This document shows positions 1-64,000 of a DNA stretch of 64,000 bases, piece after piece. Numbering within the stretch: position 1 is the stretch's first letter; each line of letters opens with the position of its first letter. The notes beneath the pieces are model-generated. The model was not told the origin of the DNA, did not search any database, and saw only the letters and a program-made list of their open reading frames with translations. The position numbers and the translations under genes were made by a program. Origin of the DNA: Candidatus Nanoarchaeia archaeon (lineage in GTDB: Archaea > Nanobdellota > Nanobdellia > Woesearchaeales > DATDXC01). The stretch lies in the NCBI GenBank assembly GCA_035289425.1, contig DATDXC010000002.1, positions 474 through 64,473 on the forward strand, given 5' to 3'.

Positions 1-154
1 AGCAATCCAAAGAGTTGGAATTCTTAGGAATTTATTTTAGCGAGGGTATATGTCTCCGCAAGGAGTCCGAAATTTCTGGGTGCGAAGAGGTTATTGCGCA
101 GCGGGAAAAATTGTGAAATTAGTTTAAGGCAAGAATTGTTTGATAAGTAAGTTC

Positions 155-454
155 TTATTGTTCGAACTCTTCATCACTAGGTCTATTATATGGGAAGTTA
201 TACTCTGCTAATACCGCCCTAACAAGAACATTTGGAGAGACATTCGCATAATATCTTCTTTGTGTATTATCTACCCTACCAGATCTAACATCTTTCATAA
301 ATTCATCAATACAATTAACAACTTCAGCACGAATTGGAGTAGGTGCTGTATCCATTGCAAGACCTTTTGCATCTTCTAAATTTGAAAGAGCTTTTTGGCT
401 AACATTATCTAATTGTGGTGCAGTACTCTTTTCCATTGTAGCTGTAGGACCCAT
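155..454 (-). CDS. hypothetical protein (start uncertain; the called ORF extends to 553)
   Basis: ORF 155..553 on the minus strand. The N-terminal 33 aa are hydrophobic and low-complexity, so an internal Met at 454 or 436 is the more likely start. No recognisable motif. Confidence 0.3.
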   Translation of the reverse strand: MGPTATMEKSTAPQLDNVSQKALSNLEDAKGLAMDTAPTPIRAEVVNCIDEFMKDVRSGRVDNTQRRYYANVSPNVLVRAVLAEYNFPYNRPSDEEFEQ

Positions 455-648
455 GATTATAATGAAATGATGGCTAGTATTTAAATGAGAGCTTGTACTT
501 AAAATATTGAACCAGAAATCTCCGTACTCAAGTGAGTGAAATGAATGAATCAAGAGTTGTTAACTTATTATTGGAAGGGGATATGGGTGTCTGATGAAAT
601 AAATACAAACATTTAAATATAACCTATATCTATGTTATTATAACCTAA

Positions 649-1251
649 ATGGTGATTATATTGTCATTAAGAAATTTGCTAAAAAACAACAAGGAGGCAC
701 GTAGGATCTTTGGGGAGAAAGAGCTAAAGATAGTGATAAAACAATTAGAAGGCATTACCTTGACCCAGTCAGAAAAGAACAGGCTAAGCAGGGATATAAG
801 GCCTAAGCTTCAATTCATCAAGGAACTGATACCCTTTGACAAAGAATTTGAGCTGAAAAAAGGCCAGCACTATCAAGGATATATAGGCATGGCTGTATCT
901 GCTATCCTTCAGGATGAACTTGCAAAAAACGTGCTGGCAATCCTGTTATTTGGATCCAGAGCTGGAGGTATCGTTTCTATCAGGTCTGATGTGGATGTAT
1001 GTGTGGTTCTCAATAAAGAGATATCTTCCCAGGAAACAACCAAGTTCAGGCTCAGAATCTTAAGAGACCTGCCAGATAAGTTTGATGTGCAGATTTTTAA
1101 TGTGATGCCTCAGAAGATCAAGAGAGCAATTGCAGCAAACCATCGGATATTATACCGGTCATCTGAGTTTGACAATCTTGATTTTTCAATAAGGTATTTA
1201 AAGGATGATGATTATTTGATCAGAAGAAGGATGATGCAGGCCTCTCCATGA
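649..1251 (+). CDS. nucleotidyltransferase-domain protein (MntA-like antitoxin of a HEPN/MNT pair) with an ~80 aa N-terminal extension
   Basis: Carries the minimal nucleotidyltransferase signature 'LLFGSRAGG...SDVDVCVV' (GS-x9-DxD). Its end overlaps the start of the downstream HEPN gene by 4 bp (ATGA). A typical MNT-only start would be at Met81, near 889. Confidence 0.6.
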   Translation: MVIILSLRNLLKNNKEARRIFGEKELKIVIKQLEGITLTQSEKNRLSRDIRPKLQFIKELIPFDKEFELKKGQHYQGYIGMAVSAILQDELAKNVLAILLFGSRAGGIVSIRSDVDVCVVLNKEISSQETTKFRLRILRDLPDKFDVQIFNVMPQKIKRAIAANHRILYRSSEFDNLDFSIRYLKDDDYLIRRRMMQASP

Positions 1252-1655
1252 GCAAAATCTCAGACAAACTGGATTTGATACTGAAATATTCTTCCCAATT
1301 GCAGGAATTGTTGCCTTCTTCATTGAAACAATACGCATCAGACATCAGGACAAAGGCTGCCTGTGAGCACTTCTTTGAAAAAACAATCCAAGCAATTATC
1401 GATGCATCCTATCTGATCTTGCAGGTAAAGAAAATGGAAGTTTCAGAGGATGAGGATTCTGTTTTCAGTGTGCTTGAGCAACATAAGCTCCTCCCCAAGC
1501 CATTAGCAGTAAGATTAACTGATGCCAAGAAAATGAGGAATATCTTAACCCACCAATATGCAGATATCAATGATGAAGTCGTGTTCAATTCCCTAAATGA
1601 CGAATTAGCTCAGGATGCTGAAGCATTCATCAAGGAGGTAAGAAAATGTCTTTGA
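1248..1655 (+). CDS. HEPN-domain protein (HepT/DUF86-like toxin)
   Basis: Contains 'MRNILTHQYADIND', which matches the R-x4-6-H HEPN motif. Its size (135 aa) and its translational coupling to the upstream nucleotidyltransferase gene also fit. Confidence 0.65.
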   Translation: MSKISDKLDLILKYSSQLQELLPSSLKQYASDIRTKAACEHFFEKTIQAIIDASYLILQVKKMEVSEDEDSVFSVLEQHKLLPKPLAVRLTDAKKMRNILTHQYADINDEVVFNSLNDELAQDAEAFIKEVRKCL

Positions 1656-2359
1656 TCAAGCTTAAGAGATCCATCATTCCTGCATTAGATGTGGATACCA
1701 TGGAGAGAGCCAAGCAGATCGTAAAGCAGACAACCGGTCTTGAAGGCATCGGCGCCTACAAAGTCGGCTTTGAATTAGTCATCAGATATGGTTTAACAAA
1801 CGTTGTTTCAGAACTGAAGAAACTTACTAAACTTCCGATCATATATGACCATCAGAAGGCTGGGACCGATATTCCGGATACCGGAGATAAGTTCATGAAA
1901 GCTTGCAAAGAAGCAGATGTAGATGCAGTTATCATCTTTCCACAGGCAGGTCCAATAACAGAAGAAGCCTGGATTGGGGCAGCTAAAAAATATAAGATCC
2001 ATCTTATTGTTGGCGGTGAAATGACACATAAAGGCTACCTTGAATCAGACAACGGGTTCCTGAAAAGCAATACCCCCAAACGGATTTATCAGATCGCAGC
2101 ATCACAGGGGGTGACTGATTATGTTGTTCCTGGCAATAAACCAGATAAAATCAAGGAATACAGAGAATTCTTCGAGAATAAGGGCATCAAACCTATCTTC
2201 TATTCCCCTGGATTGATTTCGCAGGGAGGCTCAGTCAAAGAGAGCGCTGAAGCTGCAGGAGACCATTGGCATGCGATTGTGGGAAGAGCGATTTACGATG
2301 CATCTGATATTAGAAAGAAGGCAGAAGAATTAATAGGCCTAATTAAGCCAGAAGGATAA
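1646..2359 (+). CDS. pyrF: orotidine 5'-phosphate decarboxylase
   Basis: Matches archaeal ODCase motifs: 'IIPALDV', 'IIYDHQKAGTDIPDTG' (cf. M. thermautotrophicus 'IIADFKVADIPETN'), 'YSPGLISQGG' and 'AIVGRAIY'. Confidence 0.8.
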   Translation: MSLIKLKRSIIPALDVDTMERAKQIVKQTTGLEGIGAYKVGFELVIRYGLTNVVSELKKLTKLPIIYDHQKAGTDIPDTGDKFMKACKEADVDAVIIFPQAGPITEEAWIGAAKKYKIHLIVGGEMTHKGYLESDNGFLKSNTPKRIYQIAASQGVTDYVVPGNKPDKIKEYREFFENKGIKPIFYSPGLISQGGSVKESAEAAGDHWHAIVGRAIYDASDIRKKAEELIGLIKPEG

Positions 2360-2865
2360 TGATGAAAATAGTAGTGTGTGGTTCAGGTACTGGCTCAGCT
2401 CCGGAAATTCTGGAAGCAGCTAAATCCTTAGGAAAGGAGATTGCGCAGCACCACTATACATTATTGACCGGAGGCTGTAAAGGGTATCCTTATGCAGCTG
2501 CAAGAGGCGCTTTGCTTGCACACGGCCACGTAGTTGCGTATTCTCCTGCGAAGGATGAGGAAGAGCACTCCTCAAAGTATGGTTTTCCTCTTGACGAGGG
2601 TGTAGAATTCATCTTCACCGGTCTGGGCATACCCGATAGGAATCTTCCCCTGATAAATGCCGCTGATGTGGTGGTCATACTTGATGGCCAGATTGGCACT
2701 TTGAATGAGTTTACCATCGCATTTCATAAAAAGAAACGGATTGCCATTTATGAAAAAGGAAAATTAGCGCCGCACCTCAACGCCTTGATAGAGATTTGCA
2801 ACAAGGCTGGTGAGAGGAGCAATGTCTCATTCTTCAGCAAGGATCTTCTGAAAAGCCTTAAATAA
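2359..2865 (+). CDS. LOG/TIGR00725-family Rossmann-fold nucleotide-binding protein
   Basis: A glycine-rich 'VVCGSGTGS' N-terminus, 'LLTGGCKGYPYAAARGALLAHGHVVAYSP' and 'VVVILDGQIGTLNEF' are typical of COG1611/LOG-like proteins. Confidence 0.55.
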   Translation: MMKIVVCGSGTGSAPEILEAAKSLGKEIAQHHYTLLTGGCKGYPYAAARGALLAHGHVVAYSPAKDEEEHSSKYGFPLDEGVEFIFTGLGIPDRNLPLINAADVVVILDGQIGTLNEFTIAFHKKKRIAIYEKGKLAPHLNALIEICNKAGERSNVSFFSKDLLKSLK

Positions 2866-2886
2866 TAGGTAATCAAATATAACTCC

Positions 2887-3441
2887 ATGTACGAGCCACG
2901 GGAAGACTCATTCTTGCTTCAGAAGTACGTTGCACAGTATTCCCGAGGGATAGTTCTTGACATGGGGACAGGCTCAGGCATCCAGGCTGTGGAAGCTTCC
3001 CATTCTAAGAAAGTAGTGAAAGTGTATGCAGTGGATGTGAATCGCTTTGTGATACGGCACTGCAGGGAGTCTATTATAAACAAGAAGATTGTATTCCTTA
3101 AATCAAATCTTTTCTCTGTTTTCAAGGGAGATAAGCGGTACCGGGGCATGAAGTTTGACACTATCATCTTCAACCCGCCCTATCTTCCCAATGATCCCAA
3201 AGCGCCTGATGTTGCCCTGGATGGCGGGAAGCATGGATATGAACTGGTCGTAAAATTCCTCCATGATGCTAAGTTTTACATCAAGCCAAAAACAAGGATT
3301 TTGTTGGTTTTCTCTTCTTTAACAGGCAAGGATACCTTGGATAAATATTTATATAAACAGCATTATAAGTTCAGGGAATTGGAGAAAGAAAATAGTTTTT
3401 TTGAGGGGATATATATCTACCTGATTGAAAATGAAGATTAA
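2887..3441 (+). CDS. HemK-related class I SAM methyltransferase (archaeal Mtq2-like protein N5-glutamine methyltransferase)
   Basis: Shows the 'EPREDSFLL' N-terminus, the SAM-binding motif 'VLDMGTGSGIQA', and the substrate motif 'FNPPY' (NPPY). Confidence 0.65.
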   Translation: MYEPREDSFLLQKYVAQYSRGIVLDMGTGSGIQAVEASHSKKVVKVYAVDVNRFVIRHCRESIINKKIVFLKSNLFSVFKGDKRYRGMKFDTIIFNPPYLPNDPKAPDVALDGGKHGYELVVKFLHDAKFYIKPKTRILLVFSSLTGKDTLDKYLYKQHYKFRELEKENSFFEGIYIYLIENED

Positions 3442-4057
3442 GGATGTCGATCACATAGAATATCTGGCGAAGGGCCATAGAGGCATGCTCTTTACCGGCC
3501 TGAAAGGAAAGAAGAAAGTAGTGATCAAAATAAAAAATCCGCAGAGCGAGGCTTTTGGCAGGATGCAGAATGAGGCTGAATACCTGAAGATACTGAATAA
3601 AAAGGGGATCGGTCCTGCATTGTTGTTCTATGACAAGAAAGATGACTACTTTGTCTATGATTATGTTGATGGAGAATTCTTCCCGCTCTTCATTGAGCAC
3701 TGTTCCCGGAAGAACAAGAACCTGATAAAAAGGATAATCAGGCAGGTCTTCATCCAGTGTTTTCGGATGGACCGATTACATATAAACAAGGAAGAGATGC
3801 ACCATCCCTATAAGCATATACTGATTTCTGCTGAAACAAAAAAGCCGGTATTGATAGATTTTGAGAGATGCCACAAGTCTCCAGAGCCGGTTAATGTGAC
3901 CCAATTCAGTTCTTACCTGATCTCCAATTCGATGACTAGACGTTTAGCAGAGAAGGGCATCAAAGTCAACATGGAAAAATCCATTGCAGCGGCAAAAAAA
4001 TACAAAAAGGATGTTTCCCAGAAAAATTTAAATAAGATCATATCCTTATTAAAGTAA
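3425..4057 (+). CDS. small atypical Ser/Thr protein kinase-like protein (COG2112-like)
   Basis: Contains 'YLAKGHRGMLF' (P-loop-like), 'VYDYVDGE', 'HPYKHILIS' and 'KPVLIDFE' (catalytic and DFG-like elements), which fit a minimal RIO/Bud32-like kinase fold. Confidence 0.45.
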   Translation: MKMKIKDVDHIEYLAKGHRGMLFTGLKGKKKVVIKIKNPQSEAFGRMQNEAEYLKILNKKGIGPALLFYDKKDDYFVYDYVDGEFFPLFIEHCSRKNKNLIKRIIRQVFIQCFRMDRLHINKEEMHHPYKHILISAETKKPVLIDFERCHKSPEPVNVTQFSSYLISNSMTRRLAEKGIKVNMEKSIAAAKKYKKDVSQKNLNKIISLLK

Positions 4058-4091
4058 ACATTTTTATATTCTAACGTTATAATCAATTGTC

Positions 4092-4331
4092 GTGATAAGC
4101 AAAATAATCAGGAGACTAATTGGAAAAAGGAGCTTTAAGAATCGATTTGAGAAATTCTACTACCTGAATAAAGCGCATGTCAGCAGGTATCGCAAGAAGC
4201 GATACTATGAAAAGATACAGAAGGGCATCTGCATCAAATGCAAGAAAAAAGCCATTAAAGGAATAAATTTTTGCGCTTATCACCGTGCGCAGACAAAGAA
4301 GTATAATAACCGTGCAAGGAGGAAGAGATGA
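4092..4331 (+). CDS. small basic putative zinc-binding protein
   Basis: A 79 aa Lys/Arg-rich protein with 'CIKCKKKAIKGINFCAYH' (C-x2-C...C-x2-H). Coding is plausible because it sits in an operon-like run, but it has only ORF-level support. Confidence 0.3.
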   Translation: MISKIIRRLIGKRSFKNRFEKFYYLNKAHVSRYRKKRYYEKIQKGICIKCKKKAIKGINFCAYHRAQTKKYNNRARRKR

Positions 4332-4627
4332 ACTTCAACCAAAAAGTCTGGAATCTCTGTAAGAAAATACCGGTCGGCAGGGTATCGACATACAAAATTC
4401 TTGCTAAATCCCTAAGGACAAAAGCATACCGAGCTGTTGGAAATGCCCTACGAGATAATCCGCACGCTCCTCTGGTGCCGTGCCACAGGATTATTAACAG
4501 TGATGGAACAATCGGCGGTTACAAAGGAAAAAAGAATTCAAAAGAAAAGAGTAGATTGTTGAAAAAAGAAGGTATAAAAATAGTGAATAAAAAGGTCGAT
4601 CCAAGGTTTATTTTTTCCTTTTCTTGA
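4328..4627 (+). CDS. methylated-DNA-protein-cysteine methyltransferase (Ogt DNA-binding/active-site domain only)
   Basis: Contains 'VPCHRIINSDGTIGGY', the PCHR active-site motif of the MGMT family. At 99 aa it is a single-domain version. Confidence 0.65.
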   Translation: MNFNQKVWNLCKKIPVGRVSTYKILAKSLRTKAYRAVGNALRDNPHAPLVPCHRIINSDGTIGGYKGKKNSKEKSRLLKKEGIKIVNKKVDPRFIFSFS

Positions 4628-5534
4628 CTTTCTTAATGTCTTTCTCTAACTTAAGCTCTTCAAGAAGCTCTTTGTACCTATTTCTGATTGTGACCTCAGT
4701 GACACCTGCAACATCAGCAACTTCCCTCTGAGTCCGTTTTTCGCCATGCATCAGTGCAGCCACATAGAGTGCTGCGGCAGCAATACCAGTAGGACCTCTG
4801 CCCGATGTCAGTTCTTTCTTCTGGGCCTTTTCAAGAATCTCAATGCTCTTGCTCTGGGTTTCAGCAGTGAGCTTCAATGCCGATGCAAATCGGGCAATAT
4901 AATCTGCAGGATTTGAAGGCAAGATAGTGATTCCCAGTTCCCTGGTGACAAAGCGGTATGTTCTTCCGATCTCTTTTTTTTCGATGCCAGACGCTTCAGA
5001 CAGCTCATCCAGCGTTCTAGGGACATCATGCCTTCTGCATGCAGCATACAATGCTCCAGCCACGACCGATTCCATGGATCTGCCTCTGACAAGGCCTCTT
5101 TGGACAGCCAGGGTATAGATTCGAGCAGCTTCTTCCTCAACTGACTTAGGCAGCTTAAGATAAGAGCTTACTCTTTTCAATTCTGCCAATGCCAATTTCA
5201 GATTCCTTTCAATTGCAGTAGAGATTCTATACTGCCATTTCCTGAGCCTAAAAAACTTGCTTCTTCCCTTATCTCCAAGCTTAAAAAGGTCAGATTTCTG
5301 GCCAACTTCTGTCCCCAAACCCTGATCAAACTGGGTATAGGTCATCGGAGCGCCAGTTCTTCGCTTTGATTCACCTTCCTCAGAATCAAACTCACGCCAT
5401 TCCTGCGTGAAGTCCACCATCTTATCTTCGATAACAAGACCGCAATCCTTACAGGAGATCTCTCCTTTCTCCCTATTCCAAGAAAGATTTATGCCCCCGC
5501 ATTCGGGACACTTTTTGACCATATCACGAACCAT
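4608..5534 (-). CDS. tfb: transcription initiation factor IIB (TFB)
   Basis: An N-terminal zinc ribbon 'CPECGG...CKDCGLV' followed by two cyclin-like repeats. A C-terminal Lys-rich tail is also present. Confidence 0.9.
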   Translation of the reverse strand: MVRDMVKKCPECGGINLSWNREKGEISCKDCGLVIEDKMVDFTQEWREFDSEEGESKRRTGAPMTYTQFDQGLGTEVGQKSDLFKLGDKGRSKFFRLRKWQYRISTAIERNLKLALAELKRVSSYLKLPKSVEEEAARIYTLAVQRGLVRGRSMESVVAGALYAACRRHDVPRTLDELSEASGIEKKEIGRTYRFVTRELGITILPSNPADYIARFASALKLTAETQSKSIEILEKAQKKELTSGRGPTGIAAAALYVAALMHGEKRTQREVADVAGVTEVTIRNRYKELLEELKLEKDIKKVKKRKK

Positions 5535-5649
5535 TTTCTATCACCCTCACGTAAATATGTCTACTCCACCCCGAGTTATTTACAATAAACTTTATAAAGA
5601 AAACACACAACTTATATATAAACTTTTCTATTCTCTCAGTCGAAAAAGC

Positions 5650-5913
5650 CTATTTTCTTACATGCCGGGCAAAAAATGACTTGATTTCATCTGAGAACAT
5701 AAGGGATACAAAGAGCACATATCCTACGGTAAACACCAGGAGCGCTATGAGCAGGGTATCGCTTTGTGGGCTGAGAAAAATTCCTTCCAATCGGGCAGTT
5801 TGCTTAGAATATTGGATATAACCTATCAAGCTAAGGCTCAAGACTATCGGAAGGCCAAGAAGGACTTTGGTAAAAAATCCTGTTTTTCTCGGTTTAAGCT
5901 TAATTGCAGGCAT
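5650..5913 (-). CDS. small membrane protein (2 predicted TM helices)
   Basis: An 87 aa protein with two hydrophobic stretches. It overlaps the upstream ORF by 14 nt, which suggests they are co-transcribed. Confidence 0.4.
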   Translation of the reverse strand: MPAIKLKPRKTGFFTKVLLGLPIVLSLSLIGYIQYSKQTARLEGIFLSPQSDTLLIALLVFTVGYVLFVSLMFSDEIKSFFARHVRK

Positions 5914-6319
5914 TTAAATCATCTACTCCGACGCTCTTTTGGGAACAGAGCTCATTTCCAACTTTAGGCATCAATATGACCTTTTTTATCCCCGAAACCG
6001 GGGTATTGGCAGACACATGAGCTGCATCTCCTGCTGCAATGCTTTGTTGCACTTCAAGCTGTTGCAGCTCTTCTCCGACAAATATAACTTTCACTCCATC
6101 TATATTAATATTTCCATTGTTGAGTAGGTTAATCTCAATAGAATCTGTGGTAAAGCAGGCATCATCCTGCCCATGTATCTGTATGACCGAAATGCTGGTA
6201 TCCTGACAGCTCGCAATTTGGACCTGGCTGCTTCCCCAGCTGATGACTACCAGGCCCAGCAAGCCCGCAAATACTATCAGGATGATTGTAGATGTCAACG
6301 GAGAAACAGCATTCTTCAT
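5900..6319 (-). CDS. secreted/membrane-anchored protein with an N-terminal hydrophobic signal anchor
   Basis: The N-terminus 'MKNAVSPLTSTIILIVFAGLLGLVVISW' is followed by a Cys-containing domain. It is the middle gene of three overlapping small membrane genes. Confidence 0.4.
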   Translation of the reverse strand: MKNAVSPLTSTIILIVFAGLLGLVVISWGSSQVQIASCQDTSISVIQIHGQDDACFTTDSIEINLLNNGNINIDGVKVIFVGEELQQLEVQQSIAAGDAAHVSANTPVSGIKKVILMPKVGNELCSQKSVGVDDLNACN

Positions 6320-6594
6320 TTATATTCCTCAATTTTTTGTTTAAGAAACTGATCTTCCCGATGGCTTATCAATACATAGGGCAAGGTGCCAACCACCAGT
6401 ATGAATATCCCAATCCAGACAACGATGGCAAGCATCTGGGTATCAAGGTAACCCGAGATGAATCCGACAATGCCAACCACTAAAAAAGCGAAGTACAGCA
6501 TGAAACTCTTATCGAGCACGGTCTTTGCCTTTTCCCTATTAATTCGAGAGCGCTCTATTTCAAGATATATCAATTCCTTTGCGTCCTTAGGCAC
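6316..6594 (-). CDS. small membrane protein (2 predicted TM helices)
   Basis: A 92 aa protein with a charged N-terminus followed by two hydrophobic helices. Its stop overlaps the start of the downstream gene. Confidence 0.4.
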   Translation of the reverse strand: MPKDAKELIYLEIERSRINREKAKTVLDKSFMLYFAFLVVGIVGFISGYLDTQMLAIVVWIGIFILVVGTLPYVLISHREDQFLKQKIEEYK

Positions 6595-6750
6595 GTAAGA
6601 CTCATTAGATTAAAAGTATTTAAAGTTTATTGTTTAGGCGCTCGTACATGCAATCCATCTAGGTGAGCATGGCGGAGGTTTACCTGATCAGGGATAGTTG
6701 GTAAGATAACCATCAGAAGATTTAAATAACCTGTTTCACACTTAAACCAT

Positions 6751-7311
6751 ATGATAATCGGCGTTACCGGCATTTTCGGTTCTGGCAAATCAACCGTAGC
6801 CTGCCTATTGAAAAAGAAGGGATTTATGCATATAAATGCAGATACCATCGGGCATGCCCTTCTGCAGAAACCAGGCATGCGCAAAAAAGTAGTGCATGAG
6901 TTTGGCAAGGGCATTATTTCAGGGAACAGGATTGATCGGTCAAAGCTCAAGCAAATTGTCTTCCATGACCCCTCCCAGCTTAAGAGACTGAACAGGATCA
7001 TGCATCCTGCAATAATCCGAGAAATTGAAAATATTATTGGAAAGAATAAGGACAAGGACATTGTCTTGGATGCCCCATTGCTGATAGAACTGAAAGCGCA
7101 TCATCTTGTTGACAAGATTCTGGTCGTCAAAATAAAAAAATCAGTCCAGCTCCAGCGTCTCGGCAAAAAAAAGAAATATACTCAATCCGAGATCAAAAAT
7201 ATCATGAAGTCCCAGCTGTCTCAAAAAGAAAAACTTAAATACGCTGATATAGTTATCGACAATTCAGGGACTATGATTCAGACTCAGAAACAGATGGAGG
7301 CTATGCGGTGA
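6751..7311 (+). CDS. coaE: dephospho-CoA kinase, bacterial type
   Basis: Starts with 'IIGVTGIFGSGKSTVA' (P-loop) and is ~186 aa, typical of CoaE. It overlaps the start of coaD. Confidence 0.75.
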   Translation: MIIGVTGIFGSGKSTVACLLKKKGFMHINADTIGHALLQKPGMRKKVVHEFGKGIISGNRIDRSKLKQIVFHDPSQLKRLNRIMHPAIIREIENIIGKNKDKDIVLDAPLLIELKAHHLVDKILVVKIKKSVQLQRLGKKKKYTQSEIKNIMKSQLSQKEKLKYADIVIDNSGTMIQTQKQMEAMR

Positions 7312-7790
7312 GCAAGATTGCAATATATGCCGGAAGCTTTGATCCGGTGACCAATGGGCACTTGGATATTGTACAGAGAGCGCTCAAGATATTTGATAAG
7401 GTGATCATAGCAGTGGGGGAAAACAAGGAAAAGAAGTATTTATTCTCAGTGCAGGAAAGGGCGGAGATGATCAAGGAATGTACTAAAAAATTCAATGTGG
7501 AAGTCGAGTATTTCTCCGGTCTATTGGTTGACTTTGCCCGGAAGAAGAAGGCAAATGCATTAGTGAGAGGCCTGCGCGCTGTTTCAGATTTTGATTTTGA
7601 ATTCCAGACAGCCCTGATGAACCGTAAGTTGTGTCCTGAGATTGAGACAGTTTGCATTATGACAAGAGGCATGTACTCCTATCTGAGCGCTTCCATTGTA
7701 AGAGAAGTAGCTTCTTTGAATGGCAATCTCAGTGATATGGTGCCGGACTCTGTTGCGCAAAAACTGAGAGATAAGTTCCATAAAACCTGA
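7308..7790 (+). CDS. coaD: phosphopantetheine adenylyltransferase, bacterial type
   Basis: Contains 'IYAGSFDPVTNGHLDIV' (the T/HxGH nucleotidyltransferase motif) and 'ISSSLVRE'-like 'SASIVREV'. At 160 aa it matches CoaD length. Confidence 0.85.
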   Translation: MSKIAIYAGSFDPVTNGHLDIVQRALKIFDKVIIAVGENKEKKYLFSVQERAEMIKECTKKFNVEVEYFSGLLVDFARKKKANALVRGLRAVSDFDFEFQTALMNRKLCPEIETVCIMTRGMYSYLSASIVREVASLNGNLSDMVPDSVAQKLRDKFHKT

Positions 7791-7795
7791 TATGC

Positions 7796-8521
7796 ATGGA
7801 CCTGACGAAGAGTATAGCGATTAGTGATCTGGCCCTTGTTCTTAAGAAGGAGAATATCCTGATTATTGCTGATTCTCACATTGGGTACGAAGAGGCTCTC
7901 AACAAACAAGGCATCCTGATACCCCGATTACAGTTCAAAGAGACCATGAAGCGGCTTGAGAACATCATAGGAACCAGGACTTTCAGCAAAATCATCATCA
8001 ATGGGGATATCAAGCATGAGTTTGGAGTTATTTCTGACCAGGAATGGAGGCACACCTTAAGATTGTTGGATTATCTGAAGAAGCACTGTGATGAAGTCAT
8101 CCTTATAAAAGGCAACCATGACAACATCTTGGGTCCCATCGCTAGAAAAAGGGATGTTACAGTCAAAGAGTATGAATCCATTGGAAAAACGCTCATTATC
8201 CATGGCGATAATCTGGATAAAAACGTTGAAAATATCTTAAAAAAAAGTACAACCATCATCATCGGGCATGAGCATCCTGCAGTAACCCTCTACGAAAATA
8301 GGCGTGCGGAGACATTCAAATGCTTTCTGAAAGGTAAGTTCAAGGGAAAGACCTTGATAGTCCAGCCAAGCTTTAATCTCGTAACTGAAGGGACCGATGT
8401 ATTGAAAGAAAGACTGCTGAGCCCTTTCCTCAAAGGTGATCTTTCAAACTTTGAGGCGTATATAGTGTCTGATAAAATATACCCTTTTGGAAAGTTGAAG
8501 AACATTACGCATACAGCTTAG
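7796..8521 (+). CDS. calcineurin-like metallophosphoesterase
   Basis: Metallophosphoesterase motifs are present: 'IIADSHIG' (D-x-H), 'INGDIKHE' (GD), 'IKGNHD' (GNH[DE]) and 'IIGHEH'. Confidence 0.65.
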   Translation: MDLTKSIAISDLALVLKKENILIIADSHIGYEEALNKQGILIPRLQFKETMKRLENIIGTRTFSKIIINGDIKHEFGVISDQEWRHTLRLLDYLKKHCDEVILIKGNHDNILGPIARKRDVTVKEYESIGKTLIIHGDNLDKNVENILKKSTTIIIGHEHPAVTLYENRRAETFKCFLKGKFKGKTLIVQPSFNLVTEGTDVLKERLLSPFLKGDLSNFEAYIVSDKIYPFGKLKNITHTA

Positions 8522-9047
8522 CTAATAAGTCTGCCTTAGTGACCAAGCCAGTCAGCTTGCCTGCATCAGAAACCAATACCAAGGGGAAATACTTCAACAA
8601 CTCGGTGATGACGGCAAGCGAGGTTTTTCCGGATATGACCGGGGGCGCTTCGCTCATGACATCCCTAACTTTGGCAGCCTTGCCATGCAGCAATGCTTCC
8701 AAGATGCTCGATTCTGACACCAGGCCTATGCTCTTGTGGTCCTCAATGACTGGCATCTGGGAGATATTGAACTTCTTCATCATCTTGATAGCATCTTTTA
8801 TATTCTCAGAAGGTGTAACCGAAATTATCTTGCTATTCATGATATCGCTGGCTTTCGCTTCCTGCCTATCCCTCAACTCATCTAGTGCCTCAAAAATCTT
8901 TTGAGCGTTAGAGTAGGTAGGATCAAGCTGTCCTGCCTCAACCTTTGCGATAAGGCTTTGAGAGACACGGGCTCTGTCCGCCAACTGCTTCTGGGTAAGC
9001 TCCAGCTGCTTCCTCACTTTTTTGATATCACTTATTTCAAGCGCCAT
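8505..9047 (-). CDS. XRE-family HTH plus CBS-domain transcriptional regulator
   Basis: The N-terminus 'LTQKQLADRARVSQSLIAKVE' is an HTH_3/XRE motif. It is followed by a tandem CBS pair ('IMNSKIISVTP...', 'VMSEAPPVISG...'). Confidence 0.7.
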   Translation of the reverse strand: MALEISDIKKVRKQLELTQKQLADRARVSQSLIAKVEAGQLDPTYSNAQKIFEALDELRDRQEAKASDIMNSKIISVTPSENIKDAIKMMKKFNISQMPVIEDHKSIGLVSESSILEALLHGKAAKVRDVMSEAPPVISGKTSLAVITELLKYFPLVLVSDAGKLTGLVTKADLLAKLYA

Positions 9048-9173
9048 TTTTAGTGGAATATTAATAACTTATATTTATTACTTTTGGAATTATACTTATT
9101 CCCATCAGAATATTGTTGTCACAAACCTATTTAAATCATATCTTTAAATGTCTTATTCTAGGGAGGTTGGACT

Positions 9174-10325
9174 ATGGCATATAAGATAACCAGCGAAAGT
9201 GTGACCGAAGGGCATCCTGATAAGATTTGCGACCAGATAAGTGATGCAATCCTTGATGCGCTGATACGGGAAGACCCTGAGAGCAGGGTTGCTGTAGAGT
9301 GCCTTACCACGACAGGCACCGTGCACGTAGCCGGAGAAATAACCACCAAAGCCTATGCTGATGTACAGCTTATAGTCAGGAATACACTAAAAGAAATCGG
9401 ATATACTGATCCTGAATTTGGCATTGACTATGAAGATGCGGGTGTCTGGGTAAGCGTGCATGGCCAGAGCCCTGACATTGCCCAGGGTGTTGATGAAAAA
9501 GAGGATAAGGATCAGGGTGCAGGAGACCAGGGAATGATGTATGGGTATGCCACTGATGAAACACCTGAACTGATGCCCCTGCCGATTATAATTGCGCACA
9601 AGCTGACCATGCGCATGGCATATGTGAGAAAAATGGGCATCATCAAAGACATAGGTCCTGACGGAAAATCACAGGTTACTGTTTTGTATGAGGGTGGCAA
9701 GCCGGTAAAGATAACTGACATCGTCATTGCCCAGCAGCATACCGATGGCACTAAAGAAGAAGAGCTGAAGAAGCAAATTATTAAGCAGGTCATACATCCT
9801 ATTTGCAAAGGCCTCATTGATGATGACACAAATATACACATCAATGCGACTGGAAAATTCGTTATTGGAGGACCGGAAGGGGATACTGGCGTTACCGGTC
9901 GGAAGATAATTGTGGATACCTATGGGGGCGTCGGCAGGCATGGCGGCGGCGCTTTCTCTGGAAAGGATCCCACCAAGGTGGACCGTTCAGGAGCATACAT
10001 GGCCCGGTATGTAGCCAAAAACATTGTCGCTGCAGGGCTGGCAAAGAAATGTGAAGTGCAGATAAGCTATGCGATAGGGGTTGCAAAGCCGACCAACATC
10101 AATGTTGACACATTCGGAACTGCAACAGTGCCTGAAGAGAAGATTGAGCAGGCTATTCTCAAAGTCTTTGACCTAAGGCCGAAGGCGATCATTGAAGCGT
10201 TGGACCTGAAGCGTCCGATCTACAAGAAAACAGCTGCCTACGGCCATTTCGGGAGGAATGATCCCGACTTTACCTGGGAGAAGACGGACAAAGCAGACAT
10301 ATTAAGAAAGGAAGCGGGAATTTAA
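9174..10325 (+). CDS. metK: S-adenosylmethionine synthetase (bacterial/eukaryal MetK type)
   Basis: Has '[23 protein letters not shown]', '[12 protein letters not shown]' and '[16 protein letters not shown]', the classical MetK signature motifs. A GGAGG Shine-Dalgarno sequence lies 7 nt upstream. Confidence 0.9.
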
Positions 10326-10409
10326 CTCTTTATTTTTCATTTAATTTTTTAAAAATTAGACGCACCCAGACAGAATAGTTTTTATAGTAGTTTTATTATT
10401 TTAGCATGG

Positions 10410-11537
10410 ATGAATAAAACCATTATTGTAATACTATTTATCCTTTCGATAAGTCTTGTTTCTGCGCAGGAAATTTGCGAGTATAACGGCGTTAAAACAA
10501 CATTTGGCACCCTTTATTATGGATCTGGGGTAAAATCAGAATATGCTGATGAAAAATTTGTGCATATTGTTGACCCAAAAGCTATTACTGATTTAAGGCA
10601 GTTAAAAGGATTAATATGCTTAGAGCATGCTGATTTTTATAATCAGGGCATCTCCGGAAATCTTGAAAATTTGAATGATTTAGCCAATCTAAAAGTTTTA
10701 AGCCTGCATACAAATCCCGACGTTGAGGGAGATGTATGCGATTTTAGCAAAGCAATTAAATTAAAAAGCCTGAAATTAGCCTTTGACCCTAAAGTGCACG
10801 GCGATGTTTCCTGCCTCAAAAACATTAATTTAGAAACTTTTGCTATGACTTACACAAACATTTCAGGAAATCTTTCTGGCCTGAGCCACATGACTAACTT
10901 AAAAGCACTTTATTTGAGCGGAGCGGGCATTAGTGGTGATGTCTCTGCCTTAAGCGTATTAACTAACCTAGAAGAATTGTCTTTATCTAATGCAGAAATG
11001 GATGGTTCTAAATTTTATGGAGATTTGGCTTCCCTTGACAACCTAAAAAAATTGAGAAAGGTTGCTCTGTATAACCTAAATTCGATTAATTGCGAACATT
11101 TCCATGAAATGCACCCTAACATTGAAGGCGGCTGCTCTGAAGAGTCAAAGTATACGTTAACAGACCCTAATATGGAGTCTGAAAAGATGATTGAAAAAGA
11201 AAGTATACCCGCAGATATTGCAAAAGACGGGGAGCCAAGAGTTGGTGATGAGCCTCCAAAAGAATGCATGATAGATGGAAAGTTTATTGGAGAAGATAAG
11301 TGCCCGGCTTTGGTTGATAAAGGACTGATTGAAGGGCAGAATAATGGACCTCCTGAAAAATGCATAATAGATGGAGATTTTATCGGTAGAGAAAGATGCG
11401 AAGCATTGATGCAGGGAAAGATTAAAGATGCTGAGCAGGAAGTGGAAGAAAAAATTACCGAAACAGAGACTAATGAAAATGTAAAAAGAAGTTTTTTGGA
11501 AAGATTTGTTGATTGGTTTGTCAGTTTATTTAAATAA
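10410..11537 (+). CDS. secreted leucine-rich-repeat protein with C-terminal tandem Cys-containing repeats
   Basis: Starts with the signal peptide 'MNKTIIVILFILSISLVSAQE'. Internalin-like LRRs follow ('LSHMTNLKALYLSGAGISGDVSALSVLTNLEELSLS'). Two ~28 aa repeats are present ('KECMIDGKFIGEDKCPALV' and 'EKCIIDGDFIGRERCEALM'). Confidence 0.6.
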   Translation: MNKTIIVILFILSISLVSAQEICEYNGVKTTFGTLYYGSGVKSEYADEKFVHIVDPKAITDLRQLKGLICLEHADFYNQGISGNLENLNDLANLKVLSLHTNPDVEGDVCDFSKAIKLKSLKLAFDPKVHGDVSCLKNINLETFAMTYTNISGNLSGLSHMTNLKALYLSGAGISGDVSALSVLTNLEELSLSNAEMDGSKFYGDLASLDNLKKLRKVALYNLNSINCEHFHEMHPNIEGGCSEESKYTLTDPNMESEKMIEKESIPADIAKDGEPRVGDEPPKECMIDGKFIGEDKCPALVDKGLIEGQNNGPPEKCIIDGDFIGRERCEALMQGKIKDAEQEVEEKITETETNENVKRSFLERFVDWFVSLFK

Positions 11538-11747
11538 TTTTTATTATTTTCGGCTTATAGACTAGATTTTAGATTATTTAACTTTTGAGTTTGTAGAAAA
11601 ATTCCCCTCCTCTTGATATCCGCTTCAAAAGCTTTAAATATTTCTGTTAGTCTTTAATCTTCGACGAAAAGAGACTTGTCCATTCCAGACTTTATGTGAA
11701 GAGAACGGATAAGGCTGCACAATTAAAAAAAGAAATTAAATGATAAT

Positions 11748-12749
11748 CTAAGCTTCTGCATCAAGATACACCTTGACATCGGCTTTTGACAGCAACTCAG
11801 CAACATATTCAGATAATGCCTGCTTTCTTTTCTGAGACAGCAATGCCTCTTCAATCTGGTCTCTCACTTCATCAAAATTTAATTTTCTCGCTTCTTCTTT
11901 TGCAGTAAGCTGGATTATGTGATACCCATATTGTGTCTGGATTGGTTCGGAGGTATAATCTCCAACTTCAGCAAGAGCAAAAGCAGCAGTCTCAAACTCC
12001 GGAACCATCATGCCCTTGCCAATAAAACCGAGGTCTCCACCACTGGCTGCACTGCCATCTATGGAATATTTCTGGGTAAGCTGTGAGAAGTTCTCTCCTA
12101 CATCCAGGGCGTCTATGATCTCTTCAGCAAAACTTAGATTACTTACCAGGATATGGCTTGCCCGTATTTGGTCCTCAACCCTGAACGAATCAATATTTTG
12201 GTTGTAGTATTCAAGGGCTTCCTCAGACCACAGTGTGACTTTGCTATACACGGTCTGATTAACAAATCCGGAAATGACACCCTGTTCTGCGTTGAACTGG
12301 ATGAAATATTCATAATCAAAGCTTTCATTCTCGAACCTTTTTTTGAATGTATCCACATCGCTGCCAGTAGCAGTGATCAGGCTTTCGAAATAGCCTTTTG
12401 TTTGAGCGGTGTTCACTTGCTGGCCTGCATTTAAGGCCTCTTCCAGCACCAATTCACGTATGATAGTCTGATTCAAAAGATCTTTCTTGGAGACGGACGC
12501 AGCATAGGATTTTGGGACACCCTGCTGAAATAACACAAAATCAATATTACGGTTGAGTTCAGAGTCAGTTATAGTATGCCCATTTACCTCGGCAACCACG
12601 GGTGAGGCTTGTCGAGCAAAATCTAAACCGTTCGTTGCAAGAATGAGGAGAATGATTGCAATAATGCCTCCCCCCATCAACAGATGTTTTTTCTGAAGTG
12701 TTATATCTCCAGCATCGTCTTTCTTCTGTTCTTTTTTTCCTTCCATCAT
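11748..12749 (-). CDS. parvulin-type peptidyl-prolyl isomerase (PrsA/SurA-like) with an N-terminal membrane anchor
   Basis: Has an N-terminal TM segment 'LLMGGGIIAIILLILATNG'. The C-terminal PpiC domain shows 'RASHILV', 'GGDLGFIGKGMMVPEFETAAFAL' and 'GYHIIQL'. Confidence 0.7.
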   Translation of the reverse strand: MMEGKKEQKKDDAGDITLQKKHLLMGGGIIAIILLILATNGLDFARQASPVVAEVNGHTITDSELNRNIDFVLFQQGVPKSYAASVSKKDLLNQTIIRELVLEEALNAGQQVNTAQTKGYFESLITATGSDVDTFKKRFENESFDYEYFIQFNAEQGVISGFVNQTVYSKVTLWSEEALEYYNQNIDSFRVEDQIRASHILVSNLSFAEEIIDALDVGENFSQLTQKYSIDGSAASGGDLGFIGKGMMVPEFETAAFALAEVGDYTSEPIQTQYGYHIIQLTAKEEARKLNFDEVRDQIEEALLSQKRKQALSEYVAELLSKADVKVYLDAEA

Positions 12750-12864
12750 AAAACCCCCTGTTTACCGGAAAGACTGACTAATACTTTAAAAAACTTATGG
12801 ATGATGCAACACGATTATCGCTTGATTTACTCATGGATCACGGCAGTTAAGAATATCTGCCTTA

Positions 12865-13248
12865 TTATATAACCTTATTTTGAATCAGATACGGCAAAAT
12901 CTTGTTTTTTATTGCAGGAGAAAGTATCGAAGTGTCATCTTTTTGCCCAAACCATCTGAACTCAACAATCTCTGACAGAGCCTGGACATCTCCCACAAGT
13001 TTTCCAGAATATAATTTTATCCTTACTGTCGTGTCAGTTCCCACCGCCTTATCTTCAAAATAGCCGATACATGAGATTTCATCAACCTTGCACCCATGTT
13101 CTTCCTTAATCTCCCTTTTGATACAGTCTATATCGCTTTCATTAGGCAGTGGCTTGCCGCCTGGCATTAGAAAAAGCGGCGCTGATTTCTTTTTGTTTAT
13201 GAGAAACTTTTTGTCTTGTATAGCCAGTAACCCAATCTTGTAAATCAT
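12865..13248 (-). CDS. Nudix hydrolase
   Basis: The Nudix box 'GGKPLPNESDIDCIKREIKEEHGCKV' fits the GX5EX7REUXEEXGU pattern. Confidence 0.7.
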   Translation of the reverse strand: MIYKIGLLAIQDKKFLINKKKSAPLFLMPGGKPLPNESDIDCIKREIKEEHGCKVDEISCIGYFEDKAVGTDTTVRIKLYSGKLVGDVQALSEIVEFRWFGQKDDTSILSPAIKNKILPYLIQNKVI

Positions 13249-15443
13249 GCGACTCCCCTGTCAAAATTTCCCTGGGTTGTCCCTTTTTTTAACATCGAAA
13301 TGTCCTGTTGCTTCTCCTCAATAATATTCTGGTACGCAGTAATTAAAGTGCTCGTATCCTTGGATAAGTCAAGGAGGAAATAACGGATCCCACCCTGCAG
13401 CAATTCCCGGACACCTTCAAAAGTGGCGATCGGCCTGGAATAGAGCATCTCAGTGTTCTTGCCGACAAGCCGCAGTGGAAAAGAATAGCCTTTCTCATCT
13501 TTAAGATCAGGATAGTTAAACCTGCCTTTGAAATGCATAACCGGGATTTGCCCATGTGCATAATAGATGATGTTCTTATTTTTTAGAGCAAGAACATCTT
13601 TGCACGAAAGCTCCGGAGATATTATGGGTAGGATACCTTTATTCAGCAAAGCAGAAATGCTCGCATCATTGAATGTGTTGAGGGAATATTTGCCATGTTT
13701 CTCCCCTTTAAAGGGCACGGAAAGCATTCCCCAATTCCCGATGCAGATACCCTCTGGCATAAGTTCATGGATTACATGCCCTGCTCTGATGACCTCTGCG
13801 TCACTCATTACAACAGGGGTATCCAGGAAAAATTTTGTGCCTATGCATAATTTCCGGGCCATCTTCACGTCAGGCGCAAATATATCATAGTATACAGCAT
13901 ACGGACCGAGTGCAGATGCTTCTTCAACCTGATCTAATGAATACACCTTGACAATCAACTTAGGTTCTCCATGGCATTCAATGCTCTCAAACTGTATTTC
14001 TTCTAGCTTAGATTGCCTCTGAGGGTTTATATGCTGTATGACTGCTTCATCGAGAGACAATCGCATCTGGTTGATTTCGCTGAATGGCATGAATGCTGCT
14101 GGATCAACCGAGAAAGACAGGAGCTTCCATTGTATCCCCACCTTTTTTGATTTTGCGAGGTAATTGAGCAGATCCTCCTTGGTGAATGGATTATTTTTTG
14201 CTTTTTCCAGATTGCATTTGGATGAAACAGATATATTTCCGCACCGCAATACAAGCGGCTTTCCCATCTCCCCTTCAGCTATAACCTCATATTCAGCAAG
14301 TGGAACGTCGAATGTTTGCTTCTCATGCTTCCGAGAGGTAATAAATACGGATGCACCTTCCCTGAAATGCCGTGATGGTATGCTAATCAAGCTCCCCCTC
14401 GGTGCATAATCATTTAAAACGCCATTAACCTGCATCTTGCTTACTACAAATCCTTCCATGCGGTTGCTGCCCTGATTCCAGAATCCGACACCATCTCCCT
14501 TCTTAAGAAGCTCGTAAATGCGGAGCTTGCCGTTTAGTACCTTTCCTAATAAAATTCCCCTATTCATGGGCATATCAGATCCTATGACTGATTTATTATT
14601 TGCAAAAAAGCCAGAGGTAAAATCCCGGTTGAAGTTAATTTTGACTCTATCTAGGTCTGCCTGGTTTGCCTTGGAAGCAGAAGGCAGGCTGTCAATCTGC
14701 TTTCGGTATAGCTTTGTGGCTGCAGCAACATACTCCGCACTCTTCATTCTGCCCTCTATTTTTACCGCATCTACACCAATCTCGGCTATCTTATCGACCC
14801 AGTTCGCCAGCATAAGGTCTTTAGGGCTGATCAGGTATCCTGCGTTGTTATACTGCTTCCGGCAGCTGCTGGCGCAAATCCCCCTATTGCCGCTTCGTTT
14901 CCCGATGAACGAAGAGATAAGGCATTGGCCTGAATATGAGATGCACAGATGGCCATGCACAAAAATCTCTAGTTTTACCTTAGTCCTGTTTCGTATCTCC
15001 CTAATATCATCCAGAGTTAATTCCCGTGCCAGCACAACCTGGTCTAAATCCCGGAATGCGTTGATACCATGGTAATTCATGAGGCTTGCCTGCGTAGATG
15101 CATGTATCCGGAGCCCTGGAAAGAACTTTCTGATGTAGGGAACGAAAAAGAGCTCCTGGATGATTACTGCATCTATTCCTGCAAGATATGCATCCTCCAA
15201 AGTCTTAAACCAATTCCCAATTTCCCTGTTATAAACCAGAGTATTCAAAGCAAAGTAGACCTTTACCTTGTTGTTGTGGGCAAGAGCTATTACTTCTTTT
15301 ATCTGGTCTTTAGTGAAGTTACCGGCTAGCTTCCGGGCATTGAACAGATGTCCTGATAAGTAGATTGCATCAGCCCCCGAGCAGATTGCCGCCTTGGTTG
15401 ATTCAAGGTCTCCTGCAGGAGCATTGAGTTCAATTTGGTGCAT
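13245..15443 (-). CDS. peptidase U32 family protein (RlhA/TrhP-like) with a long C-terminal extension
   Basis: The N-terminal region shows 'ELNAPAGDLESTKAAICSGADAIYLSG', 'KVYFALN' and 'GIDAVIIQ', the characteristic U32 motifs. The Cys cluster 'CISYSGQCL...CASSC' is present. Total length is 732 aa. Confidence 0.8.
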   Translation of the reverse strand: MHQIELNAPAGDLESTKAAICSGADAIYLSGHLFNARKLAGNFTKDQIKEVIALAHNNKVKVYFALNTLVYNREIGNWFKTLEDAYLAGIDAVIIQELFFVPYIRKFFPGLRIHASTQASLMNYHGINAFRDLDQVVLARELTLDDIREIRNRTKVKLEIFVHGHLCISYSGQCLISSFIGKRSGNRGICASSCRKQYNNAGYLISPKDLMLANWVDKIAEIGVDAVKIEGRMKSAEYVAAATKLYRKQIDSLPSASKANQADLDRVKINFNRDFTSGFFANNKSVIGSDMPMNRGILLGKVLNGKLRIYELLKKGDGVGFWNQGSNRMEGFVVSKMQVNGVLNDYAPRGSLISIPSRHFREGASVFITSRKHEKQTFDVPLAEYEVIAEGEMGKPLVLRCGNISVSSKCNLEKAKNNPFTKEDLLNYLAKSKKVGIQWKLLSFSVDPAAFMPFSEINQMRLSLDEAVIQHINPQRQSKLEEIQFESIECHGEPKLIVKVYSLDQVEEASALGPYAVYYDIFAPDVKMARKLCIGTKFFLDTPVVMSDAEVIRAGHVIHELMPEGICIGNWGMLSVPFKGEKHGKYSLNTFNDASISALLNKGILPIISPELSCKDVLALKNKNIIYYAHGQIPVMHFKGRFNYPDLKDEKGYSFPLRLVGKNTEMLYSRPIATFEGVRELLQGGIRYFLLDLSKDTSTLITAYQNIIEEKQQDISMLKKGTTQGNFDRGVA

Positions 15444-15553
15444 ACCCTAGGAAGAAATATTCATATATTTAAGTCTACGCATTCTTAATGGTTGCCCAGA
15501 AATAATCTTTTTTCGGCAATTTGTCAGTACAATGATTGGAAATTTTTCAGAAA

Positions 15554-16126
15554 TCAGGTAAATCCGTTCTTTTTTATATACGTGATCAGATCGTCTGAGA
15601 CGCATATCTTTCCCTGCTCCACCATATAGCGGAATGGCAGTATGATTGATTCTCCCTTATCAATCTCTATTTCGATCTCATCCACAAAATCAAGTTTCTG
15701 GAAAGGTGTGCCCCCCGTTATCCGATAAGCTGCCAGGACCGCATTGTCAGTCGGCATCTGTTTGTCCCCTAAATTTCTGGTTTGGAGCCCAAGCGATCCA
15801 AGCTCCTTCATTGTCCTGTTCTGGGGAGGATTATCGCCTAAAATGCCGCCAAAGACAAGGACATCAAACGTATCTGCAGGGGAAAGTTTTTTTCCTGCTC
15901 CCGCATCCATCAGGCATATTCTTTTTCCTTTCAGCTCTGTCTTGATCAACTCTGACAGTCGCTCTGCATACACTTTACCAAAAGAAGATAATTTTGATCT
16001 TTCATGCTTCTCTCGCACATTGGTGAAAATCAGATTATTTTTTCCCACCATTTTTGATAGGTGTTTATATTCGATAAGGCTCCACGGAAAAAGTTTCGGA
16101 TCCAGGTGTTCGATGAGGTATTTCAC
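15554..16126 (-). CDS. SPOUT-class methyltransferase, Sfm1/DUF431 family
   Basis: Closely resembles yeast Sfm1: 'MKYLIEHLDPKLFPWSLIEY', 'VLVFGGILGDNPPQNRT', 'LGDKQMPTDNAV' and 'ILPFRYM'. Confidence 0.65.
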   Translation of the reverse strand: MKYLIEHLDPKLFPWSLIEYKHLSKMVGKNNLIFTNVREKHERSKLSSFGKVYAERLSELIKTELKGKRICLMDAGAGKKLSPADTFDVLVFGGILGDNPPQNRTMKELGSLGLQTRNLGDKQMPTDNAVLAAYRITGGTPFQKLDFVDEIEIEIDKGESIILPFRYMVEQGKICVSDDLITYIKKNGFT

Positions 16127-17154
16127 AGTGCCAGCTCCACCATGGTTTCTATATGGGGCGTCTGCGGGAAAAGATCAAACAGGGCAACGCTTTTCATTTT
16201 GTATTCTTTGAATTTTGTCAGGTCCTTCTTCAGCTGAACTATGTTGCACGAGATATATATAATAACTTTTGGCTTTACTTCTTTTAACGCTTGGATTACT
16301 TTCTGGTCCATGCCAGAACGGGGAGGGTCTAGTATCACGATTGAACCATGTTGCATCTTTTTTATCTGGCGTGCGTCAGCTTCTATTACACTTCCATTGG
16401 AAATATGCTTTATATTGAGGAACGCTGCCTTCACACTCAGGGGAGCATTCTCAACAATTATTACACTTTTGAAAAGATCCGCATTCAAAATGCCAAAGCA
16501 TCCGACTCCCCCATAGACATCAAGCAGGCATGGCTGTGGCGCATACTTCTTGAGGATGGTATGGCAGTGTTGGTGCATCATTGTGGCAACTTCTGAATTG
16601 TTCTGGAAAAAGGATTGGCTATGGTAATAAAATGGAATGCCATTAAACTCTTCTAGCAGGTAAGGGCTTCCCTTTAAGACAACATAATCATCAGATATGC
16701 TTTCAGAACCATATGCGATCAGCACATTGTCTGCTGTTGATATCTTGGCAAAATCCTGTATGATGGACATCGCCGAAGCATCTTTGCATACAAAAGAGAT
16801 ACTACAGGTCTTCGTTGCCCGTATGACTACAAACCGCATTGAATCAGGGAAATTATCTTTAAAAAAATTCCTTGCTTCCTGCAATAGATCATTGATCCTT
16901 TTATCTGAAATCACGCATTCATCAGTCTGCACAAAGCCATTAATCCCCCTTAGCCCAAGCTGGCCCTTGCTGACTATGAAGTCCATGCGGTTACGATAAT
17001 AGTATTCATGGCCTGCATATACCTTGATATCCTTGGAGCCGGTAGCATGCTCCACTCTGTTGCGCTTGTTCTCAAGCTGAAGTGAGTAGGGTATATGCTG
17101 TGCAGTGCACCCATTGCATTTTTTAAAATATTTACACAATGGCTTAATTATCAT
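16123..17154 (-). CDS. TrmA/RlmD-family (uracil-C5) RNA methyltransferase
   Basis: Has an N-terminal Cys cluster 'CKYFKKCNGCTAQH' for an [4Fe-4S]. C-terminal SAM motifs follow ('LLDVYGGVGCFGI', 'ILDPPRSG'), and the C-terminus 'FDLFPQTPHIE' is typical of RumA/TrmA-like enzymes. Confidence 0.75.
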   Translation of the reverse strand: MIIKPLCKYFKKCNGCTAQHIPYSLQLENKRNRVEHATGSKDIKVYAGHEYYYRNRMDFIVSKGQLGLRGINGFVQTDECVISDKRINDLLQEARNFFKDNFPDSMRFVVIRATKTCSISFVCKDASAMSIIQDFAKISTADNVLIAYGSESISDDYVVLKGSPYLLEEFNGIPFYYHSQSFFQNNSEVATMMHQHCHTILKKYAPQPCLLDVYGGVGCFGILNADLFKSVIIVENAPLSVKAAFLNIKHISNGSVIEADARQIKKMQHGSIVILDPPRSGMDQKVIQALKEVKPKVIIYISCNIVQLKKDLTKFKEYKMKSVALFDLFPQTPHIETMVELAL

Positions 17155-17205
17155 AGAATCTAGTTTTCCGGTACTAATTTAAATATGTTCCGTGTGTAAT
17201 GCCCT

Positions 17206-17348
17206 ATCGAAAAGGTTGCCATCCTATGTGAAGTGCCTCAGATAACAATACCAACTGACAATGGGGAGGCTCCAGTCGGGAAATGTCAGTATTTGTCTGG
17301 AAGATACAAGCACTGAGCCTGATGGCAACCTGCGAAGCACTTTTCAAT
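17206..17348. ncRNA. candidate structured ncRNA (copy B of a repeated element; strand undetermined)
   Basis: Nested helices are present. The 10-bp helix GGTTGCCATC/GATGGCAACC (17214-17223 with 17321-17330) is perfect. An outer helix ATCGAAAAG/CTTTTCAAT and a core hairpin AACTGACA...TGTCAGT enclose 'ATGGGGAGGCTCCAGTCGGGAAA'. The core is ~80% identical to the element at 23277-23443. Confidence 0.35.
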
Positions 17349-17418
17349 GTCACCTTATACAGAGTAGCATTTTAGCTATTATGCAACAATTTCATATATA
17401 AAAAGAAAAAATTATTGA

Positions 17419-18066
17419 TTAAGCACAAGAGCCTTCTTCGTACCAGCTGGTGTTCCTATCTTCACAAGCAAAACACCCATTGATATAGGTCATATTTCTA
17501 TTGTTGCACACTGGTTGGCTTTCATTACTGCAATCATTAGGTCTGGGTCTTGGGCAGTGAGTTTTTTCAATCGATACATTTCCCGATGTGAAATTTGAAG
17601 CGATTGCAGTACACTCCTGCTTACATGATAACGAATCCTCAATTGCCGCTTTCTTGCAATTCAATTTATCATCCTGGCAAGTTCTGGTGCAATTTCTGTA
17701 ATCAGCATAGGATTCCTGTCTGTCAATGCCTTTCGCAGCAGAACAATTTCTTCTGCATTCCTGAATAAGATTATTTTTTTCCTGTTTGGTTAAATTTGAG
17801 GATAGATTAAGTTCACAGCCTGCTGTACAGCTATTAAAGGTATCCCGGTTGATTTGAGATAGATTCTTCCAATCTCCTCTGCATTCATTTCTGCATTCAA
17901 ATGAGACATCATTGCATGCTCTCATATCGAGCATCTTGTTTGTTGAGCAGTTTTTCTTGCATTCATTAAATATTTCTCTTTGTTCAGGGCTCAAACCATT
18001 TAAGGCTACTACAATTACAGATGCTAATGCTAATCCTAAGATGACCAATGATAGTTTTTTATTCAT
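17419..18066 (-). CDS. secreted cysteine-rich protein with many N-glycosylation sequons and a C-terminal Kazal-like domain
   Basis: The start is taken at the internal Met ('MNKKLSLVILGLALASVIVVA' signal peptide, preceded by GGGGGA). There are 10 N-x-S/T sequons and repeated 'ECxxNC' units. The C-terminus 'QPVCNNRNMTYINGCFAC' fits the Kazal core (PVC..DG.TY.N.C...AC). The called ORF extends to 18162. Confidence 0.55.
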   Translation of the reverse strand: MNKKLSLVILGLALASVIVVALNGLSPEQREIFNECKKNCSTNKMLDMRACNDVSFECRNECRGDWKNLSQINRDTFNSCTAGCELNLSSNLTKQEKNNLIQECRRNCSAAKGIDRQESYADYRNCTRTCQDDKLNCKKAAIEDSLSCKQECTAIASNFTSGNVSIEKTHCPRPRPNDCSNESQPVCNNRNMTYINGCFACEDRNTSWYEEGSCA

Positions 18067-18276
18067 ATAGATTCCCCCAAAGTTATGACTGGGAAGTGTA
18101 GAATCTTTATAAACATTCTCGAGTTTGGATATGTATATCAGACGAGAAATATTTTTAGTCACGTTTTAACGACAAACATCAGTTATTCTTTCATCTGCTT
18201 ATTGTATCTCCACTGCCCGAACAATACCCAATACAATGCAAATAAACCAATAACTAAAAGTATGAGGAGGAGACCA

Positions 18277-19323
18277 TTACTTGCCATTTTTCAATGCATC
18301 AACCAACTGCTTCATCTGATTCTTGGTGCCGATAGTTATCCTGATATAGCCATCCAGCATGGGATCAGAGCTTCGGTCCCTGACCAAAACCGCCTTCTCC
18401 CGCAGCAGAGCAACCACCTCCTTAGTTTTGCTGCCAAACTTTGCCAGAAAGAAATTTGCATCTGATGGTACAGTCTTAATTTTCATTTTTTTGAATTCTT
18501 CCAGCACATATCGCTTTCCATTCTCTATCTCTTTAGTATACCAGGTGATGTAATCCTTATCTCCCAATGCTGCAATGCCTGCAGCAACAGCAGCGCAGTT
18601 GACGCTATAAGGAGAAAGCGCCTTTCCGATAGATGCTATGTTTGCGCTATTTGACACTACATACCCTAACCGCAAGCCGCCCATGCCAAAAGCCTTGGAG
18701 AATGTTTGAGTGACGATCAGGTTATCATAGGTATCAATGAGATCCAAGCAGCTGTTGCCGCTGAATTGGTTGTAAGCCTCATCAATCATCACGATGCTAT
18801 TCCGCGCTTTCTCAAGGATGGCAATAATGTCTTTCCGTGTAATAGATGTTCCGGTGGGATTGTTTGGATTGCACAATATCACCAACTTCGTCTTAGGTGA
18901 GATCTTTTTCAAGACTTTCTGAGTAGGGAAAGAAAATGATTGGGTGTATAACACCTCAATAATCTTGGCAGCCGCAACCTGTGCGTAGAACTTGAACATC
19001 GCAAAGGTAGGCATCGGAATAATGACCTCATCCCCTTTGCCCACATAGGTCTGCATTATGACTGAGATAGCTTCATCAGTTGCATTGGTAGTCAAAACCT
19101 GTTCAACCGGCTTACCAAGATATCCAGCCAGGGTAGCACGTAATTTAGAATATTCTGGATATGATGCAATATCCTCATCCCTGAGATTTCTCAAAGCTTC
19201 CAGAACTTTTGGGCTTGGTCCTACCGTATTCTCATTGAAATCAAGCCTCAGCAGGCCTTTCCTGCCGCTTGTAGGCGGCTTGTATTCGTCCATCTCGGTA
19301 ACATTCTTCTTTGGTTCTATCAT
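18277..19323 (-). CDS. hisC: histidinol-phosphate aminotransferase
   Basis: Has 'LRLDFNENTVGPSP', 'LCNPNNPTG' and a PLP-lysine region 'TFSKAFGMGGLRLGY'. It is adjacent to hisD. Confidence 0.85.
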   Translation of the reverse strand: MIEPKKNVTEMDEYKPPTSGRKGLLRLDFNENTVGPSPKVLEALRNLRDEDIASYPEYSKLRATLAGYLGKPVEQVLTTNATDEAISVIMQTYVGKGDEVIIPMPTFAMFKFYAQVAAAKIIEVLYTQSFSFPTQKVLKKISPKTKLVILCNPNNPTGTSITRKDIIAILEKARNSIVMIDEAYNQFSGNSCLDLIDTYDNLIVTQTFSKAFGMGGLRLGYVVSNSANIASIGKALSPYSVNCAAVAAGIAALGDKDYITWYTKEIENGKRYVLEEFKKMKIKTVPSDANFFLAKFGSKTKEVVALLREKAVLVRDRSSDPMLDGYIRITIGTKNQMKQLVDALKNGK

Positions 19324-20555
19324 CTTGATTCTACAGACCTCGCGTGGGCTTCGAGCCCTTCAGCTCGTGCGATAACACAGATAGTTTTCTTCAATCCAGC
19401 CAATCCTCCCTTAGTGAGTTTCTGCACAGAGGGCATCTTGACAAAATCAAGAACCGATAATCCAGCTCTATAACGAGCTGCTCCTAAGGTGGGAAGCACA
19501 TGGCTCGGTCCTGCTGCATAGTCTCCTGCTGCCTCACAGCTGTATCTCCCTACAAAGATGGCACCGGCATTCTTTACTTTGCTCAGATATCTCTCTTCCA
19601 TCAGTTCAAGATGCTCGGGAGCTCTTTCATTTATGAAATCAAAGGCTTCGTCAACATTCTGCGCAATAACGATAGCGCTATTTTTCCGTATAGATTCAGC
19701 CGCAATATCCTTGGTAGGTAGTTTCCTAAGTTGTTTCTGCAATTCGGCTTCAACAGAAGAAGCTAGTTTTCTGTTGGTCGTTACTAAAATTGCTGATGCC
19801 ATTCTATCGTGTTCAGCTTGTGCCAGCATATCAGCTGCAATCATTGCCGGATCCCCCCTCCCTGCAAATATCATGATTTCAGTTGGTCCTGCAATGAAAT
19901 CCACACCAACATCTCCATATACTAATTTTTTTGCTGCGGTAACATATATGTTGCCTGGACCAACAATTTTATCCACCTTAGGTATGGTCTGTGTCCCATA
20001 CGCCATTGCAGCAATAGCCTGAGCTCCGCCAACTTTGTAGATTGCTGATGCTCCGGCGATATCAGCTGCAACGAGAATTGCGTAGTTGCCTGGCTTAGGA
20101 GGGCTGCAGAGGACGATCTCTCTGACTCCTGCAACTTTGGCCGGAATGACTGTCATCAGGACAGTAGAAGGTAATGGATATGCTCCGGCAGGCACATAAC
20201 AGCCGACCCTATCCAGCGGAATGACCTGCTGTCCAACCGTAACCCCTTTCCGGATTGTGGTCATCCATGATTTAGGCATTTGCTTTTGCGCATAACTTCG
20301 GATATTCTTTGCAGCATCTAAGAGAGCCCGTACCACCTTAGCATCAGTCTTGGCATACGCTTCCTTGATCTCCTTCGGCGAGACTTTCATAGTATTTTTT
20401 GATAGGTTAAAACCATCATACAATTTAGTGTACTTGATCACTGCCGAATCGCCAAAGGTCTTTACTTCAGAAACAACCGGTTTTATCCTTACGAGTATGT
20501 CGTTGAGGGCAATGCCTTTGTTTTTAACAGAAAAATCTTTGCAGGTTGTTATCAT
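19320..20555 (-). CDS. hisD: histidinol dehydrogenase
   Basis: Has '[16 protein letters not shown]', '[29 protein letters not shown]' and 'AQAEHD', the signature HisD motifs. Length is 411 aa. Confidence 0.9.
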
Positions 20556-21418
20556 GGTATTACCTTGTTAAGGGGATATTCAACAATACCAGAAGCTCCT
20601 GCATCCTTGAGCTGAGGAATCAAGTCTCTCACAACCTTCTCATCTATAATAGTGTTCACATCAACCCAGCTCGGATCAGAAAGCTCGGAAATGGTTGGCT
20701 TCTGCAGGGCAGGAAGTGCCTTAAGGACTTTATCAAGATCCTTCTTCCGCACATTCATCATAAGGCCGACTTTTTCTTCTGCATTGATAGCTCCTTGCAA
20801 CAGCATGGCAATATTTTTTATTTTCTTCTGCTTTGCAGCATCCTTCCATGACCCCTTGTTTGCGATGAGCCTGGTAGTTGATTCCAACAGTGTATCGATT
20901 ATCTTCAGATTATTGGCACGCAAACTTGAGCCGGTTTCAGTGATCTCCACAATAGCGTCAGCAAGTGTCGGAGGCTTTACTTCAGTGGCTCCCCATGAGA
21001 ATTCAACCTTTGCATCCACCTTATTCTTTTTCAAATACTTCTTGGTCAGGTTGACTGCCTCAGTCGCTATCCGTTTTCCCTGCAGATCCTTCACTGACCG
21101 AATGTTGCTGTTTTCAGGCGCAGCTAAAACCCACTTCACCTTCCCTAAACCCCTTTTAGCGTACACCAGATCTGCAACTTCAATGACATCAGAGCTGTTT
21201 TCCTCAATCCAGTCCTTGCCTGTTAGTCCACAATCAAGGACTCCTTCTTCAACATATCGGGACATTTCCTGGGCCCTGATGAGCATGCATGCTATCTGAG
21301 GATCATCTATCTCAGGAAAATAGCTTCGTCCATTGATGTCTATGCTGAATCCTGCTTTCTTGAACAGCTTGACCGTACTATCCTGTAAACTGCCCTTGGG
21401 TATGCCTAGTTTTATCAT
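20552..21418 (-). CDS. hisG: ATP phosphoribosyltransferase (long form)
   Basis: Starts with '[12 protein letters not shown]' and contains '[12 protein letters not shown]' and '[14 protein letters not shown]', with a C-terminal regulatory domain. Length is 288 aa. Confidence 0.85.
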
Positions 21419-21774
21419 TTGTACACCTTCTGCGGATCAAATACCTTTCTGCCCACAATCTTTATATTTTTTCCATCCACTTTCCTAAAAAAGCATGACT
21501 GGAATCCTTCATGGCATGCTGCGCCGCCTACTTGTTCAATTTTTATCAGTACTGCATCCTCATCACAATCGATGTATATCTCTTTTACTTTTTGGACATT
21601 TCCCGAGGTCTCTCCTTTTAGCCAGAGCTTGTTCCTCGACCTGCTGTAATACCACACCTTGCCAGTTTCCAATGTCTTTTTCCAGGCTTCCTCATTCATA
21701 TAAGCAAGCATGAGTACCTTCCCAGTCTTATAATCCTGAGCTATTGCAGGTATTAACCCGTTCTTGAAGTTCAT
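21415..21774 (-). CDS. hisI: phosphoribosyl-AMP cyclohydrolase
   Basis: Has '[25 protein letters not shown]', '[19 protein letters not shown]' and 'IDCDEDAVL'. The start is taken at the internal Met; the called ORF extends to 21852. Confidence 0.8.
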
Positions 21775-21954
21775 TTTAACCACTGAGTCAGGCTGGTATA
21801 TAACTTTTTTGTACCGCAATAATGCGGGTATATGTGTATTGCAACCAATCAAAGCAGCAAAAGAAAGCTAAACCATACCCTTCTGAGACAGAGGCACTTA
21901 AAATTTTTTCCTTACCAAAACCTTTATAAACCAAATACAAATTCTGCAAAGGTA

Positions 21955-22545
21955 ATGGTAGAGGATAAGACTAAGATAAAGAAAAAGAAGTGGGTAGATA
22001 TAATTGCGCCTAAGGCGTTCAATAATGCTTCTGTAGGACAGGTTACGGTTGAGGAATCCGGGACAGTTGTTGGAAGGACCGTAACTGCCAATTTGATGAG
22101 CCTGACCGGAGATTTTAAGCGGCAGAACACAGAAATAATCCTTAAGATTACCAGTCTTGCCGACGGAAAAGCTATAACCGAATTTCAGGGTTATAAGGTT
22201 GTGCCGTCTTCCATGAGGCGATTGGTGAGGAGGGGCAAAGAGAAGATCGAAAGCACCTTTTCTGTAGTATCTTTGGAAGGCCAAACCCTCATCATTAAGC
22301 TGTTTATCATCACCCGTTTTGCTACCAAACGATCTGTATTAGCATCATTGCGAAAAACAACTGAGCTAGCTCTCAGAAGAGAGGTTGCAAAATGTTCATT
22401 GGAGAAGCTAATCGAAGAGCTGCTTTCACGCAACCTCCAGAAGACGCTTTCCAAGGAAATTACCAAGATATATCCCTGCAAGATTCTTGAAATCAAGGAG
22501 CTTAGGGTGAAAGGCGCAGCAGCACCCGTAAAAGAAAGTATTTAA
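21955..22545 (+). CDS. rps3ae: 30S ribosomal protein S3Ae (S1e)
   Basis: Contains 'KKKKWVDIIAPKAFNNASVGQTV', which is typical of S3Ae. The start is taken at the internal Met (ATG at 21955); the called ORF begins at 21832. Confidence 0.8.
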   Translation: MVEDKTKIKKKKWVDIIAPKAFNNASVGQVTVEESGTVVGRTVTANLMSLTGDFKRQNTEIILKITSLADGKAITEFQGYKVVPSSMRRLVRRGKEKIESTFSVVSLEGQTLIIKLFIITRFATKRSVLASLRKTTELALRREVAKCSLEKLIEELLSRNLQKTLSKEITKIYPCKILEIKELRVKGAAAPVKESI

Positions 22546-22605
22546 TACTTAAATAATAATTTTAAAAAGAATGTTAATGGTTATTTTCTTATCAGAGGTG
22601 GAAAA

Positions 22606-23208
22606 ATGACACATGAAGTACCTAAGTTGCCATATGCATATAATGCCTTAGAGCCATACATAGATGAGAAAACCATGATGATACATCATGATAAGCACCA
22701 TGCTGCCTATGTGGCTAAACTTAATGCAGCGCTGGAAAAGCACTCAAATCTCCAGAACAGGCCAGCAGAAGACCTGCTTAAGGATCTTTCTGCAATACCT
22801 GAAGATATCAGGACCGCTATAAAGAATCATGGCGGCGGCCATGCGAACCATTCGTTTTTCTGGGCTTTGCTGAAGAAGGATGTGAAGTGCAGCGGTGAGA
22901 TTGAAAAAGCCATAACTAAGACATTTGGCGGTTTTGATAAGTTCAAGGAGCAGTTTTCAGCTGCTGCAGCAAACCAGTTCGGCTCTGGCTGGGCATGGCT
23001 TGTTGCCAATAAGGGAAAGCTTGAAATAATTTCCACACCAAACCAAGACTCGCCATTGAGTCAGGGAAAAACGCCTATTGTAGGCATTGATGTATGGGAG
23101 CATGCGTACTATCTGAAATATCAGAACAGAAGGCCCGAGTACATCGAAGCATTCTTCAACGTAATCAATTGGGATAAGGTCAATGAGAACCTGAAGAAAG
23201 CAAAATAA
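22606..23208 (+). CDS. sod: Fe/Mn superoxide dismutase
   Basis: Has '[32 protein letters not shown]' and '[15 protein letters not shown]', the canonical SOD motifs. Confidence 0.9.
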
Positions 23209-23276
23209 GCATCTTTTTCTTTTTTTTGCAAAATTTTTTTCGCTTACGTAAAATCCTTTCTTGCATTAGCAATAAG

Positions 23277-23443
23277 AGGCTCTGTAGAAAATATAGGTTA
23301 GCAGCCTTAAGTCAAACCTAATCCAATCAAATAGCGAACTGACAAGAGGGATGGCTCCTTCGGAGAATGTCAGTTATGGTACTTCAGAATGAGGGGTTTG
23401 AAGCTGCTAACCCGAATGATAATGAGACTTTCTACAGAGCCGC
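23277..23443. ncRNA. candidate structured ncRNA (copy A of a repeated element; strand undetermined, + favoured by a UUCG-type loop)
   Basis: There is a perfect 13-bp outer helix GGCTCTGTAGAAA/TTTCTACAGAGCC (23278-23290 with 23429-23441) and a perfect 10-bp helix GGTTAGCAGC/GCTGCTAACC. A 7-bp helix TCAAACC/GGTTTGA and a core hairpin AACTGACA-[AGAGGGATGGCTCCTTCGGAGAA]-TGTCAGTT are also present. Confidence 0.4.
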
Positions 23444-23499
23444 AATAAGAATAAAATTTAAATACTGGAGCTAATTTTCCATCAGTTGAAAAACACGTT

Positions 23500-24789
23500 A
23501 TGGAACCTAAAAAATTCTTGTTTATTTCTTGGGATGGATTAATAGGCGACATAGCTTGGCAGATCGCTAAGGAAGGCCATGCAGTCAAATATTATATAAA
23601 GAGTGCTGAGGAAAAAGATGTGGCTGACGGTTTTGTACCAAAAGTTGATTCTTGGGAGCCTGAAGTTGACTGGGCAGATGTCATTGTCTTTGATGATGTG
23701 CTTGGTCAGGGCAAGATAGCAGCAGAGCTCAGAAAAAAAGGCAAAAAAGTGATTGGAGGGACTCCCTACACCGATAAGCTCGAGGATGACCGTGCTTTCG
23801 GCCAGGAAGAGCTGAAAAAAGTGGGAATTTCTATCATCCCCTATTCTGATTTCACTTCTTTTGATGAGGCTATAGAATTCGTCGAGAAGAATCCTGGTAG
23901 GTATGTCATCAAGCCATCAGGCCAGGCGCAGAACCTTAAGGGCCTGTTGTTTGTCGGAGAAGATGAGGTAGGCAAGGACGTGCTCCAGGTATTGCATGAC
24001 TACCAGAAAGCATGGGCAAAAAAAATTCCCCAGTTCCAGCTTCAGAAGAAAATTTCAGGCGTTGAAGTGGCAGTAGGAGCTTTCTTCAACGGCAAAGAGT
24101 TCGTGTATCCCATCAATGTAAATTTTGAGCACAAAAAGCTATTTCCCGGAAACTTAGGACCATCAACCGGAGAGATGGGAACTACCATGTATTGGTCAGG
24201 TTCCAACAAGATTTTCAGCAACACCCTGAAAAAGTTCGAAGCAAAGCTAGCAGAAGAGGGATATGTGGGCTATATAGACCTCAATTGCATAGTGAACAGC
24301 AACGGCATCTATCCGCTTGAGTTCACTGCCCGTTTCGGATATCCAACTATAAGCATACAGCAGGAAGGCATGATAAATGGCATCGGCACTTTCTTCTATG
24401 AACTTGCAAATGGAATCGCAACCTCATTAAAAGTCAAGAGCGGATTCCAGATTGGTATACGGATTGTAGTGCCTCCATTTCCGTTTACTGACAAGGAAAC
24501 ATTCAAAGTCAAGTCTAAAGACTCAGTGATATACTTTACGAAACCGACTGATGGGGTGCATATCGAGGACGTCAAGCTGGTCAATGATGAATGGGTGGTT
24601 ACCGGTACTGCCGGTGTTGTATTGATTGTTTGCGGGACAGGATCAACGATGAAGCAAGCCCAGGCCCATGCTTATAATCGCATCAAGAATATCATCATTC
24701 CCCATATGTACTATCGGACGGATATTGGAGACAGATGGTATGAGGATTCTGATAAGCTCCATTCATGGGGTTATTTAAGAGAACTCTAA
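23500..24789 (+). CDS. purD: phosphoribosylamine-glycine ligase (divergent PurD, ATP-grasp)
   Basis: 'GPSTGEMG' corresponds to PurD 'GPNTGGMG'. 'LEFTARFGYPT' corresponds to 'EFNCRFGDPE', and the C-terminus 'VVTGTAGVVLIVCGTGSTMKQAQAHAY' matches the PurD C-domain. The N-domain is divergent. Confidence 0.7.
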   Translation: MEPKKFLFISWDGLIGDIAWQIAKEGHAVKYYIKSAEEKDVADGFVPKVDSWEPEVDWADVIVFDDVLGQGKIAAELRKKGKKVIGGTPYTDKLEDDRAFGQEELKKVGISIIPYSDFTSFDEAIEFVEKNPGRYVIKPSGQAQNLKGLLFVGEDEVGKDVLQVLHDYQKAWAKKIPQFQLQKKISGVEVAVGAFFNGKEFVYPINVNFEHKKLFPGNLGPSTGEMGTTMYWSGSNKIFSNTLKKFEAKLAEEGYVGYIDLNCIVNSNGIYPLEFTARFGYPTISIQQEGMINGIGTFFYELANGIATSLKVKSGFQIGIRIVVPPFPFTDKETFKVKSKDSVIYFTKPTDGVHIEDVKLVNDEWVVTGTAGVVLIVCGTGSTMKQAQAHAYNRIKNIIIPHMYYRTDIGDRWYEDSDKLHSWGYLREL

Positions 24790-25158
24790 CTAATCTCCGG
24801 GATGGCAAACTCATTTTTAGAAGGTCCTATAATGATTTATGAAAAGTCTCATGCAGTTTCTTATGGTACTTTTCTGCCTGTTCAACACTCATAGCTTCTA
24901 ATTCTTCTCTTGTAGATAGTTTCATGTATATCACCAGTTGATATGGAATGGTGTCCTCCTTATTAGCTTTTGGAACTGAGTGCGGGTGAAAATGGGGTAA
25001 AATAGGTTATAATAACTATTTTCAAACAACAGTTTAGTGCAAATATTTTATTAAGAAAAGCCAGAACACATACGCTCCTAACAAGAGAATCGCCAGCTTG
25101 ATGAGCCAAAATAATAGCCAGAATCTGGTTTGCGGCTTCTTAAGCCACTTGACGAACT

Positions 25159-25779
25159 TCATTTTTTCTTTTTCTTGATGCGTTTCATCCTGAACGTGTT
25201 TTCCCTTTCAACCTCCTGAAGACGCATCTGGATGAATGCCTTGGTATGATCCATACGGGGGATAACCTCAAATTCAAGTGCATTTACCCTCCTTTTTGTC
25301 TTTTCGATTTCCCGCAGAAGTTTCCGCATGCTTGCCTCGACTTCCGCTGCCCTGATAATTTTTTCGACGACCTTTTCGTATCCTTCAGCAGCTTCATCAA
25401 CCGCAGCTGATGTGTATACCCCATATCCCCTCTCTAATCCGGACTTCTGCAGCTGTATCTCGCCGATTGAAGGAACAACAACTCCCATGATATTTTTTCG
25501 GCCAACCTCAATTTCAGGTATCTGTGCCACAGCCAGGGCTATTGACTTTATCTTTAGATCAGATTCTATGATGCGCGCCATGTTCATCTTTTCGATTGCC
25601 TGCTTGTAATCTTCAGTGATCTCACTGCGAAGATTCTTTACCTTCTTAAGGATCTCAAAAAAGTCAAGGATAAGGCCGTCGCGCTTTTTCTTGAGAAGAT
25701 TATACCCATCTTTAGCTAGCTTGATGCGCTTCTTAAGCTCCATCAATTCGCTTCGGGTGGGTTTAATATTTTCTGCCAT
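25159..25779 (-). CDS. atpD: A-type ATP synthase subunit D
   Basis: Starts with 'IKPTRSELMELKKRIKLAKDGYNLLKKKRDGLI', typical of V/A-ATPase subunit D. It is the last gene of the operon. Confidence 0.85.
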   Translation of the reverse strand: MAENIKPTRSELMELKKRIKLAKDGYNLLKKKRDGLILDFFEILKKVKNLRSEITEDYKQAIEKMNMARIIESDLKIKSIALAVAQIPEIEVGRKNIMGVVVPSIGEIQLQKSGLERGYGVYTSAAVDEAAEGYEKVVEKIIRAAEVEASMRKLLREIEKTKRRVNALEFEVIPRMDHTKAFIQMRLQEVERENTFRMKRIKKKKK

Positions 25780-25833
25780 TTGACGAGCTAAGCTAATTTA
25801 ACAATAATTTCTTTTTCAGTGTACTTGATGAGC

Positions 25834-27207
25834 TCATGCAGGAGCACTTTTGTAATATTTCTTCTTTAACTCAGGAGACAGCCGACCAAGCTCTTCAGGA
25901 GGTATTGACGAGAACAAATTCCACCCTATTTGAAGCGTGTCCAGGATGCCTCTGTCTTCATCCCTTCCCTGGGTGACGAATTTCTCCTCAAATGCTTTTG
26001 CAAAATGTAGCAGTCTTTTATCGCGGGTGGATAACGCTTCTTCTCCAACAATTGCCACCAGCCCACGAAGATCCCTGCCTTCTGCATATCCTGCATACAA
26101 CTGATCGCTGACTGCCTTGTGATCTTCCCTTGTCTTTGTTGCTCCAATGCCTAAGTTCATAAGTCTTGAGAGGCTGGGTAGCACATCAATAGGCGGATAA
26201 ATGCCATTGCGGTGCAGTTCTCTGGACAAAACTATCTGTCCTTCGGTGATGTATCCGGTGAGATCCGGTATCGGATGGGTTATATCATCACCCATCATCG
26301 TAAGGATGGGTATCTGGGTGATTGAACCTTTCTTGCCTTTGATGACGCCTGCCCGTTCATAAATTTGCGCAAGATCAGTGTACATATATCCTGGGTATCC
26401 TCTTCTTCCAGGAACTTCCTCTCTTGCAGCGCCAATTTCTCGGAGACTTTCACAATAGTTAGTCATGTCAGTCAAGATAACTAAAACATGGTAGTCTTTC
26501 TCAAATGCAAGATATTCTGCTGCAGTTAAGGCCATACGCGGCGTCACGATCCTCTCCACAGCAGGATCATCTGCCAGATTAAGGAACACTATGGCTCTCG
26601 ACAGAGCTCCTGTCTTTTCGAAGTCCTTGATGAAGTATTGTGCTTCTTCATTGGTAATGCCCATGGCGGCAAATACAACAACGAAGTTTTCTCCTTTTCC
26701 CAAGACCCTGGCTTGTCTGGCCATCTGGAGCGCAATCTCGTTATGAGGCAGGCCTGATCCTGAAAATATGGGCAGTTTCTGTCCCCTGACGAGGGTATTG
26801 GTAGCATCTATGGTCGAAATTCCTGATTGGATGAAATCAGATGGCGAAGCTCTGGAACAAGGGTTGATGGCAGCACCAATAATGTCCATCCTTTTTTCTG
26901 GAATAAGCTCTGCTTTGCCGTCAATGGGTTTTCCTGCCCCATTAAAAATCCTGCCAAGCATGCTTGCAGAAACACCTAACTTCAGCGTGTCTCCCATAAA
27001 CTTTACTTTGGCATCCTTGCCTATACCTGCTGTTCCTTCAAATATCTGGACAACGACCAAATCTTCTGAAGTATCGAGAACCTGGCCATTCTTGATTTCA
27101 CCAGAATCAAGCCTGATTTGAACGATGTCTGCATATCCAACAGGTTCAGTCTTCTCAAGAAATATCAAAGGTCCTGCTATCCGCGTGATTGTTTTGTATT
27201 CTTTCAT
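25834..27207 (-). CDS. atpB: A-type ATP synthase subunit B
   Basis: A 457 aa protein with '[12 protein letters not shown]' and a P-loop-like 'GSGLPHNE'. It sits immediately downstream of atpA. Confidence 0.95.
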
Positions 27208-28955
27208 GGTGATACCCCTGCAAATTCTTTTTTCATGCTTTCTTCAACACCTTTGAGCAATGTTTCATAATCCTTCTCATATTTGGAGTTTGCAATCTCA
27301 TTCTTTGCCTTTATGCTGAGTATCTTCTGCACCCTGACGCCTTTTTCCAATGCCTCTTCTCCCAGGCTCTTGAACAGCAGGATTGTTTTCATGATATGCC
27401 TAGTTTTAGGGAGCTGGCAGAAACTATCAACTTCATGGAAGGCATTCTGCTGCAGGAAAAATTCCCGTATCAATCTAGCAACTTCAATAGTCAATTGCTG
27501 TTTTTCCGGAAGTGCATCAGAACCAACCAGTTGCACAATCTGCAAAAGTTTCTCCTCTTCCTGCAAAATGCTCATGCATTGCCCGATCAGGCCACGATAA
27601 TCCTTGCCGACTTCTTTTTCGAACCAGGGTGACAGCGTATTCATATACAGGCTGTAGCTCGTAAGCCAATTGATGCTGGGGAAATGCCTCCGCTGAGCAA
27701 GCTTAGCATCCAGTGCCCAGAATGTTTTAGTAACTCTCAATGTATTTTGTGTAACAGGTTCAGAAAAATCTCCACCCGGAGGAGAGACAGCTCCTATGAT
27801 GGTGACAGATCCCTCACCAGCCTTATTGAGGGGAACGACCCTGCCTGCACGCTCATAAAACTGTGCTAATCTTGTAGCCAGGTACGCTGGATAGCCTTCT
27901 TCGCCAGGCATCTCTTCAAGACGTGAAGAAATCTCCCTCATCGCTTCAGCCCAGCGGGATGTCGAATCAGCCATCATTGCAACATTATACCCCATATCCC
28001 GGTAGTATTCTGCCAAGGTAACTCCAGTATAGACAGACGCTTCACGCGCAGCAACTGGCATGTTGGATGTATTTGCGATAAGTATAGTCCGATTCATGAG
28101 CGGTCTTCCACTTCTAGGGTCCTTCAATCCAGGAAACTCAGTCAGCACTTCTGTCATTTCATTTCCTCGCTCGCCACAACCGACATATACGATGACATCT
28201 GCATCGCAGAATTTTGCAAGAGTCTGCTGCGTTACGGTTTTTCCTGCGCCGAATGGCCCGGGAATAGCAGCAACACCACCCTTGGCTAATGGAAACAAAG
28301 CATCAAATATCCTTTGGCCAGTAATAAGGGGGATTGTGGGATCCAGTTTCTTGGCAACCGGCCTTGGAATTCTGACAGGCCATACCTGTTTGAGAGTCAG
28401 CAGCGTGCCATTGTCAAGTTCGCCAATAGAATCATTAATGGTAAAACTTCCAGATGAAATCTTGGAAATGGTTCCCGAAACTCCTGGAGGCACCATTATG
28501 CGATGCACAAAACCAGGCGTCTCTGCAACTTCTCCAATCACAGTCCCTCCATGGACTGTATCTCCTTTCTTTGTCAATGCCTTGAATTCCCATTTCTTTG
28601 TTTGATTTAGTCCTGGAGCTTCAAGTCCTCTGAATATGTAATCACCCTGTTCCTTCCTGAGAATCTCCAGCGGCCTTTGGATGCCATCATAAATGCTGGT
28701 GAGCAGCCCTGGTCCGAGTTCCACAGACAAGGGCTTTCCGGTATTGATCACAGGCTCCCCCGGCTTTATCCCCGAAGTATCCTCATAAACCTGGATTATG
28801 ACATTCTCGCCATCTATCTGGATCACTTCACCCATTAGATTTTCTTTTCCGACCCTCATGACGTCATACATGTTGGCTTTTATGCCCCGCGCTATGACCA
28901 CCGGTCCTGCTATCCGATATAATGTTCCATTTTCCATTTTGCTCAACCCTTCCAT
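27204..28955 (-). CDS. atpA: A-type ATP synthase catalytic subunit A
   Basis: A 583 aa protein with the Walker A motif 'GPFGAGKTV' and the non-homologous region typical of A/V-type A subunits. Confidence 0.95.
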
Positions 28956-29245
28956 AAGTCAACACCTATAGATTTCATTATCAATTTCCGGATGTCTTCG
29001 CCGGATGCTTCTGTTGAAAGCGTGATAAAGACCGGACTTACGCAATCCTCAATCTCACTTCTATCATGGCTGTCTATGCTTGCTAGCACCTTGTCTTCTG
29101 CTATGATCAATCCAATTGAAGCATCTTTCCGCAGCACATGAATGGTATCCAAAACATCATCATGCGCATGCACGGTCTTTCTGATTCCGGCGAGCTGAAA
29201 ACCGAGCGTAAATGCTTCGCTTCCCAACACAGCTACTTGTTTCAA
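28943..29245 (-). CDS. atpF: A-type ATP synthase subunit F
   Basis: A 100 aa protein, 'MKQVAVLGSEAFTLGFQLAGI', in the position expected within the operon. Confidence 0.8.
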   Translation of the reverse strand: MKQVAVLGSEAFTLGFQLAGIRKTVHAHDDVLDTIHVLRKDASIGLIIAEDKVLASIDSHDRSEIEDCVSPVFITLSTEASGEDIRKLIMKSIGVDLWKG

Positions 29246-30270
29246 ATGATCACCAATTGCGGTTCAACTTTTTCCATGGCAACTCCCAAATGCTTTGCTT
29301 GGACGATTTTTCGTATGTTGGCTATCTCCATTTCTTTAGCAAACAAAAAACTGAGTATGGAATAGACGCTCAATGGATTCTGGTGCTGGAATCTTAATGC
29401 TTTCTTCATGAGATGGTTGTATAATTGGATCTCGAGAGGGATCAAGGACTTCATAGTAGGTAGGTTCTTAAAAATATGACGATAGTGTGATGTAGCCAGA
29501 ATTTCAGGAATAGCTTCATCAGAAGCGCGTAAAAGCCTCCGATACAGCATGTTCTCTATGTCATCTTTTGTGAAGAAAAGTCGTTCCTGTATCTGACTGC
29601 TGCTCATGCCTGCTTTTTTGAGGCGGAAAAAGGTGAGCAGATTGCTGATATGGATGGACGTGAGCAGAAATTGCTTGTAATGCTCTCCTTGGATAGGTAC
29701 ACAAGAAGTGAATGAAAGCAATTCATCATAGCAGAATCGGTCAAGGCTGTTCTCAATCTCAAATAATGACTTGTTCTTGAGTGAGGCATAGTATTTCCCA
29801 TATCTTTTTAGGGTATCTGGAAGCGACTTTATGATTTCATCCACATCGCCCATGCCTAACAATGACTTAGCCATGTCTTCCCGTATGATGCCAGCTGGCT
29901 GCAGGATTCTCATGGTCTCCTCAGTAGGGATATGCGCCATTTTTGCTCTGATGATTGTCTTTAGATTAAGGATGTCGTATTTGAGGAGATAGTGGTCAAT
30001 GAAAGGAGTGAAGCTTTCTGGGGAAATTCTCTTGAGCTTCATGATGGTGTGTATAAAGTTTTGGAGTAATGCTTTTTCGATGAGCGCAATGCCTGAGTAC
30101 GTGAGGCCCATCTCTGTAACCTCCTTGCGATATTGGGTCTCCCCGAGATAATGGGATATCTCCGAAAGTCCCATCTTCATCAGTTTTGGGTATTGAGCTG
30201 AAGGTATGAGCAGGCTCCGCATGACTGTGATGCGGACATAGGCATAGGGTGATTCGACCATCTGGATCAT
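29242..30270 (-). CDS. atpC: A-type ATP synthase subunit C
   Basis: A 342 aa helical protein located between atpE and atpF, as in archaeal ahaC. Confidence 0.8.
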   Translation of the reverse strand: MIQMVESPYAYVRITVMRSLLIPSAQYPKLMKMGLSEISHYLGETQYRKEVTEMGLTYSGIALIEKALLQNFIHTIMKLKRISPESFTPFIDHYLLKYDILNLKTIIRAKMAHIPTEETMRILQPAGIIREDMAKSLLGMGDVDEIIKSLPDTLKRYGKYYASLKNKSLFEIENSLDRFCYDELLSFTSCVPIQGEHYKQFLLTSIHISNLLTFFRLKKAGMSSSQIQERLFFTKDDIENMLYRRLLRASDEAIPEILATSHYRHIFKNLPTMKSLIPLEIQLYNHLMKKALRFQHQNPLSVYSILSFLFAKEMEIANIRKIVQAKHLGVAMEKVEPQLVII

Positions 30271-30794
30271 CAGAACAGCACCTCTGCAATCTCTGCAAGA
30301 TATTTACCCTTGAGTACATCAAGCAAGGTTGTATAGCTGTAGTCAACGCTGACAGTGCCATCCTTATTTTCCGCAATGATGCCCCCGTCAAGGTCCCTAG
30401 TTACAACCTCAATGCCCTTTATGTGCTTTGCATCATGGGGATTGCAGTATACCCTGGCAACATCAAGTTCAGCCTGAGCTTTCTGCAGCAGCTTTACCGG
30501 ATAATCAGTGGCTCGCAGTTGGTGTTTGGCTTTCTCAACTGCCTCATGGATAAGCTTTTGCTTTGCGGCAAGCAGTATCTGCTCAGTTGTACTGGTTGCT
30601 TCTGCAGTCTTAATTCTGGTCAGCCTATCTGCTTCCTTTTTGAAGTGTATCTTAGCCTTCTCTTTCTCTGCTTTGATATGATCCGCAGCAGCCTTTCCAA
30701 TAGTCTGTACCTGTTTTTCAGTTTCCGAATTAATTCGCATTACTTCCTTAACTGCTTTCTCAATGATGTCCTTCTTTACTTCTTCCAGTCCCAT
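30270..30794 (-). CDS. atpE: A-type ATP synthase subunit E
   Basis: A 174 aa coiled-coil protein, 'MGLEEVKKDIIEKAVKEV', in the subunit E position of the operon. Confidence 0.75.
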   Translation of the reverse strand: MGLEEVKKDIIEKAVKEVMRINSETEKQVQTIGKAAADHIKAEKEKAKIHFKKEADRLTRIKTAEATSTTEQILLAAKQKLIHEAVEKAKHQLRATDYPVKLLQKAQAELDVARVYCNPHDAKHIKGIEVVTRDLDGGIIAENKDGTVSVDYSYTTLLDVLKGKYLAEIAEVLF

Positions 30795-30796
30795 GC

Positions 30797-31024
30797 TTAT
30801 CCAGCCATTCCAATTATAAGGATTGCAATGACAAGTCCGAATATGACCAATGTTTCAGGTATGACTGTCAAAATCAATCCCTTACCAAACAATTCTTCTT
30901 TTTCTGCCATGGCACCTATTGCGGCTGTGCCTATACCTTTCTCAGCTATTCCTGCTGCAATTGCACTTAACCCAACTGCCAGTGCAGCTCCTAGAGCCAT
31001 AAGGCCTGCGCTTTCTACTACCAT
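30797..31024 (-). CDS. atpK: A-type ATP synthase proteolipid subunit K (c)
   Basis: A 75 aa two-helix proteolipid with 'GIGTAAIGAMAEKEELFGKGLILTVIPETLVIFGLV'. Confidence 0.85.
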   Translation of the reverse strand: MVVESAGLMALGAALAVGLSAIAAGIAEKGIGTAAIGAMAEKEELFGKGLILTVIPETLVIFGLVIAILIIGMAG

Positions 31025-31042
31025 TTTATTTCCCTCCGTGTT

Positions 31043-32833
31043 TTAAATCTCGTTTTTCATACCAAATGGCTTGAATGGGATTCCCCCGCCATGGTAGAAT
31101 TTTGTAAACAGCTCCACATAATGAAGTCTGAGTGAGTGTAAGAAGCTGCCTAGGCAGCCAAGGGTTATGTTGATAGCATGGCCTAGTACCAGTATAATGA
31201 TTCCAACTATTGCCAGGTCAGAGTGAAAGAAACCCTCAGCAAGATCATTGACAACCAACGCAAGGCCCACAGAAGACAGCCCGATTGCCATCAATCTCAC
31301 GTAGGATAAGATATTTCCGAATATCCCCGGAATCTCAACCAATGAGGTTGCTCCTTCACCTTTATACAAAAATGTTATTGCCAGTGCCAAGACAAGGTAA
31401 CCAACTATGGGGGCCAAGCTAATAACATGGGTGTAACTTGCTGCCAGAAGTGCAATTCCTACTTCAAGGAGCATCCATCCTCCTTTTCTAAAGATAGCAG
31501 CCTTCAGTCCATGCCCTTTAAACTCATTGATAAATCCAGCGATAAGACCCGCATTCACATGTAGAATTCCTATGATGATAGCAACTATCATTAGCGGCAT
31601 GAGCGAAAATTCGGGATTCCTGCTGATCAGAGGATGATAGAACTCAATTCCAAAAAATTCACCGAAAATAAGGCCAAAGAAGACAGTGGCCCAGGATGAG
31701 AATATAAGTATATTAAAGAACGACTTCATCTGAGGCATCTTTTTCTTTAGCAGCCAGAATATCAAAAGCGTAGTAATCCCATATCCCCAGTCTCCAAGCA
31801 TGAATCCAAAAAGGAGCGGGAATGTTAGGAATAAGAACCAGCTCGGATCAATTTCCTTGTATTTAGGCAGGGAATAAAGGTCCAGGAAAAACTTGAAATT
31901 CCTGACTGGCGGTATGTTTGTTAATTCTACCGGCACTTTTTCATGATGGCCAGTCTTGATGGACTCAATATATATGCGGCCTCTAAAGGCTTTTTGTAAT
32001 TTCTCGGTAATTTGTGATACACTTAAAGCAGGGATAAACCCATACACTATGGAGGCAGCGCTTGTTTCCCTGAATTGGAGGGGGATCTCGGCTTTTTCAA
32101 GGGCATCCGAAAGGGTATTTTCGTATATAGGCAAAAGATTTTTGTATTTCGGTGCGATCTGAGCAAGTCTTTTCTCTGCTGCCTCTTTCTTATGCTTTGA
32201 ATCGGCATATGCTGCCTGTAAATCTATATCAGGAAGATCATCAAACAAAAGAGGCGAGAATCCATGGTTCGCAAGAACTGATTTGACATCAGCATTCTTT
32301 TCCGCAAAAAGGGCAATATGACTCCTCTTATTGTATACGCAATGCGTGAGCTTGAACTTCCTAGTTATATGTTCAATGTCTGCATGGCATGCTTCAACAT
32401 TGTCCACAGTACCTATATAGCAGGATATGCTTTCATAGTTATATAAGTCTTGTTTCTTGAGTGAGAGTGAATGCAGCATACGCTCCTTTTCTATAAACTG
32501 GCTAAGCTCCTTTAATTTGGCATCTGATTGCTTGATGGTGTCTGTATTTTTTTGTACTAAAGGAATAAGGACAGACAATTCCTTAAGGATAAGCTTAAGA
32601 TCATTATATTGGGTAGTCGGTGTGAGCGGGATGCGCAGCTGTGCAGCGATGGCCCTGAGCTTTACAAGGGCATCAGATATTTCTTCAGATGCAGCAAGGG
32701 GCTGCCCTGGCCCCGATATAGTGTCTTCCACAATATGCATTGCTTTGGCAGCATGAAGTTCTTCAATAAGCCTGTCCACAAGACGTTTAGGCACAATGAT
32801 CCTCACTTTACTCATGTCTGCTAGCATCTTCAA
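31043..32833 (-). CDS. atpI: A-type ATP synthase subunit I (a)
   Basis: A 596 aa protein with a soluble N-terminal half and a C-terminal polytopic membrane domain. Confidence 0.85.
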   Translation of the reverse strand: MKMLADMSKVRIIVPKRLVDRLIEELHAAKAMHIVEDTISGPGQPLAASEEISDALVKLRAIAAQLRIPLTPTTQYNDLKLILKELSVLIPLVQKNTDTIKQSDAKLKELSQFIEKERMLHSLSLKKQDLYNYESISCYIGTVDNVEACHADIEHITRKFKLTHCVYNKRSHIALFAEKNADVKSVLANHGFSPLLFDDLPDIDLQAAYADSKHKKEAAEKRLAQIAPKYKNLLPIYENTLSDALEKAEIPLQFRETSAASIVYGFIPALSVSQITEKLQKAFRGRIYIESIKTGHHEKVPVELTNIPPVRNFKFFLDLYSLPKYKEIDPSWFLFLTFPLLFGFMLGDWGYGITTLLIFWLLKKKMPQMKSFFNILIFSSWATVFFGLIFGEFFGIEFYHPLISRNPEFSLMPLMIVAIIIGILHVNAGLIAGFINEFKGHGLKAAIFRKGGWMLLEVGIALLAASYTHVISLAPIVGYLVLALAITFLYKGEGATSLVEIPGIFGNILSYVRLMAIGLSSVGLALVVNDLAEGFFHSDLAIVGIIILVLGHAINITLGCLGSFLHSLRLHYVELFTKFYHGGGIPFKPFGMKNEI

Positions 32834-33140
32834 AATACCTCAGGATAGCGTCAACTGCTTTGTCCATATTGCCTGCAGCCTTTTTCTCAAGAGCTTCAGC
32901 CTGCAGATGGGCTTTCTTAAGAATAACCTGCTTATCTTTCTCCAATGATTCCAGGATAGTATGCAATTGTTCTGATGATTCATTGGTTATTGCATCCATG
33001 GAAACTTGGGTGTCATGCACAGCTTTCTCACGGGCTTTCCTCAATTCTGATTCTGCCTTCTGGTGCGCATCTGCAATGTGCTTTCTGGCAGCCTCCTCAG
33101 CTTTCTGGATTTCTGTAAGAATGGGGTCCATATCTATCAT
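32808..33140 (-). CDS. atpH: A-type ATP synthase subunit H
   Basis: A 110 aa charged coiled-coil protein and the first gene of the operon, as for archaeal ahaH. Confidence 0.7.
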   Translation of the reverse strand: MIDMDPILTEIQKAEEAARKHIADAHQKAESELRKAREKAVHDTQVSMDAITNESSEQLHTILESLEKDKQVILKKAHLQAEALEKKAAGNMDKAVDAILRYFEDASRHE

Positions 33141-33467
33141 CTTTGTTGGTTGTTTTATAACGTTTTGCTCCTTATTCTATGGAAAATACTTGGTAATCAG
33201 CTAATTTTTAATACTTTCGAAAGTAGTGGCTTTGGAAGTTGGCAGCCTTAGTTCAGGCTTCCGGGTGGAATTTAACTTCCTTTTCAAATCGCCGATTTCG
33301 TAAAGTTAATAAATCAACCTGTAGTGTACATGCGCATGCAAAAAAAGACCGGTTTTTTAGGCTCTGAGTCATTTAGTGTTCTATCACTTTACAAAATGAG
33401 TGCAGTGACAATCTTCAGACACACAGCTAAACTATCAACCAATTCTGAAAATGATGTGGTGTAACTA

Positions 33468-35216
33468 ATGAATTTCCTGGAAACGTTTGGAATCCTGCTC
33501 CTATTTGTAGTTACCATTTCGTTTATTATAAAATTGCTTAGGCAACCCATCATATTGGGTTACATACTTTCTGGTTTTTTATTTTCACTTTTTCTGATCA
33601 GCGACTCCATAAATACCGAGTATATCCTGGCGTTGTCAGAGGTAGGAGTTACGTTGCTTCTTTTTCTTATGGGCCTCGAATTTAATCTGAAGAGCCTGAA
33701 TGAGCTCGGAAAGGATGTGATAGTGAGCTCTATCATACAATCTATTGTTTATTTCTTGGTGGCTTTCGGGTTATCGCTTCTGTTTGGTTTCACTGTTTTT
33801 GAAAGCGTCTACTTAGGAATATTCTTCATGTTTGCCAGCACATTAGTTGCCACAAAATGGCTGGAAGACAAAAAGGATTTGCTGACTTTGCATGGGAAGA
33901 TCGTACTGGGAACATTAATCTTCCAGGACATCATTGCTATACTATCCCTCACCGCATTAAACGCTTTTAAGCATAATTCCTTATCAGGTTTTCTAACGCT
34001 GCCGCTCTTTGGGATAATTCTATTCTTAATTGCTTTTATTCTATCCAAATACGGACTTAATCCGCTATTGAAATTTTCAAGCAAATACCCCGAACTGCTG
34101 TTTATAGTCGGTTTAGGAGTCTGCTTTCTTTTTGTTATTATCTCGCCTATGCTGGGGTACTCAGCAGCAATCGGTGCTTTCATAGCAGGAGTTACCCTGG
34201 CAAATACATCTTATCGAATTGAAATAAGTACAAAGCTTAAATCTTTGATAATTTTTTTCAATATGCTGTTTTTTGTGGGATTAGGTTTCAAGATTAATGT
34301 AGGAATACCCCACTACCAATGGTGGTATGTATTCATAATTTTGGTTTTAAGTATATTCTTTAAACCAGTGGTCACCTATATGACCTTACGATGGAGAGGG
34401 TTTGACATTAAGACATCCTATACGTCAAGCATGTACCTTGGGCATCTAAGCGAATTTGGCATAATCATCATAGCTGCTGGAGTATCATTGGATCTCATTA
34501 ACCCTACTCTGAACACAGTCATCATACTTGCAGTCATAGGGACAATAATTGCCTCATCCTATTTCATTAAATACAATCAAAATATTTATGCAAGGATTGG
34601 CAAGATAATCCAGAGATTAGATACCCGGATAATAACGAGAAAAGTTTCGGTAGACAAGAGTGATATAGAATGCAACATCTTGCTAATCGGTTATAATGAT
34701 ATAAATGCAGGGATATTCTCCAAGCTAAGCTCCTTGGGCAAGACTATTCTGGTCATTGAGAATGACCCTGAAAAAATATCTCTCTTGAAGAATGCAGATA
34801 TCCCCTTTGTATACTGCTCAATGAGCGACGCCAGTTTCTTTGAGAATCATAAGATTGTCAACCTTGAAATTCTAATTTCTTCAATTACAGACGAGGACGT
34901 AAACAAATTGATATTACGCGAAATAAAGAAAAAATATCCCTCGGTTACCGTTATTATGGCAGCGAAATCCTTAAAATCATCTATGGAGTTGTATGACTGT
35001 AAGGCAGATTATGTGATATATCAAACACAGATACATGACCAGGTGGTATCTGCCATAATCGAAGACTATACCATCAATATACAAAGAATTCTGACCAAAA
35101 AGATAAATGACATAATAGAATTAAAGAAAAGAGAGGAAAAGATGAGCAGGTTGGGCAAAAGCGAAGTGTTCGAGATCGGCGATTTTCTTAAAAAAATGCT
35201 GAGAAAGACGAATTAA
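33468..35216 (+). CDS. CPA2-family cation/proton antiporter with a C-terminal RCK/TrkA-N domain
   Basis: A 582 aa protein with a KefB-like N-terminal membrane domain and the Rossmann motif 'ILLIGYNDINAG' in the C-terminal domain. Confidence 0.75.
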   Translation: MNFLETFGILLLFVVTISFIIKLLRQPIILGYILSGFLFSLFLISDSINTEYILALSEVGVTLLLFLMGLEFNLKSLNELGKDVIVSSIIQSIVYFLVAFGLSLLFGFTVFESVYLGIFFMFASTLVATKWLEDKKDLLTLHGKIVLGTLIFQDIIAILSLTALNAFKHNSLSGFLTLPLFGIILFLIAFILSKYGLNPLLKFSSKYPELLFIVGLGVCFLFVIISPMLGYSAAIGAFIAGVTLANTSYRIEISTKLKSLIIFFNMLFFVGLGFKINVGIPHYQWWYVFIILVLSIFFKPVVTYMTLRWRGFDIKTSYTSSMYLGHLSEFGIIIIAAGVSLDLINPTLNTVIILAVIGTIIASSYFIKYNQNIYARIGKIIQRLDTRIITRKVSVDKSDIECNILLIGYNDINAGIFSKLSSLGKTILVIENDPEKISLLKNADIPFVYCSMSDASFFENHKIVNLEILISSITDEDVNKLILREIKKKYPSVTVIMAAKSLKSSMELYDCKADYVIYQTQIHDQVVSAIIEDYTINIQRILTKKINDIIELKKREEKMSRLGKSEVFEIGDFLKKMLRKTN

Positions 35217-35228
35217 TAAAGAAACAAT

Positions 35229-35333
35229 AGCCCCGGGCAGATTCGAACTGCCGTCAGAGCCTGTCTGCAGCAGCTGAATATCATTTTCACTGCCTCCAGA
35301 GGGCCCTATCCTTGACCACTAGACTACGGGGCT
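35229..35333 (-). tRNA. tRNA-Gln(CUG) with an intron of about 33 nt
   Basis: The minus-strand sequence has acceptor stem AGCCCCG/CGGGGCT, a D-arm TAGTCTAGTGGTCAAGGAT, the anticodon loop CTCTGGA (anticodon CUG), a variable region TGAC, and a T-arm GGCAG-TTCGAAT-CTGCC. An extra ~33 nt lies 3' of the anticodon at or near the canonical 37/38 position. No CCA is encoded. Confidence 0.8.
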
Positions 35334-35416
35334 GGATGCCATGGGAAAACTATTTTTGTTTTATAAAGGTATTTATTTTTGAAAGGTTTAAATACCCTCT
35401 CTTATTTTTACAATCT

Positions 35417-36019
35417 ATGGAAAGAATAATCGGTTCTGGTGCAGAAGCAGTAATTCTATTAGATAAAAATGTGGTTAAAGACAGAATTAAGAAGAATTAC
35501 CGCATCAGTGAAATTGACGATAAGCTTCGGAAGTCGAGAACAAAGAGAGAAGCCAAGATCCTGAAAAAGCTAGAACAGATTGAATTTCCCTCTCCCAGAT
35601 TAATCAAGACTGACGATTTAGAAAAGATTGAGATGGAATTCATTGGAGGAAAAAAGCTCAGGGATATCTTGAATGTTAAGAATTACAGAAAATTGATGAA
35701 TAAGCTGGGGGAAAAGATTGCTGTCCTGCACAACAATGGAATAATACATGGGGATCTGACGACCTCTAATTTCCTAGTTAAGGGCAATGTCACTTATTTC
35801 ATAGACTTTGGCCTGAGCTTCTTTGACGTCAATGCCGAGCATAAGGCAGTAGACCTCCACCTGCTCAAACAAGCCCTTGAAAGCAAGCATTTTGCCTTGA
35901 AAGATGCTTTCCAGGAAGTGCTGAAAGGATATCAGAAAGCAAAAGATTACGCCAAAGTCATGGAACGGTTTGAAAAGGTTGAATCAAGAGGACGATACAA
36001 AACAAGAAAGAAGTCCTAG
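35417..36019 (+). CDS. bud32: KEOPS complex kinase Bud32
   Basis: Has 'IGSGAEAVI' (Gly-loop), 'IIHGDLTTSNFL' and 'IDFGLS'. The start is taken at the internal Met because the called ORF start (35312) overlaps the tRNA. Confidence 0.8.
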   Translation: MERIIGSGAEAVILLDKNVVKDRIKKNYRISEIDDKLRKSRTKREAKILKKLEQIEFPSPRLIKTDDLEKIEMEFIGGKKLRDILNVKNYRKLMNKLGEKIAVLHNNGIIHGDLTTSNFLVKGNVTYFIDFGLSFFDVNAEHKAVDLHLLKQALESKHFALKDAFQEVLKGYQKAKDYAKVMERFEKVESRGRYKTRKKS

Positions 36020-36510
36020 GCTTTGTAGAGTAGCCTATAGACTAGTTCAGCAATCTCTATCCCTGATTTAAGGTCGAATTCAAGCTCAGGCGGATACAAC
36101 TCTTCTAAATCATCTCCTGCTTCAATAGAAGCAGATTCTGCTTCCGTCTCAGTCGTATGTTCACTTGAGTATGAAACTCCAGGAGCCTCATTATCCAAAT
36201 CAGGCATGTAATCCTGAGTTTCAATGCCAGTATCATAGCTAGCGTAGCTATCATCTTCATCAACCAGATCATGCAGAAAAGGAATCTCAAAATTCCAGAA
36301 GTCATTGCTGGTGAAATATATCCCCCAGTTCATGTGGGCTATCATATGCGCTGAATCAAGCATCTCTTCAAGCCTGTGCATCGGATTCCGGTCATTGAAT
36401 AACGCTGCAGCTGTCTTGACTGGCTCAGGAGGGTCTTCTGCCTCTACCATAAGCTGTACAGCGATATTACTCATATACGGAGAATCCATAAGGTATGGTA
36501 AGCCAAACAT
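36016..36510 (-). CDS. acidic hypothetical protein
   Basis: A 164 aa ORF with a highly acidic C-terminal half. It has no recognised motif. Confidence 0.35.
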   Translation of the reverse strand: MFGLPYLMDSPYMSNIAVQLMVEAEDPPEPVKTAAALFNDRNPMHRLEEMLDSAHMIAHMNWGIYFTSNDFWNFEIPFLHDLVDEDDSYASYDTGIETQDYMPDLDNEAPGVSYSSEHTTETEAESASIEAGDDLEELYPPELEFDLKSGIEIAELVYRLLYKA

Positions 36511-36622
36511 CTATATAAATATTTCGTTAAACTAGGATAGGACATCCAACCAATGTAGCTGTTCTTAAAACAGGAACACCTCATTCAAAACATTTTTATA
36601 CCTATAACTCCCAGGAAGAATT

Positions 36623-37294
36623 ATGTGGGTTGCAAAGCTGAGAATAAAACATGATGACTGTGTAGTCGGAAGCAGATGCAAGAAATTCAATGTGGTGAGC
36701 ATAGGGGTACCATTTAACAAGTCTTCAGATGATTCTTTTAATTATTTCTCCCATTTTGAGACATTAAGCGGAAGAGAGGAGGATATCAAGAGATATATTA
36801 CCGATATCAGGAAAGACCCCAGAGTAACGAGCTTGGAGATTGAGGGCAATGTTCTCTTCTTTCTGGTTAAGATTCCCCTGGAGCATAGGATTCCCTCAAC
36901 TCACTATAATCCCCGTACATTCTTCATCAAGCCGGTCATTGTGGATACGCAGGGTTATGAACTGTGGGAGATTGGCAGCTGGAAAAAAGAGCTGCTGAGC
37001 GAATTCATAGACAATCTCCAGAAGGAGAAATTCTACGTCAAGATTCTGCGGATGGAAAACACCAAGTTGAATGAAGTGTATTTCCCGCAGGTCATGCCTC
37101 AGTTGACTAAGAATCAAAAGCGTGCGATCGAATTAGCCTACCAGCATGGGTATTATGAATTCCCCCGGAATATAGAGCTGAATGATCTGGCAAAGTTTGC
37201 AGGCTTGTCCCTTTCGACATTCAGGGAGCACCTACGAAAAGCAGAAAAGAAGATCATGCCTGATTTAGTCAAGAATGTGATGGATGAATTCTAG
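36623..37294 (+). CDS. HTH_10 (bacterio-opsin activator-type) DNA-binding protein
   Basis: The C-terminus 'LTKNQKRAIELAYQHGYYEFPRNIELNDLAKFAGLSLSTFREHLRKAEKK' matches the HTH_10 signature. Confidence 0.55.
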   Translation: MWVAKLRIKHDDCVVGSRCKKFNVVSIGVPFNKSSDDSFNYFSHFETLSGREEDIKRYITDIRKDPRVTSLEIEGNVLFFLVKIPLEHRIPSTHYNPRTFFIKPVIVDTQGYELWEIGSWKKELLSEFIDNLQKEKFYVKILRMENTKLNEVYFPQVMPQLTKNQKRAIELAYQHGYYEFPRNIELNDLAKFAGLSLSTFREHLRKAEKKIMPDLVKNVMDEF

Positions 37295-37812
37295 ACCTTT
37301 AATTTATCCTTCTTAGCCTTGTCAGAGATGATAGCAGAATTGCCGGATGGATCTTCAATGATGATTTTGCATTTTTCAGTGCCCCACAATATCCGGTTGA
37401 CTTTCTTCGATAATTTCCAGGCAGCCTTTTTCTCATCAGCATCTTCTGCAGCTTCCTTGGCTGACTCAATCTGGGTTTTGACCCTCTTCAAAACCCCTTC
37501 TACATTGGACACATAACCTACTGATCCGGTGCCAGGCGTAATTTCAGTGATATAGGGAATCTTGACAGTAGCTTCAGCGCTCTTAATGATTCGTATCTTG
37601 AGGTCATCGGTGGATGAAACCTCTAAGGTCCATTTGCATGGCTCCTGCTGTTCCAATGCTTCGACATCAGCTTTGTGGAACTTGCAGTTAGAACAGGTCA
37701 TAGAAAATGCTGACATCCTTCCAAAGTAAGGAACCTCGATCTCCCTCTCTATGAGAGTGAGTGCCTTCTGAGAGCAGATAGGGCATATTTCGCCACTCAA
37801 TGAATCAGACAT
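37291..37812 (-). CDS. ZPR1-type zinc finger protein
   Basis: Has 'CPICSQ...PYFGRM...SMTCSNCKF' (a C4 zinc ribbon) followed by a ZPR1 A-domain-like 'IPYITEITPGTGSVGYVSNVEGVL'. Confidence 0.7.
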   Translation of the reverse strand: MSDSLSGEICPICSQKALTLIEREIEVPYFGRMSAFSMTCSNCKFHKADVEALEQQEPCKWTLEVSSTDDLKIRIIKSAEATVKIPYITEITPGTGSVGYVSNVEGVLKRVKTQIESAKEAAEDADEKKAAWKLSKKVNRILWGTEKCKIIIEDPSGNSAIISDKAKKDKLKV

Positions 37813-37973
37813 GGCAGAGAGGTTTGTATTTCTCTATTTATAGTTTTTGTTTTAATGGGATCTGTTCAAAATAGAGGTTTGCAGCACTGGCCAATACATC
37901 ATTGAAGAGTTGATATGGATCTTCTAGGAAAACAGATTATTATAAAACAATTAAACCTGCTAATAGAAAAAAC

Positions 37974-38396
37974 CTATGCTTCGTCGTCGCTATACTCAGT
38001 TACTTGGGACACAGTCTGCTGCTTTGCTTGTTTTGGTTTTTCCCGGTGTATCTTGGCAAAACTTGGCGTCGCTGCAATCCAGTCATCACCGAAACCAGCA
38101 ATATCACCATCAATGGCATCGCAGGTTTTTTTGATCTTGTTGATAGCCCGCTTCAGCTCAACCAAATCTTTGTCTTTCAGCGGTTTTATGTTGATCAAAG
38201 CAATGGTATGGCCTTCACGCAATGCATCAAGAATTGGCTTTATCTGTTCAAAATCAGTGATGGCAAAGGGCCTCACAACAACCTTTGCGTGCTCTTCTCC
38301 ATCCCCTGTTCCTAACTCAACATAACCTTCTTCCCCCTCGCCATGCGATTCTGGGGAATTGAACTTCTCCCGTAGTTTGGAAAAAAAACCTGCCAT
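37974..38396 (-). CDS. sepF: SepF-like cell-division protein (DUF552)
   Basis: 'VVRPFAITDFEQIKPILDALREGHTIALINI' and 'DAIDGDIAGFGDDWIAATP' match the archaeal SepF core. Confidence 0.65.
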   Translation of the reverse strand: MAGFFSKLREKFNSPESHGEGEEGYVELGTGDGEEHAKVVVRPFAITDFEQIKPILDALREGHTIALINIKPLKDKDLVELKRAINKIKKTCDAIDGDIAGFGDDWIAATPSFAKIHREKPKQAKQQTVSQVTEYSDDEA

Positions 38397-38538
38397 TCAA
38401 AATGCCTCCATTATTAACAGCTTTTCAAGCACCACATCTATATAAGCTTTTCTATTGTAAAGTTACTATAAAAATTCCCTGATGACCAGGTGACAGAAAT
38501 GGCAAAGTTTTTAAATAGCAATTAAATTCTTCAGACTC

Positions 38539-38829
38539 ATGGCGCAAAAAATAGGGGGATACAGAAGAAAGACCCGGTACAAATTTAGGAAAGAGGCTCG
38601 GCAGCGGGGGAAGATCAGCCTAACAAGGTATTTGCAGACTTTCAATGTGGGTGATAAGGTGGCGCTGACAGTAGAATCCGCCGTGCAGAAAGGTATGTAT
38701 AATCCACGATTCATGGGAAAGACCGCTACAGTAAAGCAAAAGCGGGGACAGTGTTATGAAGTACTGGTCAGGGATGGGGACAAAATGAAAATGGTCATTG
38801 TGCACCCAGTCCACCTTAAGAGGTTATAA
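38539..38829 (+). CDS. rpl21e: 50S ribosomal protein L21e
   Basis: 'GYRRKTRYKFRKEARQRG', 'FNVGDKVALTVESAVQKGM' and 'YNPRFMGKTATV' are the canonical L21e sequences. Confidence 0.9.
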   Translation: MAQKIGGYRRKTRYKFRKEARQRGKISLTRYLQTFNVGDKVALTVESAVQKGMYNPRFMGKTATVKQKRGQCYEVLVRDGDKMKMVIVHPVHLKRL

Positions 38830-38830
38830 A

Positions 38831-39160
38831 ATGTCAGGAATCCTAAATGAGAACCCCATAAGCAGTGCTGAATTAAAGGAGCATCTCGAACGAATAAAGA
38901 AGCGGGACGGGGAGCTTAATTTCAGGGCTAACAAAACACTGGAATACCTAAATCATTTTGACATCCCCAAAGATTATAAGGAACTTTCTGAGGCAATAAC
39001 CCAACTTAAGGTGCCTCGCTTGAAAGATAGTCATATAAAAAAGATAGTCGACCTAAGACCAAATTCTGTTGATGATCTTAAGGTCATTCTGCAGGGATAC
39101 CCCATCAGTGTAAACAACGAGAATCTTAAAAAGATTGTCGATGTCGTAACCAAAGCATAA
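38831..39160 (+). CDS. rpoF: DNA-directed RNA polymerase subunit Rpo4/F (probable)
   Basis: A 109 aa protein immediately after rpl21e, as in the conserved archaeal L21e-rpoF-DUF655 cluster. 'AELKEHLERIKKRDGELNFRANKTLEYL' resembles the Rpb4/RpoF HRDC-like region. Confidence 0.55.
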   Translation: MSGILNENPISSAELKEHLERIKKRDGELNFRANKTLEYLNHFDIPKDYKELSEAITQLKVPRLKDSHIKKIVDLRPNSVDDLKVILQGYPISVNNENLKKIVDVVTKA

Positions 39161-39212
39161 CTTCTTACAAAATGAATATATTTATAAATGTAAGAGTTTT
39201 TATTCCATACTT

Positions 39213-40106
39213 ATGGTGGGGAAAAAAGGTGATGTTTTAGCTAGTATTGCGAGCGAGGTGAATGGCGCAATCAAATCCTTCACCGTCAAGGGCTACCGGC
39301 TCAATGCAGTGGCTTTTGAGAAACAGATCAAAGACGTTAACAGCTCTGTTGATCGGAAAAAAAACAAGCTCGTAAATGGCCTGTGCAGTGCGCTGGTCAA
39401 GACTGTGGGTGTAAACCTGGGACGGATTCCCAAAGAAAAGTTAGTAGAGTCCCTCAGGTTCAACATCGGTATCATACGCAAGGTAGTGCATAAGCTTGTC
39501 AGCATAAATCACTATTATGCCACCTCATTTTTGGATGAGATGGGATACGCGAAGAAACAAAAGCATACTGAAGCGAGGAAGCTGGCAGAAGCAAGGATCA
39601 CGGTCCCTGAGTTTAATAGGTTAGAGCGGAATGTATACCTGCTCATAGACAAGATTATACACTTGGATAATAAGCTGTTGTCGCAATTCAAGCAACGGGA
39701 GGAACAGGTCGAGGAAGATCAGATAACAGGCGCTGCAAATCTGGAATCAATAATCCAGAAACAAACAGAGTTGTTGTATCATCTGGATGCAAAGCTTCCC
39801 CCACCGCAGAAATTAAGCATATCCCTTATCCAGAGACCCCATTTCGATTACTGGATAGCGACGGTGTTGGCATTGCTGGTTGAGATTAAGAAATCATACC
39901 AAACAGAGCAGCAGATCATGCAAAGCCTGCGCAAAGAAAGCTTGCTGCGCCATAAGATTGATGTAAAGATAAAGCATTTGATGAAGGAAAAGAGCGGCAT
40001 CCTATCCATCAAGGAGGGCCGCATCCTGATGCAGGAAAAAGTCAGCAGGATGGATAATAACTGGAGGAAATGCATACACGATTGGTTAGCTGTTGCAGAA
40101 CTGTAA
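39213..40106 (+). CDS. hypothetical coiled-coil protein
   Basis: A 297 aa ORF with no known motif. It is inserted between rpoF and the DUF655 gene on the same strand. Confidence 0.4.
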   Translation: MVGKKGDVLASIASEVNGAIKSFTVKGYRLNAVAFEKQIKDVNSSVDRKKNKLVNGLCSALVKTVGVNLGRIPKEKLVESLRFNIGIIRKVVHKLVSINHYYATSFLDEMGYAKKQKHTEARKLAEARITVPEFNRLERNVYLLIDKIIHLDNKLLSQFKQREEQVEEDQITGAANLESIIQKQTELLYHLDAKLPPPQKLSISLIQRPHFDYWIATVLALLVEIKKSYQTEQQIMQSLRKESLLRHKIDVKIKHLMKEKSGILSIKEGRILMQEKVSRMDNNWRKCIHDWLAVAEL

Positions 40107-40107
40107 A

Positions 40108-40665
40108 ATGGAACACGCAAAAGAAGAGACCGTCATTGTATTGGACTTTCTGCAGCATGGCTATGCCTTTGACACGAGGCCAAGCCATCTGAAGACTGCA
40201 ATAGCGCAAGCTGTAGGTAAGGAGCATTTCGTCCTTCTCGAACTCGTCCCTAAAAAAGGAATCCATCTGCAACCCTATGAGGAAGTCTATATCGGGGAAG
40301 GCAAGCGTGATAAAATACACCATATAATGGGGAAACTGGAATATGAAAAGCTCAGTGAAACGGGTAAGAAAGAGCTTGAGTATGTGGTAAAGGACTTGGT
40401 CGAAAAAAACGAACCTCGATTTGTTTCTTTCTTCAACAAGGCGCAGCCGCTTAGTACCCGAATGCACCAGCTTGAGCTCTTGCCTGGGTTGGGCAAGAAA
40501 CATATGTGGGAACTGCTCGAAGTCAGGAAGGAGAAGGATTTTGAGAATTTTGCTGATATAAAGAAAAGGGTCAAGCTCATGCCGGATCCTGAAAAGGCCA
40601 TAATAAAGCGAATCTTGTTAGAGCTGCAAGGAAAGGAAAAGCATAGGGTCTTTGTTGATATTTAA
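40108..40665 (+). CDS. DUF655-family protein (conserved archaeal partner of L21e/RpoF)
   Basis: 'VIVLDFLQHGY', 'FVLLELVPKKGIHLQPYEEVYIG', 'FVSFFNKAQPLSTRMHQLELLPGLGKK' and 'FENFADIKKR' match DUF655. The start is at ATG 40108. Confidence 0.65.
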   Translation: MEHAKEETVIVLDFLQHGYAFDTRPSHLKTAIAQAVGKEHFVLLELVPKKGIHLQPYEEVYIGEGKRDKIHHIMGKLEYEKLSETGKKELEYVVKDLVEKNEPRFVSFFNKAQPLSTRMHQLELLPGLGKKHMWELLEVRKEKDFENFADIKKRVKLMPDPEKAIIKRILLELQGKEKHRVFVDI

Positions 40666-40719
40666 TTTATTCATTCTATAAAAGATAACCTTTTATACTT
40701 TCATTTTCTCTTTTATTCC

Positions 40720-41313
40720 TTGATGTACAAAAAAATAAATCAAGCTTTATTCTCTGAAAAGGAGCTGACTGACCTACTTAAAGCATGGATTGCGATAAGT
40801 ATAGCCTTTGCATTTGTCCTGCCGAGATCTTTTGGTGAGAATTTTCTTCTTAGCATCATTACCGTAGGTACTGGTTTTGTACTGCACGAGCTTGCGCATA
40901 GGTTTGTTGCAAAGCACTATGGATGCTACGCAGAATTCAGGAGTTTTGACAATATGCTTATGCTTGCCATCGTGATGGCATATTTCTTAAAGATGGTGAT
41001 TGCGGCACCTGGCGCGGTAATGATCTCAGGACCAGTGGGTAGAACTAGAAACGGTAAAATCAGCGCTGCCGGGCCTGCAACAAATATAATATTAGCCTTA
41101 ATTTTTCTTGCAGTAGGAAAACTTACCGCACTCTCTGGTTTAACTGCTGACATCGTACAGTATGGTTTTATTATAAACACCTGGCTCGCCTTATTCAATA
41201 TGATTCCGTTTGGCCTCTTTGATGGCAAGAAAATTCTTAACTGGAACAAATTTGTCTATATTGGTATGGTAGTTGTTTCCTTGTTGCTGATTCTTTTTGT
41301 TAAAGTGAATTAA
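40720..41313 (+). CDS. site-2 protease-like M50 family zinc metalloprotease
   Basis: A polytopic membrane protein carrying 'HELAH' (HExxH) in a TM helix, with 'NMIPFGLFDG' downstream. Confidence 0.7.
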   Translation: MMYKKINQALFSEKELTDLLKAWIAISIAFAFVLPRSFGENFLLSIITVGTGFVLHELAHRFVAKHYGCYAEFRSFDNMLMLAIVMAYFLKMVIAAPGAVMISGPVGRTRNGKISAAGPATNIILALIFLAVGKLTALSGLTADIVQYGFIINTWLALFNMIPFGLFDGKKILNWNKFVYIGMVVVSLLLILFVKVN

Positions 41314-41376
41314 AGATCAGAAACATAGTCCTAATTAAAGAAAACTTAATAAATGCCAAGTTCCAGTCATTGATTT

Positions 41377-41715
41377 ATGACCAAATGCCATTACTGCGGC
41401 AGAACTTTAACAAAGCATGAGCGTTATTGCTACCACTGTGAACAGGATCTCAGCAAGGTAGTGGATGCTGAAGAGAAGATTTCCATGCCTACTCCTCATC
41501 GCTATAATCTTAAGAAAGATATCAATGAGTTCACTTCTTTGTTGAGAAGGATATTCGGAAAAAAAGAGGTAACTGCGTTCTGCGTCAAGTGCAAGAAAAA
41601 AGTGATAGTGCCCAAACCAACTCCCTATTCTATGAAGAATGGAAAGAAGGCAGTGAGGGGCATATGCCCCCACTGCAAAAGGAAGGTTTTCCGGATACTA
41701 CCTACTTCTCGCTGA
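41377..41715 (+). CDS. zinc-ribbon protein
   Basis: Has 'CHYCGRT...CYHCEQ' and 'CVKCKKKV...CPHCKRKV', i.e. two C-x2-C pairs at each end. Confidence 0.4.
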   Translation: MTKCHYCGRTLTKHERYCYHCEQDLSKVVDAEEKISMPTPHRYNLKKDINEFTSLLRRIFGKKEVTAFCVKCKKKVIVPKPTPYSMKNGKKAVRGICPHCKRKVFRILPTSR

Positions 41716-41756
41716 ATTCTCCCATCCGGTCAGTTAAATCGATGTATATCTCCATC

Positions 41757-41882
41757 CTATCCACCGTCCAGGTAGAGGTAGTTCCTTTCCCCTAAGTAGC
41801 CACATTCCCTGCATAAGTATGGGTCAAATCGTGCGCTCTTCGTGATCTGATCCCCACACATTATGCATCTATTATGCTTCAT
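41757..41882 (-). CDS. small zinc-ribbon protein (41 aa)
   Basis: 'MKHNRCIMCGDQITKSARFDPYLCRECGY'. Its start overlaps the stop of the upstream small ORF (ATGA). Confidence 0.3.
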   Translation of the reverse strand: MKHNRCIMCGDQITKSARFDPYLCRECGYLGERNYLYLDGG

Positions 41883-42037
41883 GGCATCACCTCCCTCCTT
41901 TGAGCATAGGCGAAGTGGCAGAAGGGGCAATGATAGCCTGATGCATCTTTTGCAAGTCTGCATCCGCAGCTTCCACAATAGCACTCAGGCATGAAGTCGT
42001 GCATTATTATCATCTCGGCTCCACCCATTTCCATCAT
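41879..42037 (-). CDS. small Cys/His-rich protein (52 aa)
   Basis: 'MMEMGGAEMIIMHDFMPECYCGSCGCRLAKDASGYHCPFCHF'. A strong Shine-Dalgarno-like 'GAGGTGAGGGGG' lies immediately upstream. Confidence 0.3.
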   Translation of the reverse strand: MMEMGGAEMIIMHDFMPECYCGSCGCRLAKDASGYHCPFCHFAYAQRREVMP

Positions 42038-42162
42038 CCCCCTCACCTCTTCAATATATTTAGAAACATTTAAATATATATACTTATTGTATATGAGGTA
42101 TAAAGCATATATAACATATATGTCACCTTAAATATTAAATAAATTATAAGGGGGGGAGAAAC

Positions 42163-43173
42163 ATGGATTACAGAAAGCTGATTGGATTCGGAAAGGGCTC
42201 ATTTGTAGTTTCAGTTCCAAAGTCATGGGTAGACAGGAATAATCTCGCCAAGGGAAACATGATAGGTATTGAAGAAACAGATGAGGGGATAATGCTCTAT
42301 CCTCCAACCCAAGACATAGAAAGTAAAGAGAAGCGGATTACCATCACTGCAGATGGCAAGGATATAGCTAGGATTAAGGCAGAGATCATTTCAGCCTATT
42401 TGAATTGTTTTGATGTCCTTGAAGTTGTTTCCACTGACCTCAAGACGCAAGGGCCAGAAATCAAGAGAATCCTACATGATTTGGCTGGGCTTGAGATACT
42501 TGAGCAAACCTCAGGTAGGCTTCTGGCGAAGGATTTGATAAACATTCGGGAAGTTTCTCTCCCAACCTTGATACGCAGGATGGATATAATTACGAGAAGC
42601 ATGATTGAGGATTCGATGAAGTGCATGACAAAGGAATGTGAACCATTGAGCATAGCACAAAGAGACCAGGATGTGAATCGGCTTCATTTTTTGGCACATC
42701 GTGTAATTAGGAAAGGATTTTCCAATCCGAGCTACGCTAAGGCAATTCAAAGAACACCATTGCAGTTGCAGGCAGACCAGCTCGTAGTACTCAGACTTGA
42801 AAAGGTTGCTGACCGACAGAAGAGGATTGCGCGCATGCTTGGATCCACCGGCTTAAGTGATATTGAGATAGGAAATCTCAAGAAGATTTACCAACACCTA
42901 TATCAGGCATATCTTGATGTCATGAAAGCATACTACACCAATGATGTAGAGCTTGCCTACAAGATTGAGCAGGACGGCAGGATTCGCATGAATATGTGCA
43001 GTACCTTCTTTACTGACCATAATCATCACCACGTCGAACTCAAGAAAAGCAAAGAACAGAAGTGCATTCACCGTCATGAATGTGGATCAACTGCATTGAT
43101 TCTGGAAAACCTGAAAGCGATGTCCACATCCATAAAATACCTGGCACAGACAATTATGGGTGGCGGAGGCTAA
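42163..43173 (+). CDS. PhoU-domain regulator with an N-terminal AbrB/SpoVT swapped-hairpin domain
   Basis: The N-terminus 'LIGFGKGSFVVSVPKSWVDRNNLAKGNMIGIE' is AbrB/MazE-like. Two PhoU-like helical repeats follow, ahead of a Cys/His-rich C-terminus. Confidence 0.7.
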   Translation: MDYRKLIGFGKGSFVVSVPKSWVDRNNLAKGNMIGIEETDEGIMLYPPTQDIESKEKRITITADGKDIARIKAEIISAYLNCFDVLEVVSTDLKTQGPEIKRILHDLAGLEILEQTSGRLLAKDLINIREVSLPTLIRRMDIITRSMIEDSMKCMTKECEPLSIAQRDQDVNRLHFLAHRVIRKGFSNPSYAKAIQRTPLQLQADQLVVLRLEKVADRQKRIARMLGSTGLSDIEIGNLKKIYQHLYQAYLDVMKAYYTNDVELAYKIEQDGRIRMNMCSTFFTDHNHHHVELKKSKEQKCIHRHECGSTALILENLKAMSTSIKYLAQTIMGGGG

Positions 43174-44261
43174 TACCCTTCAAACAAGATATCATTTCTG
43201 CCTTTTTTCAGCACAGTGCCAGAGCCATTCGAGACTTTGCCTACTGTTTTGGCTTCGCAGCCATATTTCTCTGCAATGGAGATAGCTGTATCAGCATCAG
43301 GTGTAATTATAAAGAACCCCATACCCATATTAAATTTTTGGTACATCTCCTTTTCGGAAAAGTTTGAATCCTCTTGCATGAGCCCGAATATCGGCTGTGG
43401 CTCCAGTGGATTGTCAATGATAAATCTAAAGCCTTTTACCCTGTTGAGATTCTTGAGCCCATAACCGGTATTATTCACTCCAATCATCTTGACTTTATTT
43501 GCAATGGCTGCAACAGCTTTGGTATATATCGCCGTAGGCTCCAACAATCTCTTTCCGATTGTTGACCCATCAAATTTTTCATCAAGTTTGTGTTTTCCTT
43601 TGTACATTCCTTTAAACTCTTTTCTTGTTTCAAATTCTCCTTTCAAAAGATTCAGTCGTAGATCGGTATACCCATTTGAATGAGGTCCCGAACTCCGTAA
43701 AGCCACAATCTTATCTTCAACCGAAATAGCAGCAGGTACATCACTTTTCTTGATAAAACCGATCATGCCGCCGGCAATATCAAACCCGTATCCGGGCTTG
43801 GCGCTCGAGATGAGTTCATCGACTGATGCGGTCTCTCCCTTACCGATATTGATATGGATAGAACTCCGTAATACATCTCCAGCATCGCATGCTTCAAGGC
43901 CTTTGACAATTCCCTTCATGAGCTCTCCGGTCAGTCCTCTTTCCTGGAGTTTGGATTGCACGGCAAAATAATCTATGAACAAGAATGGGCTTACTTTGCC
44001 CAAAGTCGCAAGATCGTTGGCAGACATCGCCACCAAATCAACACCTACAGTATCATACACATTCATTGCCTCGGCTAGTATGAGTTTTGTGCCAACACCA
44101 TCGATGGCGCATGCCAGATAATGCTTTGGAAACACTTCATCATTCTGAAATAATTCAGCAAATTTGCCTTCGGACAGCGGATGCATGTCTTTCTTTAGTT
44201 TCTGAGGGATAGCTTTTTTGATTGCTGCTACTGCATTGCTCTCTTTTTCTTGGTAATCCAT
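43170..44261 (-). CDS. purM: phosphoribosylformylglycinamidine cyclo-ligase (AIR synthase)
   Basis: Has 'AIDGVGTKLILAEA' and 'VGVDLVAMSANDLATLG', the PurM family motifs. The start is taken at Met22; the called ORF extends to 44324. Confidence 0.8.
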   Translation of the reverse strand: MDYQEKESNAVAAIKKAIPQKLKKDMHPLSEGKFAELFQNDEVFPKHYLACAIDGVGTKLILAEAMNVYDTVGVDLVAMSANDLATLGKVSPFLFIDYFAVQSKLQERGLTGELMKGIVKGLEACDAGDVLRSSIHINIGKGETASVDELISSAKPGYGFDIAGGMIGFIKKSDVPAAISVEDKIVALRSSGPHSNGYTDLRLNLLKGEFETRKEFKGMYKGKHKLDEKFDGSTIGKRLLEPTAIYTKAVAAIANKVKMIGVNNTGYGLKNLNRVKGFRFIIDNPLEPQPIFGLMQEDSNFSEKEMYQKFNMGMGFFIITPDADTAISIAEKYGCEAKTVGKVSNGSGTVLKKGRNDILFEGY

Positions 44262-44436
44262 AACACGTTTGTAATATATGTTGTTTATAAATATTCCGAT
44301 AACCAGAAAGTCAGTTTTGAACATCTCTAAGAAACTTAAAACTCGAAATTCGGATGGCTAACCTATTTGTTACACAAACCTTTTTCTTTGCCGCGGGGGG
44401 TATTAAGCATCCATCTGGCCCTATTTAATTCTGCTA

Positions 44437-46143
44437 CTAGGTAATCTTTAGTTCTTTCTTCCAAAAACTGCAGATCTTTTCAGCCTTTTTTGACGCAATG
44501 CCGGCATAGTTTTCAGGACTCTTGAGTATTTCAATCTGCTTTTTGCTGAACCGGGCAATATAAGGTTTTAATGAAGCATCCTTGAACAGCAATTCCCCAA
44601 AATGCTTTCCGGTTTGTTGGGACTTCAATGTCAATTCCCTCACAGCCTCATGTGCATCAGGATGATTGTGGGCTGCTAATAAGATATAGGCCGGTTCGGC
44701 AGTTATCATGTCTTTGTTCAGGTCAAAGTTTTTCTTCAGGTTGATTTTGTCAACAACCAACTTCGACATTGTCTTGTCAATTCGTATGATTGAGACAAAT
44801 AATCCGGCTAGTATTTCAGGTACAAATCTGGAAGTTGCCGAGTTTGTAAGATCTCTCTGATGTTCGCATATCTGATCCATGTACAAGGTTGACATCCTTG
44901 GCATGAATTCCTTCCACATCGATTTGACATTTTCAAAGTTTATGGGATTTCTCTTGTGCGGCATGGTGGATGATCCTACCTGCTGAGCCCCAAACGCCTC
45001 CGCAATCTCAGCTATCTCAGATCTTTGCAGATGCCTCATGTCATCAGCCAGATTTGCAATGACGCCAAAACAGGATGTTATTGCATGCATGAAGTCAGCC
45101 ATGTACTCTGCTTCCACAACCTGCGTTGAGATTGGAGAAGGTTTCAGCTTCAGTTCAGACAACACGAGCTTTTCAAATTCTTCGGGATCATCAAAAAATA
45201 AAGACGAAGCATTATAAGCGCCCACAGCGCCTGCCATCTTCCCTCTGAGGTCGTTAGCTGTTTTCTGGATAGCCTTGATCCTTGCTCCCAACCTTGATAC
45301 ATACTGTGCTATAGCAAACCCGAAAGTTATCGGCTCTGCATGCTGGCCGTGGGTCCTGCCTATCTGGAGAGTATCCTTTTCTCTCAGTGCCAGCCTGATC
45401 AGGGTATGCTCAAGCGCTGTTAATGCAGGAATCAACACAGTATTTGAGAAATCCTTGAATCGTGCCGCATCTGCAGTGCAGATGATGTCATGGGAGGTAG
45501 AAGTGAAATGCACATAGGGCTTTGCAGTATCTGAGACTTTCTTTCTGATGATGTTTGCCAACGCCCTGATATTATGTTTAATCCTGTCTTCCTCCAGGTA
45601 CACTTCCTGTGCAGAAACCTGTTTTGCCGCTGCAGCTACTTCATCAGCCGTGGACTTCCCACATATCTTTTTCTTGGCTAACGCAGATGTCAGGGCAGCT
45701 TCTGTCTTTGCCAAATATCTGATGAATCCTTCTTCTGATAAGTAGGGCCTTATCTTTGATCTAATTGCTTCATCCCTGCCGTAATACCTAAAGTCAAGCG
45801 GAGAAATTGTATCAAATAAGGGGATGGATTCAAAGATATCTGATTCTCCCATAGAAATCAGGGTTTCGATGTTGCGGAGCAATGCATTGCTTTTGTTCAG
45901 CTTGATTATCTTCCTGTTCTTATCCTGGGTTTCATGCACTAAATCATGCTTCTTGAACAATTGGATTGTTTGGTGAACCTTGGCAGGGCTTATCCTCAGT
46001 TTTTCTGCAATCTCCCGTAAGTGCAAAGATTCTCTTTCCAATAATCGCAGGATTTCAATATTTTTCTTGGTAAAAATTAATGATAGCTCCATCCGATGCA
46101 CCTCTCCAGGATAGATATGTTCATTATTTATAAACCTTTCCAT
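44437..46143 (-). CDS. purB: adenylosuccinate lyase with an N-terminal winged-HTH domain (in-frame fusion)
   Basis: Residues ~17-95 read 'NIEILRLLERESLHLREIAEKLRISPAKVHQTIQLFKKHDLVHETQDKNRKIIKLN', an ArsR/MarR-like wHTH. A PurB domain follows: 'ISPLDFRYYGRDEAIRSKIRPYLSEEGFIRYLAKTEAAL' (cf. E. coli 'VSPVDGRYGDK...'), 'GRTHGQHAEP' and 'GSSTMPHKRNPINFEN'. There is no stop between the two domains. Confidence 0.8.
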   Translation of the reverse strand: MERFINNEHIYPGEVHRMELSLIFTKKNIEILRLLERESLHLREIAEKLRISPAKVHQTIQLFKKHDLVHETQDKNRKIIKLNKSNALLRNIETLISMGESDIFESIPLFDTISPLDFRYYGRDEAIRSKIRPYLSEEGFIRYLAKTEAALTSALAKKKICGKSTADEVAAAAKQVSAQEVYLEEDRIKHNIRALANIIRKKVSDTAKPYVHFTSTSHDIICTADAARFKDFSNTVLIPALTALEHTLIRLALREKDTLQIGRTHGQHAEPITFGFAIAQYVSRLGARIKAIQKTANDLRGKMAGAVGAYNASSLFFDDPEEFEKLVLSELKLKPSPISTQVVEAEYMADFMHAITSCFGVIANLADDMRHLQRSEIAEIAEAFGAQQVGSSTMPHKRNPINFENVKSMWKEFMPRMSTLYMDQICEHQRDLTNSATSRFVPEILAGLFVSIIRIDKTMSKLVVDKINLKKNFDLNKDMITAEPAYILLAAHNHPDAHEAVRELTLKSQQTGKHFGELLFKDASLKPYIARFSKKQIEILKSPENYAGIASKKAEKICSFWKKELKIT

Positions 46144-46164
46144 AAAAATAAGAATAAATGTTCA

Positions 46165-46929
46165 TCATTTAATAACATTTAAGGCTTCGGCATGCACCCT
46201 TCCGTTAGACGCCATAAAATCTTTGGTGCCGGGCTTCCAGGGATTCCCTAAAAGATCAGTCACTATTCCGCCAGATTCAAGTAATATGAGGTACACAGCA
46301 GCATAATCCCAAACATTAACATCAAAGTCAATGTGCATCTCTGTCCTTCCTTCAGCAACAAGAAGCGTATCATATACCGCAACCCCAAAGACCCTATAAC
46401 GCCAGGCTTTGTGCGCCAGCTTTCCCATGATCCGAAGCTTTTTGTCTGTGTCATGACGAAACCGTGCGTCAAAAGTGAACATAGACTTATCAAGCCTATC
46501 GTTTTTATTTACATTGATTCTCTTCCCATTTCTAAAAGCTCCCTTTCCCTTCTCAGCTATGTACATCCTATCCAGACAGGGCAGGTACACCACACCAAGT
46601 ATAATCTCATCTTTGTGCTGCAGAGCAATCGAAACCCCAAACAGCGGGTTTTCAATGAGAAAATTATGAGTTCCATCCAAAGGATCTATAATCCAGGTAT
46701 ACTCTGAATTATTTTTGATTTGAGCTAATTCCTCATCAAGCATGTTATGGGTGGGAAACTTGCTAAGGATAATCTGGCGTATCTTTTTGATGCTTTCGAT
46801 GTCTGCCTGGGAAACATAACTGTCACCATCCTTGAGCCTCTTCGTAATCTTTCTTCCATAATACTTAAGAAGAATTCCACCAGCAGCCTTGGCTGCCCGG
46901 ATTGCCGTTTGTTTAAAGGTACCCTGCAT
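46165..46929 (-). CDS. suhB: inositol monophosphatase / archaeal FBPase-IMPase family protein
   Basis: Has 'WIIDPLDGTHNF' and 'WDYAAVYLILLESGG', the IMPase family motifs. Confidence 0.75.
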   Translation of the reverse strand: MQGTFKQTAIRAAKAAGGILLKYYGRKITKRLKDGDSYVSQADIESIKKIRQIILSKFPTHNMLDEELAQIKNNSEYTWIIDPLDGTHNFLIENPLFGVSIALQHKDEIILGVVYLPCLDRMYIAEKGKGAFRNGKRINVNKNDRLDKSMFTFDARFRHDTDKKLRIMGKLAHKAWRYRVFGVAVYDTLLVAEGRTEMHIDFDVNVWDYAAVYLILLESGGIVTDLLGNPWKPGTKDFMASNGRVHAEALNVIK

Positions 46930-47878
46930 CTTTTAGATTCCTCTGTATTCGCTGATGCACATCTCTTACCTCAGCTTCAAAAGTATTGCCGGTTATCATC
47001 TCATACATCTGGATATATCGCTTGCTCAATTCGGTTACTAGCTCTTGAGGGGCTTCCGGAAGTTTCTTATCTTTATAGGGATCGCAATGCTCCATGAACC
47101 AAAGACGGAGAAACTCTTTGTCGATATTCTCAGGCTCATTGCCTTTTGCAATCCTTTCTTGATAGCTATCTTTTATCCAGAATCTGGATGAATCAGGAGT
47201 ATGAATTTCATCTATCAGGTATATGTTGCCATCCTCATCATAACCAAATTCATATTTTGTGTCAACCAAAATGAGCCCATTTTCAGACGCAATCCGCGTT
47301 CCCCTTTCAAAAAGCCGCAATACCTTGTCTGACACAAAATCCCATTGCTCCTGCGTCATTAATCCTTTCTTTACAATCTCTTCGGCCGATATCTTTTCAT
47401 CATGGATCTCTGACTTGGTGGTAGGGGTGATGATGGGCTTTTCAAACCGCTGATTTTTCTTGAGGCCTTCAGGAAGCACATTGCCGCAGAATATCCGTTC
47501 ACCTTTCTCATAGGCGGTCCAGGCTGAAGTTGAAGTTACGCCAGTAATGTAGCCTCTGACCACAAATTCAACAGGGAACACTTTTAATCTCTTGCAGACT
47601 ACTACATTGGGATCTGGCACATCTATGACATGATTTTGGATAATATCCTGGGTGTTTTCAAACCAAAAGGCTGAAGTTTGGGTCAGAACCTGGCCCTTGA
47701 AAGGTATGGTAGCCAAATTCCTGTCAAAAGCAGACTGCCTGTCTGTTGAGATCAAGAACACCTTATCATCAGTTATGTAGACATCCCGCACTTTTCCTTT
47801 GTATTTCTTTCCGAGCTTGAAATCTGTTGATTTAAGGGTATGACTCATCTGTTTCTTGATATCCTCATCGGACATCAT
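46913..47878 (-). CDS. purC: phosphoribosylaminoimidazole-succinocarboxamide synthase (long form)
   Basis: Has 'GKVRDVY', 'LISTDRQSAFD' and 'LILVDTKYEFG', the SAICAR synthetase motifs. Length is 321 aa. Confidence 0.85.
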   Translation of the reverse strand: MMSDEDIKKQMSHTLKSTDFKLGKKYKGKVRDVYITDDKVFLISTDRQSAFDRNLATIPFKGQVLTQTSAFWFENTQDIIQNHVIDVPDPNVVVCKRLKVFPVEFVVRGYITGVTSTSAWTAYEKGERIFCGNVLPEGLKKNQRFEKPIITPTTKSEIHDEKISAEEIVKKGLMTQEQWDFVSDKVLRLFERGTRIASENGLILVDTKYEFGYDEDGNIYLIDEIHTPDSSRFWIKDSYQERIAKGNEPENIDKEFLRLWFMEHCDPYKDKKLPEAPQELVTELSKRYIQMYEMITGNTFEAEVRDVHQRIQRNLKDAGYL

Positions 47879-48648
47879 TTTTGAGCCTCCTTATCAGCTG
47901 CTAGCACTTCTTTCTTGCTTTCCTGTCTTAATTCCCAGAGTTTGTCAGTACAATCACCCAAAATTTCAGCAGCAGCTATCGCCGCATTCTCTCCTCGATT
48001 CAGTCCCACCCATAATCCATGGCTTGAATGCTCCAATATGTTCAATGCAGCTTCAGCAGTATCATCTTTTTTAGGCAGCAAGGGACAATAGATGACAAGC
48101 TCTTCTTTGGGGGCAAGAGGCTCATCAAAATAGGTGAATACTATGTTTATCGCATCATCAGCTGGTGCATCAGCATAGGTAAATTCAACGCCCAGTCTTT
48201 CCAATGTTGCAGCTGCTTTTTCAACTGCTTTTTCTCTCTTATCTCCAATGAGAATAATCCTAGACAGGCCTTTTCCCATGGCACTAGCTTGTTGTGCCGC
48301 AATCTCCGCCTGGTTGACGCCAACAGTCAGGACCGGAATTCCCGGAGGCATCTGCATGCAGCTCAACAATGCATCTAATCCAGAATAATTGTTATGGACC
48401 GGAACCCCAATGACTGGCTTAAGGGTCTTTGCAGCTATTACTCCAGGCAATGCTGCACTCAAACCTGCTCCTGCAATAACCACATCGAAATCATCTTTCT
48501 GGATTGCTTTATCCACTTCATCGGGAGTTCTATGGGCCGATAGCACTCTTAAATCAACCTGAACTTTGTGTCTTTTAAGTTCAGAAGCTATCTTTTTGTA
48601 CACGTCTGCATCTGATTTTGAACCAAACATGACTAATGCTTTCATCAT
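47875..48648 (-). CDS. purE: N5-carboxyaminoimidazole ribonucleotide mutase / AIR carboxylase with an internal ~95 aa insertion
   Basis: Has 'VMFGSKSD', 'SAHRTP', 'VVIAGAGLSAALPGVIAA' and 'PVIGVPV'. The C-terminal 'NAAIAAAEILG' is separated from the rest by a PurE-like partial repeat ('ILIGDKREKAVEKAAATLERLGVEF'). Confidence 0.75.
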   Translation of the reverse strand: MMKALVMFGSKSDADVYKKIASELKRHKVQVDLRVLSAHRTPDEVDKAIQKDDFDVVIAGAGLSAALPGVIAAKTLKPVIGVPVHNNYSGLDALLSCMQMPPGIPVLTVGVNQAEIAAQQASAMGKGLSRIILIGDKREKAVEKAAATLERLGVEFTYADAPADDAINIVFTYFDEPLAPKEELVIYCPLLPKKDDTAEAALNILEHSSHGLWVGLNRGENAAIAAAEILGDCTDKLWELRQESKKEVLAADKEAQK

Positions 48649-49079
48649 ATCACCTTCATTTCCTGATAATGCTCATTGTATAATAATTTTTTTGCTATTT
48701 CTTCAGCTTGTTGCCTATCGATGCCAAACAAAGCCCATACAATGCCTTTCTGCATTGATTTAATCTCCCTAAAACAAAGTCTGTTTTGCAGTATGGACAA
48801 CAGGCTTTGGCAGGTATCTCCTGAATCAGTGATAAGGAGGTATGCTGCAAACCGTTTTTTAAGCTCATTGGATGCTGTGTTCTTGTTCACATTTACCAAA
48901 ATATCAGTCTTATTGATTTTTTCTGCAAACTTTTTACCATCCCCTTCTATATCAAACCGGTAATAGATCAACCGCTCTAATCTGGTTACTTTATAACCAA
49001 TCTTCTCGATAGTATGCAAGGTGGTAATGGCTGTCGTATCAGGTATCTTCAGCCCCACAAACAATTCTACTATGCTCAT
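48645..49079 (-). CDS. purS: FGAM synthase PurS subunit (extended, 144 aa)
   Basis: The N-terminal ~75 aa 'VELFVGLKIPDTTAITTLHTIEKIGY' match PurS. A second half of similar size follows. Confidence 0.65.
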   Translation of the reverse strand: MSIVELFVGLKIPDTTAITTLHTIEKIGYKVTRLERLIYYRFDIEGDGKKFAEKINKTDILVNVNKNTASNELKKRFAAYLLITDSGDTCQSLLSILQNRLCFREIKSMQKGIVWALFGIDRQQAEEIAKKLLYNEHYQEMKVI

Positions 49080-49834
49080 TTTAGGTACTCCTTTATGCTC
49101 TCAAAAATCTTGATTCCTGGTCCTGGACCATCTCCCTCTTCATGATAGGTCGGAACCTGGCGCTGCCAGGTAGCCCTCTCAGGATGGGGCATCATGGCCA
49201 GCACATTCCCCTGTTTGTTGCAGATGCCTGCAATATTGATCATAGAGCCATTCGGGTTCACCGGAAATTTATCGATAATCTTTCCTGCAGCATCACAGTA
49301 CCTGAATAACAGTTGATCATGATCTATCAGTTCATTGACAAGGGCAGTATCTTTTGTTGTAAATCTTCCTTCACCATGCGCTACTGGTATCGAAAGCACT
49401 TCATCATCTTCCATGACTGAGTTGAAGGCAGTCTCTTTTTTAGAAGAATTCTTGATTTTAACCCAGGTGCAATAATATCCAGAGATGAATGGGTTGATGT
49501 TGGGGGCTAATGCCATCTGTGCCTGCTCAGCAAGAAGAGGGATGATGCCTGATTCCACCAATATCTGGCATCCATTGCATATACCCAGGACAACTTTGCC
49601 CTGCTCTGCACCTTCCCTTATAGCATCCAGTATCCTGTCCTTCGATGCTATGACGCCTGCGCGTATCCTATCTTCGTAACTCCATCCTCCGGGAAGTATA
49701 TAGCCTGCATAGGACTCAAGCTCCTTAGCATTCCACCTGATAACATCTGCTTTCAGGCCCGCTGCTTCGCAAGCCCTCTTTGTTTCCTGTTCGCAATTCG
49801 TTCCGGGGAAATAGATAACAGCAATTTTTGTCAT
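49076..49834 (-). CDS. purQ: FGAM synthase glutaminase subunit
   Basis: Has 'KIAVIYFPGTNCE', 'GICNGCQIL' and 'MMPHPER', the class I glutamine amidotransferase triad context. Confidence 0.9.
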   Translation of the reverse strand: MTKIAVIYFPGTNCEQETKRACEAAGLKADVIRWNAKELESYAGYILPGGWSYEDRIRAGVIASKDRILDAIREGAEQGKVVLGICNGCQILVESGIIPLLAEQAQMALAPNINPFISGYYCTWVKIKNSSKKETAFNSVMEDDEVLSIPVAHGEGRFTTKDTALVNELIDHDQLLFRYCDAAGKIIDKFPVNPNGSMINIAGICNKQGNVLAMMPHPERATWQRQVPTYHEEGDGPGPGIKIFESIKEYLK

Positions 49835-52168
49835 TTATTTCATTGCCTCAGGTATTCCCGATGTCCAAGCTTGTTTCAGCTCTTCTATTTTCAATTCAAT
49901 AAACTCCTTCCCATTCTTCTTTATTTTTAATTTTTTATCTTGAACTGTTTTCCCTAATTCAATAACCTTTAGATTATACTTATCACATAATTTCTGGACT
50001 GCATCTATATTCTTAGTCTCGAAGACAAATCCCGGAGATTCAGAGAATATCACTTTATCCGGACTTAATTTTGAGAAATCCAGGCTAATTTCAGCTCCAA
50101 TGGCTCCATCTGCTTCGCCGCCCAAAATCATTTCAGAGACGGTAGTTATCAATCCTCCATCTGAGATGTCATGGCAGCTCAATAATAATCCTTTTCCGAT
50201 CGAATCAATGATAGCATAGATTGCATTTTTTTCTTTTTCGAAGTCAATCTTCGGAACATTAGCCCCCAATTCGCCATGTACCTCATAGTAGACGCTTCCT
50301 CCTAATTCATCCTTTCGTTCTCCAATAAGGAACAAGGAGGAATCAGCTTTCTTGATCTGCATGGTGATGGCTTTAGTATAATCATCCATATATCCCAGAC
50401 AGGCAATGATGGGGCTTGGGTCAACCTGCTTTCCTTTGGCACTCTCGTTGTAGAAGCTGACATTGCCTGACACAAAAGGGACAGGGCTTTTCTTGTCACC
50501 CTTCCAGCAGAGCTTTCTAGCAGCATCTGAAATGCCTTTGACAGACTCCACAAAATCATTGAAAGCTTCAGGTACCTCGGGATTGCCGAAGTTTAGGCAG
50601 TCTGTCATGCCATAAGGCACTGCACCAACTGCTGCCACATTCCTCATCGCTTCTGCTACTGCATTGGCAGCTCCCCAATAAGGGTCAATCCGTGAATATT
50701 TTGGATTATGGTCAACAGACAATGCCAATGCTGCATTGCTTTCTGGAATAGGTGCTTGTATTCCGGCATCCGCCTCTCCTGGTCTGAACACAGCTAAGCC
50801 TTCAACTTCAGTATCATAATGTTTATAGACAAGAGCCTTTGAAGCCACATTAGGATGGCTTAGTATCTTCAATATTGTTTTTTTGTAATCAGGCTCTTTC
50901 AGATTCGGTTCTGTATACGTTCGTATCACTGCCTTGGCTTCTCTTGCATACCGTATGCCCTGAGTGAGGACATGGACAGGCACATTGCATACCCTTTTTC
51001 CCCTCTCTCGAATTATATAGTCAGTAGATTTGGTGACCGTGCCGATTACCGAAGCTCTTGCACCTTCTGCAACCATAGGGAGCTCAAAATCCTCATTATA
51101 GATCTTCAGAATTGTCGGCGTAAACTCTTCGGGGCTTATCCAGGTAAACCTCTCCTGAGTCTCTCCACAAGCTATGATATAAGGCGGGAGGCCCTGCATC
51201 GATACATGGATATTCTTTATCTCAATCTCAGCTCCGAATCCTCCAGAATCACACAGCTCTGAAGAAGCGCACATGATGCCTCCTGCCCCCATATCCTTAA
51301 ATCCTAAAGTTATACCCCTTTTTCTCGATTCTTCGAATACCGCATAAGTAGCCCTTAGCAAAACATTCTTTAGAAATGGGTCCGGAACCTGCACCGCTCC
51401 TTTATTGTACTCTTCCTCTTCTTCATTCAATACCAAAGAAGCGAAAGCAGCTCCTCCAAAACCTGAATTGTCAGTGGCTTTTCCCACAATCACAATATCA
51501 TATCCTTCTGCTGGTGCAGCTGAGTGGATTATGTCCTTTTCCTTGATAAGTCCTAAGCTTACTACATTTACCAGGCAATTTTCATCAAAGCTGTCATTAA
51601 AGTAGATATCTCCGGCAATGTTGGGTATGCCTAATGGGTTGCCATATCCTGCAATGCCTTCGACAACAGAATTGGCGATGTACTTGACATAATTCTTATT
51701 CTTTCCATGGGGGTTTCCAAACCGCAATGGATCTGCAGTGGCGATAACCTTGGCTCCCATGCAGGCAACATCTCTTATGATGCCTCCAATGCCAGTGGCA
51801 GCGCCCTCATATGGAACTACTTGGCTTGGGTGGTTGTGGGATTCATGACCGATAACAATGCCATACTGCTCCCCATTTACTTTGGCAAACTTGATGATAC
51901 CGGCATCTTCCTGCGGTCCCTGCATAACCGTAGGGCCAGTGGTAGGCAGTAATTTAAGAATTTCCTTGCTTGACTTATAGCTGCAATGCTCGCTCCATTG
52001 TATGTTGAACATATGCAGTTCAGTGAGTGTCGGATTTCTTCCTATAAGCTCAGCTATCTTCCTGCATTCAGACACCTTCAGCGCCAAAGAATTCTTTTTT
52101 ATGAAATCAGCTATATCTGCATCTGACTTAGAAGTAATCGGAATTGTCTCTATATCAACTTCCCCCAT
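49835..52168 (-). CDS. purL: FGAM synthase II (PurL)
   Basis: A 777 aa protein with the duplicated PurM-like domains of small PurL. It sits immediately upstream of purQ/purS. Confidence 0.9.
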   Translation of the reverse strand: MGEVDIETIPITSKSDADIADFIKKNSLALKVSECRKIAELIGRNPTLTELHMFNIQWSEHCSYKSSKEILKLLPTTGPTVMQGPQEDAGIIKFAKVNGEQYGIVIGHESHNHPSQVVPYEGAATGIGGIIRDVACMGAKVIATADPLRFGNPHGKNKNYVKYIANSVVEGIAGYGNPLGIPNIAGDIYFNDSFDENCLVNVVSLGLIKEKDIIHSAAPAEGYDIVIVGKATDNSGFGGAAFASLVLNEEEEEYNKGAVQVPDPFLKNVLLRATYAVFEESRKRGITLGFKDMGAGGIMCASSELCDSGGFGAEIEIKNIHVSMQGLPPYIIACGETQERFTWISPEEFTPTILKIYNEDFELPMVAEGARASVIGTVTKSTDYIIRERGKRVCNVPVHVLTQGIRYAREAKAVIRTYTEPNLKEPDYKKTILKILSHPNVASKALVYKHYDTEVEGLAVFRPGEADAGIQAPIPESNAALALSVDHNPKYSRIDPYWGAANAVAEAMRNVAAVGAVPYGMTDCLNFGNPEVPEAFNDFVESVKGISDAARKLCWKGDKKSPVPFVSGNVSFYNESAKGKQVDPSPIIACLGYMDDYTKAITMQIKKADSSLFLIGERKDELGGSVYYEVHGELGANVPKIDFEKEKNAIYAIIDSIGKGLLLSCHDISDGGLITTVSEMILGGEADGAIGAEISLDFSKLSPDKVIFSESPGFVFETKNIDAVQKLCDKYNLKVIELGKTVQDKKLKIKKNGKEFIELKIEELKQAWTSGIPEAMK

Positions 52169-52361
52169 TTTTCCCGCTTAAAATGGAATAGAGTATGTAT
52201 ATAAAGTTTTTGGATAGGATAACCACTTATCACTTTATACAAGAAATTTGGTCATGGAAATCAAAATTTTAGGCATATAATCCTTTTACACTCAAAATTT
52301 GACAGTTTTCGTATAAAAAGAGTTCTCGGTTTCGTTTAACGATACAACGAAAAAGTGACCT

Positions 52362-52394
52362 CCCCCCCACCCTAAAGGGTGGGGGTTTAAACCC
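52362..52394 (-). terminator. GC-rich hairpin with a downstream T-tract (putative terminator of the CaCA gene) overlapping a perfect GGGTTTAAACCC palindrome
   Basis: The hairpin is CCCCCACCC-TAAA-GGGTGGGGG (52364-52385). On the minus strand it is followed by TTTTTCGTTG. The palindrome GGGTTTAAACCC is adjacent. The surrounding region is strongly AT-rich. Confidence 0.35.
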
Positions 52395-52541
52395 TTATAA
52401 CACTAAAAGGAAGTTTGAAAAAATAATCTTTTGGGTATTTCTTTAGATAGTTGCTGAAATGTCTGTAAATAAAAACTTCTTCGTAAAATCTTTGATTTTG
52501 CTATAATTATACTACATATTAACATCCCATTATATTCTTCC

Positions 52542-53498
52542 TTATCCCCGGTAGATAACTAATGTAGTGTAGGCTGCATATAATAATAAGAAAATAGCTG
52601 CTTCCCATCTGTCTAATGTGTGCCGTTTGCCGCTGTACATGAAAAGGTACAGCAAAAGCGTGGTAATACCGAGTACCAAGAAATCCATATTGATCCCTAA
52701 CGGAGCAGGCAATGGAGCTATGACTACACTTATCCCCATAATAAAGAATATGTTAAAGATATTTGATCCGACAATATTCCCTACTGAAATATCCATCTCT
52801 TTTCTTATGGCAGCTACTATTGAAGTGACTAATTCAGGCAGGGAAGTTCCCCCAGCAATGATGGTTGCAGATATCAAAAGTTCACTTACGCCTAATTGTC
52901 TTGCGATAGACACAGCACCATCCACCGTAAATTTCCCTCCAATAAATAGTGCGATTAAACCTCCGGTGATAAGAAAGAAGAGTTTTAAGCTTGAATATTT
53001 TTTGATATCTAAGGTTTCATTTTTAGCTGAATGCTTCAGCAAATTAAAAATATATAGCAGGAAAAGCGCGAAGAACAAGAGTAATATAATCCCATCAGTT
53101 TTGGTCAGAGTATTTTGAAAGTTGCTGTTAAATAATGCCTTATTCGACATGATGAACAAAACTATAACGGCAACCATACCCAAAGGAATTTCTTTCCTTA
53201 CTGTGGATTTTTGCACCGTGAGGGGAGTAAGTAAGCCCGCTATCCCCAAAATAAAGAGTATGTTGAATATATTGCTGCCAATAATGTTCCCAAATGACAC
53301 ATCTGCCTTGCCCTGGATGGATGCGAAGATATTCACGATAAGCTCAGGCATCGAAGTGCCAAAGGCCACAATAGTGAGTCCGATCACTAAGGCAGAAATT
53401 CCCAGCCGCTTAGCCAGCGCTGATGCGCCTTCCACCAGCCAGTCAGCGCCCTTGTACAAGAGCGCAAGGCCGATGATGAGTGACAGGTATTCAATCAT
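52542..53498 (-). CDS. Ca2+/cation antiporter (CaCA family, YrbG-like)
   Basis: Two alpha-repeat motifs are present: 'GTSMPELIVNI' and 'GTSLPELVTSI'. A 10-TM topology is implied. Confidence 0.8.
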   Translation of the reverse strand: MIEYLSLIIGLALLYKGADWLVEGASALAKRLGISALVIGLTIVAFGTSMPELIVNIFASIQGKADVSFGNIIGSNIFNILFILGIAGLLTPLTVQKSTVRKEIPLGMVAVIVLFIMSNKALFNSNFQNTLTKTDGIILLLFFALFLLYIFNLLKHSAKNETLDIKKYSSLKLFFLITGGLIALFIGGKFTVDGAVSIARQLGVSELLISATIIAGGTSLPELVTSIVAAIRKEMDISVGNIVGSNIFNIFFIMGISVVIAPLPAPLGINMDFLVLGITTLLLYLFMYSGKRHTLDRWEAAIFLLLYAAYTTLVIYRG

Positions 53499-53579
53499 TG
53501 CTTTTATGTAATCTGGTTTCTTTATTAAAGTTTCCTAAAATCAAAACATTTATAAATAAGTTCGTAGGTACGAACTTTT

Positions 53580-53969
53580 ATGAATCCTACCAGAGAGGAC
53601 TATGTCAGGGCTATCTATATCTTGGGCAGCCGGCTGGACCGTGCAGTGCGGGAAGTGGACATAGCGCATCATTTGTCTCTGGCGAAATCTACGGTCTCAG
53701 AGAGAATTCACAAGCTGGAGATGCAGTCGATAGTTACTAAGAAATATGGCATAGGCCTCACCAAGAAAGGCAGGCTAATAGCTCAAAACCTGACAGAAAA
53801 ACACAGGCTTATTGAAGTGTTCCTCCATGATGTTTTAGGCTTGAGGCAATTCGAGATTCATAGTGAGGCTGACAAGCTCGAACATGCCTTCTCAGACAAA
53901 AGCATCAAGAAATTAAGAAGTTTTCTCAAAAATCCAAAATATTGTCCGCATGGTGAAAAGATAAGATGA
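53580..53969 (+). CDS. mntR: DtxR/MntR-family metal-dependent transcriptional repressor
   Basis: Has 'TREDYVRAIYIL', an HTH 'LSLAKSTVSERIHKLE' and 'HRLIEVFL'. It is followed by an Nramp transporter gene. Confidence 0.8.
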   Translation: MNPTREDYVRAIYILGSRLDRAVREVDIAHHLSLAKSTVSERIHKLEMQSIVTKKYGIGLTKKGRLIAQNLTEKHRLIEVFLHDVLGLRQFEIHSEADKLEHAFSDKSIKKLRSFLKNPKYCPHGEKIR

Positions 53970-55192
53970 AGCAATTTCTGAAGAGGCATGCAAAGCTATT
54001 GTCCTTTATGGGCTCAGGCCTGATAGTGAGTGTTGCTTACATAGATCCAGGAAACTGGGGAACAAACATAGGCGGTGGCTCAACCTTCAACTACGACCTT
54101 TTATGGGTTATTTGGATGGCATCTGGCATGGCCATGCTCTTTCAATATCTGTCAGGCAAGCTGGGGTTGGCAGGTCATTCACTCCCCGAACTGATCAAGG
54201 AAAAAGTAAGGAATAAAGCCTTAGTCATCGGTTATTGGCTACTGTCCGAGATAGCCATCTTAGCAACAGACCTTGCTGAATTCTTAGGCATAGTCGTCGC
54301 ATTACAATTGTTGTTTGGCATACCTCTCTTATGGGGAACTTACATAGCAATGGCAGATGTCCTCGTGATACTTTTCCTCATCAGAAAGCGATTTAGGGTA
54401 TTAGAACAGGCTTTTATTGGTTTTGTTGGTATTATAGGCCTTGGGTTCGTGTATGAAGTGTTTATATCAAAGCCTGATTTTACATCCATAGTTATACATT
54501 CAGTAACTCCCATACTTACACCTCAGAGCGCCCTGATAGCAGTGGGTATCATTGGTGCAACAGTCATGCCCCACGCATTGTTTATCCATTCATGGCTTAT
54601 AAAAAATAAGATGAAAGACCACACAGAACTGACAAAAAGCCAAGCCCTGCATTATCATAGGATCGATAATACCATTGCGCTTACTGTTGCAGGATGTATC
54701 AATGCTGCCATGTTGATAATGGCCGCAGCTGCTTTCTACAACGTAGGTGCAGTTGCGACTCTGGAAGGCGCCCATGCGACTTTAATACCTCTCTTTGGTA
54801 AGTTTGCTGCCTTAGTTTTTGCTCTTGCGCTGCTCTCTGCAGGTATCTCTTCATCAGTTACTGGTACCCTTGCGGGGCAGGCTGTTATGGATGGCCTTAC
54901 CGGATTCAGGATAAATATATGGGTTAGAAGGCTGATTACCCGGATCATAAACGTTATTCCTTTAACAATTGCAATATTGATGGGCATTGAACCTCTGCAA
55001 ATTCTGATCTGGAGCCAGACCGCCTTGAGTTTCCTTATTCCGCTTCCATTGATACCCATCATAATCTTTACTGCTAACAAAAACATAATGAAGGAACTGG
55101 TCAATAAGAAATTTACTACAATACTTGCTATACTCTTTGGAATGGTTATTCTTGGATTCAATGTATATCTGATATACTCCATGTTTGGATAG
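53966..55192 (+). CDS. mntH: Nramp-family divalent metal (Mn2+/Fe2+) transporter
   Basis: 'VAYIDPGNWGTNIGGGS' is the Nramp DPGN motif. A polytopic membrane topology is implied. Confidence 0.85.
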   Translation: MKQFLKRHAKLLSFMGSGLIVSVAYIDPGNWGTNIGGGSTFNYDLLWVIWMASGMAMLFQYLSGKLGLAGHSLPELIKEKVRNKALVIGYWLLSEIAILATDLAEFLGIVVALQLLFGIPLLWGTYIAMADVLVILFLIRKRFRVLEQAFIGFVGIIGLGFVYEVFISKPDFTSIVIHSVTPILTPQSALIAVGIIGATVMPHALFIHSWLIKNKMKDHTELTKSQALHYHRIDNTIALTVAGCINAAMLIMAAAAFYNVGAVATLEGAHATLIPLFGKFAALVFALALLSAGISSSVTGTLAGQAVMDGLTGFRINIWVRRLITRIINVIPLTIAILMGIEPLQILIWSQTALSFLIPLPLIPIIIFTANKNIMKELVNKKFTTILAILFGMVILGFNVYLIYSMFG

Positions 55193-55469
55193 GGTTACCC
55201 TTCTTCTTGACAACGGACAAAACAAAGCAATACCTTTACCACCCATGTCGATCAGCAGATGTATTGCCAAATAAATAGACCGAGTACGGCAAGTAGAGCA
55301 GGTCGAATTACCATCCAAAAGTGGCATATGTAGTAGGTCAGCCTTAAAAAAACACAACCTATAGTTTCAAAAAACGAAAAGTATAAATAGGGGTGTTCTG
55401 TATATATTTTTAGAAATTGTGGCGGCGTTTCTCCCTGCCATTTCTGTATATAACTAAAAAGAGGCACAA

Positions 55470-58187
55470 ATGCAAGAGATGTATGTAATCAAACGAACAG
55501 GCGAATTGGTTCTTTTTGATGAATCTAGGATATCAAATGCCATACAAAAAGCAATTCGGGCAATCGGCACCAAGATCCCATCAGAAACTGTTGACAATAT
55601 AGTAAGCAACATAGTAGCTGAAATCAATGATCGATTTGTTGACTTCTATCCAAATGTCGAAAATATCCAGGACCTTGTTGAGAAGCACTTGGTGAAAAAT
55701 GGACTCTATGAGGTTTCCAAAGAGTATATCTTATATAGGGCTGAGAGGAAAAAAGCCCGCGACGAAAAAAGGAAGCAGGACATCGAGAAATCTTTATTGG
55801 GCAAGCTCAAGCTAAAGAAACGCGATGGAAGTACAGTCATCTTTGATCCGGCAAAACTTGAAAGGACCTTGCTGAGGGCTTCATCAGGCCTTGATATATC
55901 TGTCAGTCTGATTACTGCTGAAGTCATTAATAATATTTTTGATGGGATTTCTACTAAAGAACTTGAACAAGCGCTCATATTGGCTGCGACCGCATTTATC
56001 GAGAAAGATCCGGCATACAACTCTGTTGCAGGCAGGTTATTCTTGCAGCGTGTGTATAAAGAGGTTTTTGGTTTGTCTACCCAAGATCCAGAGTTACAGG
56101 GTGCATACACCACAGCCTTCAAAAAAACCATAAGAGAGGGCATCGCACAAAATCGTCTTGACCCCAAGATGAATGAATTTAATCTTGATACTCTTGCAAA
56201 GGCAATTGTCATAGACCGAGATAATCTGTTGCAGTATATAGGGATTCAGACCTTGTACGAACGCTACTTCCTCAGATGGGATAATCAAAGAAGGGAAACT
56301 CCCCAGATATTCTGGATGAGAGTTGCGATGGGATTGGCACTAAATGAGAAAGCGAAGGAAGAGAAAGCCATAGAGTTCTATAATGTGCTGTCAACACTCC
56401 GTTTTGTGTCTTCAACGCCAACCTTATTCCATTCGGGTACTACACACCCGCAGCTGAGCTCATGCTATCTAACTACAGTCATGGATGACCTGAAACATAT
56501 TTTCAAATGTTTGGGAGATAATGCCCAGCTGTCAAAATGGTCAGGCGGTTTAGGCAATGACTGGACAAACATACGGGCAACCGGCTCGTGGATCAAAGCC
56601 ACTAATGTAGAAAGCCAAGGTGTCGTGCCATTCCTTAAGATCGCCAATGATGTAACTGCGGCAATTAACCGAAGCGGCAAGCGAAGAGGCGCAACATGCG
56701 CCTATCTCGAGGCATGGCATATGGATATTGAGGATTTCCTTGATCTCAGGAAGAATACTGGAGATGAAAGGCGCCGCACCCACGACATGAATACTGCCCA
56801 TTGGATTCCTGATCTTTTCATGAAGAGGGTACTGGCAAATGAGGATTGGACTTTGTTTTCTCCTGATGACGTACCTGATCTGCACCACATCTATGGAAAG
56901 AAATTTGAGGAAAGATATACCGAGTATGAGCAAAAAGCAAAACAGGGAGTGATACGCCACTTCAAAGTTATACCCGCTATAAAATTGTGGAGGAAAATGC
57001 TTTCTATGCTATTTGAGACCGGGCACCCCTGGATAACATTCAAGGACCCATGCAACATCCGATCTCCCCAGGATCATGTTGGTGTGATCCACAGCTCAAA
57101 TCTATGTACTGAGATAACCTTGAACACTTCAGCTGATGAGACTGCAGTTTGCAATCTGGGGTCAATAAACCTTGAGAAGCACGTTACTGAAAAGGGAATT
57201 GATGAGGCTCTGTTAGCTTCTACAGTACATACTGCCATCACGATGCTGGATAATGTGATTGACATCAATTTTTATCCCACTGTTGAGGCGGAAAATTCCA
57301 ATAAGAAGCATAGGCCGATTGGTTTGGGGATTATGGGGGTGCAGGATGCGCTGTTCAGGCTAAATCTTCCCTTTGATGCTGAAGAGGCATTTGAGTTCTC
57401 TGATCGCATCATGGAGCTTATATCCTATCATGCTATAGCCGCATCATCTAACTTAGCTAAGGAGAAAGGTTCCTATGAATCATTCAAAGGTTCAAAATGG
57501 GACAGGGGAATATTCCCCCTGGATACATTGGATATCTTGGAGCAAGAAAGAGGCATGGAGATCCCTATCTCAAGGAAATCAACCTTGGATTGGGCTTCAC
57601 TGAAGAAAAAAGTCAGGATGCAGGGCATGCGCAACTCAAACACCATGGCTGTTGCGCCTACCGCAACCATCTCAACAATTGCAGGATGCTATCCATGCAT
57701 TGAGCCGATGTACAAAAACATCTATGTGAAATCAAACATGAGCGGAGAATTCACCATAATCAATTCCTATCTCATTGATGACCTGAGTAAGATGGGATTA
57801 TGGAATGATGAGATGCTTGAACAGCTGAAATATTATGACGGCAATATCTCCATGATAGCTGCCATACCTGATGAGCTGAAGGCAAAGTACAAGGAAAGTT
57901 TTGATATAGACCCATTAGCCTTGATCAAGCATACTGCGCTCCGGGGAAAATGGATCGACCAAAGCCAAAGCCACAACGTATTCATCAAAGGAACATCCGG
58001 TAGAGTATTAAGCGACGCATACCAGTATGCATGGCAGCTTGGCATGAAAACTACCTATTACATGAGAGCATTGGCGGCTACGCAGATTGAAAAGTCCACA
58101 CTGGACGCCAACAAATATGGGTATACCCAAAAAAGAGAGTACAAGCAAGGCCTTGAAGAATCCAAGGTGTGTGAAGCATGCCAATAA
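55470..58187 (+). CDS. nrdA: ribonucleoside-diphosphate reductase alpha subunit (class Ia) with an ATP-cone
   Basis: The N-terminal ATP-cone is 'VIKRTGELVLFDESRISNAIQKA'. The active-site region is 'NLCTEI', and the C-terminus is 'VCEACQ'. Length is 905 aa. Confidence 0.9.
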   Translation: MQEMYVIKRTGELVLFDESRISNAIQKAIRAIGTKIPSETVDNIVSNIVAEINDRFVDFYPNVENIQDLVEKHLVKNGLYEVSKEYILYRAERKKARDEKRKQDIEKSLLGKLKLKKRDGSTVIFDPAKLERTLLRASSGLDISVSLITAEVINNIFDGISTKELEQALILAATAFIEKDPAYNSVAGRLFLQRVYKEVFGLSTQDPELQGAYTTAFKKTIREGIAQNRLDPKMNEFNLDTLAKAIVIDRDNLLQYIGIQTLYERYFLRWDNQRRETPQIFWMRVAMGLALNEKAKEEKAIEFYNVLSTLRFVSSTPTLFHSGTTHPQLSSCYLTTVMDDLKHIFKCLGDNAQLSKWSGGLGNDWTNIRATGSWIKATNVESQGVVPFLKIANDVTAAINRSGKRRGATCAYLEAWHMDIEDFLDLRKNTGDERRRTHDMNTAHWIPDLFMKRVLANEDWTLFSPDDVPDLHHIYGKKFEERYTEYEQKAKQGVIRHFKVIPAIKLWRKMLSMLFETGHPWITFKDPCNIRSPQDHVGVIHSSNLCTEITLNTSADETAVCNLGSINLEKHVTEKGIDEALLASTVHTAITMLDNVIDINFYPTVEAENSNKKHRPIGLGIMGVQDALFRLNLPFDAEEAFEFSDRIMELISYHAIAASSNLAKEKGSYESFKGSKWDRGIFPLDTLDILEQERGMEIPISRKSTLDWASLKKKVRMQGMRNSNTMAVAPTATISTIAGCYPCIEPMYKNIYVKSNMSGEFTIINSYLIDDLSKMGLWNDEMLEQLKYYDGNISMIAAIPDELKAKYKESFDIDPLALIKHTALRGKWIDQSQSHNVFIKGTSGRVLSDAYQYAWQLGMKTTYYMRALAATQIEKSTLDANKYGYTQKREYKQGLEESKVCEACQ

Positions 58188-59173
58188 TTAACAGTTCAAA
58201 AACTGATCCGAACAAGATACTGCCCCTGACATATAAATGGGCACGCCAGCATTATAAGGATGGAGTGGCAAACAACTGGGTGCCGGAAGAAGTGGGGATG
58301 CAGAAAGATGTTGAGCAATGGAAATCAGATTCAGTCCTCTCTGAAACTGAACGCCGCCTTATAGTATGGAACTTAGGTTTTTTCTCAACTGCAGAATCAC
58401 TCACCGCCAACAATATTGTATTGGCAGTGTACTCCCATATAACCAATCCTGAGTGCAGGCAATATCTGCTCAGGCAGGCATTTGAGGAAGCAGTGCATAC
58501 AGACACATTCATCTATTGCTGTGACAGCCTGATGCTTGATCCTGAGGAAATCTACAACATGTATAAAACTATACCTTCCATCAAAGAAAAAGACGATTTT
58601 GTGGTAGAGCTGACCAAGTCAGTGTTCGACCGCAGTTTTACGACAGAGGGCCTTGAAAACGTCAGGAAATTCGTTCACGATCTGGTCGGCTACTATGTCA
58701 TTATGGAAGGGATCTTTTTCTATGCTGGCTTTGCCATGATGCTTGCCTTAAAGCGGCAGAACAAGATGGTAGGTGTCGGTGAACAATTTGAGTTTATCAT
58801 GCGGGATGAAAGCGTCCATCTTGCCTTTGGCTGTGATGTCATCAATACCGTAAAGAATGAAAATCCCGAGATCTGGACAGAAGCTTTCCAGCAGGAGCTG
58901 GTAGAGCTGATAAAGAAATCTGTCGACCTTGAGAAGACGTATGCTCACGATGCATGTCCCCAGGGCCTGCTCGGCATTAACGCTGACCAGTTTGCCAAAT
59001 ATGTGGAATACATTGCTGACCGACGCTTGGAACGCATAGGGCTGCCTAAGCTGTTTGGAACACCTAACCCGCTGCCCTGGATGTCCCAATCCACTGACCT
59101 CAGCAAAGAGAAGAACTTCTTCGAGACAAGAGTGACTGAATATCAGACATCAGGCAATCTCGACTGGGGTTAA
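58178..59173 (+). CDS. nrdB: ribonucleoside-diphosphate reductase beta subunit (R2)
   Basis: Has the di-iron ligand motifs 'EEAVHTDTF' and 'MRDESVHLAF'. Its start overlaps the end of nrdA. Confidence 0.85.
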   Translation: MPIINSSKTDPNKILPLTYKWARQHYKDGVANNWVPEEVGMQKDVEQWKSDSVLSETERRLIVWNLGFFSTAESLTANNIVLAVYSHITNPECRQYLLRQAFEEAVHTDTFIYCCDSLMLDPEEIYNMYKTIPSIKEKDDFVVELTKSVFDRSFTTEGLENVRKFVHDLVGYYVIMEGIFFYAGFAMMLALKRQNKMVGVGEQFEFIMRDESVHLAFGCDVINTVKNENPEIWTEAFQQELVELIKKSVDLEKTYAHDACPQGLLGINADQFAKYVEYIADRRLERIGLPKLFGTPNPLPWMSQSTDLSKEKNFFETRVTEYQTSGNLDWG

Positions 59174-59212
59174 AGGGATACCTTTTTATAGAAATAACAA
59201 ATTACTTTTCAT

Positions 59213-60247
59213 ATGATAATTGGTTTGACAGGGACCGTTGGAAGCGGAAAAAGCATCCTAGCAGGATTTCTTAGGGAAAAGGGATTTGTGTATCTTTCAT
59301 TGTCTGATGAGCTCAGGCAGATAGCCCATGAGATGAAAGTTGAGCCAAGCAGGAAAAGCCTTCAGGACCTTGGCAATAGTCTGAGGAAGAAGCGCGGCAA
59401 TGGATTTCTGGCAGAGATGGTACTCCGGAAAATAGTCGGGCAGGACTTGAAAAAGGCAGTGGTGGATGGCATACGGAATCCTGCGGAGATAGATATTCTG
59501 AAGGGGAATAAGGGTTTTGTGCTGGTGGGCATAGATGCATCCCAAAAAATACGGTTTGAGAGGGTGCGCAAGCGAAAGCGGCAGAGTGATCCTTCTTCTT
59601 GGAAAGATTTTCTGGCAATGGACGCCAGGGACAAAGGCAAGGGAGAGGGGAGGAGCGGCCAGCAGGTTTTAGCCTGCATCAGGAGAGCTGACTGTACTAT
59701 TTTTAACGAAGGATCCATAACACAACTTCAATCCAGGATTGAAAAACTCTATGACGATATTGACCGAAAAATGCCTCGGCCGAGCTGGGATGAATATTTT
59801 ATAGAAATCAGCAATGCAGTTTCCCGGAGGGCAACCTGCAATCGCGGTAGATCAGGATGCGTAGTTGTTAAGAATAAGCATATCCTAGTAACTGGTTATG
59901 TCGGAAGCCCGCTTGGATTGCCGCATTGTGATGAAGTAGGCCACCAGATGAAGACAGTTGTTCATGAAGATGGAACTAAGACGCAACATTGCCTGCGCAC
60001 AACCCACGCTGAACAAAATGCTATCTGCCAGGCAGCCAAGCTGGGAGTGAGCCTGGATGGGGCAACACTGTATTGTAAGATGACTCCCTGCGCAACCTGT
60101 GCCAAGCTGATCATCAATGCAGGGATAAAACGCGTTGTTGCGCAGCACCGTTATCATGCAGGTTCTGAAACCGAAAAGATGTTTAAGCAGGCAGGCATTA
60201 AGCTAGATATGCTGAATAATGAAGTGTTGGAATACGGTCAGCAATAA
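59213..60247 (+). CDS. bifunctional P-loop nucleotide kinase-like domain / dCMP deaminase fusion protein
   Basis: The N-terminal Walker A is 'IIGLTGTVGSGKS' (a CoaE/dNMP-kinase-like fold, with 'GIRNPAEIDIL'). The C-terminal CMP/dCMP deaminase zinc-binding motifs are 'HAEQNAI' and 'PCATCAKLIINAGIKRVV'. Confidence 0.7.
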   Translation: MIIGLTGTVGSGKSILAGFLREKGFVYLSLSDELRQIAHEMKVEPSRKSLQDLGNSLRKKRGNGFLAEMVLRKIVGQDLKKAVVDGIRNPAEIDILKGNKGFVLVGIDASQKIRFERVRKRKRQSDPSSWKDFLAMDARDKGKGEGRSGQQVLACIRRADCTIFNEGSITQLQSRIEKLYDDIDRKMPRPSWDEYFIEISNAVSRRATCNRGRSGCVVVKNKHILVTGYVGSPLGLPHCDEVGHQMKTVVHEDGTKTQHCLRTTHAEQNAICQAAKLGVSLDGATLYCKMTPCATCAKLIINAGIKRVVAQHRYHAGSETEKMFKQAGIKLDMLNNEVLEYGQQ

Positions 60248-60271
60248 TTAAAGCATATCTTTAAAAATTCT

Positions 60272-60751
60272 ATGTTCTCTATAACCTCTATGGATAAAGC
60301 CATTTTTGCAGCAGGCTGTTTCTGGCATGTAGAACACACATTTAACACAACTCCCGGTGTCATAGAAGCGATTTCCGGATACACTGGTGGAAAATTCAAG
60401 AACCCATCTTATGAAGATGTATGCACTGGAAGTACTGGTCATGCAGAAGCTGTCCAGGTTACCTTTGATTCTAAAAAAATATCCTTTGAGAAATTGCTGG
60501 ATATCTTCTGGAAACTCCATGACCCTACCACCCTAGATAGACAGGGCCCGGACATAGGTTCCCAGTACAGGTCTGCCATCTTCTTTGTTTCAGAAAAGCA
60601 GAAAGCACTGGCAGAGAAATCAAAGCAGGAATATCAAAAGAGATTGCAGAAGCCCATCGTTACTGAAATTACCAAAGCATCAACGTTTTACCCTGCAGAA
60701 GAATACCATCAAAGGTATTATGAAAAGCATAAGGTATTCAAGTGCGGTTAG
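60272..60751 (+). CDS. msrA: peptide methionine sulfoxide reductase MsrA
   Basis: 'AIFAAGCFWHVEHTF' (GCFWG-type active site) and 'YHQRYYEK' are present. Confidence 0.9.
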   Translation: MFSITSMDKAIFAAGCFWHVEHTFNTTPGVIEAISGYTGGKFKNPSYEDVCTGSTGHAEAVQVTFDSKKISFEKLLDIFWKLHDPTTLDRQGPDIGSQYRSAIFFVSEKQKALAEKSKQEYQKRLQKPIVTEITKASTFYPAEEYHQRYYEKHKVFKCG

Positions 60752-60788
60752 CGGTAATTTTATAAATAAATAAAATTTCTAGATAGGC

Positions 60789-61070
60789 ATGAAGGAAATT
60801 ACCGATGAGAAGCTGAAAAAATATTTCAGTGTCACCGAGAAGGCACTAGGACTTGCCCTAAAATCAGGCAACAGAACAGGCATGAAGGCGGAGCGTGATG
60901 ACTGCCTTGACATGATACAAAGATATTGTTCTGATGCAGAGCACTTCTACAAGAAGGGTGATTTTATCAATGCTTTCGCAGCACTTAATTATGCTCATGG
61001 CTGGCTTGATTGCGGGGCTCGGATAGGACTTTTTGATGTGCATGACAGCAGCTTGTTTACCGTTGATTAA
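60789..61070 (+). CDS. DUF357-family archaeal protein
   Basis: A 93 aa protein with 'FAALNYAHGWLDCGARIGLFDV', typical of DUF357. Confidence 0.5.
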   Translation: MKEITDEKLKKYFSVTEKALGLALKSGNRTGMKAERDDCLDMIQRYCSDAEHFYKKGDFINAFAALNYAHGWLDCGARIGLFDVHDSSLFTVD

Positions 61071-61117
61071 CATACACATTTAAATAGTAGAAATGAATTG
61101 TAAGTATCAGAGGAACT

Positions 61118-61399
61118 ATGATAAAGGATGTACATGAAGCAAGAAAGCATATCAACAGGATTGATATGCTGATCATTACTGCATTGGCTGAAAGGATGTC
61201 CTTAATGCCCCATATAGGCCTGTATAAGCAGGAGAGAAAGATTCCTATATTTGATGAAAAGAGGGAAGTTGAGATCATGGGGAAATTGAAGAAGGTCGCT
61301 AAGGAGCACAACTTAGACGAAGGATTTGTGGAAGAGATTTTCTTAAGTATCTTTAATGAAGCCAAAAGAATACAGAATGAAGTCGTCAGTAAATCTTAA
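61118..61399 (+). CDS. chorismate mutase (AroQ class)
   Basis: 'ARKHINRIDMLIITALAERMSL' and 'IFDEKREVEIMGKL' match the AroQ helical fold. Confidence 0.65.
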   Translation: MIKDVHEARKHINRIDMLIITALAERMSLMPHIGLYKQERKIPIFDEKREVEIMGKLKKVAKEHNLDEGFVEEIFLSIFNEAKRIQNEVVSKS

Positions 61400-62349
61400 G
61401 TTTGCATAAACACCTTATGGATGTTTACCGCAACTCCGTTTTCTTGATCCATTATCTCCTTAGAACTCATGCGTGCTGTTCCGATAGCAACCAATTCTTC
61501 CTTAAGCGTCTTGACTGCTACAGTCATCTCTTTGCAAATGCCATCATGTAATTTGGATATGCCGGGGACTTTAAGGTCTATGCCATGCAAGAGGCTTCCG
61601 ACACAATTGTCAAGCACCCAAATACAAAGCATGTGCTGCAGTGCATTCTCGACAGGCTGGATTATCTTCCGTAAGAACGTATCTTGCTGTTTATTGGTAT
61701 AATACCAGAATGCATCCGTGATATCTTGGAGGGAGTATGTAGTAGATTCATCAAATGGACCTGCTTTAGTCCTTCGCAGTTCCTGCATGTGAGCTCCAAT
61801 ACCAAGCTTTTTGCCGATATCATGGCACAGTTTCCGTATATAGGTCCCAGCCTGGCAGCCAACCCTGAAAAGTATATCTTGCTCCTGTATCTCAAGAATC
61901 TCAAGATAGTATATTGTTCTGGTTCGTTCAACCCTCCGAACAGCGCTTTTGAGCGGTGGTTTTTGTCGTATGGCACCGGTAAAATCAGCCAACACTTTCA
62001 TAAGCTGTTTTTCTTCGACAGGCTGGTGCAGATGCATCAGGGCAATATATTCCTTTCCTGCAGGCAGCACTATCTGCACAATGCGGGTTGCCCTTCCCAA
62101 AGCGACAGGCAAAACTCCGGTTACATTAGGGTCCAAGGTCCCAGAATGGCCAGCTTTGCTTAATTTGAAAATGTTCTTCACATACTCACATGCCTGGTGC
62201 GATGTCGGGCCTGCAGGCTTATCGAGATTGATAATGCCATAGTGGATTATCTCTTCCGTAGATCTTTCCGATACATGCTTTCCTAAATGGCCGACAGAAT
62301 CCTTCTTTATGAGAATTTTCCTCTGCACTGATTCGAATGGTAATGGCAT
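61396..62349 (-). CDS. cbf5: H/ACA RNP pseudouridine synthase Cbf5
   Basis: The TruB catalytic motif is 'GHSGTLDPNVTGVLPV'. A C-terminal PUA-like domain is present. Length is 317 aa. Confidence 0.85.
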   Translation of the reverse strand: MPLPFESVQRKILIKKDSVGHLGKHVSERSTEEIIHYGIINLDKPAGPTSHQACEYVKNIFKLSKAGHSGTLDPNVTGVLPVALGRATRIVQIVLPAGKEYIALMHLHQPVEEKQLMKVLADFTGAIRQKPPLKSAVRRVERTRTIYYLEILEIQEQDILFRVGCQAGTYIRKLCHDIGKKLGIGAHMQELRRTKAGPFDESTTYSLQDITDAFWYYTNKQQDTFLRKIIQPVENALQHMLCIWVLDNCVGSLLHGIDLKVPGISKLHDGICKEMTVAVKTLKEELVAIGTARMSSKEIMDQENGVAVNIHKVFMQT

Positions 62350-62383
62350 AAACTTTAGAAATCAGATTTGCTTATTAAAGTTT

Positions 62384-62938
62384 TTATTTCTGCTGTGGAG
62401 CTAACACAAGTTTAGGAAACTTCTTGGCGATAGTTGGATCCTTTGGTGGGTGATGTGTCTTTGGCTTCGCATCCTTAAGTTCCTTAATCTCCTCTTTTTG
62501 AATCTCCTTGGCAATCTCTTGTTTCTCTTCCTTGTGCTCTTCGATCTCTGCTTCCAATCCTGTTTCCTTCTTTATCTTAGGAGCTTTCTTAGCTGCTTTT
62601 TCTTCCTTCAGCTTTTTCTTCGAGAACCTTTTCTTTTGGGGTTCATCAGTATGAATTGCAGGAGCGCCTGCCAGCTCAACAAAAACAGTGCCTTCTTGGT
62701 CTCTAATCGCTGTTACTTTGATATGGTGAGGAGGATTCTTGATGCCATGCTTCCATAACTCCCAGTTGGCAAATTTGCCTATCCGCACATCCTCAGATTT
62801 CATGTGCTTGGCAATAAAGCTTCGCAAGGCTCTTACCGCCTTAGGAGTCCGGTTCCATCGAGGAGCCTTGTTAAACTCTTTTCTCAGAGGAACATTGTAA
62901 GTCCGTTCGAGTTTTTTATCTTCCTGTTTCTTTGCCAT
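62384..62938 (-). CDS. rpl31e: 50S ribosomal protein L31e with a Lys/Glu-rich C-terminal extension
   Basis: Has 'ERTYNVPLRKEFNKAPRWNRTPKAVRALRSFIAKHMK' and 'KFANWELWKHGIKNPPHHIKV'. Confidence 0.85.
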   Translation of the reverse strand: MAKKQEDKKLERTYNVPLRKEFNKAPRWNRTPKAVRALRSFIAKHMKSEDVRIGKFANWELWKHGIKNPPHHIKVTAIRDQEGTVFVELAGAPAIHTDEPQKKRFSKKKLKEEKAAKKAPKIKKETGLEAEIEEHKEEKQEIAKEIQKEEIKELKDAKPKTHHPPKDPTIAKKFPKLVLAPQQK

Positions 62939-62940
62939 AG

Positions 62941-63114
62941 TTATGCTTTTGACTTAGTTCGCTTCCAGCTTCTCTTTACCGCTGTATGCCTTCCTGGATG
63001 CACCCTCTTGCCCTTACCATACTTCTTGAATACAGTCCAAAAAGGTGCCCATCTGGTTTGAGTATTCAACTTAACCAAACGCTGCTTTCTGCTGGGGTGC
63101 TTATTTCGTGCCAT
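62941..63114 (-). CDS. rpl39e: 50S ribosomal protein L39e
   Basis: A 57 aa minus-strand ORF, 'MARNKHPSRKQRLVKLNTQTRWAPFWTVFKKYGKGKRVHPGRHTAVKRSWKRTKSKA'. It falls below the 60 aa cut-off of the ORF track. Confidence 0.75.
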   Translation of the reverse strand: MARNKHPSRKQRLVKLNTQTRWAPFWTVFKKYGKGKRVHPGRHTAVKRSWKRTKSKA

Positions 63115-63115
63115 G

Positions 63116-63436
63116 TTATCTCCTTTGGATTTTAATGTTGGTATTCGATGCCATCTGTTTCAATATTTCCTTCAATTGATCATCAGTTATTTGCTGCACT
63201 TTGCCGCTTTGCAACAGCTGGCCGATCACGATCAAAAGCTGTATCGCCTTTTCTGGATGTGCTGTCTTGACATTGCCATATCTTGCAAGCGCATCCTTGG
63301 TGAAAATCTGTTTCACCACAGCCTCAAGCTGATCGACTTGCTGTTGGATTTGCGCCTGCTCCTGCATATTTTGTTGCAGGCTTTGCCTCTGAAGCTCCTC
63401 TATTTTCCTTCGTTTGATGGCTTCGAGCTCATCCAT
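63116..63436 (-). CDS. PDCD5/TFAR19-like DNA-binding protein
   Basis: A 106 aa protein with 'LEAIKRRKIEELQRQ' and 'ALARYGNVKTAHPEKA'. It sits in the conserved archaeal position between L39e and S19e. Confidence 0.7.
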   Translation of the reverse strand: MDELEAIKRRKIEELQRQSLQQNMQEQAQIQQQVDQLEAVVKQIFTKDALARYGNVKTAHPEKAIQLLIVIGQLLQSGKVQQITDDQLKEILKQMASNTNIKIQRR

Positions 63437-63839
63437 TTTTCAATACGCTGTTCATCAATGCGATGCCTTTGGGCGTGATAATCCTTCCTTTATGGACTCC
63501 TGCAGCTCCCTGTTTTATCAATTCAGCTTTTTCAAGCTGCTGAAGTATCTTGCGAATATGATTTCCTGCTGATTTGTATGTATGCTCAGCAGCCATACCT
63601 CGGTTCTTTCGAGATCCATATTTGATTCTGAGCTTTTCAACGCCAATAGGCCCTTTGAGCATGACCCACCTAAGGATTGAAGCAGCTCTGACATACCACC
63701 AATCGCTGTCCATCGGAGGCCGTTCTCTGCTTATTCCTGTTTTTACGAATGGCGCCCACGCTGGAGCCTTTATGATTTTCTTTAGCTCTGGAGCTATCTT
63801 TTGCACTAACTCTGATGCATCCATGTCATATATTGTCAT
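63429..63839 (-). CDS. rps19e: 30S ribosomal protein S19e
   Basis: Has 'WWYVRAASILRWVMLKGPIGVEKLRIKYG' and 'HKGRIITPKG'. Confidence 0.85.
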   Translation of the reverse strand: MTIYDMDASELVQKIAPELKKIIKAPAWAPFVKTGISRERPPMDSDWWYVRAASILRWVMLKGPIGVEKLRIKYGSRKNRGMAAEHTYKSAGNHIRKILQQLEKAELIKQGAAGVHKGRIITPKGIALMNSVLKNG

Positions 63840-64000
63840 TTTACCTCATGCCTTGCGGCATTAGAAACGCTATCGTAATAGCGTAATACTGAGAAACAGG
63901 ACGTTGTTTATAAAGTTTACTATATCCTTTCCTAGAAATGCGTGTGCTGCTGCAGCTCAGGCAACACCCTATAAGGGAGCAAGATACGGCTTAGTAGAAA

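Follow-up and report, generated by a model that had tools for sequence, protein, structure and literature searches.

A P-loop kinase–dCMP deaminase fusion beside ribonucleotide reductase genes in a nanoarchaeon: a probable housekeeping enzyme outside the anti-phage DcdV/AvcD family

The window, by which we mean the whole 64,000-nucleotide stretch of DNA that was analysed, carries a pair of ribonucleotide reductase (RNR) genes followed by a single gene in which a P-loop kinase-like domain is joined to a zinc-dependent dCMP deaminase domain. All features described here are on the + strand. The reductase genes are nrdA (55470..58187; 905 aa, with two ATP-cone matches in Pfam) and nrdB (58178..59173; 331 aa), which overlaps nrdA, and the fusion gene lies directly downstream of the two, as the sequence-only reading had placed it, after a gap of 39 nt. 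It occupies 59213..60247 including the stop codon, and both the ORF list and the raw sequence bear out the claim that it is one ORF, with an ATG start, 344 aa and no internal stop, within which both domains are detected. The strings quoted earlier from this protein are all found: IIGLTGTVGSGKS at residues 2–14, HAEQNAI at residues 265–271 and PCATCAKLI at residues 292–300. The AF2 model of the fusion has a mean pLDDT of 90.7 and a pTM of 0.70. The adjoining reductase, which had been described as class Ia, is instead class Ic-like, because the best solved match of NrdB is 1syy/4d8f/2ani (E about 1e-140; 7.5e-141 for 1syy), an entry that we take to be the Chlamydia class Ic R2, and because Phe replaces the radical Tyr.

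The spacer between nrdB and the fusion (59174..59212) is A/T-rich and contains TTTTATAG about 22–29 nt before the ATG, which could be an archaeal TATA-like element. Between nrdA and the fusion, no terminator-like site was found on the + strand by a scan of the bacterial sigma-70/intrinsic-terminator type, which is uninformative for an archaeon. Downstream, 24 nt past the fusion stop codon, is msrA (60272..60751), encoding peptide methionine sulfoxide reductase (PF01625, E=2e-65), in a place that is held by thioredoxin or dUTPase in most relatives. Besides RNR and MsrA, the neighbours of the fusion in the window are DUF357, chorismate mutase, Cbf5 and ribosomal proteins; thyA, thyX, tmk and dut were all absent from the 64-kb window, and scans for tRNA genes and Rfam families detected none in it. 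An origin in a foreign island was considered and rejected, as the GC content of the fusion (0.475) resembles that of neighbouring genes (0.459 for nrdB and 0.447 for cbf5).

The C-terminal part of the protein (residues 189–344; 59777..60244) is a zinc-dependent dCMP deaminase domain. It matches Pfam dCMP_cyt_deam_1 (PF00383) over residues 191–310 with 84 bits (cutoff 25), phrog_174 (dCMP deaminase) with E=1.4e-42, and the Streptococcus mutans dCMP deaminase 2hvv with E=3e-28 and a Foldseek TM of 0.86. Its score to TIGR02571 ComEB is 110–114 bits (113.6 for the deaminase domain alone), against an equivalog cutoff of 219 bits, and its identity to Firmicute and phage dCMP deaminases is 43–49%. 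Across 114 fusions, the catalytic H265-A-E267 (60005..60013), comprising zinc ligand and proton shuttle, the clade-specific N269-A270 that follows it, the zinc-binding motif P292-C293-A-T-C296 (60086..60100) and Y314 are each 99–100% conserved, with no exception for the residues of HxE and PCxxC. The same degree of conservation is seen for C209 and for the residues of the structural-zinc insert, H238-C239...H244...H259-C260 (59924..59992). The structural-zinc, NA and Tyr features fit the published signature of the dCMP deaminase clade, which includes the structural zinc, NA after HxE, the Tyr and ‘NxxP’ (PMC3239186).

HxE, PCxxC, NA, the structural zinc and the Tyr are thus common to the fusion and the canonical dCMP deaminases (S. 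mutans 2hvv/2hvw, B. subtilis ComEB, T4 Cd 1vq2 and human DCTD 2w4l), and conversion of dCMP to dUMP, the reaction of this class of homohexameric enzymes (EC 3.5.4.12), is presumed for the fusion too. The fusion differs from these enzymes by the addition of a 186-aa kinase domain, by conserved basic residues at 213 and 289 that they lack, and by the loss of the allosteric Asn. In canonical enzymes, the allosteric motif G(Y/W)N(A/G) binds dCTP and dTTP (PMC12088426), and the S. mutans, T4 and S-TIM5 deaminases have GYNG or GWNG at this position. The fusion has G228-Y-V230-G231 (59894..59905), followed by S-P, and residue 230 is Val in 94% of the 114 fusions, Ala in 6% and never Asn. The deaminase fold is also common to two zinc-type enzymes that act on dCTP, PBCV-1 bi-DCD (7fh4) and vertebrate CDADC1 (9hfq), which show that DCTD-like enzymes can take di- and triphosphates; however, both are without a kinase domain and are less similar to the fusion than the monophosphate-specific enzymes are. 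We regard it as very likely that the deaminase acts on deoxycytidine nucleotides.

The N-terminal part (residues 1–186; 59213..59770) is a P-loop (d)NMP-kinase-like domain. Over residues 3–130 it matches Pfam AAA_18 (36.5 bits) and AAA_17 (32.1 bits), both above cutoff, and its best match in both sequence and fold is to the SSO1041/UPF0200/PRK08356 proteins (3lw7, 3h0k), with which it has a motif set in common. Foldseek aligns the domain end to end with AMP-bound SSO1041 (3lw7; TM 0.90, rmsd 2.2 Å), and the SSO1041-type sequence match has E=1e-13 from a single sequence and 4e-27 from a profile. These proteins are free-standing and uncharacterised, and the fusion falls under their equivalog cutoff, with 84.5 bits to PRK08356 against 189 bits for NF006226. 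The literature that we searched held nothing useful on the function of UPF0200/SSO1041/PRK08356, or on dCMP deaminase in DPANN archaea. The query domain also matches phrog_139 (dNMP kinase) with E=1.3e-11, as do all 56 of the 56 aligned family members across the whole N-domain (best E 9e-20); the resemblance to these phage enzymes is remote, their substrate range is not transferable to the fusion, and the fusion locus has no phage context. At E≤1e-10, the kinase module is found in 2,122 representative clusters, mostly as a free-standing protein of about 185 aa.

A degenerate P-loop had been named as the observation that would undermine a kinase assignment, and the P-loop proved to be intact. 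The domain bears the marks of an NMP kinase: a Walker A GxxxxGK (G7-x4-G12-K13), NMP-binding arginines and an Arg-rich lid. Within the Walker A segment, G4-LTGTVGSGK13-S14 (59222..59254), the residues G4, T6, G7, G12 and K13 are invariant among 56 aligned fusions; the residue after GK is Ser in the query and Gly in 108 of the 120 listed homologues. The segment D85-G-I-R88-N-P-A-E92 (59465..59488), presumably the counterpart of the adenylate-kinase DGFPR motif, contains a putative NMP-phosphate-binding Arg, and R88 and E92 are invariant in the same 56 fusions and 99–100% conserved in 232 free-standing kinases. In the lid-like segment, R114-FE-R117-VRK-R121-KRQSD126 (59552..59590), R114 and R121 do not vary among the 56, in which R117 and D126 are at least 90% conserved, and the free-standing kinases are alike in this respect. 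Conservation of the NMP-kinase residues is 92% for R35, 99% for R88, 99% for R114, 97% for R117 and 100% for R121. The 114 fusions and 232 free-standing kinases conserve K13, R35, R58, R88, E92, R114, R117, R121, D126 and N165 equally. The motif analysis made no use of the first residue or of the last three residues of the SSO1041 sequence, which are approximate. The roles given here to the arginines are putative and follow the analogy with adenylate kinase. Taken as a whole, we think it probable that the kinase domain is enzymatically active.

The fusion family is widespread and uncharacterised. It has more than 1,900 homologues, and a check of its distribution, as had been proposed, placed it in at least 578 species genomes of DPANN archaea and Bacteroidota. 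The 120 homologues listed are 313–432 aa long, most of them about 340–350 aa, and are 50–65% identical to the query, with nearly all covering 99–100% of its length. The number of homologues, together with the single uninterrupted fusion ORF in 75 of the 90 fetched loci, rules out a frameshift artefact. In 15 of the 90 loci the kinase and deaminase are encoded by separate adjoining genes, with a proper stop codon, a spacer and an ATG start for the deaminase gene; such split pairs come from 15 Bacteroidota genomes and also from locus L096. In other proteins the kinase module is fused to dUTPase, DCD or Cmk, and where it is free-standing it adjoins Dut/DCD-type genes or RNR.

The suggestion that the gene belongs to a dNTP-supply cluster is upheld by the gene neighbourhoods of its relatives. 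Of 23 distinct archaeal contexts, 12 have an RNR gene upstream of the fusion at a distance of no more than about 2 kb, and 18 of the 34 metagenome loci with a fused gene show the same arrangement. The upstream reductase is of class I in the window and at L021, of class II at L003 and L010 and likely at L008 (where the RNR has a TSCPD domain), and of class III at L004, L015, L047 and L087; a reductase also lies upstream at L006, L014 and L067. Archaeal RNR-linked loci often add NrdR, Tmk, ThyA/ThyX, Dut and Trx, with DHFR also seen nearby, and in Bacteroidota the neighbouring genes encode PurE and a LOG-family protein. Housekeeping operon partners are present in more than 30 loci, and no defence genes were found in any context examined. 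The fusion is without linkage to RNR or thymidylate genes in 64 bacterial loci, which, like the absence of thyA, thyX, tmk and dut from the window, counts against a coupling to RNR and thymidylate supply.

To our knowledge, the origin of dCMP from RNR products in cells that rely on dCMP deaminase is poorly defined outside phage T4. Our data are best read, in a judgement that we hold with some but not great confidence, as evidence of a housekeeping deoxypyrimidine enzyme in which a kinase is linked to a deaminase and which supplies dUMP; that the role of the fusion is a housekeeping one, whatever the chemistry of its kinase, we consider likely with good confidence. In the model that we prefer, the C-terminal domain belongs to the ComEB/DCTD clade of dCMP deaminases, with two zinc sites, and would make dUMP for thymidylate synthase, and the N-terminal domain would be a catalytically competent NMP-kinase-type phosphotransferase of the SSO1041/UPF0200 and phage-dNMP-kinase family. 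The kinase step may be dCDP + ADP ⇌ dCMP + ATP, perhaps with dUDP ⇌ dUMP as well, by which the RNR product dCDP would become dCMP, the substrate of the deaminase. The kinase reaction, being close to equilibrium, would be drawn along by the irreversible deamination, giving a route CDP → dCDP → dCMP → dUMP → dTMP → dTDP, and the fusion gene would be co-expressed with RNR. The specific interconversion of dCDP and dCMP, and its direction, are the tentative elements of this model, and we put them forward as a possibility on the doubtful side. A forward dCMP or dUMP kinase on the same polypeptide would make little pathway sense, and the fusion of the kinase module to Cmk argues against a plain CMP/dCMP-kinase specificity. 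Class III RNRs yield dNTPs rather than dNDPs, so the argument from dCDP is weakened at the NrdDG-linked loci.

With the canonical allosteric Asn gone (GYVG), part of the regulation of the enzyme may have passed to the kinase domain, which binds nucleotides. Taken to its end, this line of thought yields an alternative that is unlikely but deserves serious attention, namely that the kinase-like domain is a sensor or activator, responding to ATP, dCTP or dTTP, that switches a housekeeping dCMP (or dCTP) deaminase, and that it replaces the inter-subunit allosteric site from which the Asn has gone. The replacement of G(Y/W)N(A/G) by GY(V/A)G throughout the family speaks for such a sensor, as does the precedent of CDADC1, where an enzyme fused to another domain can do without the canonical allostery, and the module is fused to producers of dU that differ in their catalysis (dCMP deaminase, DCD and dUTPase). 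A non-catalytic, activating role for a kinase-like domain also has a precedent in the anti-phage dCTP deaminase DcdV/AvcD, composed of a P-loop kinase-like domain and a deaminase (Severin/Hsueh et al.; Tal et al.), in which both domains are required to deaminate dCTP and dCMP, and P-loop mutations abolish deamination. However, a pure sensor sits poorly with catalytic and lid residues of an NMP kinase whose conservation equals that in the abundant free-standing proteins (about 185 aa), with the loss of exactly those residues from the defensive proteins, which are the likeliest sensors, and with the existence of split, two-gene forms.

We find it improbable that the N-terminal domain serves salvage, either as a deoxynucleoside (deoxycytidine) kinase or as a forward dNMP kinase, in a pathway dC → dCMP → dUMP or in one that partitions dCMP between dCDP and dUMP. 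The order of the domains would then be the order of the reactions, the domain is homologous to phage dNMP kinases, and the LOG-family neighbour in Bacteroidota is a nucleotide nucleosidase; DPANN archaea, moreover, often depend on salvage. Set against this, Pfam gives no match to the dNK family PF01712, R35 and R88 appear typical of NMP kinases that bind a monophosphate, the archaeal genes are tightly linked to de novo RNR operons and not to transporters or nucleosidases, and the source archaeon makes purines de novo.

The sequence-only reading implied that the pairing of a kinase with a dCMP deaminase was new. The architecture itself is already known from DcdV/AvcD, and archaeal homologues of proteins of this type have previously been noted in the literature. 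The two kinds of protein have the same domain order and detectable homology in both domains; the PADLOC dCTPase model matches both fusion domains in order with E=1e-50, NF041025 is the top NCBIfam match of the fusion, and the motifs LQDLGNxLR, GQQV and AD..I.N are common to the kinase-like domains. Even so, there is very little likelihood that the fusion is itself an anti-phage dCTP deaminase (DcdV/AvcD, DCD) that depletes dCTP upon viral infection, and it lies outside the DcdV/AvcD defence family. Its score to NF041025 is 133 bits (133.4) against a cutoff of 400, its identity to DcdV/AvcD is about 25%, and it is about 160 aa shorter. Tal et al. define the anti-phage enzymes by a length of more than 350 aa and a defence score above 0.33, whereas the fusion has 344 aa and housekeeping neighbours. 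DcdV/AvcD genes are found in islands or plasmids, the fusion in a housekeeping RNR/thymidylate operon. The inhibitory sRNA AvcI/DifV sits immediately 5′ of the defence gene and is about 170 nt long (174 nt for DifV); the 39-nt spacer upstream of the fusion has no Rfam match and is too short, leaving no room for an antitoxin of this type. The catalytic residues tell the same story: in place of the canonical Walker A that the fusion keeps, two defensive homologues carry GAVGTELT and GAIGSGIKT, and they have Lys at the position of R88, lack R117 and R121, and contain an insert of about 60–70 aa where the fusion has its structural-zinc insert.

Lastly, the notion that a dephospho-CoA kinase (CoaE) was joined to a deaminase by chance, prompted by the label that some sources give to homologues, by weak CoaE model matches and by CoaE structures among the fold matches (TM of about 0.6), can be dismissed, since all curated CoaE models fall below cutoff (PF01121 with 25.1 bits against 27, over residues 1–91 only, the P-loop half; TIGR00152 with 17.7–19.8 bits against 65.55), the substrate-Asp position D32 varies, with Gly in the split forms, the association with deoxynucleotide genes is consistent, and the matches to phrog_139 and SSO1041 settle in favour of the dNMP-kinase side the choice that had been left between the two.

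Returning to the preferred reading of a dUMP-supplying housekeeping enzyme, it can be extended to one that we offer as speculation, with the balance of our judgement against it: that the short kinase–dCMP deaminase family is a metabolic relative, and possibly the source, of the anti-phage dCTP deaminases, and that its kinase carries out reverse dCDP/dUDP phosphotransfer. If the family were ancestral, the defence form would have arisen as the kinase active site degenerated and the deaminase gained an insertion. All of the kinase catalytic residues are present in the housekeeping form and gone from the defensive one, which suggests that a metabolic enzyme was repurposed as an immune effector, and the family represents a natural comparison for DcdV/AvcD. 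As domain-based defence finders match the housekeeping family as strongly as the PADLOC result illustrates, the name of defence system should be withheld from short homologues that lie in RNR operons.

The kinase module, which is repeatedly joined to or found beside dCMP deaminase, DCD, dUTPase and RNR, offers a concrete candidate for the missing link in the supply of dCMP. If this proves true, reverse phosphotransfer would be a previously unrecognised step in thymidylate supply, and DPANN archaea, Bacteroidota and other lineages would possess a dUTP-free route CDP → dCDP → dCMP → dUMP. The large orphan UPF0200/SSO1041 kinase family would gain a function, as would thousands of orphan proteins now annotated as ‘AAA family ATPase’ or ‘dephospho-CoA kinase’.

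The kinase and deaminase sequences 3′ of nrdAB belong to one gene, as the sequence-only reading had proposed: in both the ORF listing and the raw sequence, window 59213..60247 (+) holds a single 344-aa ORF with an ATG start and no interruption, and each string quoted for its two domains can be located in the protein (IIGLTGTVGSGKS, aa 2-14; HAEQNAI, aa 265-271; PCATCAKLI, aa 292-300). Pfam assigns AAA_18/AAA_17 to aa 3-130, both above cutoff, and dCMP_cyt_deam_1 to aa 191-310 (84 bits), while the CoaE model falls slightly under its cutoff (25.1 vs 27 bits). The gene is separated by 39 nt from nrdB, which is overlapped by nrdA (two ATP-cone matches), both on the same strand; msrA (window 60272-60751) starts 24 nt downstream, and the GC content of the fusion gene is similar to that of the adjacent genes. 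Archaeal markers in the window include L31e, S19e, Cbf5, A-type ATPase subunits and a purine cluster; thyA, thyX, tmk and dut were not found within the 64 kb. The purine cluster (window 43170-52168, minus strand) is a compact de novo set comprising PurL, a PurQ-like GATase, a 143-aa ORF with no match in Pfam, PurE, PurC, an inositol-monophosphatase-family gene, PurB and a PurM-like AIRS protein. Such a set would stand out in a DPANN archaeon, as many of that group lack purine synthesis. Beside it, window 42163-43173 encodes a 336-aa ORF in which Pfam detects nothing but an antitoxin-like domain of MazE/AbrB type at the N-terminus (aa 12-50).

That the ORF is an artefact can be ruled out, as 1,963 homologues turned up among 5.8 billion proteins searched, at least 578 genomes gave matches when GTDB was scanned at one genome per species, and 75 of 90 loci carry the single-ORF form. 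The 120 homologues listed are 313-432 aa long (most about 340-350 aa) and 50-65% identical, with query coverage of 99-100% in nearly all; the organisms named among them are Pacearchaeota, Woesearchaeota and Nanoarchaeota. Among the best 80 of the genomes, 16 are archaeal (15 ‘DPANN’ or ‘uncultured archaeon’, one ‘Methanosarcinales’) and 64 bacterial, nearly all Bacteroidota, at 41-58% identity. In the remaining 15 of the 90 loci, all from Bacteroidota, kinase and deaminase occupy separate genes: some 10-110 nt after the stop of the kinase gene, a deaminase gene of about 165 aa starts with its own ATG. Another unfused pair, with overlapping genes, is found on a bacterial contig of 833 kb (L096). 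Because single-ORF loci and split or overlapping pairs both recur, the pairing is ancient and selected, fused or unfused; it is also obligatory. Kinase-deaminase fusions may also occur in phages: a ‘dCMP deaminase’ of Pseudomonas phage PMBT14 (BFVD A0A2I6PI80, 319 aa) covers the fusion model from end to end, and a human-gut phage contig (H26, MT838710.1 835-2007) encodes a full-length homologue at 26% identity.

The Pfam match and the conserved clade residues bear out a complete zinc-dependent dCMP deaminase domain. Firmicute and phage dCMP deaminases share 43-49% identity with it, and among solved structures the S. mutans dCMP deaminase comes closest (E=3e-28 by single sequence, 1.7e-37 by profile); the AF2 model of the fusion (mean pLDDT 90.7, pTM 0.70) superposes on 2hvw with a TM score of 0.86. 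Set against the signature of Iyer et al. (PMC3239186), HxE, PCxxC, the NA after HxE, the Tyr before helix 4 and the structural-zinc Cys/His residues are 99-100% conserved in the family. These residues identify the domain as a two-zinc dCMP-type deaminase whose active site is intact. One hallmark of the clade is missing: where dCMP deaminases carry the allosteric G(Y/W)N(A/G) motif for binding dCTP and dTTP (PMC12088426), the fusion reads G-Y-V-G, and position 230 of the family is Val (94%) or Ala (6%), never Asn. Two basic residues, R/K213 (99%; window 59849-59851) and K/R289 (91%; window 60077-60079), are specific to the family, whereas canonical dCMP deaminases have Tyr and Thr there; if the substrate is a di- or triphosphate, they could contact its additional phosphates.

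The N-terminal domain had been described as CoaE/dNMP-kinase-like. The CoaE half of that description fails, because neither the Pfam nor the TIGRFAM model reaches its cutoff and both align with the P-loop half alone; the likeness to dNMP kinases stands, with phrog_139, a phage dNMP-kinase family, matched by 56 of 56 aligned members (best E 9e-20). The domain's other closest relatives are PRK08356, at 84.5 bits, and the archaeal SSO1041/UPF0200 protein, solved with AMP bound, which is matched at E=1e-13 by single sequence and 4e-27 by profile (TM 0.90, rmsd 2.2 Å). An exhaustive search with aa 1-186 gave 2,122 representative clusters at E<=1e-10; among the best 150, most are proteins that stand alone, about 180-200 aa long and 40-48% identical. 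A degenerate P-loop, named beforehand as the outcome that would speak against a kinase, is ruled out, since residues of NMP-kinase type, K13 (P-loop), R35, R58, R88, E92, R114/R117/R121 (lid), D126 and N165, are equally conserved in 114 fusions and 232 free-standing kinases; their roles are presumably those of the adenylate-kinase residues onto which we mapped them. The domain is of NMP-kinase type, and its active site is intact. Proteins whose kinase module matches the window domain at E<=1e-29 join it to a dUTPase (P0124), a DCD-type dCTP deaminase (P0256), cytidylate kinase (Cmk; P0203), adenylate kinase (P0219), a methyltransferase (P0178) or a second copy of itself (P0134, P0254), and free-standing kinases adjoin dUTPase/DCD-type genes (L102, L151, L152, L154, L162, L168) or RNR (L174). 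The common denominator is enzymes that produce dUMP or handle dC/dU nucleotides, and the module is a large orphan family tied to deoxypyrimidine metabolism.

The fusion is not unprecedented: a P-loop kinase joined to a deoxycytidylate deaminase is the architecture of DcdV/AvcD, whose activity needs both domains and for which the authors noted ‘a few homologs in archaea’. The top NCBIfam match is NF041025, ‘anti-phage dCTP deaminase’, which covers DcdV/AvcD (Severin/Hsueh et al.) and the dCTP deaminase of Tal et al., and the PADLOC dCTPase model covers both domains in order (E=1e-50). All further criteria tested came out against membership. The NF041025 score is 133 bits vs a cutoff of 400; identity to annotated anti-phage proteins of a Vibrio plasmid and an E. 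coli plasmid is ~25%; the length of 344 aa lies below the 350-aa threshold set for the anti-phage family; the defence neighbourhood required for that family is absent around the fusion, and no defence genes occur in any archaeal or bacterial context examined; and the 39-nt upstream spacer leaves no room for a DifV/AvcI-type sRNA of ~174 nt. In direct alignment, the two defensive proteins have non-canonical P-loops (GAVGTELT, GAIGSGIKT), Lys in place of the invariant Arg88, neither Arg117 nor Arg121, and an insertion of ~60-70 aa in place of the structural-zinc segment; AAA_17/AAA_18 detect N-domains of the fusion family but miss the defensive ones. The window protein is therefore a different branch of an already known architecture.

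The dNTP-supply reading gains support from co-location with RNR and thymidylate genes in archaeal relatives. In the window itself an RNR does lie directly upstream, although it is not the class Ia enzyme first suggested. Along its whole length, NrdB (window 58178-59173) shares ~67% identity with PDB 1syy/4d8f/2ani (E about 1e-140), which we take to be the class Ic (Mn/Fe) R2 of Chlamydia trachomatis. NrdB carries Phe in place of the radical Tyr (EEAVHTDTF), its first metal-ligand motif contains Glu (STAESL), and directly 5′ of nrdA (window 53580-55192) are a DtxR/MntR-like repressor and an Nramp/MntH Mn transporter. Together, these features make the RNR class Ic-like with linked Mn uptake. An RNR gene lies within ~2 kb upstream in 12 of 23 distinct archaeal contexts: class I in the window and L021, class II in L003 and L010 and likely in L008 (with a TSCPD domain), class III NrdDG in L004, L015, L047 and L087, and unassigned in L006, L014 and L067. 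Tmk or ThyA is nearby in three further contexts; NrdR, Tmk, ThyA or ThyX, DHFR, dUTPase and thioredoxin recur in these clusters, and L047 has the order nrdD-nrdG-fusion-dut-trx with a 4-nt overlap. An independent metagenome scan agrees (RNR, NrdG or NrdR in 18 of 34 fused loci). As the linkage spans three unrelated RNR classes, it argues for a function tied to RNR products and not to any one enzyme. The 64 bacterial loci show no RNR/thymidylate linkage; their upstream neighbour is PurE in 18 and a LOG-family (Lysine_decarbox) protein in 16.

Other features of these loci were also observed. A thioredoxin gene directly follows the fusion in many relatives (L003 11086-11412, L010 5392-5718, and L098, L101, L117, L119, L125, L129, L130 and L132), a slot held in the window by msrA; MsrA is a thioredoxin-dependent enzyme. 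The 432-aa homologue P0070 has a partial C-terminal NUDIX match (residues 376-426), which may be read-through or a real triple fusion, and the gene 3′ of the fusion in L006 is a dUTPase-NUDIX fusion. NrdD of L047 (3513-8531) is 1,672 aa long, vs 727 aa in L004, with two long internal insertions resembling inteins. Sigma70 region 2/3/4 genes on Woesearchaeota/Pacearchaeota-labelled contigs (L008 12972-13799, L094 10676-11761) adjoin archaeal markers (Rpr2, PolB, Fen1) and could stem from horizontal transfer or mis-binning.

We infer that the fusion is a housekeeping supplier of dUMP. Class I and II RNRs yield dCDP while dCMP is what the deaminase requires, and NMP kinases run readily in both directions; starting from these points, we tentatively propose, with some doubt, that the kinase domain converts dCDP and ADP to dCMP and ATP, feeding the deaminase. 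Irreversible deamination would then draw flux to dUMP and on to ThyA/ThyX and Tmk, and a like kinase reaction on dUDP would account for the Dut and DCD partnerships as parallel dUMP routes. That the module is also fused to Cmk speaks against its being a plain CMP/dCMP kinase, and the class III-linked loci weaken the dCDP argument because NrdD makes dNTPs. The main rival, which we consider improbable, is that the kinase-like domain senses nucleotides and so makes up for the allosteric Asn that was lost; by analogy, such a role may likewise hold in DcdV/AvcD.

Overall, the fusion family is a distinct, widespread variant of a known architecture, and we found no description of a housekeeping kinase-deaminase branch in the searchable literature. 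Housekeeping fusions are a likely false-positive class for defence finders. The family gives a candidate, open to experiment, both for the step from dCDP to dCMP and for the source from which an anti-phage enzyme arose.
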